In this document: in pieces, positions 1-64,000 of the stretch | How positions within the stretch are numbered: the stretch's first letter is position 1 | How the letters are laid out: every line of letters begins with the position of its first letter | DNA from: Raillietiella orientalis | Taxonomy: Eukaryota | Direction: 5' to 3' | DNA length: 64,000 nt | Assembly: GCA_036172245.1 (NCBI GenBank) | Contig: JAYWIR010000019.1 | Span: 620,001 to 684,000 of the forward strand | Position numbers and translations under genes: made by a program | Notes under the pieces: model-generated | The model's input: only the letters and a program-made list of their open reading frames with translations | Told to the model about the DNA's origin: nothing | Databases searched by the model: none

Positions 1-1600
1 TCAAGTGTACATGGTGACCAGCAACAGCAGAAGATCGTCCGCGCATGCTGAGGTGGCAGGCTTGCCGGGACATACGCGCGGGTGGAGAGCCAGAGTCTCC
101 CTGTATGCCCTCAGCACCAATTCGAAATAGGTGCTAAAGAGCAGGGGGTTCAGGCTGTCGCCCTGCAGTATGCCGCGTTGCACTGGCACGCCGTTCAAAC
201 CCGGATGTTCCGGGGCATTTATTTCAAGGAAATAAGATTACATTAAAGTGTCGCGTGGCGAACCCGAAGGTTCACCACTCCAAAACAGCTTGCTGGTTGC
301 CGGCTCTATGCCGGAGAGGTCCTTTTGATGCGCGGGGATGGGAAATAAAAAACAAAAAGAAACAAAAAGTTCAAATGTGTGGGGGGAAACAAACATTTGT
401 TTCCCCCCACTGGCACGCCGTACATCGTCTGTCCGCTGAAAAAGATATTGATCAGCGCGTCGCTCCAGCAGGAGCGCAGGTAGGCCATCACAGAGGTCGG
501 GAACAGCATACGACTGCTCCGGGCTAATGAAGCTTTCTGTTATCCTCCCCAGCCGTTCGGCTCACAGTTTCTGTAGCAACTTGGTGTCCGCGTTTACGAC
601 GGTAATCGGCCTCCAGTTACTTATGCTCCGTAGGTCTCCTCCTTTGGGAAGGAGCCGTACCCTTGCCGAAACGAGGCGGGAACGTCGCCTGTTTCGCGTA
701 TCAGCAGGGTCAATTGTTGTATCAGGGAGGTCAGTCCCGCCGCGAAGCACTGGAAAAACTCCGCAGGCAGGCCGTCCTCCCCAGGAGTCTTGCGCCTCTT
801 GAGCTATCCGATGGCGGTGATGATCTCGCCATCGTGAAAGGCTCGTCGAGGCTTCTCCTGCGCTCTCCCCGATAGCTGGAGCATCTTCCGGTCTCAGGAA
901 TCTTGCGAAATCCCAGTCGGGAGGTGCTCTCGCGTACAGGGAGGGGAAGAACTTACGTATGATGCCTCTTACCTGAACGGGAGCCGAGTGTTCCCGGCCC
1001 TCGTCGTCCAGCAAGCTGGTCGACCCGGATTGCCAGGCTTGCCTCTCGGCTCCCGCTTTGAATTCTGCCAGCTTCCGGATATTGGGTGTTCCGCCGTAGC
1101 GACGGGCGCATAGGTACGCCCGCTCGTTACCAACACCGTCTCCGAAGCCTGCAGGTTGGCGATGCAGGGTAAATTGCTCGCAGAACTCTTGGAACGAGCG
1201 CTTGAAGCGGTCTGCAAAGTGAAACCCTGTAGGAACTCGCGGAAGTGTTCCGTGGCTCGTGGGAGGTTCACCCAGTCCCCTGGGAGACGCCACGCATCCG
1301 AGGGGGGAATCGGGAGCGCAGATGGATCTCGAGTACGATGGGGGAATGGTCCGACAGCTCCAGCTCCATCTTGCCTCGTCTGCCCACACGTGAGCAGAGG
1401 TGCTGGTAGAGGAAGACATGGTCGATGCTGGTCTCCATACCCGGCAGGGAGGATGCGGCACTGGTGAAGAATGGATGCTCCCTGTTGATTGGCCAGGATT
1501 GGACGTCGACCTTCGGGGTTCCTCTCCGGTTGTGGGCATGGAGCTGTCCTTTCCTCTCCTCCCCGGGAGGATCCTCCATCGCGTACCATGGAGCTGGTCG
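1..1600 (-). mobile_element. Decayed non-LTR retrotransposon ORF2 (APE endonuclease C-terminus + reverse transcriptase), probably L1/Tx1-like; frameshifted, runs off the window start
   Basis: Minus-strand motifs occur in the correct order. APE C-terminus: 'TSIDHVFL...LSDHSPIVLEI' (~1430-1310). RT start: 'VRLLPKGGDLRSISNWRPITVVNADTKLLQKL' (~660-565). RT core: 'GVPVQRGILQGDSLNPLLFSTYFELVLR' and 'ACADDLLLL' (~195-20). The motifs lie in different frames. Confidence 0.88.
195..407. mobile_element. 213-bp insertion (SINE or 5'-truncated retroposon 3' end) inside the RT, flanked by a 14-bp target-site duplication
   Basis: CACTGGCACGCCGT occurs at 181-194 and 408-421. Removing the insert and one TSD copy rejoins 'FFSGQTMYGVPV' to 'QRGILQGDSLNP' in one frame. 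Confidence 0.8.
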
Positions 1601-2019
1601 ATACCCCCCTCGGGAGTTGCCTGTTAAGAGTGTAAAAATTGCGTCCCTTCGGGGTTCGTCTTCAGAGAAGTAAATAAGGAGCGGCTCCCTTACGGGTTCC
1701 CTCTGGAGAAGAAGTAAGATGTCCCCTCCGGGGAGAACAAGGAAGAGGTTCCCTTCGGGGTTCCCTCTCAAGAGTAAGGGAGGAACGGACTCCTTCACCC
1801 GGAACCTTCCCGGATTCATGGGGTGGTCATCACGCGGGGTACTCCTAACTTGAAGAGCTTCGCGTCCCGCCCCCCTTAGGAAGGCGAACGGTTCTTCAGC
1901 ACCGTTTGCAAACCAAAAAAAAAGAGGAAATCCGAGAAAAAAAAAAAAAACTGAAAGGGAAACAGCGAAACAGAAGAATCCCGAAGGAACCCTATCATCC
2001 TGGTGAACCCCCCCTCTCC

Positions 2020-2215
2020 GTGTATACTTCCCCTTCCCTGCTTTGCGTGTTTATTTTTGTTTGTTTGTTTTCTGTTTCCCTTTCCCCCATGCTGCCAGAG
2101 CGGACCTCTCCGGCCTGAGCACTGCTCTTCGGCAGGTTCCTTGCACTGTGTCCTTTTGTTGCCTTACGTAAGAAATGCCCAGGGGCATAACCGGATGATC
2201 ATTATCCCGGTGAAC
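2020..2215. repeat. Diverged relative of the 195-407 insertion, in opposite orientation
   Basis: GGACCTCTCCGGC (~2101-2113) is the reverse complement of GCCGGAGAGGTCC (310-322). Both copies have the same adjacent TTTG/CAAA-rich tract, and both carry TTCG-loop and CCGG..CCGG hairpins. Confidence 0.45.
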
Positions 2216-3964
2216 AATGAGTAGGCAGCGTCACTCATGTTCATCAACAATGAGAAGGTCGCATCCGGCAGCGATCGATGCTCCATGGCTACGCGATCTA
2301 TAAATAGACCCCTGGCAACAATGAGAAGACAGCGTCCGACGACCAGCAGGGCCCAACCCTGCATGCTGTGGCGACGGCGATGATTTATCTCCGTCAATCA
2401 TCGTGGTCTTTTCGTCACCTCAGGTCTACGCCGAACTCGTCTTGGGAAAATACTCCAGCTTGGATGCCTCTTTATCTGAGGCGCTCCCTCCGGTGGGAAA
2501 GGTGGTAAGTGGGGGAGGGAGGTCGCTTCCTGGGAGCCGTGCTGCAAGGGGGAAGCTGAGGAACGCGCTGCCTGGCTCTCTCTCGTCTTCCCCTGAAGAC
2601 TTTTTCAGGGCCACGGAAGAGATCGGCTGGAGCTCCTCAGCTTACAGACACAGGAGTCAGCATCCTGGCTCTTCGGGAGGCGTGCCGCGCCCGGGAGGCG
2701 GAGAAGTGACTCGTACCGGGGACCCTTCAGACCTCTGCAGACTCAAAGAGGAGACTGCACCCCTCCTTTCATGCCCATCCTGCTCCCGACAAGATGTAGT
2801 GCCCTTTCCAATCTCTTCCTCTCTTTCTCCATCTTGAGGTTCCAGCATCTCAGCAAGTCTCTGGAGGGAATGGAAGGAAGAGCAGTGGGAAGACGGGGAA
2901 GCAGCGGGCGTCCTGCCGCTTCCAAGGTGTGCGGCTGACTATCGTATGCGGTTTGCATCAGGGTGATGAGCCACTGCACAGTGCCAGTGGATCAGGCGAA
3001 CTTGGAGGTCGGGGAAAGAAGCTGGACCTTGTCTGGAGCGGAGAGAACCTCCCTTCCTGCCGTTTCTGGGAGCGAGGAAGCTGCGCTCCAGCATCCTCTC
3101 TCGCGGAGGAGGTGGCGCCGCATATCTCTTCGCTCTTGTCGGCCACTCCTGTTGCCGGAGCGGCCACCCGTTCCGCAGCTCTGAATAACCTCTTTTCGGC
3201 CTCCCCCCATCCTTCCCTCCCCCCTCCTGGACCACGAGAACATCCAGTTGGTTCCTCCCCTGCTTTCCTGGAAGGGACTTTCCCGCCTCGAAAGTCCCTC
3301 CCCCACCCCGTCCTTTACTTTGCCGCCATCCGCTGCTTCCTTCCGTCTATCGGCGTCGCCGCTCTCACCTTCCGCCCCGACTCCAGAATCCTTCTCTTCG
3401 GTCTGGAAACGGCGGTCACGCCCCAGCTGCAGGCTCTCGCGCCAGGTGGACGGAGGAATTGGCCGACCGGGCGACCTCCGCCGACATTAAAAAAAAAAAA
3501 AAAAAAAAAGATGAAAAGAAAAACGCACAAAAAAAGAACAACGGGAGGGGCGGGAACGACGGCACGGTAGAGCCGACGACGACGGCTGCGCGTCGAATCG
3601 CAGCGACCACAACGGAAGTTGCTCTGCGCTCAGGCGTGGCGGCGACTGGAAGATCCAAGTGGATTCCTGTGAGCCCTCCGGCTGCTGTCACCCTCCGCGC
3701 GGGGCGACTCGTTGGGACGTGCATTCACGATCCGTCCTACAACACCCACTGGGGATCTCCAAACTCTTCGCGCCCCTCCCATGACGAGTCTCAAAGGGAA
3801 ATCCGACTTCCGGAGAGGTGGAGGAGCCACCCATTTCCGCCTCGCAGTTCCTCAGCTGAACCCTCCGACCTCGGGGGGAGGTAGACTGCGGCTGCCCTGG
3901 AGGGTTGCTGCAGGGCTTTGAAGCACGTCCACTCTTCCGTCCACATGGCTCTGCAGCTATGGGT

Positions 3965-4285
3965 TTGTCCACCCGTCCGTCTCTGAACGCACCTAACAAT
4001 CCGTCCATCCACTCTTCCGTCTCTACACCCATCTAATCATCCATCCATGCATCCACTCAATAATCAGTGCATGCATGCACGCATCCATTCATTTATCCAT
4101 TGAGCCATCAACTCTTGCATCCAATTATCTATTCATCTATCCATCCTTTTACCCATCCTTATATATTCATGCCATATCTGGCTGTTTATCTACCCTCTGT
4201 CTGTTTGCATATCGGAGCATCTGCATATCTGTATGTACATTTACATCTACACTCTCTCAATCTATCCATATATCCACATGGGTGC
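3965..4285. repeat. Degenerate (CCAT/CTAT)n tetranucleotide microsatellite
   Basis: Visible periodic ccat/ccgt/ctat/gtat units. Confidence 0.8.
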
Positions 4286-5008
4286 GTATGTAATCTGTGC
4301 ACTTCTACACGTATCGGGCTGCACAGCTAGAGGGAAAGAGAGAGGCACGGATGGCAAGTGCCGGTCTGGCGATGACATCGCTGCGAAATTTCGCTCTCGA
4401 TGTGGACGCGATGCATTCCGATGCCGTTCGTGTTTGCGTGCAAAGCGGCGCATGTGAACGCCCACGGCAAGGATTCCCCCCCCCCCATCCTCGTCCACCC
4501 CTCCCCCCTCTTCTCCGTCGCGAAAACGAGAAGGCAGCGGAGTTTCCCGTGAAGTTGGCCCCCTCCTTTTCCTGTGCTTTGTTTCCTTAAAAAACAAAAG
4601 CAAAAAAAAAACTGCACGCACAGAAAAAAAAAGGAAAGGTTGCTATCGACATTCGATGTGATGGTTTTCCCCGAGCGGAAGATGATGAACCTCACCCAAC
4701 ATTTCGGGGCAGAAATGTTATTCTCCGCGTGTCTTGCCGTTCCGTGTACCTTCGTGAAATACAAATACAGGATTTGCGTCATTGCGCAATTCTTTTCAAG
4801 TGTGGCCCGTCGATGCATTTTTTTTCTTCTTCTTCTTCTCTCCCCCCCCCCTCTTTTCACTTCCGCCGCACAGGTTTTGACGGTTGCCGCTGCTGCCTCT
4901 TCCGCGCGCGCGCCGCACGTCACAAGCGGTTTCCACGCAACCTCCTCGAAAGCCGATCCTCTCTGAGAATGAAACAATACATACAGATTTCCGCAAGTGT
5001 GTACTCAA

Positions 5009-5081
5009 GTTTCCGTAGTGTAGTGGTTATCACGTGCGCCTCACACGCGCAAGGTCCCCGGTTCGATCCCGGGCGGAAACA
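5009..5081 (+). tRNA. tRNA-Val-CAC: tRNA-Val (anticodon CAC), intronless, 73 nt
   Basis: GTTTCCG/CGGAAAC acceptor stem with discriminator A. D arm TAGTGTAGTGGTTATCAC. Anticodon arm TGCGC-CTCACAC-GCGCA. T arm CCCGG-TTCGATC-CCGGG. Closely matches metazoan Val-CAC tRNAs as I recall them. Confidence 0.97.
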
Positions 5082-5089
5082 ACTGCTGC

Positions 5090-5096
5090 TTTTTTT
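5090..5096 (+). terminator. RNA polymerase III oligo-T terminator of the tRNA-Val gene
   Basis: T7 run starting 9 nt after the discriminator base. Confidence 0.85.
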
Positions 5097-7049
5097 GACC
5101 CGCTCGTGTAGTGAGCTCACGGGCCGAGCGGCAACACGCGTGGACCCGGGAAGCCAAGAGGCCCCTCGTGCTTTTTGGTTGTGGTGCCCCCCCTCCCACG
5201 CCAGTTTCCCCGCCGCCTCCGCATCCGACTGAACGTCTGCCGGGAATCCCGTGCGTACTGTTTGCCTTCTCTCCCGTTCCTCAACCTCCTTGCCTAATTG
5301 CTGCCTCAGCGAGTGAGCTCTGGATGCAGGGAGGGGGAGAGAGATTCCATCTGGTTTGGAAATCCCCGAGAAGCACAGGTGGCCACCTGTGCAGTCTTCG
5401 CTGCATCCCTTCTTCAGATTTCAGAAGGAGGGGAGGAAGAAAGGAGGAGGATGTCCTTAGAGCATCTCTGTTAACAGAAGCTGCTGAACGTGGCGTCGCG
5501 ATTCGCATCGGCCTGGCCGCGTGGGAGCCGAGGATCAGTTTCCGTGACGACGCGGGACGGCCTCTTCTGCTGCGCGTCTCCGTGGAGACGGAATCAGATG
5601 TCGCTTTGCAGGTTGATTGCTGCGTGGTTCCGCACACGCCCAAGGAAGCAGTGGGTTGCGCCTTGCAGAGAACGGCGGTCGGTCCTGCGATCCGCACCAT
5701 CTCGCGGCGGTTTTCGAAACTTCTTCGACCTGTCACTGCTGCCGCCAGCATCGCATCCGGGCCGGCGGGAAGCCCGCCGTCGTCGAGGAAACGTGCCCGG
5801 CACACACACCGCCCGACGTGTGGCAGGACAGGAGAGTTCTCCCTGCCCACCATCCTCCTCAGCACGGACTACCCCCGAAAGCCCCCGCGAAGTCGTTCCG
5901 AGCGCTCCACCCTTCGGCTCCTGGAAACGCGTAGGGAACGAAGCACACCCAACAGCCCGTTCGACCCGTTGGTCATCCGAATGCGGCCAGCTGCCCACGG
6001 CCTCATGAGAGCATACGCTCCTTACGCTCGCACTGCTTGCGCCTGCGCACTGCAGATGCAGATGGAAACATCGCGGGACCACAGTCGCGGCCCGGTGCAT
6101 GCCGGATGGCTGCATCCACGTCGTCTCCTCAGCGCGCAGGCGCGGCAGAGCGTTTCGTGGACGGGAATGATCTCGCACAGCACAAACTTTTTTCCACCCC
6201 CGGGGCCGTCCCCCAGGCGCCATTATGCTGTCAATCGCTCGGTTCATTAAGTTTTACAGCCTAAGCTGCCCGATGGTTGGCAATCAGCAAAACCTGGAAG
6301 TGATTTTCCCCGAGCGCCTCTTTCTGGCACGTCCGACCTTTTGTTCGTCAGCGGCTGCCAACGTTTTTATTAAGCCTCCCTGAGGGAGGGGCAGGCCTGG
6401 CGATTTTCTCTTCCACCCTCCCTCCTAAGCGCGGAGAAAAATCCTTGAAAGATTGAGGAGACGAAAGAGGCACCTCCCTTCCTGCACGTGACCCTTCCTG
6501 CTACCTACTCGAGGATCGCAAGGGATTTCTCCCCTAGCCTTCGGAAGCGGCTAGGGCTTTCCTGGTCCAAGATCGAGATTTCTAGCGCTTTTCCATCGCC
6601 CGATCGGCGCCAAGTGGTGCCACCTTTCCAGTTTGCGCGCCCCGCGTGCCTGTGACGTGCGGCAGTACGGTGCGGAACGCTCGTGGCGCAGTGTCGGACA
6701 CGCGCGAGCGAGCGAGGAGCTTTCCTTTCTCTGGCGGCCGCGCCGGGTGCCACCGGGCGGTTCTTGGGCACGCGCGAGGCTCTGCCCAGGCGTGCGGAGC
6801 ACCACGACGGACTCCAAAGGTCTCTCGTAAGCCTACGAGAGGCCTTGTGGCCCACAGGCCTCCCCCAGACGACACGACCCTGGGTATCGCGTTCTGCTTT
6901 TGCCCGAGACTCTGCTGTTCATCGGTCCACAGGTGGATACCCTTCGCCGAAGAACTCTGGCACCTCGCTTTAGACTGGCACCATCCTCACGAAAGTGGGG
7001 AGGAGGAATGAAGGAAGGCCATAAGAGGAGGAAGATGCGATGAAGACTA

Positions 7050-10000
7050 GGTTTGATCTCGTCCCCAGGGAGACATAGCAGCATCGCGAGGAAGATGCAG
7101 CAACAACCGTTTACGCTTGACTACTGGACAGGGGCGATCTCGGAGCAATCTTTTTGGACCGCAGCCACGGATGCAGATCCCTCCTTCGCCACGCTCCCAC
7201 CAGGGCTTCCAGAGACCCATGGCAACCGACTCTGCTCGCCTCAACCCGCTCCAGGGTTCACGGCGGGAGGTCAGCAATCGGCCGTCAATGGCGATCCGCT
7301 CTGACACCACGGGTATGCAGCAGATGATGCCGCTTCCTAAAAATAGAGCAAGATCAATAAGTGGGCGGATTCGTTGCCTTGACGCCTCTTGCGCGCTCGA
7401 GGATGAAAGTGAAACACACCTCTCCATACTGTGACGAACCAGCGGACAGCTGCCACGGAGACGTCGCCACGAAGCATCGAGAGCTTCTGCGGACGGGGTG
7501 GAACCACGGAAACGTGGTTCTCTCTCCCGGCAACCGCTTCGATCTCTTCTTCCTCGACACCTGGACCCCTTCCCGGAAACTCGGGACGCGAGCGTTAGAC
7601 CTCCCCTTTCTTCCCTCATCTGCGGTTCATCTCGCCCTCCAGAGACCCAAGCATCGGCTGCGGCGGCGGCGGTGGGTGCCACTCCAAGAATCACCAGCTC
7701 TCCGCATCCGTGCGAATCGGATGAGCAGCGGCGGCCGTGGAAACCGAATCACCAGCGAACGAGGAACGCACCTTCCTCCTCCCTGATGAGCCCAAGGACC
7801 AAACAACTGTAAGTTGCACGAGTCAGGTTGCTACAGGACGGCGGATGCTAACCGGCGCCATCTGCCAGAGGGAGCAGCGTTCGAGGAGGTCTCTTCCTGC
7901 CTCCAGAGCACTCGGATGTTGCTGCACCGCGTCGCGTGCTCGGAGGCGTTCGTGACGACGACGCTCCATCCCGAGTGGAGTAACTTGCACGTCCCTGTGG
8001 CGGTGCCGTCGCCTGGATGCTCCGCAGAGCCAGTGCAAGGGAAGGTGGTCCAGTCCAGTCACCGTGGCCTGCTTCCGCGGTCCACGAGGGAAGGGATGCG
8101 CGCCTTATCCGATCCCTGACGCGCCAGAAAAGGGAACGACAGAGCCGCACGCGCGGGAGGGATGGGGAGGAGGCAGATGGATCCTGAATCCGACTTGTAC
8201 TGGAACCGGTTTGCTGCTCAAAGCACGTGCTCAGTCAAAAAAAAGCGGGCAAAGGCGTAGAACACGGGAACATGATAATTGTGGAAACGAAAGGAAGAGA
8301 GGAAGAGGAGGTAAGGAAAAGGAAGATGCGGAGCTCTCAGCGTCTCCACCCAACGAGAGAGAGCTCTACATCGTTTGGAAAGGACCATCACAAAGAAACA
8401 GCCACAGGTCGCTGCCATTCGCGCCGTTGCTGCAGGCAGTCATCGTGGTCGCAGAGAGACTCCCCAGCAGTGCGCCTCCTGGGAGCATCTCGTAAAATTT
8501 GGCGAGTGGCTTTGCTTCCCGACAATCCGATGCCATTAGTGGAACCTGATCGAGCCCTTTCCCGGTGGTTGTCAGACGACGAATATCATCTTCACGAGAT
8601 GCGGAGCTCTCGGATGAAGGGACGACTCATTAGGACGGCGGCCGAGGTGTGGTGCGTCGGACTGACACTTTTTGGTGCACGGGTAGGTCTTCCCGTCCGA
8701 GCGTGGAAAGCTGCGCCTGCTGCACTGGTAGTCTCTAGGGACCGAAGGGCAGAATTGAGGAGCCAGCAACAAGCTAAGCCTCCTCCCTGCTCCCTGAAGA
8801 TACCCGGCCTTTGGGTGTTCCTGGGGTTCTTTGCTCACCTCCGTCTTAATCACTGGGACAAGGCGGCTGCATGTCGCGCGCAGCTCCCGTGGTTCGGGAA
8901 GAGTACTCTAGAGCCATCCTCTATCCCCACCTCAAGAAGAGCAAGGTGTGGGGATGGACATTCCGTCGCGTGGAGTGCACCAGGATGAGTCGGGCATCGC
9001 CGTCTCGTGGTCGAGTCGCGCACCGCCGACCGTCACGTTCGCTTCTCGCGCTCTCTAAGAGAGGGCGGAGAGCAGGCGCTCCCGTCTGGAGCGTGGTCGA
9101 ATAGACACAGCTCGTCTCCAGGCCCTTTGGAGGCAAATGACGACTGTGTGCTACTGGAGACCCTGTGAAGATGGGGAAGCTGGAGGAAGAGGGTTCCCGC
9201 AGAGTTTCCGCGGCGTCGGGAGGATTGAAGCAGCGGGCGGCAACAGCAAAGAAAGGAGCGTGCTCCTCGGTCGGGTGCATGCCGGATGTCCTGGAAAAAC
9301 GGTTCCTTCCGAAGCGCGAGGAGGCGAAGAGGTGTGAACTTTCTCGAAGCCGCCCTTCGTCATTCTTGAGGTGCCCCGGACTGAGGACTGGAGGCGGGAT
9401 GCTGCAGCTCGCTCAGCACGCGTCTGTCGGCGAGGATCTCGTCGCTGCCTCCCTCCTTTGCGAGCCCTCAGAGACTTCGAAGCCGCGCCGATGGAAGCAG
9501 AACCTGTCCCTCTTTCTCTTCAAACGTCACCCGCCGTCGGCACCGGCAGCGGTGGGCGCTCACGTTCGAGCAGCAGCTTCCGCTCTCTTAAGCTTTCTTA
9601 AGTCACGGAACTTTTCCGGTTCCGGAATCGACCGCTAGATGGTGGGAACGGTGCCGATCGCGAGCCGGCCGCGGGACTGATCCTTCTGGATCCAGCGGTC
9701 TGGTAGGAGGGTACGCGATCTCACGTCCCTCCTCACTGTTACCCCCCGACAGCAATTGCCTTCCTCATAACTCCCTTTCCTCTTCCTGACGGTTGGAGGG
9801 TGTAGACGTGGGGACTGAGATGGCTGCTGTTGCTTTGAGATCCGGAAGGTCACGGGGATGGATGTCATTGCTCCATAGGGGTGTGGTAGGGTAGAGGATG
9901 CGCTCGTCGGATAGGGTGTCCAGTGAACGCCCCACTCTTCTCTCTCGGTCGAATGGACATGATTCATGAAGCAGCGTGGAGGCCATCGTCTCCCTCCCTA

Positions 10001-10110
10001 GGAGTGTTCGCTACGAGCGGTCCGGTTGCTACGCGAGTCACTCACACCATGGGTGCCAGGTAGCGTTGAAGTTTTTACAAGATGCTCCCAGGGTCTCGTT
10101 GCAGAACCTG
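7050..10110 (-). mobile_element. Possible highly decayed LINE remnant
   Basis: Only weak motif echoes, in plausible order on the minus strand: 'NFNATWHPW' (cf. APE GDFNAxHxxW, ~10075-10045), 'LFPNH..RLVPVIK' (~8910-8845), and a Cys-containing 'GICIRGCG..RPCP' tail (~7180-7125). No RT catalytic motif found. Confidence 0.25.
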
Positions 10111-11837
10111 TCAGCAGAGCGAGTTGCCAGCAGATTCTGCTGAGGCGACGGAGGAGCTGGTGGGTCGGGATATCTAAGAGGCTTCCAAAAAGCGGGGAGA
10201 AAGGGAGAAAAAACAGAGAGGCAGAGAGAAAAATGGCACACGACAGCCGAAAACGATGCTCTCGGCTCGCCTACGCTGCGACTCGGAGCCTCGCGTCATC
10301 CCAGCGGGACCCACACGGCAGAGAAGCACGAGCGGGGATGAACGCGTCTCTTATAGTGTGTCGTCAAGGACGCGTCCCTTCGCCAGCGAGAAGGCCGTAT
10401 GGCCAGCGCGCCGTCTCGTCTGCCCCAACGACGGCGGTTCGCAACCCGCACCCGTCGTCCGTCCGCGAGTCGCGTTACGCCGCACCGAGGAGCGCGCGCG
10501 CGCAACCCTTCGCGAGGCTTCGACGCTGCTGGGGGGGGGGGGGAGAGGGGAGATGGATCTTGGTTGCTGTGCGCCTCCTCCTCACCCCCCATCACCCCCA
10601 TCCCTTCGTCGGAAGAGGGGCGTCCTCGAGAGCGGAAGGAAAATGAGAAGAAAAAGAGAGGAGGAAGGTCAAGCCGCAGCTGTGCCCCCCCCTCAAACAC
10701 CCCCCGGCCCCAAAATGCAAAACAAAAAAAAAAAAAACGCTGTGAAGGTCGCCGCCTCCGGTAGCGATGGGAACGAGGAAGTGCGCCGCAGGTGCGTGCA
10801 GCATCCCGCAGGAAGCTGAGTGTGCGCGCGCATTGATGGGGAGACAGAGTTAGAGCGGGTAGACCACCCCCCACTCCTATGGAAAAAAAAAAAGAGAGCA
10901 GGATGGTGGGTCCTTGAAGATCGGCGGCGCTTCGACTCCGGATTGGTTGTCGTGGTTTTAACCCCTCCCCTCCTCCCGTGCACACCTTGCACGGGTCGCT
11001 TGAGTTTGAAGTTTGTCCTCCCCCGAGCAGCAGCAGCCTCAGAGCGCCTTGAACGCCGTCCAAAAGCCGCTCAGGCGGCCCAGGGGAGAGAGCGGAAGTC
11101 TCTGCGTCTTCATCCGCCCCGCCCTGTCGAACCCCCTCTCCGCACGGCCCACGCCGCTCTTTTTCCCTTCAGAGACGGCGAACGACGCAAAACCGCGCGC
11201 TCCGTTTCCCCTGGCAACGGACGCGCCCTCTCCTTCCATCATTCCGTCCCCGGCGGAGGCGTCCGGGCCCGTTGAAGGGCGACGAGATCGAAGGGGAAGG
11301 AGACGAAGATTCAGTGGCGTGCAGAGAGGAACCGACCCCCCTCCCCTCCTATCAGCCTCTTCCTCTGTCCCGTTGGGCCCTCATGACAACCCTTGTGACC
11401 AGCCGCGCCGCAAGACCTACGAAGCACGCCGAGTGCGGAAGGGGGTGAGGTTTGACGGCGTCCTTCCTTTTAACCCTCCCTTCCTCCCCTCTTCCTGACG
11501 CCCTCCCTCCCCCAAACTCCTGACAGAAAAGCGCCCTATGACCTCTGACACGAGACCGTCACCCACGTAGGCAGCACCCTCTCGCGCTGTTTCCTTGGGC
11601 AGGAACTAGGAAAAGAGAGGTGAAATCGTGGAGATCCTGTCGCCATGGGGTACGCGATTTTCGCGGTTCCCTTAGCGACAGGTAAAGGAAGGGAGAGGGA
11701 GGGTGAGGGAACCCTCTCCGGCACGCACCTCGGAGCGGTTCGCAGTCGTTACTGGAAGGAGCGTGGAGGCCCAACTGCGTGCGATCCGTGACCTCGGTCG
11801 CACGTAGTTGGGCCTCCTCGCGAGCCTTCCCCAGGAG

Positions 11838-12130
11838 CCGCAAGCGGATCCTTAGCCTTCTCCCCGGCAACGCGAGGAGAGCTCAGGTGCGTGCGCTCGA
11901 GCCTCCGGAACGTAAGGAGGGAAGATGCCCCCCCCCCCATCCGCAAGGGAGTCCGGTTGAGCGGGACTCTCTGCAGGAGGGGATTGGCAGAAGAGGAGGA
12001 AGGGTCAGCGACTGAGGAGGTCACGGGCAGCCTATCCGCGGGACCAGGTCGCGCGCTTGCCTTCCTCAGGGGGACCGTAGCGCGGATCCTTCCGTAACGT
12101 CACTCCTCACGGACACGCACTAGAGTCTTG
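11838..12130 (+). repeat. Left arm of a ~290-bp inverted repeat
   Basis: Aligns by eye, with scattered substitutions, to the reverse complement of 12935-13228. Shared stretches include GAGCGGGACTCTCTGCAGGAGGGGATTGGCAGAAGAGGAGGAAGGGTCAGCGAC. Confidence 0.9.
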
Positions 12131-12934
12131 CAACCCCTCTGGACGAGGTCGAAGTTCTTTCCGAGGAACTTCAGGAGTTTTCCCGTTGGGCCCGGAAAGG
12201 GTGTGGCTTCTCTCCCTACCCCGGCCTCCGTCGGGTGGGATCGCCGGAGGTGACGGCGCGGCACGGGACGACAAGGGAAGGTGCCAGTCTGTGGATCCTG
12301 GCATCCTGTACGCGGATGCGCGAGCAGGAAGAAAGGGAATGCCAACACTCCTTCCCTCTCCTTTCTTCCTCCCTCCCCCTCTCTCACATTTTTTTCCCCC
12401 CCGTTCCCGTGGTTACGCCTCACAGACAGCGGCGGCAGCTCCCTGAGAGCGCTTCAAGGTCGCCGCCGATGCAGCGCGCGCGCGCCCCGGAAAGGGGAAG
12501 CAGGGAGCGAGGAAGACGGAGAGAAAGCAAGCAGTTCCTTCGCCGAAATCGTCGCCTGGGAAACCGCGGACCTCATTCCAGAAGCCGCAAATCAGTCGCG
12601 GATGCGTCCGTCTAGCTGCCCTCTATGAGTGTGCGCTGGGCCGCGGCGCTTCTGCCTTGCACGACCCCCGGACCTTCATCCCCCTCCCCCCACACAGAGT
12701 CCTCTTACTTGCTTTTCGTTTCCCCCCCCTTTTTTTCTTTTTTGGAAGGGGCGGTGCTTCTCCTCACCTCACGGCTAGGCGCGCTGCTGCCAACGCCGTT
12801 GCTCTCCTCGCCGAGCACGAAGGCGATGCCGGTCGCCGTGCGCGCCCCGGCGCCAGCAAGGAGACCGCATGAAGGTGGGGTGGCGCTCGTTCGGGCCGCG
12901 ACCATCCCCGCGGGCGAGCCAGCGGAAAAGGGAC

Positions 12935-13228
12935 GCAAAGACTCTCGCGTGGGCGTCCGTGCGGAGTGATGTCACAGAAGGATCTGCGCTGCGATCCCCC
13001 TGAGGAAGGCGAGCGCGCAACCCGGTCCAGCGGATGGGCTGCCCGTGACCTCCTCGGTCGCTGACCCTTCCTCCTCTTCTGCCAATCCCCTCCTGCAGAG
13101 AGTCCCGCTCAGCCAAACTCCCTTGTGGATGGGGGGCAGCTTCCCTCCTTACGTTCCGGCGCGCTCGAACGCACGCACCTGAGCTCTCCTCGCGTTGCCG
13201 GGGAGACGGCGAAGGATCCGCTTGGCGG
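12935..13228 (-). repeat. Right arm of a ~290-bp inverted repeat
   Basis: Reverse complement of 11838-12130. Confidence 0.9.
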
Positions 13229-13689
13229 TGGACGACGGATCGATCGGGCGGGAGGGCGGGCGGCGGCCCGGCGCCGCAACTGTCGTGCGAAGGCCGTCCA
13301 CAGGAGGGCGCCCCTCGGCCGCGCGCACGCGCCCCGCGCACGCGCGAGGCGATGCTCGCCGCCTGTGCAACCGCGGCGCAGATCAATCCGTCCGCGTCCG
13401 TCCGCGCACGCGTTCGTCTCATGCGAACGTTCTGCCGGGCGACTCGCGCGCCGTGTTGCCACCGTCCGTGCCCCTTCCACCCCCGTCCTTCCCTTCACGG
13501 ACCGCGCCCTGCTGCCCCGTGAGTCGCCGCCCCGTGCCGGCCCGGCCCCCGGCCCGAGGAGGGCGCGCAGCAACCCCTTGCCGCCCGCCTCCCACCGGCC
13601 GAGGGCTGCCCGCCGCCAGCGCTCGGAGGAAAAGGCCGCCGCCGCGCTCCCGGCGGTGGCTCGCGAGCGCGCCGTCGCCAAGGTGACGG

Positions 13690-14190
13690 AGTTGGCTCTG
13701 CCGCGCTCCGCCATAGTGGCCCCTGCCCCTCGGAAGGGGGCTAAGTCCCGGGCCTTCCTGGCCTTTCCGGGGGGCGTCGAGGACGCTCCTGCGGCGTCCA
13801 GCCTGCTGCCCGCCGAGCCGGGTTGCTGCGGCCAGCTCGTCTCCCGTTGCCGGGGTGACGGACGCTGCTTCAGCTACAGGGATTGGAGCCTGCGGGTGCG
13901 ACCGGAAACCTTCCGGAAGCTCCCGGACTTCCTGCGGGACGCCGAGGACTACCAGGCGTACGCGGAGACCCTCAAAGGTAGGGCCCGGGTCAGGCACGTA
14001 GGGAGCCGCGAGGGGGGGAGGTACTGGTCGTGTTCCCAACCATCCGCCTTCCGTGGGTTGGAGGATTTTCCTTTCTGGCGGTCCGCGACGAACTCGTTCG
14101 GAAGCGCTCCGGGGGTCAAAGGCCCACCCACTCGTGGGGCCTCGTCCGGAAGTCACTCGCGGCAGGGCACACAGGGGATGTCCTGAGGGG
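13690..14190 (+). mobile_element. Possible decayed L1/Tx1-type ORF1 (gag-like) fragment
   Basis: 'WSLRVRPETFRKLPDFLRDAEDYQAYAETLKGRARVRHVGSREGGRYWSCSQP' resembles the ORF1 segment before a CCHC knuckle, but the knuckle Cys/His residues are mostly substituted. Confidence 0.3.
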
Positions 14191-14544
14191 GTGGGATGGA
14201 AGGCAAGAGGGTGACGCGCGGGAGGTAGGGGGCTGGCGCACCCCGCGGTCGAGTCCTTCCCCTGCAGCAAGCCCGACGGGAAGGCAGGCCAGATGCCTTC
14301 GAAGATGGACCCAGGAACCCTGGGGCTACTCGAGGCCCCTCTGTCCTCATGTTACGGGGGCCCTCCACAGCTTCCCTGGTGCCACGGTCCACCTACCCAG
14401 AAGTCCCCTCGGCATCCCTCGCACGAGCCACCTCTTCTGCGGGCAGACCGAGGGATGCACCCCTGGGAAATTCACCCCGCCTCCACCGCACCCCCGCTCG
14501 TCTTCGAGAAGAGGGATGAACCCTGCCCCTCGAGCGTCGTACGG

Positions 14545-14705
14545 GAGGAAACAAGGAGGGAAAAGGGGGTGGAAGAGGCACGAGAAGGGAGGGAGAGGAG
14601 AAGGAAAGGAGGGGGGAGGAGGAGGGAAAAGGACGAGAGGGGGGGAGGAGGAGGAAAGAGAGGAAGGAAGGAAGAAGGATGAAGGAAGAGGGAGGGAAGA
14701 AAACC
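14545..14705. repeat. Purine-rich (GGA/GAA)n low-complexity tract
   Basis: Almost pure G/A on the + strand. Confidence 0.85.
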
Positions 14706-15564
14706 GGCATGACAACGAGAAATGAACCACACCGTTTCCCTGGAAACGGGGAAGGCAGAGACTCCCTCGCATGTTGCTGCAGGGAACCTCTGAGGTCTTC
14801 CGCGCTGCTCTTTCCCGGGAGGTCGCGGCGCGTGGTGAGGTGTCCTCGGCACCTCCATGGCTCTTCACCCTCCTCGACGCGTCTCCTCAGGGAACAGTGG
14901 TGGGGGTCTTGCGAGAGGCCGCTCGTGAGACTTTGTGGGGGGTCTCCTGCGGGACACGGGGGTGGCGCTCTGTCGATGCCATTGCGGCCAGCCCTCCCTC
15001 TCCTGCTGCTCGCGCCCCCTTCCCAAGTTGCCTAAAAATAGCCGCCAACGCGACGTCCCCCGGCTTGAGACGTCCCCCTCCTCCAGCGAGGAAAGGCGCC
15101 GCCTCCAAGGTCGCGGGCGGCGGTTTCCGGGAGGGCGCCTCGCGGTGCACCCGATCGCACGCGCAGCGGCACTCCTTCTAGGGCTGTCCCTGCCCCTCCC
15201 TCCTTCGAGCAAGTGGGTGGGAAAGGCCTCCGCCTACCGGTGATGGGGGAAGGCGAAGGCGCCCCCCCGCCGGCGGTTCGTCGGACGACGTCCGTTCGGC
15301 ATCGCTGGAGTGGCGGACGGCCCGCCGGCGTGCCCTCCGTGTGCGCCGAAGCGAGGAGGAGGGGGCCGACCGCGCACGCGCACTTCCGGGGGGGGGGGGA
15401 GGGAGGGAGGCAGCGAACGACCTCTGAGGCCGAACATCGCCCGCCACGGGGCGCATCGCCGGACCCCGGCCGCGGTGGCCTGAAGTCCGCAGGGCAAAGG
15501 CGAACGCACCGAGCCATCGAGCGGAAGATAAGCGTGAAGAGCTCCTCCCTGCAGGCTTTCGTCG

Positions 15565-16135
15565 CCCCTCCTTCCCTTTCCTCCCCGCTTCTGTGCATGC
15601 TTTCTTCTTCCTCCTCCTTTTTTCGCTTTTCCTCCCTTTTTCTTCTCTTCCTCTTCCTCTCTTCGTTTTTCCTTCACCTTCCTCCCCCTTCCCTTTTTTT
15701 CCCACCCTTCACCCTCTCTTCCTCTTCCTCCTTTCCTTTTCCTCCCTTTTTCCTCCTACTCCTCTTCCTCTCCTCCTCCTCGTCCTTTTTGCTCCTCTTC
15801 TTCCTCATCCTCCCTTTTTCTTCCTCCCTTTTCTTTTTCCTCCCTTCATCCTGTCTTTCACTTCCTGCTCCTCCTCTTCCTCCTGTTTTTCTTTCTCCTC
15901 CCTTCCTTCTCCCTCTTCAACTTCTATTTTCCCTCCCTTTATCTTCTCTTTCACCTCTTCTTCCTCCTCCTCCCCCTCTTCCCTCCTCCTCTTGCCCCTC
16001 CTCCTATCCCTTTCTTGCTCATCTTGCTTTTCCTCCCGTTCCTCTTCCTCCTCTTCCTTTTTTTCCCCTCTTTGCTCCTTCCTCCTCTTCCTTCCTCCTC
16101 CTCCTCCTTCTTCCTGTGCTTCTTTCGCCCACTCC
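15565..16135. repeat. ~570-bp polypyrimidine (CCT/CTT)n tract
   Basis: Almost pure C/T on the + strand. Confidence 0.9.
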
Positions 16136-16567
16136 CTATCCTCTTCACCCGCACCCCTTTCCTTCGCTCGGCGCGGTGCCTGTTCGCTATCCTGTTGCCA
16201 GTCTCCCCGTACAGCTCCGATTTTCGCCGGAAGGGGGCGGCGCTGCTTCAGGATCGTCAGCGCTCCCCCTCAGAGAGGGCTGTCCCCCGAGGCAACTTAG
16301 GCAGTCTTCCGTCAGGACCTGCCGCGAGCGGGGCATAGCCCCTCCGTCTTCCCCTGCTGTCCCCTCGATTCATCACGAAACTTCCGTGCATGGGCGCGTG
16401 AGGTTCGCTGGTCCTCTTCTCTTCCCGCGGAGATGCAGGGGATGCTGGGCTGGACGTTGCGTGCGGGAAGTCGGGTGGAGGGGTCAGCTTGACTTCGAGG
16501 GTCAGCTCACCTCCCGGAAGATCCATCGCTGTTTGCATGCACCGGGATGTCCCGTAGGTGCCCCACG

Positions 16568-16580
16568 ATGAGTCCTGCAG
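16568..16580 (+). CDS. Candidate first coding exon (MSPA-G)
   Basis: ccACGATG start context. The phase-1 donor (G|GTACTG) matches the phase-1 acceptor at 16828. Too short to prove. Confidence 0.35.
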
Positions 16581-19500
16581 GTACTGTCGACTGTATGCTG
16601 CCTTCTTGTGCCTCTGACAGTGTAAGAAGATCGGGCACCCTAAAAGAAGGTGCCCAGGAAATACGAGGAGGCGTGATTATTGCTTCTTGTGCCTCTTCCT
16701 TGTGGTGTAGGGGTTGCAGTGGGGCGGGGCGGCCTGGAACGGCTCCCTTTCCTCCGCGCTCCGAGGGCGGGAGGGTCGCCCTCTGCTTGTAACGACCCGT
16801 TCATAGCAACCGTCTTCCCGTTCCCAGGCAACCAGGAGGAGATACACAAGGCCATCTACAGGGACTGGCTGAACCAGATCCTGGGTCGGGTGAGTACCTT
16901 CGGACCCTTCTCCTCTTCCCCCTCGTCTGTCCCTTTCCGTTGCCGCGAGCAGCACCACCTCCAGCGGAACTCGCAGGCGCTCCCTTCGGCCCTGCTCCTC
17001 TCGCGGGCGGTTCCATGCCCACGCCTGGGCGCACCGGGGGAGGAGACTCTTCTTGGCTCCGGACATGCGCCCCCTTCCTCCATGTGTTGCCCGCGTGCCC
17101 CTCTGACAGCGGCGCTCGCGAAAACCCCACAAACGCCAGCTCCACAGGTGCGGTTCGCACGCCTCAGAGCAACGACGGCAAGACGGGAAATTGCTCTTCC
17201 GGCTTCCTCTCTGGTCTCCACCTTTCCGGTCGCTCCGCCTCGAGCGACCGCTCGCCGCCGAAGCGGTCGTCGCTGCGCGCGCGCCATCCGGCGGCCATTT
17301 GTCGCGGGCGGCCCGACAACCCTTTCTCGCCTCGCAGAGAGGAAGCTTCTCGTTCTTCTCCGCAGATGGCAGCACGCATCCGTCGCAGGAACCCCGGATG
17401 CCTCCCGCGACCCCCAGTGGGCTAGTGCGGTCGCGCGACGTGCCAGCCCCCACGCACGCTACCGCACTTCAGGCATGGGGGAGGAGTCTATGATACACAG
17501 AAACAGTAATTAAAATAATAGTAATAGAAACCATAATGATCGATCTGCGTAATCCGGTGCGCGACCACTTTAAGGATCGCTCACGCACATTCACGCCATG
17601 TTTTTTTTTCATTTTTTTCCCAAAAAACATGGCGCCGTCTGCCGTCGATATCTCCCGAGGATGAGGGGAGGTTCTTTGCTCCCTGCGTTTCTAGACAGCC
17701 ATGATGGCTCGTAAATGGTAGGTGGAATGCGAGTGAGCCACGGTCTCTGCTGCTGCTGAGCGCAGGGAGGAACCGTCACCGTTCTTGCTCTTCTCTTGTC
17801 TTCCCGATCGATCGGGCACTCGCGTTCGTCCTAGGAAAGGCGAGAGGAGTGGGGGGAGGAGGAAGCGAAACCGGCGGGCCTGTTCGAAGCGAGCGTTTTG
17901 CTCAGGTGCACGCGTCCCTCGTCTGGAGCACCGGCCGGGAGCAGGTGCATGTGCTGTCCAAGTGCATCCGGCCGGCAGGCAGCTCGGGCCGCAAGAGCGA
18001 CGCAGCGACGCTCTTGAAAATTCCCGTCGTTGTTGCGAGCGAGCGAGCGGCAGTACCGCAGGCAGCCCGCCGTCTGCGCTGCTGCCTGTCGGCAGGGGCG
18101 TCGCACGAGCGCCAGTCCGGGAACGTATCCTGGCGAGTCTCGCTGCTTCGCGCTCTCCCGCGCACGGGAGTGGGTCCTCCACTCTCGCTGGGCGACCTTG
18201 ACCCACTGGCACTCCGGACGGAGATGCTGGCGCCTCCTACTCCTGCCGAGAAGGTTCGAGCCGCGCGCTCTCACGCGATCGGCACTGCGTTTCCCTAGCG
18301 CGTGCCTGAGGGGAAGAGCTCGTTTGGAGTGCGCTCAGGGAGCCGTGTGGAGCATATTGCGTGGGAGGAGGAACAGTTGGCACGGACGCCCGAGTCCGCT
18401 GCTCCTCGTGCTATCCCAGGTGAACGAGAACTGCAGCAATGATAGCAAGAACAAAAGCAACAACAATCCAAGAACAACCAGAAGAGCACGAACGGCAGGA
18501 ACGAGAAGAAGAAGAAAAATAGCAAGCATAAACGCTTGATAAGGAGAACAAGAACAGCGACAAGAACAAGGACAAGAGCAGCAACTCAACAATGAGAACA
18601 AGAACAAGAACAAGAACCCGCCAAAAACAACAATAAGAAAAACAGCAACAAGAACAAGAACCCGACAAAAACAACAAGAAAAACAAGAAGAAGAACAATA
18701 ACAACAAGAACAAGAGCAACAACTTACAAGAACAACAGGAACAGCAGCAGCAGCAACAACAACAACAAGGTGAACAAGAACAGGAACTTAACAAGAAAAA
18801 CAAGAAGAAGAAGAAGACAAGAGCGACAAATTAACAAGGAGAACAAGAACAAGAACAACCCCCTGATAAGAACAATAAGGAGGAGAAAAAGAGCAAAAGA
18901 AACAACCCAACAAGAGGAGCCCTACAAAAGGAACAAAGCAACGACAACCCAGCAAGAAGAACTTGAAGAACAACCCAATGACTCGATGGAGAACAAGGAC
19001 ACCGGGAAAAATCAGAACAAGGGGACGAAGAAAAAGGTTCCGCGTCCCCTCAAGAACAGGAACGCGGACGATGGTTCCGAAGTGCGGGAGGAGCCAGGTA
19101 CGTCCGCTGGTTCTCCCGTCCCATGTGCCGCACCTCCTTCGCTCGCCACAAGGAGGGAGGGAGGGGGCGGTGCCCAGGGGCACAGGGAGCTCACAGGAGG
19201 GCGGGACCGGTTTAGCGGCGGACGCGTGCTGTCTGAGCGGACGAAGCTAACGACTTGGGAGCCGCCGTCTCCCGGCGCGGGGAGACGTTGCGCGCGCACG
19301 CGCCCATCCGCGCCTCCTCGTGAGGCAGCTGACCGAGAAACGACGTGACCCGATTCACGCAGTCCGTGGAGTTTCCAAGACTCCCTGAGTGCCTCCTCTC
19401 CCGCGCACGCGCTCAGCTCTCTGCAGGCCACATGTCTGCGGCTGGCCGCGAGAAGGCGTTCGAGCCATTGCCGTCTAAACGCGGGGCTGGTCGTGTGCAA

Positions 19501-22500
19501 GCGCCACCTCCTGGGCTGGAAGGGGGAGGACGATGCAGCGACCCTCTGCGTGCCGATCCTTCAGTTACTGCTCCCCTCCCCCCTGGCGTGGAGCAATCAG
19601 CAAGGGGTCTTGCAGAGGCCCCCTCGTCCGCCTGTCCCCTTGTCTCCACTGAGCCGACTCTGGTCTTGGGGCGCGGAAGAAGCAGGAGGGCCCCAGCCCA
19701 CTTCGGTCTTCTCGAGTCTTCTTCCCGTTCATGGTTTGCTGCTGCTGCTGCATCTCTCTCTCCCTCTCCTCCCTCTGCCGGTCTTCATGTCGCTACCTCC
19801 ATTCCCGTGTTGCCATCTCGGCCATTCTTCTCGTTCTCCTCTGGCTACCCCTCCTCTACTTGTCGTTGTTTTTACTGACGCGCGGACCCTGGAACGACCC
19901 GGCACCTGGAATGCCGATCCTGCTGCAGCGGTTACGTCAGCAGTGACGAGGCGGTGAAGATGAAGCCCTTCCGGTTCTCTTCCTCCTCTCCACCTCCGCG
20001 TACTCGCCTCTCTGCTCTCCCGGCAAGCGCAGCGGCGGCTGCAGCAGCGTCTTTCGGGCAGGGTGAACTCTTTCGTCGCCGCGGGAGGGTTGGCACGAGC
20101 GGAACCGCCGCCGCTGCCGCGGTGTTGACTTTGGCGCCCGCACCCTGCCAAATTCCCCCTTCGCTCCTCTCCGTATAACTCTTTTTTTCTCTCTCTTTCC
20201 CTCTCTCTGCCCGCTCCCCCCTCTTTCCTCCTCCATCCGCTCCCGCCCCTCTCCTCTTTTCTCTCCTCCGGGTGACTGCCGTGCCGCCTCCGTTCTTCCG
20301 GGGGAGGTAGCGCTGGGCGCACGTTCGCCACCGAAATCTCTTGCGCGCGGGTTGATTTTGGCTGCTGCGAACGTTCGTTTTGGGCGAGGGCAGCGGCTTC
20401 TGGGCCATGGAAGCTGCCGCCTCCGCAAGGAGAGACTCAGTGAGCCCCCGCTCAGCGTCGAGTCGCGAGCGAGCAGGCCTGGCCGATTGTTGGGTGGCGG
20501 AAGGGCGCGGGTTCGAATCCCCGGCGGCGGTGCAGCCGCGCACGAGAGACAATGCTCTCTCGCTTCAACGATGCCTTATATGCTCGCATCTCCGAGGTTC
20601 GAGCGGTGGCCCATGCTCAAATCTCGGAGATGGAACTCCCTCCCTTTCCATCTCCCAGTGGCGAGCGTAAAGACTCGGGTTCGGATCCTCCGGCAGTACA
20701 GAGAGAGAATGCGCTCGTCTCAGGAATCCTCGCCTCGAGGCGGGACTCGGCGTCGCTCTGTCATTTTGAGGCGCTCCGACTCATTCCTGGTCTTCGGAGG
20801 CGCTCCTCGACGTCTCCGCAAAGCGCCAATTTGATTCGCCTTCGTTGCGAAGAGCGCTCGATCTAGGGAGAAGGGGAATGGTCAGTTTGTCGCTTAGCTC
20901 TGAAAGGAGGGTGCCCTAAAGAGGTCCTCTCAAGGGAGAAGAAGGGTATCAGTCCACCGACCCCCACCACTTCCTCCCCGTGTACGCACGCATCACCACG
21001 CAGGTGTACTGCCGGTGCATTAGCGCCAACTGCTTGACAAGCGAGCGGAAGCATTTCAGACAGTTATTAGCATGAATAATCATCAGGATCTAGCTGCCGA
21101 ATATCTGTGTTATCACTGGAACGAAAGTTTTCCCTGGAAAGAGATAAGGACGGATAGTTGCTGAGCGACGGAGCAACGAAGCAGCTGCTCCAGGAAAAGG
21201 GCATGGGAACTGCATGAGAGCATGGCTTCCAGAAAGATCGAGGCGAAACCTTCGTTTCCGTCTCCGGAGAAAAGTGGATACGAGGAGGTGTGTGCCTGGA
21301 CTTTGCAGCTCTCGGAGGAGCGGCAGCCACCCTTTCCAATGCGCTCATCCCACTCTCTTCGGCTCTCAGATGCCTACACGCTTCCAGAGTAGTAGCTCCC
21401 GGGAATGAGAAGGTGCGAACGAATGGATACTTCAAGTGCGGTCCTACTTCGGACACCACAGGGCTCCCGGGAATGTTGAGCGACACCGTCATCTTGCAGT
21501 GCTGGCTCCCCGTACTCTCTCCTGAAGTTTGCTTCCGGTTTCTGGAGAACATCGGCGTTTCAGATGGAAATGACCTCCCGCCGAAGACCTGAAGACAGTC
21601 GCGCTCGCGTTCCTGAGAGCGAAAGCGAAGATGCGTGTTTTCCACGATCCGAGGACCTGCCGGTTTCAGTCCACAGACGTTGAAAAACCGGAGAATGCTG
21701 GATGCACCAGGAATGGCACCTACCGCCGCGGCATCCCACTGACGGCGGAACTAAGTCGAAGCAAAACGCGAGGGCACACGAACCCGGAGCACGCGTGCGA
21801 GAAAGTCCTATCGTCCGTCCGTTCCATCTCCATCTCTCGGCCGCCATCATCGTTGGTTGACTCGGAGGACCGCGGCGTTTTGCCGGATTCGAAAAGTGAC
21901 CACAATACTTTCTCGACCAGGGAAGGCGAGCAGGTGGGAACTGCAGTAGGAATGCCCCGGGGATGATCTGAGCTGATCCTCGGGACATTCAGGGATTTGC
22001 TGCCTGGAGTGTTCGGAAGTGCTCCAGACGAAATGTCTGAAGTTTTGGAAACGGTTCGCATCGTCGTTCCAGGGCGCACCCACACAGGTAACGAGAACAA
22101 AAAAGTCCACCCACTCAGACGCGCGCAGGAGTAGCGGTTTTCTCCGGCCTGGAGACGTGCGCTTCCAAAGAGATTTCTCGGAAAAACGAAAAAACACGTT
22201 CATCCGTGAGAACCTTGCGGAGATCTCAGCATTCTAGAGCCTTCTCGGAATCCCCCGCACGTGTGCTTCCCAAATACTCCGTCCATGTGCGTCATGAGGT
22301 CTCGTGCAGAGAACGCCGGCGGATCGATACCGCGGTGCATTCTTCCCTCCCATCAACCCTTCGCTCGAGATGAGGCTCCACAAAGTCTGAACTGTTTCTC
22401 GGGCAGTAGTTCCATCGGTTTCCGGTTCCCGAATCCAAACTGGGAGAGTGGAAACTTTGGGGGGCTCACATTCTTCCGTCGCCTTCCGTCGAGCTGCCCT

Positions 22501-25500
22501 CTCTTTCTTTTGCCCTCTCTTCTCTCCCTCTTCTCTTTCTTTGGGGCATTTCTGATCTGCATACTCGCACTAGGGAAAAAGCAAAGACAACAAGAAAACC
22601 AAAAACCAGTCAGAGCACCGAGTATGCTACGAACTTAGATCGTGCCACTTCGCCCTTGCCAACGTAATGCGGGAAGCTGCGCTCTGAATGGGCTGCTCTG
22701 AGGCTGCTCGAGCGGTGTGCTCTCGTAAAACACTTTTACGAGGATGGCGGCCTGATCATCCCTTTCTTCACCATCAGCACTGCGAGCGTTCTCAGGAGCA
22801 TTCCACTCGGTGTTACAGTCAAAATGCTTTGATCGTCATCTCGCCATCCCTGTTTCCAAGGTTCTGGAGTTCCCTTGTTCTTAACGCACCCACGAGTCTC
22901 TACCCTGCTTTCGCGAAGTATTTTCGAGCTCCCCCTTGTTTAACTAGATGACTGTAGCATACCTCTCTTCCATTTTGAAACCGGCGAGCATTCTCAGCCG
23001 TCTTGCACGAACAAAGCAAAGCATGCGAAGCAGAGAACCAGAGAGGCAAGTAATAATGTTGTTCTATCGCCATGGTTTCTTCAGGAGAGACGAAAAAGCT
23101 TTTTTACAATTTGTTACAAAATGGGACTTGCGTAAAGATTTCTCTTCCGCTTCTATTTACACACTTCACGTTCGGTTTTGCGCAACTTCCGTGACAAGCA
23201 ATCACGAAAACTCTGCCAGGAAGGATAGAACACACGAGTGATTTTATTGTTGCCGTTGTTGACGGTGGTTGCTAAGCGCTCATTATTCGATCCTATTTGC
23301 GCTTAGAACAATGGTTACAGCAAGCTAAAACGCGTGGGTGTTTTATTGTTGCTGTTGACGGTGGTTGCTAAGCGCGCAGCATTCAATCCTTTTCGCGTTC
23401 CGAACAATGGTTACGACAGACTGGCCCGATGCTCTACGAAGAAATTAACGGAGAGAATTTTTGGCCTATTTAATGGCAGCACCGCCGGAATATAAAGAAA
23501 GCGAGGATCTCTTTACCGCAAGCATGCTCTAACTGCTGGTCACGTGATGAACTTTTGCAAGTACACTTTTCGGGCGGATCAGCAGCTGAACCAAAGGGAA
23601 AAATCATAATTACCACGAATAAAAAAAGGGGGGGGGGGGGGGGGGGGGGAGGAATCAACAAAAACCTACACAGTCAGATGTCCAGCTCTGGCTCCGTCCA
23701 CCTCGAAAATGGTTTTGGCGCGCAAGCAGGATTACCAAAGCAGATTTTCACGATTCGCAGGAATGTACGGCGCTTCGGTGTTCCACGGGAATGCGAAGCG
23801 ACTCCATTTGCCCTTGTTCCGAATCACGCGGGAAGACTCCCTTCGCCTGGGTACCTCTTCGTTCCCAGAGATAACCTCCGCTTACACATACGTAAAAGGA
23901 AAAAGGGGAAGGGGCAGGCAAAAAGGAAAAAATAAGAAGTGACCTTTCACAACTCGGAAGATCCCGACCGGTGGGTATGTTGATCCACAAGAGGCGGTTT
24001 CGCCCCAGGTCTTTTTAAGGACAACGAGAAGAGAAAGTTACGGCTCTTCCTCGTTTTTGGTAGGGAACGCATTTTGGTACGCACACGTTTGCGTGAGAAG
24101 GACAGAGTGGGAGGGGATTCTCCTGCCGGAACCACGGGATTATGGACTCACGGAAGCGTGGTTGGTCTCAGGAAGGGAAAATGACTTCCTGCGGGAAAGG
24201 AAAGGGAGCTCCGAACTTACCACGACCTAACACCGGCGATGCCTTCGACTCGGAGGTGCCTGGAGATTTCCGAAACGTTCCCAGGTGGTCGCTGCAATAT
24301 CCTGCGAGAGCGAGCACCCACTCGGACGAGCAGGATATCTGGACAAGCGTCGGTGCGTACATGAGAGCATGCGTGGACAGCACGGTCGTTTCGCTCCCTC
24401 CCCTCCCACCCTGGTCTGTACCGCTTCTCCCCGTCTTCCGGATCCCACGAACTTCTCTCTCTCTTTGTAGTACGGCTCGTCCCTTGTGATCCAAGACCTC
24501 ATCGAGGACCTGTCCGATGGAGACAGGCTGTTGATGGTGCTGCAAGAGCTGACCCAGGAAAGAATAGTAAGCGTTCAGCGCTGCAGCGTTCAGCCATCCC
24601 TCCCCCTTTGCTCCCCTCCCCTCCCTGTCACTCGGCATTACTTCCTGGAGTCCCGCGGCACAGCAGGAAGAAGCCCAGAAAGCAGGACGGGTCGACCCAC
24701 TTGTACCTGCGGCCGTCTGCCTTCCCTGCCCCCTTCTCTTCGTCCAAAGTGCGCGCTCCAGAGGGAGGCAGGGAAGGAAAACGGAGTCCGGCACAGATGG
24801 ACCGGGAAAGAGGATGCGGAGGGAGCGGGTGGGTGACCTCCTTCGACCCTTCCCCTCTTCTGCGCGGGAGCTTCCTCGCCGACCGCGACGTTGACTCGAG
24901 GCTGCCGGTTGATCCCTGTCACCCGGTACTCAGCCTCTCCTTTCAGGCCGGAGACGACTCGAAGCTTCCCGCGACGAAGGTCCGGAAACTGTCCAGGGTC
25001 CACGCCGCTCTGCAGTTCATCAAGGAGCGACAGGTAGGTCCTCGTTGCAAGGTACTCCCAAGGTGGGTGCTCTTGCTCTTCCTCCTCTTTTCCTCTTCCC
25101 CTTTCCTTCCTCCCCTCCTCTTCCCTCTGTTCTTCCCCCTCGCCGCGTTCCTGGCTTCCCACGTGACGACCGTTGCCTTCCAGATTTGCCTGGTCAACAT
25201 CAACCCGTGCGACGTGGTCGGTGGCAACGCCCACGTGATCCTGGGTCTGGTGTGGAAGATCATCCTGCACTTCCAGGTACCTCCGCGGTGGCGCTTTGGT
25301 CGCTTTCCCGCAAGGTCGCAATCGAAGGAGCAGACAAGCCTCCTCAGCCCTGTCTCCCCGAGGGGCTGCTGGGAGGGAAGAGGACTGGTCGCGAGAGCTG
25401 CCCGTCCTGCTTCCTGCCCTGCTCTGCCCAACGCGGCCCACCCGCCCTGCTCCTCCGCCATCGCGCTGCCCCCTCCCCCTTCATCTCAGGCCGGTGTTCC

Positions 25501-28500
25501 TGACTGGTCCCCTCGTGCACCCCCGTGAGGGATGAGGGGCTCTTCCCTGGCACTTCCCTTCAGCGCGCAGCTGCCCGCGGGGGCCGGAAGACCACTCCTG
25601 CTGCTCCCTTAAGAGGCCAGGAGCGCTGACCAGGGCCAACTAGGGGACCTCTGGCATCCTCCCCCACAGAGGAGGAAGAGGACGTCGGGAGCCGAGGGCA
25701 ACGCGCGCAGTGCGTCTCTCCTGCTCCGGGAGAGGCAGAAGGGTGCGGAGGGCGGGCAGGACGAAAGCAGGCGGACGCCTCACGAACGCCTGATCGAGTC
25801 GCTTCCGCGCCTCTCCGCTGGGCGGCGACAGCGGTGGCCTTCGCGGCGACGGGCTGACCGCCGTTTCTGCTTTTTCTTTCCATGAGATGAGGACGCAGCC
25901 TCCGCATCCGGAAGACCCTGCCGCCGAAGGAGCTTCCAGATTTCTCCTGGAAGGAGAGTCCCGTTCCAGGTAGGAAAGGGGGAAGTAAAGGAAACGCGAA
26001 AGGCATCTGGCGCTTTCCTTTGCCTTTCCGGGGCATCGGGGCGTTTCCAAAGGGCCCCGGGGCGAGTCGATCCGAGCTCTCGGGAGTCTTGGAGCCGAAG
26101 CTTTGCTTCCCGCTGCCCGTCCGCGCACGGTTGTCGCGGACACGCGCTCTCCTCACCGACGCTGCGTCCCTTCCTGGGGGCTCCCGGGAAACCGCTCTCC
26201 CCCCCCCCCTCTTCCCTTCCGGCGAGGGCACAGAGGTGGCGGCGTCTCCTTGGTAAGAAGAGCGGACGAGGAATTCCCTCCCGGCAGCAGGAGAGACTCC
26301 GTCCGTTCCGCGCCTCCACGCAACCTCCTCTCCGCGCGGACCTTGACGCTCCGTTGCCAAGGAGCATCTCCTCCTCCTCCTCCTCTTCTTCATCACCAGC
26401 GCTGCCATCTCTTCCTCTTCCTTTCTTCCACCCCCTCCTCCCCCTCGTCTTCCTCCCTTCCTTGGAATGGAAGGAAAGGGGATGCCCTTTCCTTCCATCT
26501 CTTCATCCCTCCTCCCTTCCTCCTCCTTTTCCTTGCTCCTCCTTCCTTCCTTTCTCTTCCCTTCCTTCTCCTCCTGCTTTCTTCCTTCCTTCTTTTTTCT
26601 GCCCGTCACGCGGTCTCACAAGAGGCTGGGAGGGAGTGACGCAGGGAGGTCCAGCTGGCGGAAACCCGCAGTACCCGATCTTTCCGGATGAGGAAGGCTC
26701 TGCGGGGTGGAAGCCCGGAAGGTCCTGGTCGCTCGCCCGTGCGCTGCCGTCGCCTGGGGCTCGTCAGGCTCTGTCAGTAGCACCACCGCCCGTTGCGCCC
26801 TGAATACCCCTTTGTCTCCTGCCTGCGCCTCGGGAGACGGCGGCCACGTACCCTCTCGCTGTGAGTTCTCGAAAGCCGGGAAGGAAGGAGAGGCGGAGGA
26901 GGATCAAAGAGGAAACTTCCGGCCTTGGGAGGAGACGCGCGGGCGCCTGCCTCCGCAGCAATCGATCTCCACCGTCTCTCCCGCGGGCGACCTCGCCGCG
27001 CCTCCCTGGCAACGAGTACCTGTCCGGAGACGGCGGCGGCATGAGACCGCCCAAGTCCGTGACAGCGCCGCTCGCGCGCCGGAAGTTGTCGTCAGGATGG
27101 AGCGTGCGATGTCCGCTTTCCATCTCGGAGGGATTCGCTGATGGAGGGGGGTTCCTGTCGGAGTTTTACCGCCTCCCCCTTTCCACGGCAGATTCCCCTT
27201 CCTTCCCTGGGGCGGTGCCAAACAGCGCGCGAGAGCCCACGCGCTCACATCCGTCAGGTTGACCCCACCGTGTGATCACCGGACGCGGCTGTGAAGGGCG
27301 CGCGTGCACCAACTTTCTCAAGGAGAGAGCGTGCTCCGGCTTTTGCGAACGCCCCCCCCCCCCTCCTCGATTGGCGCACAGAGTAGCCGGCAGGCGGAGG
27401 AGGCGAAGAGGTGGTTTGTCCGTCTCTGTTGCGGTCGCGGGCCGCAAAGGCGCCCCATGCCTTTGCGGCCCGCAAAGTTCGGACGCGTTCGAGTGCGAAT
27501 CGTGCCAACTGGCGCCTGCGCGTGAGCGAGCGGCGGAGGGACGCAACTTCCGCCCGACGGGTCTCCCGAAAGGACGAGGTCTCGCACCCAAGGCGGATGG
27601 GGCTATCGACTGCAGCGCGATCGCTCCCGCACGCGCAGGTCCCACGAGTTGACCGGCTCTGCATCGCCCCACCGGGTGGCGAAGACTCGGGAGAGAGAGT
27701 CCTACGTGGGCGCGCGCGCGCCTGCCCTCCTCCCCCCCTCCCCCTCCCCGTTGGGACCGAACGCGTGTGCCCTCCTCACCTCTTTCCCGCGTCTCCCTCC
27801 CCTGCAAGACGGGAAGCAACTTCTTTCCTCCGCCGGGAGCACGAGAGCACGATCCTCTGCTTGCTGCAGAGGGGTGGTGCAGGCGCAGGCAAGAGGCAAC
27901 CTAGCACCTTCCTTCGCCAAAACGGAATCCCGGATGCTCGAAAACGCGGTCCGGATGCTGCATGATTCTGGACGACCGGCAGGCTCGGAGCCCGGGAGAT
28001 TTCCAGGCGCGCCCGTTCGAGCCTCGCCGTACCGGCATGCGCTCGCCATCCGTGTCGGACCATCATCACTCTCTTCACCGGCACACATCTCATTTTCGAT
28101 TTGCTTTTTTTTTTTTTATATATTTTCTGGCTTCCTCCCTCCTCCCTCGATTCATCACGAAGTCTCCGTCTGAGATTTTTCCGCCTTCCTTTCCTTTCAG
28201 AAGCCAAGCAGACAGAACGGCAGAGATGCTGAAGGACCAGGTGAATTCTGTATCGCTTTGCATCAGCTGTGGAGATGATCTCTCCAAACCCAAATACGTT
28301 TTTGGAAAAGGTAATTCTTCCTTTCCTTCCGTTTTCCCTTTTCCTAACTTGAAAGATGCTTTTCCGACAATCTTCCCTTTGTTTGGCTGTTTGCTTGGTT
28401 AGTTTCTTTTTTTTCTTTATAGTTTTCAAAGGACCCTCGGAGTGCTTTCGACTCGTTTCCCATTTCGGTTACAAAGATTTGCATTTTTTTTTTTTTTTTG

Positions 28501-29175
28501 TTTCCCCATCATACAAACTCTCGCGAAGTCGTCCCGCGGGTAACTTTGTGTGCATTTACCTGCATTATACTGGTGCACATCCTCCGTCAAGATGTTCACG
28601 CAGAGGCGGGTGTTTCTCCTTTTCCCTTCCCGCGGAACGGGAAGCTGGCATTCGGTGCAAGCGTTACGTCAAGGGGAGGGGATGTCTGGACCGGTTGCGA
28701 ATGCCGCCATCTTGGGACCCTCAGAAACTTCTAGATGCTCGTTCAACAATGGTTGCGCTTAGGACTCGCTGTGGCTGCTACGGGGACGCAGCCGTGCTAG
28801 GCTTAAGGTTTTTTTACGAAAATCGATTCATGTAGGCACGAAAATTCCTGGTTAAGTGGTTTCTTCGCGGAGATTTTCACATGTGCAACTTCTGGCACGA
28901 AAGGTGAAGTTTCCTTTTTTTTTTTTTTTTTTCATTTTGAATGTGCTTGTCAACTACGCGGTGGTACGTCTTCGAAGCACATTTTGATTTCTAATTACAA
29001 ATGGAAACACACGTAAAAAGTTTGGCTGGTGATTATATGTGCAATGCAGCAAACATTGATAGTCACGCGAATCATACTCATAATTTACTATCACCTAATT
29101 GATTTCCTTTCCAAGTAGTTGCATTAGGAAAATGCAACTTTAGTTGCACAAAAGTGAAAGAGAGGAAGGGGGAGG

Positions 29176-29207
<32 letters not shown>

Positions 29208-31562
29208 AAAAACATGCCCCAGCAAAAATCGCTTTGAAATTGTTCAATTTCAGTCTGCCCGAAAAAACGCACAGCATCGGAAAGAGCCGATCCGGAGTCA
29301 CAGGAATTCCTGGTTCTGTTTCAGCATGGATTACCTGAACGCCCTTCTCTTGAAAATAAGGTAAATCGTGCGTTGCTGTGGTTGCATGGGAGAAAGTGAT
29401 CGAATTTCCCGATTCCGTGAGATCCAGCAGTCTGTGGTGTGAGAACCCCTCGCGCGATCGGAGATCCGACCAGCCCGTTGTAATCTCTTGTTGCCATGCT
29501 TCTACTGCCTGACAACACAAGGCAGCACTGCTGTGGGCGGCACAGACGGAACTGCATCTCTCAATCGTTAGCGAAAATGTGGACGTCTCATTTAAAAAAA
29601 AAAAATCTGCATGCAAAAAAAGTGATGGAAGCCTCTTCTTTAGCTGGCAACATTCAGGCGGTTTAGACCGTGGAGAATTCTCTGGGATTGATGGTAGCGA
29701 GGTCAACTCTGACATAGCGTTTCCGCATCTTGAGACAGTAGGATTACGATTTGCGGTTTCAATATCTGAAAGCTGCTAATACGAACCATTTGACGCAAAC
29801 GTATCACACATTCTTCATTGAATGCACCAAAGGAAACTCGTCACGAGGCCATAATGATCGAAATAACACCCCTGGAGGTGTCCGAGATATATTCTTTCAT
29901 GTGCTGGCATTCCGGGCTTTTAGATTCTTACTCGTGTGCAGCAAATAATTTCACTTATGTAAGCCACCACTAATTAAATTGAAAAGAGGTTGCAGAAGCC
30001 GAAGTAAATCTCCAAGCCAGAAATGAATTTAAAGGATCTGAATGAATACTTGTGGATTTTCACAATGCATTTTCTTTTGTTAGTTTCACTGCTACCAATA
30101 TGTTCACTCTGCGAGTCCAATTTCCTCTTCCTGTTTATCTCCTTTTATAACGGCATTTGCTTTTTATTGCGAATGATTTGTTATCTCCTTCACTACATAA
30201 TATGCATTTTATGTTCTTAAAGTGTGATTTCTCATTAGTTAGTGGATTGTGATTTCAGAATTGTTTGTTTCACAATCCATGTATTCTTCAGGGGAATGTA
30301 AATCCAAAGAGCAGAATAGTAGCATTATAAATTCGCCTTCATGTCATTCCATAAGTGGCATAATAATTTCAGTGAGAGAAAAATTGGTCTTCCTGGATGA
30401 GAGCACGGAGAAATCTGTTTCCAGACTTGCTCAGTGGCAATGTGCACTGTGATAGAACGTCTTATTTTGTCAATGACCTGAAATTTCACAAAGCTTCAAA
30501 ATCTTAGGAGCAATTGCTGTTGTTGTCCTTTTTTTGTTTTTTGTTTTGAAAAAAAGGTAAGAAAGAAAAAAAAAGAAAAAAAAAACATAAGCGTGATACC
30601 AGAAGACTTCGATAAAAATACGACGATGTAAGCATGACAAAGGGGACTGCGTTTGGGACTACTTTTTTCAAGTAAATAAGCAGACGTCTGCAAAGTCACA
30701 ACTTCCAGTCACAGGTTCCAGAACGAGTTGTGATGGATCTTGCATCGCTCCGAGTGAAACACTTTGAGACGGAAGATAAAATAAACCATCATAAAACAAA
30801 ACGAAACTCGAAAGCATGCAATATCTAACACGGAAAGAAGGGAGAGGAAAGGAAGACCATCTTCGTGGAATGTGGTTAACGTCACGTATTTCAGCGAGGA
30901 AGTTTGGTGAACACACATGTAGCCAATGCCTTCTTCTGGCCTTGTTCCTTGTTGCAAGTTAAATCCTCTATTCTCTACTTGCTGTTTCAATTCAAGAATT
31001 CATGATTTCTTTCACCCATTCGAAAATAAAATAAAAAGAGAATGAGCGAGAAATGTAGCCCTTGTTGGAGAATTGAGCTTGAAGAGCATCAGTAAACAAA
31101 GCATTGCATATGCATGTTTTTTTTTTTTTTTTGCAGGCTAATTTTTTCGTTTTTTTTCCAATGTGTTCGAATATTATACCTTTTATTACAAAGTAAAGTA
31201 ATGATTGTACGTGGAAACAGTTCATTCTAAGAAAACAAATGGATTGCAGTTCATTCGCTGCTATCAGTGTCCCGGAATTTTCGAGCACACTTTTCAGTAG
31301 CTACCAGAATATTAATAACTTATTTTCAAGATATCCGAGGATACATATGAAAACAGCAGTTATCAAATCGTGAATTTCTTTGTATGCACTCAGGCAGCTC
31401 TCCAGACCAGTATTCGTATGACCTTGAAATACAGGAATGATAATTCGCTTTTAACCAAAATTTTTTTGCCTTCATTATCTGTTACTTCTTGATTTTCGAG
31501 ATTGGTGATTACATTTTCTTAAGATATGGTATGTACACTTCTTGCTCTCTCTCTTCGACCAG

Positions 31563-31593
<31 letters not shown>

Positions 31594-34500
31594 GCATTCT
31601 GGCGGAATTCAGTACTTTATCGAACTCGTCCCAACCCTTATTCACGAGAACAACCCTAAAATAAAATAACCATCACTTTAAGGATATTTAAATCTCGACG
31701 TTGCTGCTGCTGTTGTTGTTGCTGCTATTTCCCCTCGAAAGAAAGAGTTGAATCAATTAGATGTATCGAGAAGGCCGGGAATAGATCCTGGCGATGCGCC
31801 AAAGTTGCGTATTTGATTTTCGCTTCGCCGCTAGAATTCGGCAGTTGCGATAAATGCCTTTGGGTGAGCGAGTGCGAGGCGAAGTGGCCATGCGAGCTTC
31901 AAAAAAGTGTGCATTTGAGTGAATAATCAACTCTGTAAGTTGTGCCTTGTTCATTAACATTACCAGTATGTTGGAAGCTCAGAATGCAAAATCGTAATGT
32001 TATGTTCATGACGCACGAAACATTAAGTTGCGTTTGTTTATAAGTTTAAGTGGAATGTCCAAGCGTTTTGCATCTTTATGGTTATTAGCATTCCGTTACG
32101 GGGCATCGTGACTTGTCGTCAAGTATACTTTGTTCTAGCGCAGTGGTTTATCCCCTGTTGTGGAAAAATACGCCAGGTTTCAACTTTTGTTTTGCCGTGA
32201 TTGTGAATCAGAGGGCTTCCATTTGCCTGCTTTGAGGGTTTCCTCGTTAAAACGGATTGTATAGGGGACTTTCGCAAGTACAATTTTGTTTTTAAAACCA
32301 GGCGTTCTAGAAGAGGTTCGAACGCAGTGCTTTCGATTACAAATCTTTCTTTCATACCACCTGATCCACACTTGACATTCGTAATGCACCTCGTATGTGC
32401 AGGAAGTGATCCACCTTAACGCTTATGTTTTTATTGAATATTGTAATTGTGTACCCCTGTCCGGTTATATATATATTTTTTGCCAGTCTTCTTTGGCACT
32501 CCTGTTTAGTCTGCATCCGTGCCATGGTCACTAGGGAGCAAGTGTGTGCTTAACAAAATAAATATATGTAGAAAGCTACATTTAGAGCTTTGCTTTCCTG
32601 TTCAAATTCTTATTTAAAGGCTTTGTGTGATTTACCATCTATTTTGTTTTCTTAGTAGATTATTTTCTAATCATTGATCGATCAGGAGTTTAGTTTTCAG
32701 CTGTTATTCACTCTTATGTAAAGTTATCAAACGTCAGCAGCGACAACTTTGATGCTTATTCACATTACTTAAAGTACAATGGAATGATAATCAGCACTCA
32801 ACAGGAGCTATGCCACACTTTGTTTCATGAAGAGGATTGTAATGTTGATGTATTTACTATTGTGATGCACACAGGAAACGAACACAAACAATGGACAGGA
32901 AGTGTGCGAAATCCCTGCAATAGGATGCGGACTCATTTACTTTCCAGATATGTTGCAAGGAATACATATCACATATCTTTTCGTTTCAATAAAAGGTGGT
33001 ATGTAAACACTGTGTACATTTTTGTTCCCGTTCCCTTTATTGTGATTATTTAAATTTACTTACTGCGAACAACAACAACAACAACTATAGTACGGTAATG
33101 ATATAATAAAGCAGAAAAGAAATGTTGCCTTGATGTGTTGAATCGAGAGTATGATGAAACTAGAAGAAGAAGAAGAAGAAAAAAAAAAAAAAACTGAGCT
33201 AACAAAAATACCAAGAGATTGGTGTCATTTTATTCTAGCAATTTTCACGTTAAAAACTGTACAAAATAAACGTAAGGTACGGAAAATGCACGTTTCCGAA
33301 TCTGCAAACTTATCTGCATATCATTTTATATACATATGCATGTATACATGCAAACATGCATACATACATACATACATACATGTGTACCTACAATACGTAC
33401 TGATGGTCAGAAGAAGAGAATACAAGATATACTTATATCTGAAACCAAAGAAAGCCATAAGTATAACTTGGGATATGAATTTGCACACCCAATGGAAAAG
33501 AAAAAAAACGTGTTTGAAATATTCTTTTAGTGGCTACTGTTTTGAGGCAAGCATCAATCAATAAATAATCTAATAAATACCAAATAGCAAGAAATGATGA
33601 AGAATAAACTGACCATATAGGAGCATTTGTGCTAACAGGAATTGCATAGCAGAACAAATATGTTGATACATGCATTTGGTTGGTGTATGAGATTTCCGTG
33701 CGATTTCTGTGAACTCTGCAGGTGACGGGGTCCGTCACTTCAATCTGAAGCCTTAAGCAAAAGAACGAAGATCACGAAAAAATTCTGGCAGTTATTGGAT
33801 TCGATTTTGTACGTGGTGTACCTTTTCCAAAGGCATGAAAATATTCTGGAGCATTTAAGATGTGGCACACATGCGAAATGAAAGCATTCACATTCGGGCC
33901 GGTTTTCTAACACTGTCTTCAAGTTATTTCACGAAAGATCAAGTTATGGAATAGACAGCACATGAGCACATGTTCAAGTTTGGGATTATTCACCGCTTCT
34001 TAAGGTAGAATGTCCACATTAGGAGGTCGCTTCTCAATGAAATACAGTTTCCAGACAAAATAAGCACAGTAGTAAAGACCCACCGTTCTCGTTCTTGTCC
34101 GTTAATGACGAAAAAATGCATTATATGAGAGCTGTGTTGTGAGCCACCTGTGCAAAGTTTAATCATGGCAGTCCTTTGTTTTGGATGTCTGAGGGCTTCA
34201 GCACTTCACAGCCTGCACGTTTCCTTTTTACTCTACACTGATACCCAGACTATCTTATTGCAACCAGATTTAAATTAAGTTCAAGGTGTTGAAAGGGATG
34301 TTGAGGATTATTTGAATTGCATCTCAGAGTATGCAGTATAGCACACGATATCCTTGTTCCCATCAGCTGCGAGCTCAAATACAAAAGGTAAGTATTCCTC
34401 AGTGAGAATAGGTTGCTGCCCCCTATCTTGATTAAAAACGTAAAACGATTGCGGGCATGTGCCATCTACCATTTACGGTTTGTATTCCAAGTTGGTTCTT

Positions 34501-37500
34501 TACGGAACTGCAAATCTTTGTATTTTTGCGTCTGAGAATGTGAATTATATAAAGCAAATATAAATGCTGAATAAACAAGTAAATGAAGTTAAGGGTGTAC
34601 GAAAGTTCTCCATTCGTACAGGCGAAGTGCTCTTCAAAACTGACGGGCAGTCGCTGTTGCTTCAGCATGGAATTAGAAATTGAAGGTGGCGAATTCGTAT
34701 CGGTTAAAATCTTGTAAAATGTATACACGTGAATGAAACATGCGCGACACATGGAATATGGACTGCCCAAGATTGGAAGACAGTTTGTAGTTCTTGCTCT
34801 ACATAAAGCAAAACTGGTTCAGGAGTGTTTGAATCCGTATCCTTATTATGAAAGCAGAACATACGTTTTTGAAAATAATTTTTGGTCCTTTGACATTTAT
34901 CCCAGTGTAGGGCAGTTCCGTCATTCTCTGATGTGTTTGTGTCAGAAAGGTTGTGGGCCGAAGATTGAAATTCTGTCCGTATACCTTATCTCATTTAGAT
35001 GCATTTCTCTTTTTCGAACATTACATGAGCACAATCTGTGAATCTGTTCTCCATGATAAGGATTTGCCAGTGACGTTCACCTGCTGCTGCTCCGTGTTCG
35101 ATCTCTTTTGTTTCAGATACATGCCTGGAACACATGTGATGTTTCCTGTCTCATCTAATTTCCGCTTATTCGCGTTTCTTTGCTTCGGATTGTGCCTTGT
35201 ATGAATTACACTCCTCATACTGGATAAGCATTTTGATGAGTGGATAATCATTTTATTTCGTTCCTTCGAATTTGCAATTTGCAAAGGTTTTAGCAACTAA
35301 CAGAAACACTAATTGATCTCACAATTCCTGCATTTCATAACTGAATATGTGATTCATTTCATTTCTTTCCTGGAACTTTAATTCGGAATTCTCGATACGT
35401 GTGCTCTTATAAAAAATTCTGTGAACTTTGATGACTTTGATAATTGGTCCCATCATCAAGTATATTGTCATCTACAATTTTGTGTCAAGATTTTCGTCCT
35501 GACCCCTTAATTTGATTTTGTGATTTCAATACTCTCAGAAGGTGACTTCTCCGCTCTAAGTTGCATCTGATTTTGATTTTCTTGCATATCATTTGTTACT
35601 TAATTTTTCTTGTTCAACAGAATGGTGTTGTTTTAAACGCTAATTGACGCTCTGCACGACTTTCGCACTAAAAGGGATGAAGTATATTTAATGTGCGATT
35701 AAACATTTTCTGGAGCAGCATATGCAGAATTTAAGAATCTTACATCTCGGCTAGCAATGACGTTTATGCGTTTCCAGTCTTCATTTCGTTTCTGCTGTTT
35801 CCAGAACATACGATCGCAGTTCTTCACCGAAACACTGTTTCCCTGGACCAGCATCTACTGTTTTCATTCAGATACATGTACTATTTCTTTAAGGAAATAA
35901 TCTAAACTTGGAACAAAATAATAATTAGAGTTTGATGTATATGTTCTCATTACAAGTTCATTTGTTTTATCAATTTCGTATTCATTCTACATGCTTTTAC
36001 CGATTTTTTTCTCCCCCCCTTTTTTTTTTTTATAAAGAATTAAAGTAATTACATGTCTCTGCGGTAAAAGCTTTCACGACTAGCAAATCTGCACACAGTG
36101 AGGTGCCGGGAATTAGCTGTAATTTTGCATAGCAGTCACTTTTTGCTGTCATTGCCATGCCGCTTTAAATTTGTGAATGCAGAAATTCTCAGTGGACTTT
36201 GCTCTCAAGGATATACCTTGCTGATTTTTAATTTTCTTTAACGACTACCACTCTCAGGTGGTGTGCACTCGCTGCTGTTTACACAGTGGGAGCGATTTCT
36301 TTGAAGTCTGCTCGCAGTTCTGAATGTTCGCAAATGTTCCTTCGATAGTCTCCGTTTTTGATTTTCTGTACATTTGCATTGATTTTTCAGTACAAGAGGT
36401 ACTGCTGCAGTTTTCAAGTTTGAATTCGTGAAAAAATTAATGCTTTGGAATATGAATTCAAATGCCATTTTATTTTTAGCATTATTTCCACCCCGTGTTC
36501 AAAATGATTTGGTTTTTAAATGATTTCACATCACTTTTTTGAACGCTTTTCCTCCGTTCCTTATGTTAATTCCGCGATTCGGAATTTCATGTCTGTACAA
36601 CATGTGAAACTCGGCACTCTTGAATCGGCTTTCCTCCCAAATTTCTTTTCTGTTGTTTTCTAAAAATAAGGGACCAAATCATCTTGCTTAATGCACTATT
36701 TAGTCCACGTTAAATCTGACTGATAGTTCGTACTGCTATCAGTAAATTGAAAAGATATGGATAACTTATGTTTGTGACACGGTATTTGTGCATAGCAAAA
36801 GCGTGTTTATTTTCACATCCTTGTTTAAATATATGGACGGGTGATCGATCGCTTTCTGGCGAAAAACTCATTTGATTTGTTCACAGACTCCGTTTTCTAA
36901 TGGCCGGAAATGAATAACTAATACAGAAAATAGCTTAACTGATTCCGAGAGACAATCTGGTGTTTCTTTACGATTGTTTTTCTAAAGGATGCTCCAGGAC
37001 AGAATTGCGGTTAGTTACTTTGAGAAGAGCGAAGTTATCTAGATAAGTACTGGGGGGAACAGAAGCAATCATTTCTTCTCTTTACGAAAGCATCCTGTGG
37101 TTATATGATGCCATCTTGTGATCTTCTTGGCTTGGATATTTTCAGAGTAGGAAAGCTGGAGAGACATTTAATTATGCGTAGCTATAATCATAAAATGGGA
37201 TCCGTGATTGAGATCTTTGAGTCAGCTTCCTAAAAATGCATGGTTGTTTGAGTTATGATGGACTTTCAGCCGCTGTGCATTTTGAGATTGTGAAACGCGA
37301 CTGGTAGCAGAGACTGACATACCTACGAAATGCGTGCAATAAAATCTTGAGGTGCGCCTGTTTTGGTTTTCTAGTTGGTGTCATTCCCTTCAAAGCATTT
37401 TCCTTAAAATCCGCGCCATTTTCAAATGACTGTGATAAGGAGAGTTGGTCATTCTGCTAGTTGGGTCAAGGATGGTTCAGTTTTCCCGGTTTAACATGAT

Positions 37501-40500
37501 TTCACTTTCGTGCCTTACGTGTTGTAAATTATGCTAAAAAGCGGGTGCAGTTATTGAAAAGCAATATGGCATGAGATGAAAGTTGTTAAAATACTGCATG
37601 TGTTCAAAGAGTGAATTTAGCTTGGAAATCAGCGAGCATCGGAAAATGTCGATGAGTCTGTATCCTGTGTTTAAGATCGGATAAATCAGATGAAGAGCAT
37701 GCTAATGACTAAAATAAAAAACAGTAACGCGTTGGAAGCTGTTTCGAAGATGTATCAAGTAGATAGTGTAATATTCGTAAAGGAGTGTACATCTACCAAA
37801 ACTGGTGTTAAGGAAAACAAATTTTTTTGAAAGACTAAAAATTGCTATCGATCGACTGCTGTTGACACTGGTCTGCTGCCGTTATCCAGAATCTTCAGAG
37901 GCAGCCAGCATGCTTAATAGTCGGGAATTCGACCAGTTTATGGAGCTTGATTCCATAAATTGGTTCTGGAATCATATTATAAACTTCGAAGTCTCATGAT
38001 TTGGTAAAAGGAAACAACCAGCAATAACTGACAAAAGTGAAAGTAGATTCCAGTTTTTAGATGTTTTTGTTTCATTTAGGAGTAGAAAATGAAATTAACG
38101 TTCAGTGTAATGTCTTGGGGGGGAAAAAAAAATGTACATCACATTCGTTATTGTAAAGTAAAAAGATATTTACATTCAAGGGATATGACAATGTTTCAAA
38201 AAAGAAGCACTGTCGTATTCATTTTCAGGGAGTGGTCCAGAGAAACAGTCAGTGAGGAGAGCCTAAAAGAAAAGTAAGGCTTTTCTTTTGTACCTTCTTC
38301 TGTTTCCACAGTATGTTGGTCGCATTCTGAAATTTAAATAATTGGTCAATTTTAATCCTTGGAAAGACCGACTGAAAAATTTTCGAATCAAGTCATATTT
38401 CAGAATTCTTCGTTTGCGTAATTGACGTTTCTTTGAACAGAGAGCGTCGTGGAAGATTTTTCAATCGGACTTTAAAACTCGCTGTTCTTTCGTCGGTTGC
38501 AGAGGCAAATCGCTGTAGAGAGAAATTTTATTTCGCATGGGATATGCGTGTCTTGTAGTGTGCGCTGCTGCAGCATCCTTGCAGCTATTGTGCGTAGTAT
38601 GGTGGATGCTTGCAAAGTTCATTTTTTTTTTCAGTAAAAATTCCCAGTTGAGTTGATGGAAATCACTGTTAGATTCTAGGTATTTAATCACTGAGCGTAA
38701 ATACTCAAATGTATGAGTCTGGATGAATGGACAGGAAATCTAAACGTCGTAAGGAACAGACAGCCATTTGTTGAATTCTTAATTTATTCATAATTCATTT
38801 TTGGACATCTGAATGTTCGACTTATTTAGGTGAGCTTGAAAGACGAATAGATAACCATCCGAATGATAGGTAGACATGCTATCATTTTGTGTTATGATTT
38901 TATGTGCATTTGGTGATAAGATAAAGTAGAAATAATCATGTAGGACAATTCCTACATGATTACTTTTCTTGTGGTGAATTACAGTCTGAGGGCACCTGTG
39001 ACATGTTAATGTTACAAGTCCCTCATGGTTAAATTCCTGCTTGTGAAAGCAAGGAAAACCATGGAAACCCGTAGAGAAAGACATGGAAAACTGCTGCATC
39101 ACATAGATGGTTCGGCCAAAACTAGTCTCAATCACCGAAACGAGAACTTCAAACCTTCAAGCTAGACTTCGTTTGTCAGTCTGCTCACGATTATAAATTT
39201 CTATTTCAAAGGCTGCATTTGAAAAGAATCGGAGATGCGGGATCCCACATTAATGGGGGAGTGTTATTCATGATACATGCATCCCATTCGGGAAAGATTG
39301 TGATATTTTGAGAGAGAGTACATACACTTCACGTCTTGTCAGACGCTAAGCATGAAGTCTTAGAAGATCAAGTCGTGTTCTGTCTTTAGAGTATGACTGG
39401 TACTTGGGTGCGCATTCGCAACGCCATAAGTTTTCTTACCTGTTTTTGGTTCTCATTTCATTCTCTCAAGCGGAAAAATATACATATACGCTCATGCAAA
39501 TTTGACGATCACACAGGAAGTTCAGAGAGATATCGATAGCTAATGAAAACATCTGATCTATAATACGGGAGACCATTTCGTTAAAATCAGTTTTCTTACA
39601 TTAAGATAAATTCATTTCGATCAAGGAATTCTCTGAGGTCTGTGCTGTGTTGATGGTTTTCAAATGCTTAGGAAAAAGCTTTGCTACAGGTAAGTGCTGG
39701 ATGCCGAAGAATACTGCTACCAAATCTCTACATTCGGAAAGTTGTTTTCCAGGATTTTAAAACAAAATTACTAAAGGAATAAATACCAAAGAATTTCAGC
39801 TGTTCTCTGAAAATATGTTCAAGAGCTCCCAGTCAACTTTCCGTTGTTCTGGCGAAGAACGAGGTATTTACTGATTACTTTTCTTCAAGATGCGAAACAA
39901 AGGCATCGCGATTTGAAGATTGAGGAACGCATGAAAAGAATGATTTGGAATTCATTCGTGTCCATCAAATTTATCGACATTAAGCTAGGTCCCAACACTC
40001 TCCTTTTTTATAGATTCTAACGACGATAGATTTGATTAGGAAGAGCAGAACTGTGAGAAGCTGAAATCGATTGTGACCGAGACACGAGATTTCATTGAAT
40101 ACTTGTAAGTAGTAAAAAGCCTTGTTAGTGTTCTTCGTATCTCCCCGTCGCAGAAATCGGAAATAAAAGAGTGTTGGAAATAGGACAATGTATTCACTCA
40201 TTTCACTCCTGGGCAACAACCTCAGATCTTGCAGGGACGTAACATAGGGAGCGTGAGAGGAATTTTGAAAATATTGCGTGAAGTAAATGCGAATGTGATC
40301 GTGATCACCTTAGTGTCTCTGGAGTTTGGTTTAATGAAATCCTACATTATCTTGTTCTCATCTGTGGAATTTGAATTTGAGTCACGAGTCGGAAGAGAAG
40401 TACAGCAGAGAGAAGGACCAATTTGAAAGTTTTTGCGATTTGAAAATGAAATGCCATTTGAAATGAGACGAAATCTGCACGAATTTGGAGTCTTTACTGA

Positions 40501-41887
40501 AGGCGCGCATCAGTAGCACATTATTCATGTACCACCTCAATGTGCACCGTTTTGGGAAACTAGTTTTCGTAGGGAGCGATCGTAGAATTAACTTGGAGAG
40601 CCGTTATTCAGTAGAAATATAGGATCGGAGGCAGAGAAAAATTCTGATACTTGAGCAACATTCTGGTTGATGAATCAGACTGTAATAAGGGTGGAAGTAG
40701 ACTGGAGAGCGGTGCAAACAAGTACATAACCATCGGAATGAAATGAAAGATGTGCCAGGAGACGCATGTGGAGAAGCATTCAGAAATGCTAAAGATGGTA
40801 GCATCAAATGAAAGGGCTACTAGAAATCAGAATGGAGTTTTTCCAACTCAGAACGAGTGCGTCTGCAAAGAAAGTTGTGAAATTCCTACCCGCATTTCTT
40901 TAGGAGCTCGGCACCAAGTGAAGATGTAGCAAATTTATGACTAATTTTGATGATATTTTCACCGGCTATAAGCAAGCGAACTCATTGTGTATTTGAACCT
41001 AACGGCGACGTAAGACTCGTTTCTCGCATCCTGTGCTGGAGAGCTCGAGTACATGTGAAGTGTACAGACATGTGGCCGTGACTAAGGCCTCCACGGAATC
41101 CGTACTAAGGATTCCCCTGGCAAAGGAAACGCTTCGTTGCCATTACCAAGAAGTTGCATCTGTGATGAGATGGTGAGATAAAGCAGCGAAAGGGCTTATT
41201 TGGTGCCGCGTGTTCTTCGCATCTGCATTGTATCCCACACTTTGTGCTTAGAAATTCTAGTACCTTAACCTGAATTGAATCGTATACCGTTCTTGGAGAA
41301 AATTTAGGCATCCGAAAGCAATCAAAAATTGTAGGTGGTATCAGAAAACTAGAAATCAAATGTCTGATTGATTCATGGCAAGCTTATAAGAGTTTCAAGT
41401 AGGCGAATGAGGCAAGAAAGTATCGTCACTATTATGCTGATAAATCAGTCATCGAACCGTCATAGTGAAGCATTGCTATTTGAACGCATTGTTTTCCTTT
41501 GCGTTAACAAATGCATCAATGGATATTCTCAGCCCAGAAGGACTTTCGTATTTCACGAGTTCGTCCATGCTGGTTTGACTTTTTCGTTAACCCATTCCTG
41601 CCTTCCCACTTTTCTCGTCTACTATGGCAAGTCGTTCAATTTCAAGTTTTTAGAATATTTCCTCGAATTTTCTGGATTTCTTCTTCCTTTTGAAACACTT
41701 TCAATTCGTAAAAGAATTTGATTGCCACTGGCTTTTCGATGTAAGAGTTGCAAAATAACACCCTGTCTTATAAAATGACGGATTTCACACTAGACAACTT
41801 GCTAATGGCTACGTGGCATCGGGTGATGATGAGCAGCAGACTGCACTCCTTACCTTATCAATCGGCATGATAACCGAACCCGAAACG

Positions 41888-41936
<49 letters not shown>

Positions 41937-44900
41937 GCTTCTGCGTACCTTGCCTGAGGATACTCCTAAAGTTTCCCCTGTATTAGACAGCGAAGAGTAG
42001 CAAGAAAAAGGTTTCTCGTGTTTGGGCCCAGCTTTCTAGACTCCAATTTAGATCCAGTATGAGTTTTTTTTTTGCATTTTTTCAACTTGCTTTTCCCATA
42101 AGCGCAAACTGCATTGTATGGAAAAATAGCATGTGAATCTAAATGATTCACGTTCTGCTGTTTCTTGTAAATCACAAGCAGAAAGCGTACGAGCGAACAA
42201 GATCTCATTTCTCTAGAAAAAGTATTCACTATGTTTGGGAGTATTGGCATCTGGACATCCAGTGTCTTCAGAAATTAGATTCTCAAAATTTGCAGATTTC
42301 AAACTACTAATTTCAAACTATCATTGTGGAAAACGCTGCATTTGTTATTATTCTTATTGGACCACAATATCATCCAGTTCAATCGATCTCCGCTTGCAAG
42401 ATGGAGACATTCGAGGGCATGGATGGCTTCAATCTAAGCAGCATGTGCTGCAACACTGAAAGTGCGCAGCAGGTCAGCTACCATCCGTCAGTTTAAAATA
42501 ATGCTCAGACATACTGAAAAATCGTAAAATAACAGATGGCGAAGATTTTCCGTTAGAACCTTTGAATTCTTTCATCGATAAGTCGAAATACAGGAAGTTG
42601 ATTCTTTTGAGTTTCACACTGATCGTGAAGCTGAATCGATTTCCGATTGCATACTTGAACAGCATATCGTAGATTTTAGAGTTCTAGCGCTCGTGTTTCG
42701 TTCGAAGGTACATGTGTACACACAGAATTGTATGTTACCATGTACAGGTGAGTTCGATGACGACTCTTCGGTAACTCTTCGGTACCGAAAACGAAATCGT
42801 TTCACCTGGAAATTGGCGATCCACAATGGTTGCGACTTGCCTACTGCAAGCGCACCTTCACACCTGCGCGGAAAGACATCGAAGGTTTTCAAAGGTGCAT
42901 ATAGCCCTCATGCCTTGTGGACTACGAAGACGACAAGAAACTTTCCAGCATTTACTTTTGTTGTGTGGAGCTGTCTCGTTGTTAATTTAGCTCTAGTTTA
43001 TTTAGCGATTAGCTGCAGCATAGTTTCAGTGGTGCATCCATGAAAGTGATAAGATTCATTTGAGCGAAAAAGTCTTGTGAGCACTAATTTGGGAATTGTT
43101 TGCAGTGCAATTGAATTTGGTGACCATGTTTTTCGTAACGAAGTGTAAAGCGCATTCCAATTAATACTTCATAACTTGGAAGATCCTTAGACGCTCGAAA
43201 CACCCAGCTGTTTATCGTGTATTCATGTAGCCACGGAATTGATCAGTTTGTGACAAATGCAACCTTTTTTCCACTTTGAATTCATTTGCAAAGGTCCTGG
43301 TTCCAACCTCTCAATCCTCTGCTCAGGTCCATGAAGAATGTGCAACGTTTTCACAGAAAATCTGCACATCAGGTTTTCGGGGCCTTGAATTCGTTTCGTT
43401 TAGAAGATCTGAAATCATTGTTCTTGAATTCCGCACTGGTGCAGGTTCCTGGCCAGGTTAGCGAACACGTTAAAGCAGAACATTGAGTTAGTGCTAGGGA
43501 TGTTTCTGAAAAACCAGAAAAATAATTGCTCAGAGGAAGAGACAGGCAGACAGGGTGGTAACGGAGGCGGGAGATGGAGCGGTATATGGTATGAGCGTAG
43601 AAAATAAATAAATAAACGAACCTGATATTTGGAAACATTGAAGGAAAGGTTATACGGGAATGCCCAAGCGGAACTAAAGATTTTTATTGCCTGGTAGTGC
43701 ACTGGACAAACCTGAGAACGATCCTTTCCTGATCAGCTACACCGTCTGGACCTCTGATGAGGACGGACGGAAGCTTCTCGTGCACAAACATTTTCTGTTC
43801 ACTTTGTATTTATTTATTTGAAATACATGCATTTACTTTGATTTGCTTTGGCATTTGCTACTAAAGCAATGTACTTGAAGCTGCAGTAATATGATCCCAG
43901 AACATCAAGTAGCACCGTGAACATCGAACAACGCTGCTTAAGCGAAATTAGATCGTTCTATCGTAGAGAGAGCGAGGTTTAGGTTTCTTGTCGTACGACC
44001 AGAATGCAATGCGAAAATGGGTATCTGCGAACAGATGTTCAAACATTCTTACTATTTATTTAAAAATTTGTCTTGATTTCCTGCTTATTTTTCACTGCAA
44101 GTCTCTCCTGCACTGAAAAACGCATTGCACAATCGCCGGTTGGCGCATGAGATCGGAATTGAAGCATTTAGATTTCACTGTGCATTTCTCTGCCTTCTTG
44201 TTCATTTATCTGTTAATCATTCTTTAGTTCGCGAAAAATGTAGTATTATCTTCATACTGCGAATCATTCGATGAATTCCCAAGGCTGCGCTCTTTGGCAC
44301 AAAGAAGAATGATCTATTCTGTAAGGGGTTGCCCATAAAAGTTGTCATCTCACGAAAACGTTTGCATGTGCTTGCGGCTTACCTGAGCTTAACGGGCAAC
44401 CGCAATATGTGAGCGAGTATGCCATTTTTTTTTTTTTTTTTTACCAGCTCTTGAATTCCTTTTAAACTCGGGGGAATTTTTTTGCGATGCGCTGGCTATT
44501 TTCTCTTATGGATTATGTGACTTTAGTGGAAGGTCTGGCCACTGTTTTCCCGAATGAAAATGCGTCACCAGAAGTAGACAGATTCGGCTTTGAGCGATCG
44601 TTCTCAAGCACCCATTAATTTGTTTTCTTTTAGATGTTCTCGAATATTAGATTTGTTCTGAAGTTAACGTTCGAGCGTGAAACCAAACTTGACAGTCGTG
44701 AAGCCCAAACTTTCCGTTTTTTCGTGGAAAGTTCTTCATCAAAACGAAACATTCGGTCTCCTTGGAAACCGTTCGCTTCCTGTTTAAAATTGTATGGATT
44801 TATTTTTCCTTTTTTTTTATTTAAAAAATAGCTGTTTGTTTTGCCTTTCTGCCGAGAATTCTTGCTCCCGAAGTGTTTCCTTCTGCTACGTGTTTTTCTT

Positions 44901-47900
44901 TTTTTAACTTGTTTGGGATCCTGGGAATACCGCAGACTGCTCGTGCATTTTTTTTTATAAGCGATCTTACCATGCGAACGAGGTGCTTTTCCAACGCATC
45001 GATTCTTTTTCGCAGTTGACCGAAGCGCGGAAGAAACAGGCAAAATTTGCCTTTGAGATGTTCATGCTCGTCATTTGCTCCATAGGACTCATCTCCATGC
45101 ACAAGCAGTATCAATCGGCACAGAATCCAAGGTTCTAAAATACTCAACGAGTATCGAATAGGGTGCGCCGACGCAATTTCTTGATCATTACATGGATTGC
45201 TACTTATTGCGTACGTGTTTATTACTGATTAGTGGATGTATAATTATCACTGTTCAAACGCTTAAGTTTAATTAGCAGGCACAGACTACAGTTTTTGCAG
45301 TTCGTCTTCAGTAATTATTCACACCATCCGTCTTTTACTAATTGCATTATCGATCTTGAAGTATCATCTTCACTCGTTACTCATTTTGCATAAATTTCAA
45401 AATCTCCTCGAAGATCTGCTGATTTTTTTTCTTTTCGAAAAGCGCACTGCAGTCTTGAAATTTGATTTCCAGGCTTCACTTTGTGTGATACAAAATATGC
45501 TGCATTTTGAGCGAATTTCTTTAAACACGAATTAGATACAAAAACTTGGATAAACTGTGTATCTTTACAATGATCTACATTTCCTGTTGTTCGGCGCACT
45601 GACTGTTGGTTTTTTTCTTTCTTTACTATCCCACCATTAGCTGTACGGTACCAATCATCAGTTTATGGAAATACAAGATAGTGAGCGTCTAAGTCCAGTC
45701 TCAACGGTTTGTTCCGGTTTTGTGGATCCAGACGGAGATCCAAAGTTGCTCTCGCATCAACTAGGAAGTAATATTTTGGATAGCAGTTTGCACGATTGCA
45801 GCTTCAAGGGACCAAGATCAGGCAGTTTCGAAGTATTTTCGAATGCATGTACATTACCACGGAACATGGAATGCCAACTGGATGCTTTGATTTACTATTC
45901 AAAGTGGCGATATTGTGAGAAAATATTTCAAAATAGCATTGGCCTGGAAAGGCAAAACAAATGGAAACAAGTTTTCACTTCAGATAGTTTAAATCATCCT
46001 GAAAATGATAGGGACTTTTTGCATTTTGGTGATTATAACTTCAAGATATCCTTCCCCACATCCAGAGTCGATAATAGAGATCGAATGATTTCAAGTTCAA
46101 GCCAACATCTGTTTAGATTGTGCACCGAATTCAAAAAAAATGCTTTTAAGTTGCAGAAATTGAATCGTCATGGTGTGGATCTGCACACGAAATTGCTTTC
46201 TAACAATTTATTTGAAAGAGTCAATTGCACTCACGATCATACGTTATTTGCATTGAGCGCAACTCATAAACCAAAGGTAAGTTTCTTTTTTTTTTTAATG
46301 TCCCTCAGCATCTTCATTCATTTGGTATTCAACTTTTCTTCTCTAAACAAAAGTATTCTGTGAATGGTTTGGCCATGACATTTGCAACCATTTCTCTACT
46401 AAATTTGCTTTTCTTTAGTACCATCTCCAATTTATATGATCTGTGACTTTATAAGCATGTGTTTTCAGGAATTTTCTATCTATAATGATAGTTGTTTCTA
46501 CACGTTTATCTGGAGAGACGCGGAAGCGCTATTTGGCTATGTGAAGTCTCAAAAAAACACTATCAGCAGCAGTGGAATATCATCGGAATCTTCACTGAAT
46601 GATCTAGAAAGTCATTCGCTGAATACTTACGCTGAAATGGATACTGAGTCTTCCATATCCGAAAAATTTCAGCCATTGTTCTCAGATAGTTCCTCCGACC
46701 TTCAGACCACCTCAGACGTAGAAGAGAAGTCCCAGTCCAGGATCGACAAAAATCTTGGAGATCGAGAGAAGTCAAAACATCCGGTGTTGCCCTCGATTCA
46801 GCACACATTTTATCCTGCAGATAACGGACACAACAACATATTTTTCATTAATCTGGGCGAAAGGAAATTGTATATGAAAGAATTCTCAAAGAAACTATGC
46901 AAGTCTACCCAATTCAGGGAACTCACTGTCGATGAAAAGTTGCGGTTGAGTGAGCTTCAGAATTTATGTGACAGTCTTATCGCATATGTTACCGCGTTGT
47001 TACCTACGCAGGATGAAGAACAATCGCATTTGTCTCGAACTTTCAGTTTGCAGTGTTATTGTGCCTTCATCAAGGATCTATATCTTGTCACAGAGTTGAA
47101 ACCCAGCGCGGTCTGGGACTCGACAGAAGGCTTGGTTTCTAGCGCCACCTATGAGAACATTAAAGAACCTTTCTTGAAACTATGCAGCATCTACTTGGAC
47201 ACTATAACCAAGTTGTTGCAAATATTTGGTAATTGGGAACTCCATGAAAATCACATACTAGAACATTATCACGAACTTGTTCACCATCTCAACACCTTGA
47301 GCATATTAGCTCAAAATTTTGTTTTTGCTTATGAATTAATGATTGTAGATTTACTATATCATTTAAACAATGTCAAATTTTATCTGATAATTTTGATTAC
47401 ATTAAACATCGTCGATATGTCACTTATTCAGAATCAGTTGATGGTCAGTTTTAAGAACTCTGTTATTATTAAGTCTTTTATTCATGTGAGCTGCAAGATT
47501 ATGATGGATTTCGAGATGCATTTATTTAGAGGAACCGTTCATTTATATGACATCAAAATAGTGGAAAATTTACTCAGGATAGCAACATGCATCACATCCC
47601 ATGTGCAGTTAATCAGCTCTAGTGAAATGGTGCATGACTCTTATTATGATGCACATGATATTTTCTTGCTCATGTATTTAAACAGGTGTTTCCATACTCA
47701 TATTGAAAATAGTGATTTGATAAATACAAAAAATATACAAACTCTGATGCAGCAGTTTGACTCGCTTTTGCAATCCATAAGTCTTTCCAGCTGGATGATA
47801 AATAACTGTGATCTCCAAGCATATATACAGCAGATTATAACTTTCCACTTGTGGATTTTGCCATGCTTGCATTATTTACACAATGTCCCAGCTGAAGCCT

Positions 47901-50900
47901 TCAGTGTATTGGGGAATGAATGCGTTATCCATGTCAGAAATATTCTGGATAATTTAAGCCACATTGTTGAAAATGTTGATGTTGCTGAGCAAATAATCAA
48001 AGAGAAGCACGGTCTTTTGGAAAGCTTTGAAAATACAGAAACTGAGAAAATCAGTGATGTGCTTGACCCCGTAAATGTTGCTGTATCGGATTTGCTTGCA
48101 TTATTACTTAACATTTCCAGACAACTTAGAGTTTTGTCAAGCATCCCTACCTTTAGCATTTCGGCAAACTATCTGTTGCTCCTGCAGAAAGCATTTTTAT
48201 ACAAAATCAAGTATGATACATTCATAACATCACTGAAGAGGGATCATGAATTTTTCAAATTGTCCTCAAACTATGTTTCTCATGCTTTTAAGCTGTGTAA
48301 TGCATCAAATGATATAAAAAATCTGATACCACTAACAGGACGCTTGTGCTATAAATCTGTGAAAACTCTGCTTTTCACTGAATATAAAATATGTGATAAT
48401 TATCTTTATTATCATCATGACAGAAACAGACTTGAACCTGAGAATGTTGCAGTTAACAGTGAGGTTATTGTTCAAAAATATATGCATATTTTGAAAAATC
48501 TGTGTAACAAAGAGCATTTATCCAATTCATTGGATGAATTCTTTTCTCAAGAAGCATTAAAGGATTTCAAAGTTTGTCTGAAGTTTATCTGTGACAGTTC
48601 CTACAATGTTCCAGGATGTCATTGGCCAATATCTGAACTTTGGGTATGCTGAGCATTCACAAAATCAGACAGTTTGATTTGTATGCATCTATTCCAGGAC
48701 ACAAAAGACAAATTTGAAAGGAGTCTGCGTGCGATTAACAGTTTTTGTAATTCCTGTGATCCCTCTCATGTTTCATATGAGTATTTTGATCTCCTGAAAA
48801 GTTACATTCACATTCTCAATAGTGGGAAATTTTTTCTTTGGATTGCAATTTTCAATTTCTCGTTGATGAACTGGGTGAACATTCATTATACAAAACTGCA
48901 AAAGCATGTGATGAAGTCAACACCTTCAACCCACATTCTAGATGAAGTTTCATCAACATTTGAATCTACTTTTAGTTCTTTAAGTAGCCTCATGGTATGT
49001 GTAATTTTTTTGTTTGGAAAACTGCTGACTCATTTATTCACAGGAATCCCATGCCCAAACTTCAGTTTTAAAAAGATTTTACCGACAATTACTATCTGTT
49101 CTAAGCAAATATGTTCAAAAAAGATTCTTAATTCAATTCATGTTTGAAAATCAGCAGTCGGATGCATCCTATTCTCCACAAGAAGATTTTAGTGCTTTAT
49201 TAAAAGAGAACATTCGTCTTGAAAATAGTGAATCTTCCATTAAGGACCACCTTGAAATCTGCAAACGGTTCCTGAAGGAATGCAAGAATTTCTCCAGAAT
49301 CATTGCCATTGAGGACAACATAGAAAGCATCTGCTATTGTAGCATCCAGATTCAGGTGATTTTAGTTTAAGCTTTTTTAATCAAGAGATGGTAATTTTTT
49401 CGTTTCAGCTTCTCTCTTCAAAGCTTCAGTATTCTGCATGGATTCTTGCTGATATTTCCAAGTTACTTGAATGCAAAACTTATTCAAGCTCAGTTTATGA
49501 TTCACTGAAATGCAGAACACATTATTTGTATAAACTACACGAAGAGATTAATAGCGTTTGGAATCATAATGAATATTTATTTGTATTTTTGTTGACCGAC
49601 GTATATAATATCTATCTAGAATATCACTTCATTATTAGAAATGCATTGGTTCTGGAGGAGCAGCTGGTAAACATCAAAGAAAAAACAGAATCTGGATTGG
49701 ATAATGTTTATGCAAAGATGAGTGTTGTGCAGGTATGCAAATTCATTTGCATCTTTTGTTTTGTAGGGATGAAGGTTACAAGAATAACTTTTATCTTCGA
49801 ATTTATGTTAAATACGACATCTTGTTCCAGGAATTGGGGAATATCGCAAAGAAGCAGTACTCCAGTATCGAAAAGTTGAAAATACGATTCTCTCATTTTG
49901 CATTTTTCGAAACTTTATCTAAATGGAATGAGAAATTGTTGTGGACAGAAGGAAAAATTAGAAGCTTATTATCATGTTTTGAAACAGAAGCAACTAGGCT
50001 TGGAGAGAGACTGGATCTTCATAAAGAACATAAATATATATCGAGTTACCTTTTGGATACCTTTGAAAGGGTGGAAATTATTTTGTCTTTAAATACTGCA
50101 TTTATAAATCCTGAACAGCTTGGCTTGCATCTTAAAAAACTCAAGGTAAATGACTGTGTGCTATTCTTTTTGATTAAAGTTCATTTAGGATCTTTATGAG
50201 TGTGTCTGTTGCTTGCAATCAGACTGTGATTATGTTATGGATCTCACAAAAGCATTGCATAGTTGTGATCTTGGTTTGCAATTTCGACAACAAGATTTGA
50301 AGCTTAGATTGGAAAATGCCATTGGAAAGTATTCCAATGATTTAACATCGTGGAAGTTCATTACAAAAATTATATCTGAAGAACACAATTGGCTGGTTCA
50401 AAAGCAGAATATGCTGATTTCCTTTCAAAGGCCTTTGTTGAAGTGGCATCAAAATTTCGATTTTTTGAAGGTAAGGGAATGATCAGTTTATATATTTAGA
50501 TAGTTGAGGGCTGAGGGCTTGGGACACTTAATTTAGTTTAGCATTTAATGAAAGCTTGTTGTGAAGAAATCGTTTGCAAATGTATTTTGTTTTAAGAGTC
50601 TGCTGATTTTTGAATATCATCTCTTGTTTACTTTTGTGTATGTTCGCTAATTGATTAACACTTGTTTCAGTGTTTGTTTTGATTACCTTTTATTCTCCCT
50701 TATGACATTTTGTTTTACTGAGTTGTTACCTTCATTGTTTGTTCATAAAACTTTAGCATAAATTTATTTCTCCACATTTAGAACTCATGTAAAGGTCCTG
50801 AATGAGAAGTTTAGCGATCTTTTTACAAGTTGATCCTTTTTTTTTTTTTTTCCGGTGTTCTTTCATATTTATATCTAGCGTATTTATTCATGCAAATGCA

Positions 50901-53900
50901 TCACAAGACTTGTGCATGACGTCCAGCTAAGAATTACATCTTTAGGAACTGACCCAGGAGCTCAGATCTAAAATGGAAAACATCAACACAATTCACATCT
51001 TGTTAACTGATTTGAAGGCGACAATTTGTGCAGATTCTTTCTCATGCATACAGAATCAGCTTAATATTTTCAAGAACATAATGAGAGACATGCAGAAGTA
51101 TGCTTCCATCATTTTGGGGATTTCAGAAAATCAAACAGAGCATAAATCACATTTGCTTGAAACTTTTAATTGCCTTGAAGCAATGTTTCTCAAATTAAAG
51201 GTTACTAAAAATTGATCTTAACTGGGTGGACTAATAATGGAAATTATTTTGCCGTATAGCATTCTGCATCCACAGGAAAGAAACCAAGTATTGAAGAGTT
51301 GCAGCATGTCTTCATGGAGACTTACATTTGCCATTTAAAAATTAAAGCCTGTTTTCATGATCCTTTTTACTCCTGTTTGCAGAAGCAACATAAAGAAGAA
51401 ATGGTGCAGACATTTTTGGTGAGTTCATATTCTGTTGTTCAAGTACGTTTTTTTGAAGAATGTTCGAATTCTTCAAAAAATTTGGCTTTCAGGTTTTGGT
51501 AGTTCATCCTTTTTGCATTTTCTCACATGTTGAAATTCAGATCACAAGATTTTTTTTTATAGAGGGAAAAATGGATTTGCTAGCCTCCATGTATCAATAG
51601 AATTTGAATTTTGAATTTTTAAAGTATTGTTGTCGAACTAAAAATAGCGTTTCTAATATGTAAATCATGAGTTTGTAAGGTGATGTTATATTTCAAAATA
51701 TTTTCACAGAACAATTAAATATAAATTAATAAATGAATATGAAAAATATATGAATATATTCATATGTTTATTTTTCCATAATTAGTCCATTGCTTGCAAT
51801 TATTAACTAGCTATGGTAATATGCATGTATTAAATCTGTATTCGATGTTTTGAATATGGTTGGTGAAAAACCGTATGTATTCTTATTTAAAAGGGCGTAG
51901 TTTTATAATTGGTGAGTTTTGGTTTCTTTAATTGGTGAGCAGTAGCCACAGTAATCATAAGTGCAGAATTCCAGAAAATTTGGTTGCAAAATTTTGATGG
52001 CAAACATCAAAAAAAGGTAATCGGGTAAAATGTAAATCGCGTTGTTGAAATGCAATGTTCAGTGTTATACCTTTAAAAAAGACTAGTTTCCATATCAAGT
52101 TCCAGAAACATATTTGTTTTGCTATTCTATGTAACTTGAACATCGAAATCAAAGCAAAGCACTTCTCAGGAAGTCATTAAGTTAGGAAAGTATTTAACCT
52201 AGTACCTCTTGCTTTTCTAGGATTGCTATTATTTTTTGGAGAGTCTCAGAACAGAATATGTTGATGCATTAACATTCCGTGCTCGCCTTCCTGATTGCAC
52301 AGAAATCATAAAGATCCTAGATCACATTGAACAAACTGACATTAGGGATCCAAAGGTGCTGGAAACAACTGTCCAGCAGCTAGAGGTAAATTTCATTTTT
52401 AATTGGTAATACTTTTTCATGCATTTTCAAGTATTTCCTATTGTAATGACTATCAGATCATGATCTACATCAGATTCATTTACAGGTATGCTCCAGTCTA
52501 CTTTCTATCTATGAAGCTTCCTTTTTGAAACCCAATACGCAAATTTTACAAGATAGCAACATATATCATCAGCTTAGAGATATAGCTGCAAAACAGAATT
52601 CCTTTCATGTTAAGTCCGAATTATGGAAAGAATATCAATTTAAAGGGAAGGTTTTAAGATCCGATCTTTTGCATCTTGAAGGTGAAAATAATAGGCTGTG
52701 TCTTCTTTCTTTCGGCAATCAAGATATGAAAACAGCAGTCTCGTCAGTTTCGGTAATGTTAGCTAACAAGAATCTGTTTTTGCATTTATAAATTAAGCGT
52801 TAGGTTTTTATTGTTCATCATTTTCAGTACCAAAAATATCATTTATGTAGATACGCTCGATGAATTTATTATACTTCATGGCAAATATGATTGTTTTGAT
52901 ATTTGTAGAAATTAATTCAAGAAGCATCACTTTTGAGGAAAGAACTTGATGACTTGCACCATCTGGCCTCATTGTTGTTCTCTGATTTTGGGCATGAAAC
53001 TCAAGTGCAAATGAATACTGATCTTATAAATCTGGATCACATATTAACTAACATAACAGCAAGCATGCAAACCTGGAAAGATTACTTGCAAAGAACAGAT
53101 ACTTTGCAAGCTGAATTTATTTCTGTGTATATAGATTTGTCCGAAAAATTTAAGGCGATGCAATGTATTCTTGACAATGAATTTGAATCAAATGGCAAGT
53201 GGACTGCTCATTCAGAAGCAGAATATCAGGTTGTACCTTGCAATTCTAGAATTTTTTTCAATAATCCGGGTTCTATAGGTGATGATGGCTGAATTGCAAG
53301 ACATTCAGCCATCAATAAAACACGTGAAACTACTTGGAGATGAGCTTTTGCATAGATTATGTCTCAAAGACCCCGGATTGTTGAAAAATCGCAGCACACA
53401 ACTAGAGGAAATGTATCTTTATCTTCAGCAGAGTTTGGAAGTTCGACTTTGCCTTTTGTCAGAAAAGAAGTGTTTGTATCAGGACTTCGAAAATCAGTAA
53501 GAGTGCACTTCTTTATTGGTTGCTCGACATAAACAATGCCTGTAGGTGTTCGTCCTTGCTGTTGAAACTGGAGAATGCACAGCACCAGTTGTCGAGTGCT
53601 CCGACGTGTGATTCAATGCACATATCCGATCTCTTGTCTCAAACGTATTCAGCTGCAGCAAGTGATTGGAAACTGGATTTTGATCATATAGATGTTCTCG
53701 CAGAGAGGTTGAGAATGTACAGCACTGCTGAAGAAACTCGAACAGTTGATGGGTTATGTGGTAAATTGACATACGTTTGGAATAGCATCAGTCTGACTTG
53801 TAAAGCAAAACTTGCAACAGATGAAGCTATGCTACATGTGAGTGTTGGTAATAGTTATCTACTATTTGTATATTTTGATACAGGATGAATCGGCAAACAA

Positions 53901-56900
53901 TCTCTACCTATTGCTGGATTGGTTGGAAGATCAGGAAGCATTATTACCAGCAATCTTAGTTTATGAACCACAAATGTACACCATTGAGAACAAAGAAAAG
54001 ATATGCAAGGTTGGTAATGTTGATGACTACAACTGTTCGTTTCTTAATTGTTTTTGAACAGGAGCTGCTACAAAAGTGTGATTTCAATTTGCAAACTTTG
54101 GAATTGTATGAAAAGATTGCATTAGAAAATGATCTCCATGCTAATAGTATTGCAAAACACAATGTTCCCATTGTGAATGTTCTTAAAGAAGTCATGCTCA
54201 GGTACAATTCCAAAGTTCGTCAGACAAGTCGTTTTTTATTTGTGATTGCTAGGTACAATCAAGTCAGGGCAGCCTTACAGTTGCAGCTACATAATATAAT
54301 GCAGTTAACAAATAATTGGCAAGACTATTGCCAGTTAGAGCATGAGTTAGTCTCTTTGTTCGATGAGATTGACGCCATCTGCCGATGTGCACATACTGAA
54401 GCCAGTGTGCATCCGTACTGTGAGCTATACAAAGAATTATTACACTTTGAGGTAAGGAGTATGAATATTCCAGTGTCTGCACTTGTTGTTATTTGTTGTT
54501 ATAGGAACTGTCTAGAAAAATGTACAATTCTCTACCAGTAATAAACAGACTGAAGAGCATTTTGCCGCTTTACTGCGAGTTCCCTCCAATCCCGCCCACG
54601 GAATCTCCTCAAGAGCATCTAAATGTTATCTGCAAGCGTTGGCAAGCAACATCAGCCAGAATACATGCTGTGCTTCGTCGCTTGCAGTTTAGCGAACATT
54701 TAGAGGCGTCTTTCCGCCGACTGCTGGAAATCAACACTGTAGAATTGACTCGGTTAGAAGCACGTTTGGGTGCTTGGGAGCAAAGTTTGGTGAAGAAAAA
54801 AACTTGCCAGTTGGATCAGGTATTTAACAGAGTGAAGGAACCGTCTGTTTATCCGGCACTCCTAGGATCTCCCACGGGAATTTCATTTGCTGCGGGACCA
54901 TGTGGTCCGCTTCCTTCAATTGCGTGACTACTTGATTCTGAGGAGCTGTCCAAGTGATGCTGAGCAGTTCTTTGAAAGAGGGCAGAGAGTAATCCGTTTT
55001 TTCAATGAGCTGTGCACTCGGTTTCTGGCAAGTCCGCTTTTGCCGTGTGAACCGGTAAGCACACCTCCATGTAATCAACCCCTCGAATGAACGGCATGCG
55101 TGAATGCTCGCCTCCGTAAAGTGTTCATGCTCAATTATCCCGTTTCGAATGTTCCAGACTTCCGAAATCGACCTCGTACCCATCGTGTCCAGCATTCATT
55201 CAGTTTCCGGCCTGCTGTGGTTACTCCCTCTTGTAGAAACAAAGGACATGTACGCACATCTTTCAGAGGTAAGACACTTTTCTCCGCAAACAGCTGCTGC
55301 AACGTGCCGATTTCACATTAGGATTTAACAGTAGTCGATGGCAATTTATCGAAAGATACCCGTTTACGTGTTGGATCCACGCTCCCCGAAGAATCGTCGG
55401 AGGAGGCAACTTGCATCTCAGACGTGCCTCTGTTTAACGAACATGAAAAACAGAAGGTGCTTGGACCACCTGACAGTGAGGATGCAAATACTTTGGAAGC
55501 CTTCACCAACCGGCATGAAAATCAAGAATTACGCAAGCAGAGGTCAGCTCTAGAAGGAAATTTTACAAGCAAATTACAGGAAAGGAAAACTGAGCTCCCC
55601 AGTAGTTTCTGGTTCCAAAGAGTATTGCAAGAAATCCCCAAATCTAAAAATTTGAGATTTGGGAACGCTCCTTCGTACAGGAGCAATCTGAACTACTCTT
55701 GGGGCTCCTCCACATCAGAAAAAGAAAATGGCGTTATAGAACCCTCTGCAGAAAACTCCATGCCATGTGCTAGGACTGAAGAAGAAGCAAAACACCTTGC
55801 TGTCCCAGACACAAATGTCATTCATTCATTCAAGTTTGGGAATGAGCAAAAAGAATTGAAACCAGCTTCAAGCACCTTGGACGAATCCAGCAACTATGTA
55901 TCGCCCGCACTCGACGTCGTGATTTCAAAAGAGAGCGCATCAGAACCAAAGCAACTCAAAAAACGAAAGCAACAGCACAGATGGAAGAAGAAACGTAATC
56001 CAAAATCTGACGAGCAGATTGGGGCTACAGAATCCGGAATCCAATATAAGGTTGCAGAAGACAGACATGATTCTGCCTTCACTTTGGGTTCAGCTTATCA
56101 GCAGTTTCAAATCAACTTGCAAAAGCTGAACGATGAGATCCAGCAAATCTCACGAAACTTGAATCATGAGGTAGTCCATTCCAACTTATTGCACAAATCC
56201 AAATGGCAAACCAATATGGAAAAACCCATATATCAAGAGACTCATTATTCGCCTTACCAAATCAAAACTGTGATGTCGTCAGAACAGCAAACGAGAAGTC
56301 AGATGGACAAATTAAGACCTATAAAAACCGCGCAAGAGAGTACAAGTGACAATTTTTTCGTCCGACCATGCAAACCACAAGTTACAATGCAAAAAAATAC
56401 ACAGTTGCAATTCTCCGTTCCTTATGAAATAGAAGACCATGATATGAACCTCCCTAGTCGGGACAAACTCGTGAAACCTCAACAGAACTCTGATCATTCA
56501 CCAGATCATCCAGAAAAAGTGCCGAATACAAGTGAACAACAAGTACACGACACCCGCCATACCTACGAAGATAATCATGTCGACACCAATACAGTTCAAA
56601 ATATATGCAGACAGTTATCAGAAACACCACTCGAAGCGAACTCCCTGCAAACACATCACAGCAAGAGGAAACAGCCTTCAAGCATCCGCCTCTCGAAACC
56701 AACGAGCAACATAGTTGCAGATACAGAAGAAAGCAAAGAAAAGTCAGCCAGTGCTCCAGAACAAACAAGTCGTAATGTAGAAAGCAAATTTCCATCACCG
56801 CTAAGGGATGAAAATCAAGAAAAATACATAAACCAGTGGTTCTCAGAAGAACTGCAAAAATTCCAAATTTTATTTTCAAACCAAAACGACCAAGAGCCAC

Positions 56901-59900
56901 GAGTGGACGTGCTTCTCCATCAAATCAGCGTCGAAACCTCAAATATCCTCATCGATTTAAACAAAGCAGACATTTCAACAACAATTACAAATACTCTGCT
57001 TACTGATTCAGCGAACCTTTCGACCGGGTACAACTCAGAAGCACACGATCATAACACTGAAAGAATTCAAAGCATAAATAAGTCGCTTCCACGTAAACAC
57101 ATATCAGCACCCAGTAGAGCAACATGGTACTCACACGAAACACAGAAACTACAAATACTAGTTACACCACAAACCCAAAATACATTTATATGCCCTCGGC
57201 AACAAACTTCTACAAGTAACTCCTCAATTAATGAAGAGCAGCATCCCGATCTGCCGTTAATAGACACATTCGAAAGAATTGAAAGCATTGACATCTCGCG
57301 TAGATGTTCATTTGACGGCAACCAACAAACACAACAAACCCAACACTCTCATACATCCGATTGGATACAACAGACTCACACTGCGATCCACAACACAATG
57401 ATCACATCAACAAACAGGCACACAATACCAGACCCGAATTACGATCGCAAAGATCAAAACAAAACATTCACAGACGAACAACAGAACACAGATAAGCACA
57501 TCGGAATTCCTCAACTTCATAGCACACGAAAACATACTACACAACAAATCACAAAACCTCAATCCTACGACAAAATCAACTCCACACACGCAACCCAGCA
57601 AATCTCCAAAACACCGTCGGTCAAACAAACCACAACCAACAAAACCGAACAAGGACAACCAACAAAATACAAGCGAACTGATGAAACACCAACGAAACTA
57701 ACAACTGCAACACCAAACAAATATATCGAAACATCAAACCGAACAACTAACACTGCTCAGCCTAACCAAAACAACAACGGAAATTCAAAACGATTACAAA
57801 AAAAAGCATCTCAAATACAAAAAAAGGACAGAAACACACAGGCACCGATCACGCAACCATCACAAAAAACCGACAAACACACCCAATCAACAAACAACGC
57901 CAACATAAACACAAAAATCGACCACCACAAAACCTACAGAATAAACACAAAAATTCACACATTACACAACAAAACCATACAAACAACCAAAATAAAAACC
58001 AGAATCAAAGACTCACCAATTAACGACAAAATACCAAAAGATACTGTAATCTCACAGACAGAACTCAAACACAACAAACGAACAAACATACCCGAAAACG
58101 TCATTACGGAAGAGCCAGCTGCTGCGACTTCTGCGGAAGAAGTAGCTGAGGAGAAGCCCGCGGCGCCGGTGGAATCCGCTGTGGAGCCGGCTACGGCGGC
58201 TACAAGAGGCGTGGAAGTGTCGGCGCCGGAGCTCCCTGCAAGGAGATCCGCTGTGGAGCGCGGAGCCACCGTTCCGGCGACGCTGTCGTTTGCCGAGCCG
58301 GAGGAGGACGTGTACCTGGACGAGGNNNNNNNNNNNNNNNNNNNNNNNNNNNNNNNNNNNNNNNNNNNNNNNNNNNNNNNNNNNNNNNNNNNNNNNNNNN
58401 NNNNNNNNNNNNNNNNNNNNNNNNGTGTCTGCTGGTGTCGTCGCGGAAGCGGAGTCCGTGGAAGAGCATGCGGATGCGAAGAAGGAAGCGGCGCCATTTC
58501 CCGCGGAAGAAGCGCCTGCTGAGGAAGATTCGTTTCCGGCGGTTGGTCCCGAGGAAGCTGCGCGTCCCGGCGGGCTGTCTTCCCTGGCCGGCCTGCTGTC
58601 TCGCGGCGTGCGGGGCTTGATCTCGCTGTCCGAGGGGCAGAAGGTGCCGGCACGTGGTGCTGCTTCGGAGGAGGTTTCCGTGGTGGCGGCGGGACGGGAA
58701 GACGGTGCCCGTGCCGCGGTGGCGGCCGTAAGGACGGTGGAAGACGCGACGTGGCTCCCGGAAGGCGTCGTTGCGGAAGCGCCTGTCGCTGCGGCTCCTG
58801 CGGAAGACGTGGCTGAGGAGAAGCCCGCGGCGCCGGTGGATTCCGTTGTGGAGCCGGCTACGGCGGCTGCAAGAGGCGTGGAAGTGTCGGCGCCGGAGCT
58901 CCCTGCAAGGAGATCTGCTGTGGAGCGCGGAGCCTCCGTTCCGGCGACGGTGTCGTTTGCCGAGCCGGAGGAGGACGTGTACCTGGACGAGGTGTCTGCG
59001 GTTGCGTCGGCTGTGTGGAGCGGCAGGCTGCGCGCGTCGGAGGAGCCGGCCGCGGGGCGTCGCGCTGGCGTGTTCGCCGGTGAGGTCGCCTCCGAGGAGG
59101 AGGTTCCCCTTCGCGAGCTGCTGGCCGAGGAGGAGTCGTCGGCCGCGTCCCTTGGAAGAGACTTTTTCCCTGATCGACCGGTGGAGGTGGGAGGTGCCCT
59201 GCCTTCTGCTGCTGTGCTGGCGTACGATCCCTGTGCGCACGCTGTGTTGTCCGTCGAAGCGTCCGGAAAGGAGACTGTGTGGAGTGGCGTTCCGGCGCCG
59301 ACGGTGGTACCGCAAGCATTGGGAGCGGCGCCGTGTCCCGGCGAAGACTACTTTGGAAGGACGTACCGCGTGGACGAGTATTTGGTCCGCGTCGAACCGG
59401 ATGTGTCTCTGGTGCCGCTCGGGGAGGCGGCTCCACCTGGAAGCGCTCCCTGCGAATTCGTGGACGCAGTGGCTGCTGACCGCGGCGCTGTGCTTCCCGC
59501 TGCGTCGCCGGTGTCGGCCGCAGCGGTTCCCCGTGAGCCCGTGGCTCCCGAAGAGGAAGGAGAGGTGTGTGGAGTTGCGGAGCTGGCGGAGGAGGTGCCG
59601 CGTTCGCCGGCTGCTCCCGATGTCCGTGTGCGCAGAGGTGTGGCGCGGAAGACCAGGGAGCGTGTCGCCGTTTCACCTGCTTCGGATGCGCCTGCCGAGG
59701 GGCTGCCCGTGTGGTTAGCGGGCGAGAAGATGGAGGAGAAGGAAAGCGGCGTGCTGACAAGGGACCGCAAGCTGCAGTCCGCGGAGATTGCCTACGCGCG
59801 GGCCATGCAGGCTCACAGGAAGGTTGTTGCTCCGGACCGTGCGGCCAGAAGCGTGGTTGTTTCTTCTGCCGTGCTCGCCGCCCCGGTGGACGCGGCGCCT

Positions 59901-62900
59901 TCGCCGCCGAAAACGGAAGCTGAATCCGTTCCTGGAGACGTGTGGCGTGAGCCTTCGTCGTCCGAGGAACGTTGGCCCCCTCCGGCGGATGCTGCGCGGA
60001 AGGTTGCGCTGTCAGCTGAGGAGCCGGAGGCCGCTCTTTCGCTCCCGACCGCCGAAGAGAAGAGGGACGTGCTTGTCCCGTCGTCGCTGGTGTGCGACGC
60101 TGCGCGGGAACGCTCTGGTCCGGAGTCGTTTGCGCCCGCTGCCGACGAGGAAGGCGTTTCGCGGGCACCGCCTGCTGCGGACGTGCTCGGGGCGGTGGTG
60201 TCTGCTGGTGTCGTCGCGGAAGCGGAGTCCGTGGAAGAGCATGCGGATGCGAAGAAGGAAGCGGCGCCATTTCCCGCGGAAGAAGCGCCTGCTGAGGAAG
60301 ATTCGTTTCCGGCGGTTGGTCCCGAGGAAGCTGCGCGTCCCGGCGGGCTGTCTTCCCTGGCCGGCCTGCTGTCTCGCGGCGTGCGGGGCTTGATCTCGCT
60401 GTCCGAGGGGCAGAAGGTGCCGGCACGTGGTGCTGCTTCGGAGGAGGTTTCCGTGGTGGCGGCGGGACGGGAAGACGGTGCCCGTGCCGCGGTGGCGGCC
60501 GTAAGGACGGTGGAAGACGCGACGTGGCTCCCGGAAGGCGTCGTTGCGGAAGCGCCTGTCGCTGCGGCTCCTGCGGAAGACGTGGCTGAGGAGAAGCCCG
60601 CGGCGCCGGTGGATTCCGTTGTGGAGCCGGCTACGGCGGCTGCAAGAGGCGTGGAAGTGTCGGCGCCGGAGCTCCCTGCAAGGAGATCTGCTGTGGAGCG
60701 CGGAGCCTCCGTTCCGGCGACGGTGTCGTTTGCCGAGCCGGAGGAGGACGTGTACCTGGACGAGGTGTCTGCGGTTGCGTCGGCTGTGTGGAGCGGCAGG
60801 CTGCGCGCGTCGGAGGAGCCGGCCGCGGGGCGTCGCGCTGGCGTGTTCGCCGGTGAGGTCGCCTCCGAGGAGGAGGTTCCCCTTCGCGAGCTGCTGGCCG
60901 AGGAGGAGTCGTCGGCCGCGTCCCTTGGAAGAGACTTTTTCCCTGATCGACCGGTGGAGGTGGGAGGTGCCCTGCCTTCTGCTGCTGTGCTGGCGTACGA
61001 TCCCTGTGCGCACGCTGTGTTGTCCGTCGAAGCGTCCGGAAAGGAGACTGTGTGGAGTGGCGTTCCGGCGCCGACGGTGGTACCGCAAGCATTGGGAGCG
61101 GCGCCGTGTCCCGGCGAAGACTACTTTGGAAGGACGTACCGCGTGGACGAGTATTTGGTCCGCGTCGAACCTGTGTCTCTGGTGCCGCTCGGGGAGGCGG
61201 CTCCACCTGGAAGCGCTCCCTGCGAATTCGTGGACGCAGTGGCTGCTGACCGCGGCGCTGTGCTTCCCGCTGCGTCGCCGGTGTCGGCCGCAGCGGTTCC
61301 CCGTGAGCCCGTGGCTCCCGAAGAGGAAGGAGAGGTGTGTGGAGTTGCGGAGCTGGCGGAGGAGGTGCCGCGTTCGCCGGCTGCTCCCGATGTCCGTGTG
61401 CGCAGAGGTGTGGCGCGGAAGACCAGGGAGCGTGTCGCCGTTTCACCTGCTTCGGATGCGCCTGCCGAGGGGCTGCCCGTGTGGTTAGCGGGCGAGAAGA
61501 TGGAGGAGAAGGAAAGCGGCGTGCTGACAAGGGACCGCAAGCTGCAGTCCGCGGAGATTGCCTACGCGCGGGCCATGCAGGCTCACAGGAAGGTTGTTGC
61601 TCCGGACCGTGCGGCCAGAAGCGTGGTTGTTTCTTCTGCCGTGCTCGCGCCGCCCGGTGGACGCGGCGCGCTTCCGCGCCGAAAACGGAAGCTGAATCCG
61701 TCCTGGAGACGTGTGGCGTGAGCCTTCGTCATCCGAGGAGCGTTGGCCCCCTCCGGCGGATGCTGCGCGGAAGGTTGCTGTCAGCTGAGGGCGGAGGCCG
61801 CTCTTTCGCTCCCGACATGAAGAGAAGAGGGTCGTGCTTGTCCCGTCGTCGCTGGTGTGCGACGCTGCGCGGGAACGCTCTGGTCCGGAGTCGTTTGCGC
61901 CCGCTGCCGACGAGGAAGGCGTTTCGCGGGCACCGCCTGCTGCGGACGTGCTCGGGGCGGTGGTGTCTGCTGGTGTCGTCGCGGAAGCGGAGTCCGTGGA
62001 AGAGCATGCGGATGCGAAGAAGGAAGCGGCGCCATTTCCCGCGGAAGAAGCGCCTGCTGAGGAAGATTCGTTTCCGGCGGTTGGTCCCGAGGAAGCTGCG
62101 CGTCCCGGCGGGCTGTCTTCCCTGGCCGGCCTGCTGTCTCGCGGCGTGCGGGGCTTGATCTCGCTGTCCGAGGGGCAGAAGGTGCCGGCACGTGGTGCTG
62201 CTTCGGAGGAGGTTTCCGTGGTGGCGGCGGGACGGGAAGACGGTGCCCGTGCCGCGGTGGCGGCCGTAAGGACGGTGGAAGACGCGACGTGGCTCCCGGA
62301 AGGCGTCGTTGCGGAAGCGCCTGTCGCTGCGGCTCCTGCGGAAGACGTGGCTGAGGAGAAGCCCGCGGCGCCGGGGGATTCCGTTGTGGAGCCGGCTACG
62401 GCGGCTGCAAGAGGCGTGGAAGTGTCGGCGCCGGAGCTCCCTGCAAGGAGATCTGCTGTGGAGCGCGGAGCCTCCGTTCCGGCGACGGGGTCGTTTGCCG
62501 AGCCGGAGGAGGACGTGTACCTGGACGAGGTGTCTGCGGTTGCGTCGGCTGTGTGGGCGGCAGGCTGCGCGCGTCCGGAGGAGCCAGCCGCGGGGCGTCG
62601 CGCTGGCGTAACCGCCGGTGAGGTCGCCTCCGAGGAGGAGTTTCCCCTTGCGAGCTGGCCGAGTCGTCGGCCGCGTCCCTTGGAAGAGACTTTTTCCCTG
62701 ATCGACCGGTGGAGGTGGGAGGTGCCCTGCCTTCTGCTGCTGTGCTGGCGTACGATCCCTGTGCGCACGCTGGGTTGTCCGTCGAAGCGTCCGGAAAGGA
62801 GACTGTGTGGAGTGGCGTTCCGGCGCCGACGGTGGTACCGCAAGCATTGGGAGCGGCGCCGTGTCCCGGCGAAGACTACTTTGGAAGGACGTACCGCGTG

Positions 62901-64000
62901 GACGAGTATTTGGTCCGCGTCGAACCGGATGTGTCTCTGGTGCCGCTCGGGGAGGCGGCTCCACCTGGAAGCGCTCCCTGCGAATTCGTGGACGCAGTGG
63001 CTGCTGACCGCGGCGCTGTGCTTCCCGCTGCGTCGCCGGTGTCGGCCGCAGCGGTTCCCCGTGAGCCCGTGGCTCCCGAAGAGGAAGGAGAGGTGTGTGG
63101 AGTTGCGGAGCTGGCGGAGGAGGTGCCGCGTTCGCCGGCTGCTCCCGATGTCCGTGTGCGCAGAGGTGTGGCGCGGAAGACCAGGGCGCGTGTCGCCGTT
63201 TCACCCTTCGGACCGCCTGCCAGGGGCTGCCCGTGTGGTTAGCAGGCGAGAAGATGGAGGGGAAAGGAAAGCGGCGTGCTGACAAGGGACCGCAAGCTGC
63301 AGTCCGCGGAGAGTGCCTACGCGCGGGCCATGCAGGCTCACAGGAAGGTTGTTGCTCCGGACCGTGCGGCCAGAAGCGTGGTTGTTTCTTCTGCCGTGCT
63401 CGCCGCCCCGGTGGACGCGGCGCCTTCGCCGCCGAAAACGGAAGCTGAATCCGTTCCTGGAGACGTGTGGCGTGAGCCTTCGTCGTCCGAGGAACGTTGG
63501 CCCCCTCCGGCGGATGCTGCGCGGAAGGTTGCGCTGTCAGCTGAGGAGCCGGAGGCCGCTCTTTCGCTCCCGACCGCCGAAGAGAAGAGGGACGTGCTTG
63601 TCCCGTCGTCGCTGGTGTGCGACGCTGCGCGGGAACGCTCTGGTCCGGAGTCGTTTGCGCCCGCTGCCGACGAGGAAGGCGTTTCGCGGGCACCGCCTGC
63701 TGCGGACGTGCTCGGGGCGGTGGTGTCTGCTGGTGTCGTCGCGGAAGCGGAGTCCGTGGAAGAGCATGCGGATGCGAAGAAGGACGCGGCGCCATTTCCC
63801 GCGGAAGAAGCGCCTGCTGAGGAAGATTCGTTTCCGGCGGTTGGTCCCGAGGAAGCTGCGCGTCCCGGCGGGCTGTCTTCCCTGGCGGCCCTGCTGTCTC
63901 GCGGCGTGCGGGGCGCTGCGAGTCGCTTTATCCGAGGGCGCGACTTCCGCTGCTGTCGCCGCCGCTATCGCCTGCTTCGGAGAGTTTCCTCGCCTCTGCG
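16568..64000 (+). CDS. SYNE1-like: Giant spliced spectrin-superfamily gene, nesprin/Msp300/ANC-1-like (CH1 + spectrin-like rod + giant repeat exon); 3' end beyond the window
   Basis: CH1 is encoded by 62/96/87/93-nt exons. Nineteen frame-consistent GT-AG exons run from 45641 to 55268. Late rod peptides 'RWQATSARIHAVLRRLQF..F..LL....VELT' and 'LILRSCPSDAEQ' echo nesprin C-terminal repeats ('..RVTSILRRLKHF..EEF..' and 'LIEKSEPLDAA' as I recall them). Joining the CH exons to the rod exons across ~20 kb is inferred. Confidence 0.7.
16828..16889 (+). CDS. CH1 exon 1: (G)NQEEIHKAIYRDWLNQILGR
   Basis: ttcccAG acceptor and GTGAGT donor; 62 nt, phase 1 to 0. Aligns to 'EQExVQKxTFTKWxNxxL' of the nesprin/dystrophin actin-binding domain. 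Confidence 0.85.
18430..19035. repeat. (AAC/AAG)n compound trinucleotide microsatellite, intronic
   Basis: Long aacaag/aagaac/cagcag runs. Confidence 0.9.
23242..23415. repeat. Diverged ~99-bp tandem duplication, two copies
   Basis: TTTTATTGTTGC..GTTGACGGTGGTTGCTAAGCGC...GAACAATGGTTAC starts at 23242 and again at 23341. Confidence 0.85.
24471..24566 (+). CDS. CH1 exon 2: YGSSLVIQDLIEDLSDGDRLLMVLQELTQERI
   Basis: ctctttgtAG acceptor and GTAAGC donor; 96 nt, phase 0. Contains the 'DLxEDLxDGxxLL' CH motif. Confidence 0.93.
24947..25033 (+). CDS. CH1 exon 3: AGDDSKLPATKVRKLSRVHAALQFIKERQ
   Basis: cctttcAG acceptor and GTAGGT donor; 87 nt, phase 0. Contains the 'VxxALxF' CH motif. Confidence 0.92.
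25184..25276 (+). CDS. CH1 exon 4: ICLVNINPCDVVGGNAHVILGLVWKIILHFQ
   Basis: ccttccAG acceptor and GTACCT donor; 93 nt, phase 0. Matches the 'LVNIxxxDIVDGNxxxxLGLIWxIILHFQ' signature. Confidence 0.95.
26365..26600. repeat. Pyrimidine-rich (CCT/CTT)n tract
   Basis: Mostly C/T on the + strand. Confidence 0.8.
45641..46276 (+). CDS. Rod-region exon (LYGTNHQFMEIQD...THKPK)
   Basis: Polypyrimidine tract plus TAG acceptor, GTAAGT donor; 636 nt open frame in AT-rich DNA. Confidence 0.8.
46469..48643 (+). CDS. Large rod-region exon (EFSIYND...ISELW), helical and divergent
   Basis: gttttcAG acceptor and GTATGC donor; 2175 nt open frame in AT-rich DNA. Confidence 0.9.
48698..48994 (+). CDS. Rod exon (DTKDKF...SSLM)
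   Basis: ttccAG / GTATGT; 297 nt, phase 0; 54-nt upstream intron. Confidence 0.85.
49044..49355 (+). CDS. Rod exon (ESHAQT...IQIQ)
   Basis: cacAG / GTGATT; 312 nt, phase 0; 49-nt upstream intron. Confidence 0.85.
49409..49732 (+). CDS. Rod exon (LLSSKL...SVVQ)
   Basis: tttcAG / GTATGC; 324 nt, phase 0. Confidence 0.85.
49831..50145 (+). CDS. Rod exon, spectrin-repeat-like (ELGNIA...LSKWNEKL...KKLK)
   Basis: ttccAG / GTAAAT; 315 nt, phase 0. Confidence 0.85.
50189..50470 (+). CDS. Rod exon (DLYECV...HNWLVQK...DFLK)
   Basis: tttAG / GTAAGG; 282 nt, phase 0; 43-nt upstream intron. Confidence 0.85.
50946..51200 (+). CDS. Rod exon (ELTQEL...LKLK)
   Basis: ctttAG / GTTACT; 255 nt, phase 0. Confidence 0.8.
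51260..51418 (+). CDS. Rod exon (HSASTG...QTFL)
   Basis: tatAG / GTGAGT; 159 nt, phase 0. Confidence 0.75.
52221..52385 (+). CDS. Rod exon (DCYYFLESL...QQLE); absent from the ORF track
   Basis: cttttctAG / GTAAAT; 165 nt open frame, phase 0. Confidence 0.8.
52486..52752 (+). CDS. Rod exon (VCSSLL...SELWKEYQ...SSVS)
   Basis: tttacAG / GTAATG; 267 nt, phase 0. Confidence 0.82.
52909..53229 (+). CDS. Spectrin-repeat-like exon (KLIQEA...AEYQ)
   Basis: ttgtAG / GTTGTA; 321 nt, phase 0; heptad helical pattern. Confidence 0.85.
53279..53496 (+). CDS. Spectrin-repeat-like exon (VMMAELQDIQPSIKHVKLLGDELL...)
   Basis: ctatAG / GTAAGA; phase 0 to 2. 'VxxxGxEL' is a typical spectrin helix-B pattern. 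Confidence 0.88.
53546..53837 (+). CDS. Spectrin-repeat-like exon (CSSLLLKLE...LTYVWNSI...AMLH)
   Basis: ctgtAG / GTGAGT; phase 2 to 0, matching the previous donor. Confidence 0.88.
53884..54009 (+). CDS. Spectrin-repeat-like exon (DESANNLYLLLDWLEDQEALL...KICK)
   Basis: tacAG / GTTGGT; 126 nt. 'LLDWLEDQE' is a typical spectrin helix-A motif. Confidence 0.9.
54062..54451 (+). CDS. Spectrin-repeat-like exon (ELLQKC...WQDYCQLEHEL...LHFE)
   Basis: aacAG / GTAAGG; 390 nt, phase 0. Confidence 0.85.
54505..54819 (+). CDS. Nesprin-like C-terminal spectrin repeat exon (ELSRKM...KRWQATSARIHAVLRRL...QLDQ)
   Basis: tatAG / GTATTT; 315 nt, phase 0. Confidence 0.88.
54866..55054 (+). CDS. Nesprin-like repeat exon (DLPREF...LILRSCPSDAEQF...PCEP)
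   Basis: cctAG / GTAAGC; 189 nt, phase 0. Confidence 0.85.
55122..55268 (+). CDS. Probable exon (CSCSII...HLSE); acceptor uncertain
   Basis: Strong GTAAGA donor, weak AAG acceptor; phase 0. Confidence 0.55.
55322..64000 (+). CDS. Giant exon: ~920 codons of S/T/Q/K/N/E-rich low complexity, then the 591-codon tandem repeat array
   Basis: cattAG acceptor in frame with ORF 55424. Open to the gap at 58325, then open again from 58425 to ~61647. Later frame breaks coincide with copy-private indel patches. Confidence 0.75.
58090..63915 (+). repeat. Coding tandem repeat, unit 1,773 bp (591 aa), near-identical copies
   Basis: GTGTCTGCTGGTGTCGTCGCGGAAGCG recurs at 58425, 60198, 61963 and 63723 (spacings 1773, 1765, 1760). 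A diverged partial copy lies at ~58090-58325. Confidence 0.97.
58326..58424. other. Assembly gap (99 N) inside the repeat array
   Basis: N run. The two flanks come from different positions in the repeat unit. Confidence 0.99.

Follow-up and report, generated by a model that had tools for sequence, protein, structure and literature searches.

Giant nesprins and the gene at the locus

In Caenorhabditis elegans, ANC-1 contains six units of 903 aa, almost identical at the DNA level; the number of repeats matters for function, and the 277 residues that separate the repeats from the membrane can be dispensed with (PMC8139857). In Drosophila, the repeat isoforms Msp300-PE/PG contain units of 101 and 108 aa, about 20 copies each, predicted to be beta-sandwich-like; they lack CH domains and originate from another promoter, Msp300-PG shares exons with PE and also carries spectrin repeats and KASH, and these isoforms, with their acidic repeats, organise the perinuclear MTOC (PMC11230431). 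Nesprin isoforms that lack KASH also exist (PMC11230431). In vertebrates, the C-terminus of nesprin-1/2 is represented by three spectrin repeats, an unstructured adaptive domain with LEWD, three repeats and KASH (PMC3646009, PMC10317153, PMC12581424), in the layout SR69-71, unstructured region, SR72-74 (PMC3646009); the adaptive-domain linker recruits kinesin and BicD2 (PMC12581424). In the open-access literature covered, no macro-repeat at the adaptive-domain position of a nesprin was reported, and nothing on the array described here was found.

The window analysed, a 64,000-nucleotide stretch of Raillietiella orientalis contig JAYWIR010000019.1, contains part of a gene which, on its sequence, is of the nesprin/Msp300 type. 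Features beyond the window end (64000) are given in extended coordinates, that is, contig position minus 620000. The parts of the gene outside the array are as follows.

24471-24566, 24947-25033, 25184-25276, plus strand: CH1-type domain (actin-binding-domain type), three predicted exons
45641..52788, plus strand: AT-rich, diverged exons, probably a helical rod, with frames open over 240 codons, 749 codons and shorter lengths
52909..55268, plus strand: nine predicted exons upstream of the giant exon, encoding 637 aa with spectrin-like repeats; GT-AG boundaries throughout and no stop in the spliced model
55322..58090, plus strand: unique 5' part of the giant exon, 923 aa, polar, predicted disordered, A/C-richer towards the array
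55476..55481, plus strand: donor-like site of phase 1, a candidate for alternative splicing past the array with the frame kept (from a motif scan with a phase table)
extended 64715-64830, plus strand: giant exon continued as unique sequence to its 3' end, in the same frame as the unit, with a consensus donor of phase 1 at the close
extended 65094-67121, plus strand: seven predicted exons, GT-AG and stop-free, which complete the linker and then encode two clear spectrin-like repeats and a probable third
extended 67234-67475, plus strand: last exon, transmembrane helix and KASH peptide (PF10541) ending PPPQ-stop

The last exon matches PF10541 with E 4.1e-15 and 56.2 bits (cut-off 23), the top of 21 genome matches, and its best PDB matches are nesprin-1 KASH peptides; KASH was thus found downstream, as the sequence-only reading of the window had predicted for a nesprin-type gene. 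The same reading had placed the array after the last recognisable spectrin repeats, which is incorrect: spectrin-like repeats, and then KASH, follow it. With a spectrin profile from the same genome, the downstream repeats score 20.0 bits (best shuffle 1.2) and include the top-scoring spectrin-like repeat of the modelled exons; the upstream repeats score 13.8 bits (best of 50 shuffles 4.5), and the predicted fold of exon 54505-54819 consists of long helices (mean pLDDT 66). The downstream repeats match Pfam Spectrin with E 0.011, under the cut-off, and no Pfam family exceeds the cut-off in 45641..52788; the spectrin-like repeats are strongly diverged, since none has a Pfam match over the cut-off. 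The structural model of the downstream repeats is a three-helix bundle (Z 10.5, rmsd 2.6, 97 aligned to 1aj3), under the decisive level for helical bundles, and Foldseek gave no match to it at E <= 0.001. Atlas neighbours of these repeats include nesprin-1 and Msp300 clusters at 0.91.

The CH1 domain scores 40.3 bits with a CH profile from the same genome (best of 100 shuffles 3.6), and its best PDB matches are alpha-actinin, MACF1, plectin and dystrophin (E 2.5e-5 to 4.5e-4); against Pfam CH, only E 0.05-0.08 per piece was obtained. We infer that CH1, 30 kb upstream, is probably the 5' end of the nesprin gene. The genome search had missed CH1 because of its introns, and the find overturned a reading of the gene as lacking a CH domain. 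The C7 gene with CH and spectrin domains was considered as a candidate for a detached N-terminus; we take it to be dystrophin-like.

No CH2 was found at the locus with a two-sequence profile. The Atlas neighbours carry the SYNE1-specific Pfam families PF25034 and PF25035, for which exon-wise genome searches (1 and 2 candidates scored) gave no match at the locus. A W-acidic (LEWD-type) motif is absent from the four modelled segments, a result that depends on predicted splice junctions. Homolog searches with the KASH exon and with a two-KASH alignment returned nothing, and the spectrin exons (query with an in-frame intron) gave no homolog among 1.84 billion proteins. That no W-acidic motif, SYNE1-specific match or CH2 was found, and that the fold match is under the decisive level, was counted against the reading preferred below.

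In order, the parts of the gene would be CH1, a rod of diverged spectrin-like repeats, the linker as one giant exon, a further two or three repeats of spectrin type and TM-KASH, and the array would fill the linker, at the site of the vertebrate unstructured adaptive domain. The order of parts is that of vertebrate nesprin-1/2, and the KASH peptide aligns to nesprin-1; the vertebrate linker, however, is short and highly conserved, whereas here it runs to at least 3,500 aa and changes fast, and its modelled segments contain no W-acidic motif. Similar to ANC-1, this would be a giant CH-to-KASH protein with very long near-identical units and an array a few hundred residues from the membrane; the ANC-1 units, however, are predicted helical and replace the spectrin rod, whereas here the units are without spectrin signal, low-complexity and acidic, and lie between spectrin-like repeats. 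In common with Msp300-PE/PG, the tandem repeats are lineage-restricted, acidic and highly similar, but the unit has 591 aa without internal repeats instead of the 101 and 108 aa of the fly. The parallels to both systems, drawn from the sequence at the outset, are apt: lineage-specific homogenised repeats are already known in ANC-1 and Msp300-PE/PG, and the array is a new version of these.

The tandem array and its edges

58091..58325, plus strand: diverged edge copy (unit positions 334-568), 92% identity, in frame with 55322
58326..58424, no strand: assembly gap, 99 N, inside the array, the sole N run in 543 kb
58425..60197, plus strand: copy 1, 1,773 bp, 591 aa, open, 68% GC
60198..61962, plus strand: copy 2, 1,765 bp, 8 frameshifting indels as assembled
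61963..63722, plus strand: copy 3, 1,760 bp, 7 frameshifting indels as assembled
63723..64000 and on to extended 64714, plus strand: partial copy 4 (unit positions 1-989), array end

The array is composed of a head-to-tail unit of 1,773 bp (591 aa), and copy 1 is open over all 591 codons, as had been read from the sequence. The five other frames of copy 1 contain 4, 9, 3, 3 and 1 stops, none of 2000 base shuffles was stop-free (mean 13.5 stops), and codon structure is present, with G 0.58 at first positions. As assembled, identity to copy 1 is 98-99% for copies 2 and 3 and 91% for partial copy 4, with 7, 13 and 36 substitutions and 9, 9 and 29 indels, respectively, a departure from the earlier description; 41 of the 47 indels shift the frame. 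At minimum, the array comprises 4.4 units (at least 7.75 kb, about 2,580 aa) in a predicted giant exon of at least 10.6 kb. If it is continuous, the gap must hide at least unit positions 569-1773.

The array is real and, one fragment aside, confined to the locus. DNA search outside the locus gave a single decayed 185-bp fragment with 82% identity, on C3 (2 candidates scored, a lower bound), and protein search of the genome gave no unit elsewhere (37 candidates scored, also a lower bound), in agreement with the initial view that the unit is no dispersed transposon or satellite. The diverged edge copy (92%) and the orphan fragment (82%) show that the unit has a greater age than one would gather from how alike the inner copies are. 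An Rfam search of 54000-64000 gave no match, and terminal inverted repeats at the array flanks were rejected (46 of 60 shuffles scored as high). DNA run X1 covered 7 of 30 bins, mostly by chance pieces of 18-35 letters; the sole real match is a 336-bp piece (59785-60120) with 0 differences to copy 1. That X1 covers the array and not its single-copy flanks would fit high copy number and proves nothing.

At either edge, the array passes into unique sequence without a change from the frame of the unit. On the left, after a GT-AG intron of phase 0 (55269-55321), the frame from 55322 is open for 1001 codons, into the edge copy; in 55322..58090, the other two frames hold 32 and 46 stops, the three thirds were stop-free in 0, 0 and 1 of 2000 shuffles, and FoldIndex is negative in 95% of windows. 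The gap as assembled puts an offset of 1 mod 3 between its two sides, and the 55322 frame meets a stop at 58520; with the gap inside the array, the claim that the array is in frame with the exon at 55322 stands for the edge copy. In the copy-1 frame, the first stop as assembled is at 61719. The frame as assembled, broken at the gap and stopping at 61719, was counted against the preferred reading. On the right, the array exits in frame via a canonical donor into eight GT-AG exons, a stop-free chain to KASH.

The giant exon alone cannot be dropped in frame, because its entry phase is 0 and its exit phase 1. An internal donor skipping the array, named by the sequence-only reading as contrary to its claim, is present in part, as the candidate phase-1 donor-like site 55476, and several donor-like sites occur in every unit; both were counted against the preferred reading. 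Constant splicing-out at 55476 would leave the openness of the 923-codon part, relative to shuffles, hard to account for. Splicing and translation through the array are inferred. The gap, the frameshifts, CH1 upstream and the skew of the flanks are absent from the sequence-only reading.

Mirror-image nucleotide skew of the flanks

56500..58090, no strand: left skew gradient, G+T declining towards the array across 3 kb, with values per 500-bp step of 0.46, 0.42, 0.37, 0.35, 0.29 and 0.18
extended 64715-66200, no strand: right skew gradient, G+T 0.79, 0.61, 0.56, then 0.47

Among 1086 windows in 543 kb, the left flank has the lowest G+T and the right flank the two highest values. On the left, all three codon positions are equally affected; on the right, the skew is strongest in introns (G+T 0.83, 0.82, 0.74), and in the exit segment 64715-64830, with G 0.58 at first and T 0.63 at third codon positions, the T bias is largely limited to third positions. 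The edge copy contains 19 substitutions: 17 go towards A/C (P 0.0008), and its outermost 39 bp hold 10 of them. Mirror skew was found at none of three other coding arrays of the genome, all 2.1 kb or shorter, and its generality at such arrays is unsupported. An origin of the flanks from decayed unit copies was rejected for the left flank (scores within shuffles) and was not significant for the right, where 23 of 56 positions match, a level that 53 of the 591 in-frame offsets attain. No similar A/C-rich protein stretch was found elsewhere, nor any report of mirror skew around a coding array in the open-access literature covered.

Product of the unit and its possible role

The unit is rich in Ala, Val, Glu and Pro (A 20.5, V 13.2, E 12.9, P 10.3, K 2.2%) and acidic, with net charge -47 and only 10% aromatic plus I/L/M residues. 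It is not PEVK-like, against the comparison first drawn with such an exon: P, E, V and K together make up 38.6%, and about 70% in the PEVK segment of titin. Titin/sallimus-type genes have a giant exon, a Glu-rich low-complexity product and near-identical internal arrays, and the locus resembles them in all three; in the titin-like gene of the same genome, giant frames of 4,721 and 4,527 codons are open and the arrays are 95% and 99% identical. By comparison, the unit here is Lys-poor and much longer, and the titin-like arrays are without flank skew. On the disorder of the spacer proposed earlier, the predictors differ: the TOP-IDP mean is 0.226, above other segments, and FoldIndex is positive overall, negative in only 13% of windows. 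The spectrin profile gave no match on the unit, and no homolog was found in Pfam, ESM Atlas or PDB, in line with its not having been recognised at first reading.

With moderate confidence, we regard the locus as a nesprin/Msp300-type gene whose linker is a giant exon with a translated, homogenised array, serving as a compliant segment of the tether near the membrane. The seed of the array would most likely be a pre-existing 656-bp direct repeat, since the array starts at unit position 334 and ends at 989, and unequal exchange or gene conversion may keep it near-identical. The product would be KASH-anchored, with a long acidic low-complexity compliant segment near the nuclear membrane; this segment may lengthen and soften the tether and offer repeated binding sites. 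If so, giant KASH proteins would have gained length from homogenised lineage-specific arrays in a third independent case, here through a unit that exceeds the fly's fivefold in length and differs in kind from the worm's. Its position in a linker which is short and highly conserved in vertebrates suggests that tether length and compliance, not sequence, can be selected there. An array at a single locus, with units that can be counted, lends itself naturally to testing whether nuclear anchorage is set by the length of nesprin.

It is possible, at lower probability, that the array is translated but tolerated, as a nearly neutral expansion of a low-constraint linker with selection on the open frame only and length untuned. 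In the edge copy, 5 of 63 silent and 14 of 171 replacement sites are changed (dN/dS about 1), giving no sign of selection on the unit's amino acids, but this is a single 234-bp comparison under strong mutation bias and has little power. The skew at all three codon positions of the adjoining exon, the lack of unit homologs in the three databases and the dispensable ANC-1 residues (PMC8139857) fit such an expansion; the third-position T bias of the exit segment and the phenotypes of repeat-bearing ANC-1 and Msp300 isoforms do not. The dN/dS value and the unit's not being called disordered by FoldIndex were counted against the compliant tether segment.

By analogy with the proposal for Msp300-PE, the unit could chiefly provide a series of binding sites for microtubule-organising or motor proteins, as a scaffold in place of an elastic spacer, which is rather unlikely. 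Acidic repeats are present in the MTOC-organising isoforms (PMC11230431), the linker that the array occupies is the one to which kinesin and BicD2 are recruited in vertebrates (PMC12581424), and a more basic, helix-like stretch is read from the translation near unit residues 430-475; however, no motif or homolog was identified, the W-acidic motif is absent from the modelled segments, and the edge copy gives no amino-acid constraint.

Only copy 1 is open as assembled, and copies 2-4 carry frameshifts. Were these real, the long exon would give a truncated KASH-less isoform or be degraded, and the anchored nesprin would be spliced past the array from the 55476 donor or from 55268. This is unlikely, although most indels shift the frame, in-frame skip routes exist as candidate donors, KASH-less nesprin isoforms are known (PMC11230431) and the shorter titin-like arrays were assembled with open frames. 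The indels are private to each copy (1 shared variant), deletion-biased and clustered in different patches of each copy, which fits read errors; the exit lies in the unit's frame with a phase-matched donor, and the short-read X1 contig equals copy 1 over a stretch where copy 2 has 14 differences. The frameshifts are thus probably unpolished long-read errors, the true copies all being open like copy 1.

Added to the translated tether segment, a more doubtful proposal is that the recombination homogenising the array also mutates its own exon. Outward repair synthesis from breaks in the array would leave the minus strand exposed to the left of the array and the plus strand to its right and produce the skew, and the mirror gradient would have rewritten about 500 nesprin codons into a Thr/Lys/Asn/Gln/His-rich segment. 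The polarity, G-to-A left and C-to-T right, is assigned in yeast work to break-induced replication and not to resection (PMC13438675). If the proposal is true, array copy number would be a heritable length dial on the nuclear tether, at the motor-docking linker. In the flank gradient, strand-specific mutation associated with a repeat array may have been recorded over a long time.

A non-coding nature of the unit, as a GC-rich satellite or part of a transposon within an intron and open by chance, is highly improbable: 68% GC lowers stop frequency, one frame of the other strand has only 1 stop and a dispersed repeat ends about 200 bp away from the C3 piece, but no other copy was found by DNA or protein search (lower bounds), the unit is in frame at both edges with strong codon structure, and there is no terminal inverted repeat.

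Automated annotation would truncate the nesprin gene at the gap and the frameshifts.

Gene structure around the array

The array is a real, locus-specific feature within a true nesprin-type gene of the 210-Mb assembly (G000, 491 contigs), in which the window corresponds to G000:C19:620001-684000. Positions beyond 64000 are extended coordinates (position on contig C19 minus 620000). For a plastin exon of this genome, the best 120 of 3645 matches come from insects and other arthropods at an even 65-70% identity, which suggests a divergent ecdysozoan lacking a close relative in the collection searched.

Features of the locus and giant open frames used for comparison
24471-25276, same strand as the rod exons: CH1-type domain in three short exons
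58091-58325: partial edge copy of the unit, 92% identity, in frame with 55322
58326-58424: assembly gap of 99 N inside the array, the sole gap in the 543 kb examined
58425, 60198, 61963 and 63723: starts of unit copies 1-4, with the array end at extended 64714
G000:C5:2851561-2865723 and 2866986-2880566: two giant open frames of a titin-like gene, containing near-identical arrays (183 bp x 9.6, 95%; 312 bp x 6.6, 99%)

The head-to-tail 1,773-bp unit described in the sequence-only reading was confirmed; copy 1 is open across 591 codons, with 1 to 9 stops in each of its five other frames, and 0 of 2000 base shuffles of this copy were stop-free. The unit has a GC content of 68%, an amino acid composition of A 20.5, V 13.2, E 12.9, P 10.3 and K 2.2%, and a net charge of -47; the array CpG o/e is 1.17, and no internal repeat was found inside the unit. 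The array as a whole had been taken to be in frame with the exon starting at 55322; this stands for the partial copy before the gap and not beyond it, where the 99 N interrupt the frame. The gap and the indels of copies 2-4 were two features absent from that account. Assuming no break in the array at the gap, its minimum length is 7,748 bp (4.37 units, or about 2,580 aa), and that of the giant exon, predicted from 55322 to the donor beyond the array, is 10,633 bp.

On the left, the stretch between 55322 and the array reads through 923 codons without a stop, against 32 and 46 stops in the other two frames (stop-free shuffles for three parts of this stretch: 0, 0 and 1 of 2000). On the right, a further 38 codons in the frame of the unit lead up to a phase-1 donor of consensus type at extended 64830. 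The eight GT-AG exons beyond it join without a stop into 657 aa, whose C-terminal end is a transmembrane helix plus KASH peptide. The KASH domain sought downstream of the array was thus present in the final exon (PF10541, E 4.1e-15; top PDB matches, nesprin-1 KASH peptides). The predicted exonic structure of the array is well supported at both edges and weakly supported across the gap. Open frames of comparable size, 4,721 and 4,527 codons, are found in the titin-like gene. Since the giant exon is entered in phase 0 and left in phase 1, it alone is not skippable in frame. As for an internal donor that would skip the array, a possibility raised earlier, a donor-like, phase-compatible site exists at 55476; splicing from it to 65094 could skip the array in frame, as could splicing from 55268 to 65524.

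A profile of spectrin repeats, based on 40 examples from the same genome and run with 50 shuffles as controls, scored 20.0 bits on the spliced downstream part (best shuffle 1.2) and 13.8 bits on nine upstream exons (best shuffle 4.5), and gave no match on the unit. The array, previously placed downstream of the last spectrin repeats, therefore lies between two blocks of them. Pfam Spectrin matched one downstream exon weakly (E 0.011). Atlas neighbours of the downstream piece include nesprin-1, nesprin-3 and Msp300 clusters (0.91), with two bacterial clusters ahead (0.92-0.93). Its single-sequence structure model (mean pLDDT 56) contains a predicted three-helix bundle, matching spectrin repeat 1aj3 with Z 10.5 and rmsd 2.6 over 97 residues, in a tie with unrelated bundles.

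The genome-wide Pfam search for CH domains gave no match at the locus. The CH1-type domain was detected with a profile built from eight CH pieces of the same genome (40.3 bits; best of 100 control shuffles, 3.6); its top PDB matches are alpha-actinin, MACF1, plectin and dystrophin. Its junction with the rod exons over a 20-kb interval, within one gene, is a likely, unproven prediction. KASH and spectrin-like repeats are shared with giant KASH proteins; of the N-terminal CH pair of such proteins, a CH1-type domain lies upstream, and no CH2 was found between it and the rod.

GC domains are sharp within the gene: CH and 3' exons have about 55-65%, rod exons 31-40% (window 28000-58000 versus 1-28000 and 58000 onward), and the array lies at a boundary.

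Frameshifts, proposed origin and probable homogenisation of the array

Copies 2, 3 and 4 contain 9, 9 and 29 indels, 41 of the 47 being frameshifting, and as assembled the copy-1 frame meets a stop at 61719. Indel variants are private to single copies, with one variant common to more than one; they cluster in separate 200-bp patches copy by copy, and 30/47 are deletions. A short-read contig from the DNA read set X1 equals copy 1 with 0 differences over 59785-60120, where copy 2 differs at 14 sites. These features together fit, and do not prove, an origin of the frameshifts as unpolished long-read errors. Assembly of the two shorter arrays of the titin-like gene in open frames speaks against this reading.

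A dispersed transposon or satellite was not indicated: of the 6 matches to the unit in the DNA search, 5 lie at the locus and one, given below, on contig C3, and the protein search placed 8/8 matches at the locus.

G000:C3:1730462-1730646: unit fragment, 185 bp, 82% identity, frame lost, about 200 bp from a dispersed-repeat end

Retroposition or capture of part of the unit may account for this fragment. Pieces related to the same dispersed repeat occur at window 1641-2150, and are presumably a non-LTR element end. Degenerate CT-rich and AAC/AAG-rich simple-repeat tracts are located at 15538-16335, 18545-18858 and 26487-26596.

The first base of the array is unit position 334 and the last is 989, a layout consistent, as we infer, with an older 656-bp repeat of which two copies recombined by unequal exchange, so that the array grew. 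Divergence reaches 8% in the outer edge copy, where 10 of 19 changes fall within the outermost 39 bp, and the inner copies remain alike, a pattern suggestive of ongoing homogenisation failing at the border.

Mirror-image skew of the flanks

55500-58090 and extended 64715-65700: mirror gradients of A/C versus G/T, the most extreme in 543 kb

In 500-bp steps, G+T falls towards the array on the left (0.46, 0.42, 0.37, 0.35, 0.29, 0.18) and falls away from it on the right (0.79, 0.61, 0.56, 0.47). Over 1086 windows of the 543 kb the mean is 0.499 (sd 0.041), and the lowest and the two highest windows flank the array. The left skew touches all three codon positions, and of the 19 edge-copy changes, 17 yield A or C, for which a share of 0.53 was expected (P 0.0008). 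The right bias peaks in introns (0.83, 0.82 and 0.74 versus 0.39-0.68 for 12 introns elsewhere in the gene) and is muted in exons; in part it is ordinary intron T-richness. The skew has the appearance of mutational pressure on which selection acted as a filter. Its polarity is G-to-A on the left and C-to-T on the right. According to PMC13438675, this matches the pattern assigned to break-induced replication in yeast meiosis and is opposite to double-strand-break resection. The same polarity is predicted for divergent transcription starting in the CpG-rich array, or for an origin of replication. The skew was absent at three of three other arrays of the genome, all much shorter, and is thus no general rule in it.

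Proposed function and comparison with giant KASH proteins

The product is most likely a KASH-anchored protein with at least 3,500 residues, polar and then acidic low-complexity, between the rod and the last spectrin-like repeats. The unit is likely disordered, given its few aromatic and I/L/M residues; FoldIndex did not call the disorder proposed earlier. One unit has a contour of about 210-225 nm fully stretched and about 10 nm as a coil by standard polymer estimates, so each added copy would give slack more than stiff length. The edge-copy dN/dS of about 1 agrees with a spacer under little sequence constraint, and just as well with a neutral expansion; a binding scaffold is the other rival. 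Both rivals share the gene structure of the best explanation, and confidence in them therefore overlaps with confidence in it.

By analogy, the array would work like known repeat insertions, with its own unit and position. The near-identical tandem repeats attributed to ANC-1 are borne out by PMC8139857: its six repeats, each 903 aa long, are nearly the same at the DNA level and are predicted to be helical, and nuclear anchorage is impaired when copies are fewer. PMC11230431 describes Drosophila-restricted acidic repeats of 101 and 108 aa in Msp300-PE; this isoform and -PG together organise a microtubule centre at the nucleus. The PEVK-like giant exon ascribed to Msp300 was not found in that paper, in which PEVK occurs 0 times. 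The unit differs from ANC-1 repeats in showing no spectrin-like helical character, and from PEVK segments in its composition. In vertebrate nesprin-1, an unstructured region separates SR69-71 from SR72-74 (PMC3646009), and the kinesin-binding LEWD motif sits in the adaptive domain (PMC10317153 and PMC12581424). To judge by architecture, the array occupies the place of this region; the modelled segments of the locus yielded no LEWD-type (W-acidic) motif, in contrast to the vertebrate linker. No report of the array was found in open-access main texts. The place that it would occupy is a linker that is normally conserved.

Besides the array gene, the genome contains a single clear KASH gene, also on contig C19 (G000:C19:2820188-2820340), which ends in PPV and which we take to be klarsicht-like; upstream, at about C19:2806350-2807800, a short stretch recurs at 1,265-bp spacing. 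Spectrin-gene segments occur in two to three like-scoring copies (C23:905532-907555 versus C267:5503-7526 and C23:916835-918856; C1:6223919-6225867 versus 6290038-6291987), being either partial duplications or unmerged haplotypes. Same-strand neighbours downstream of the array gene, at extended 72300-76400 and 87324-87554, encode an annexin and Mss4, both with Pfam scores above the cut-off.
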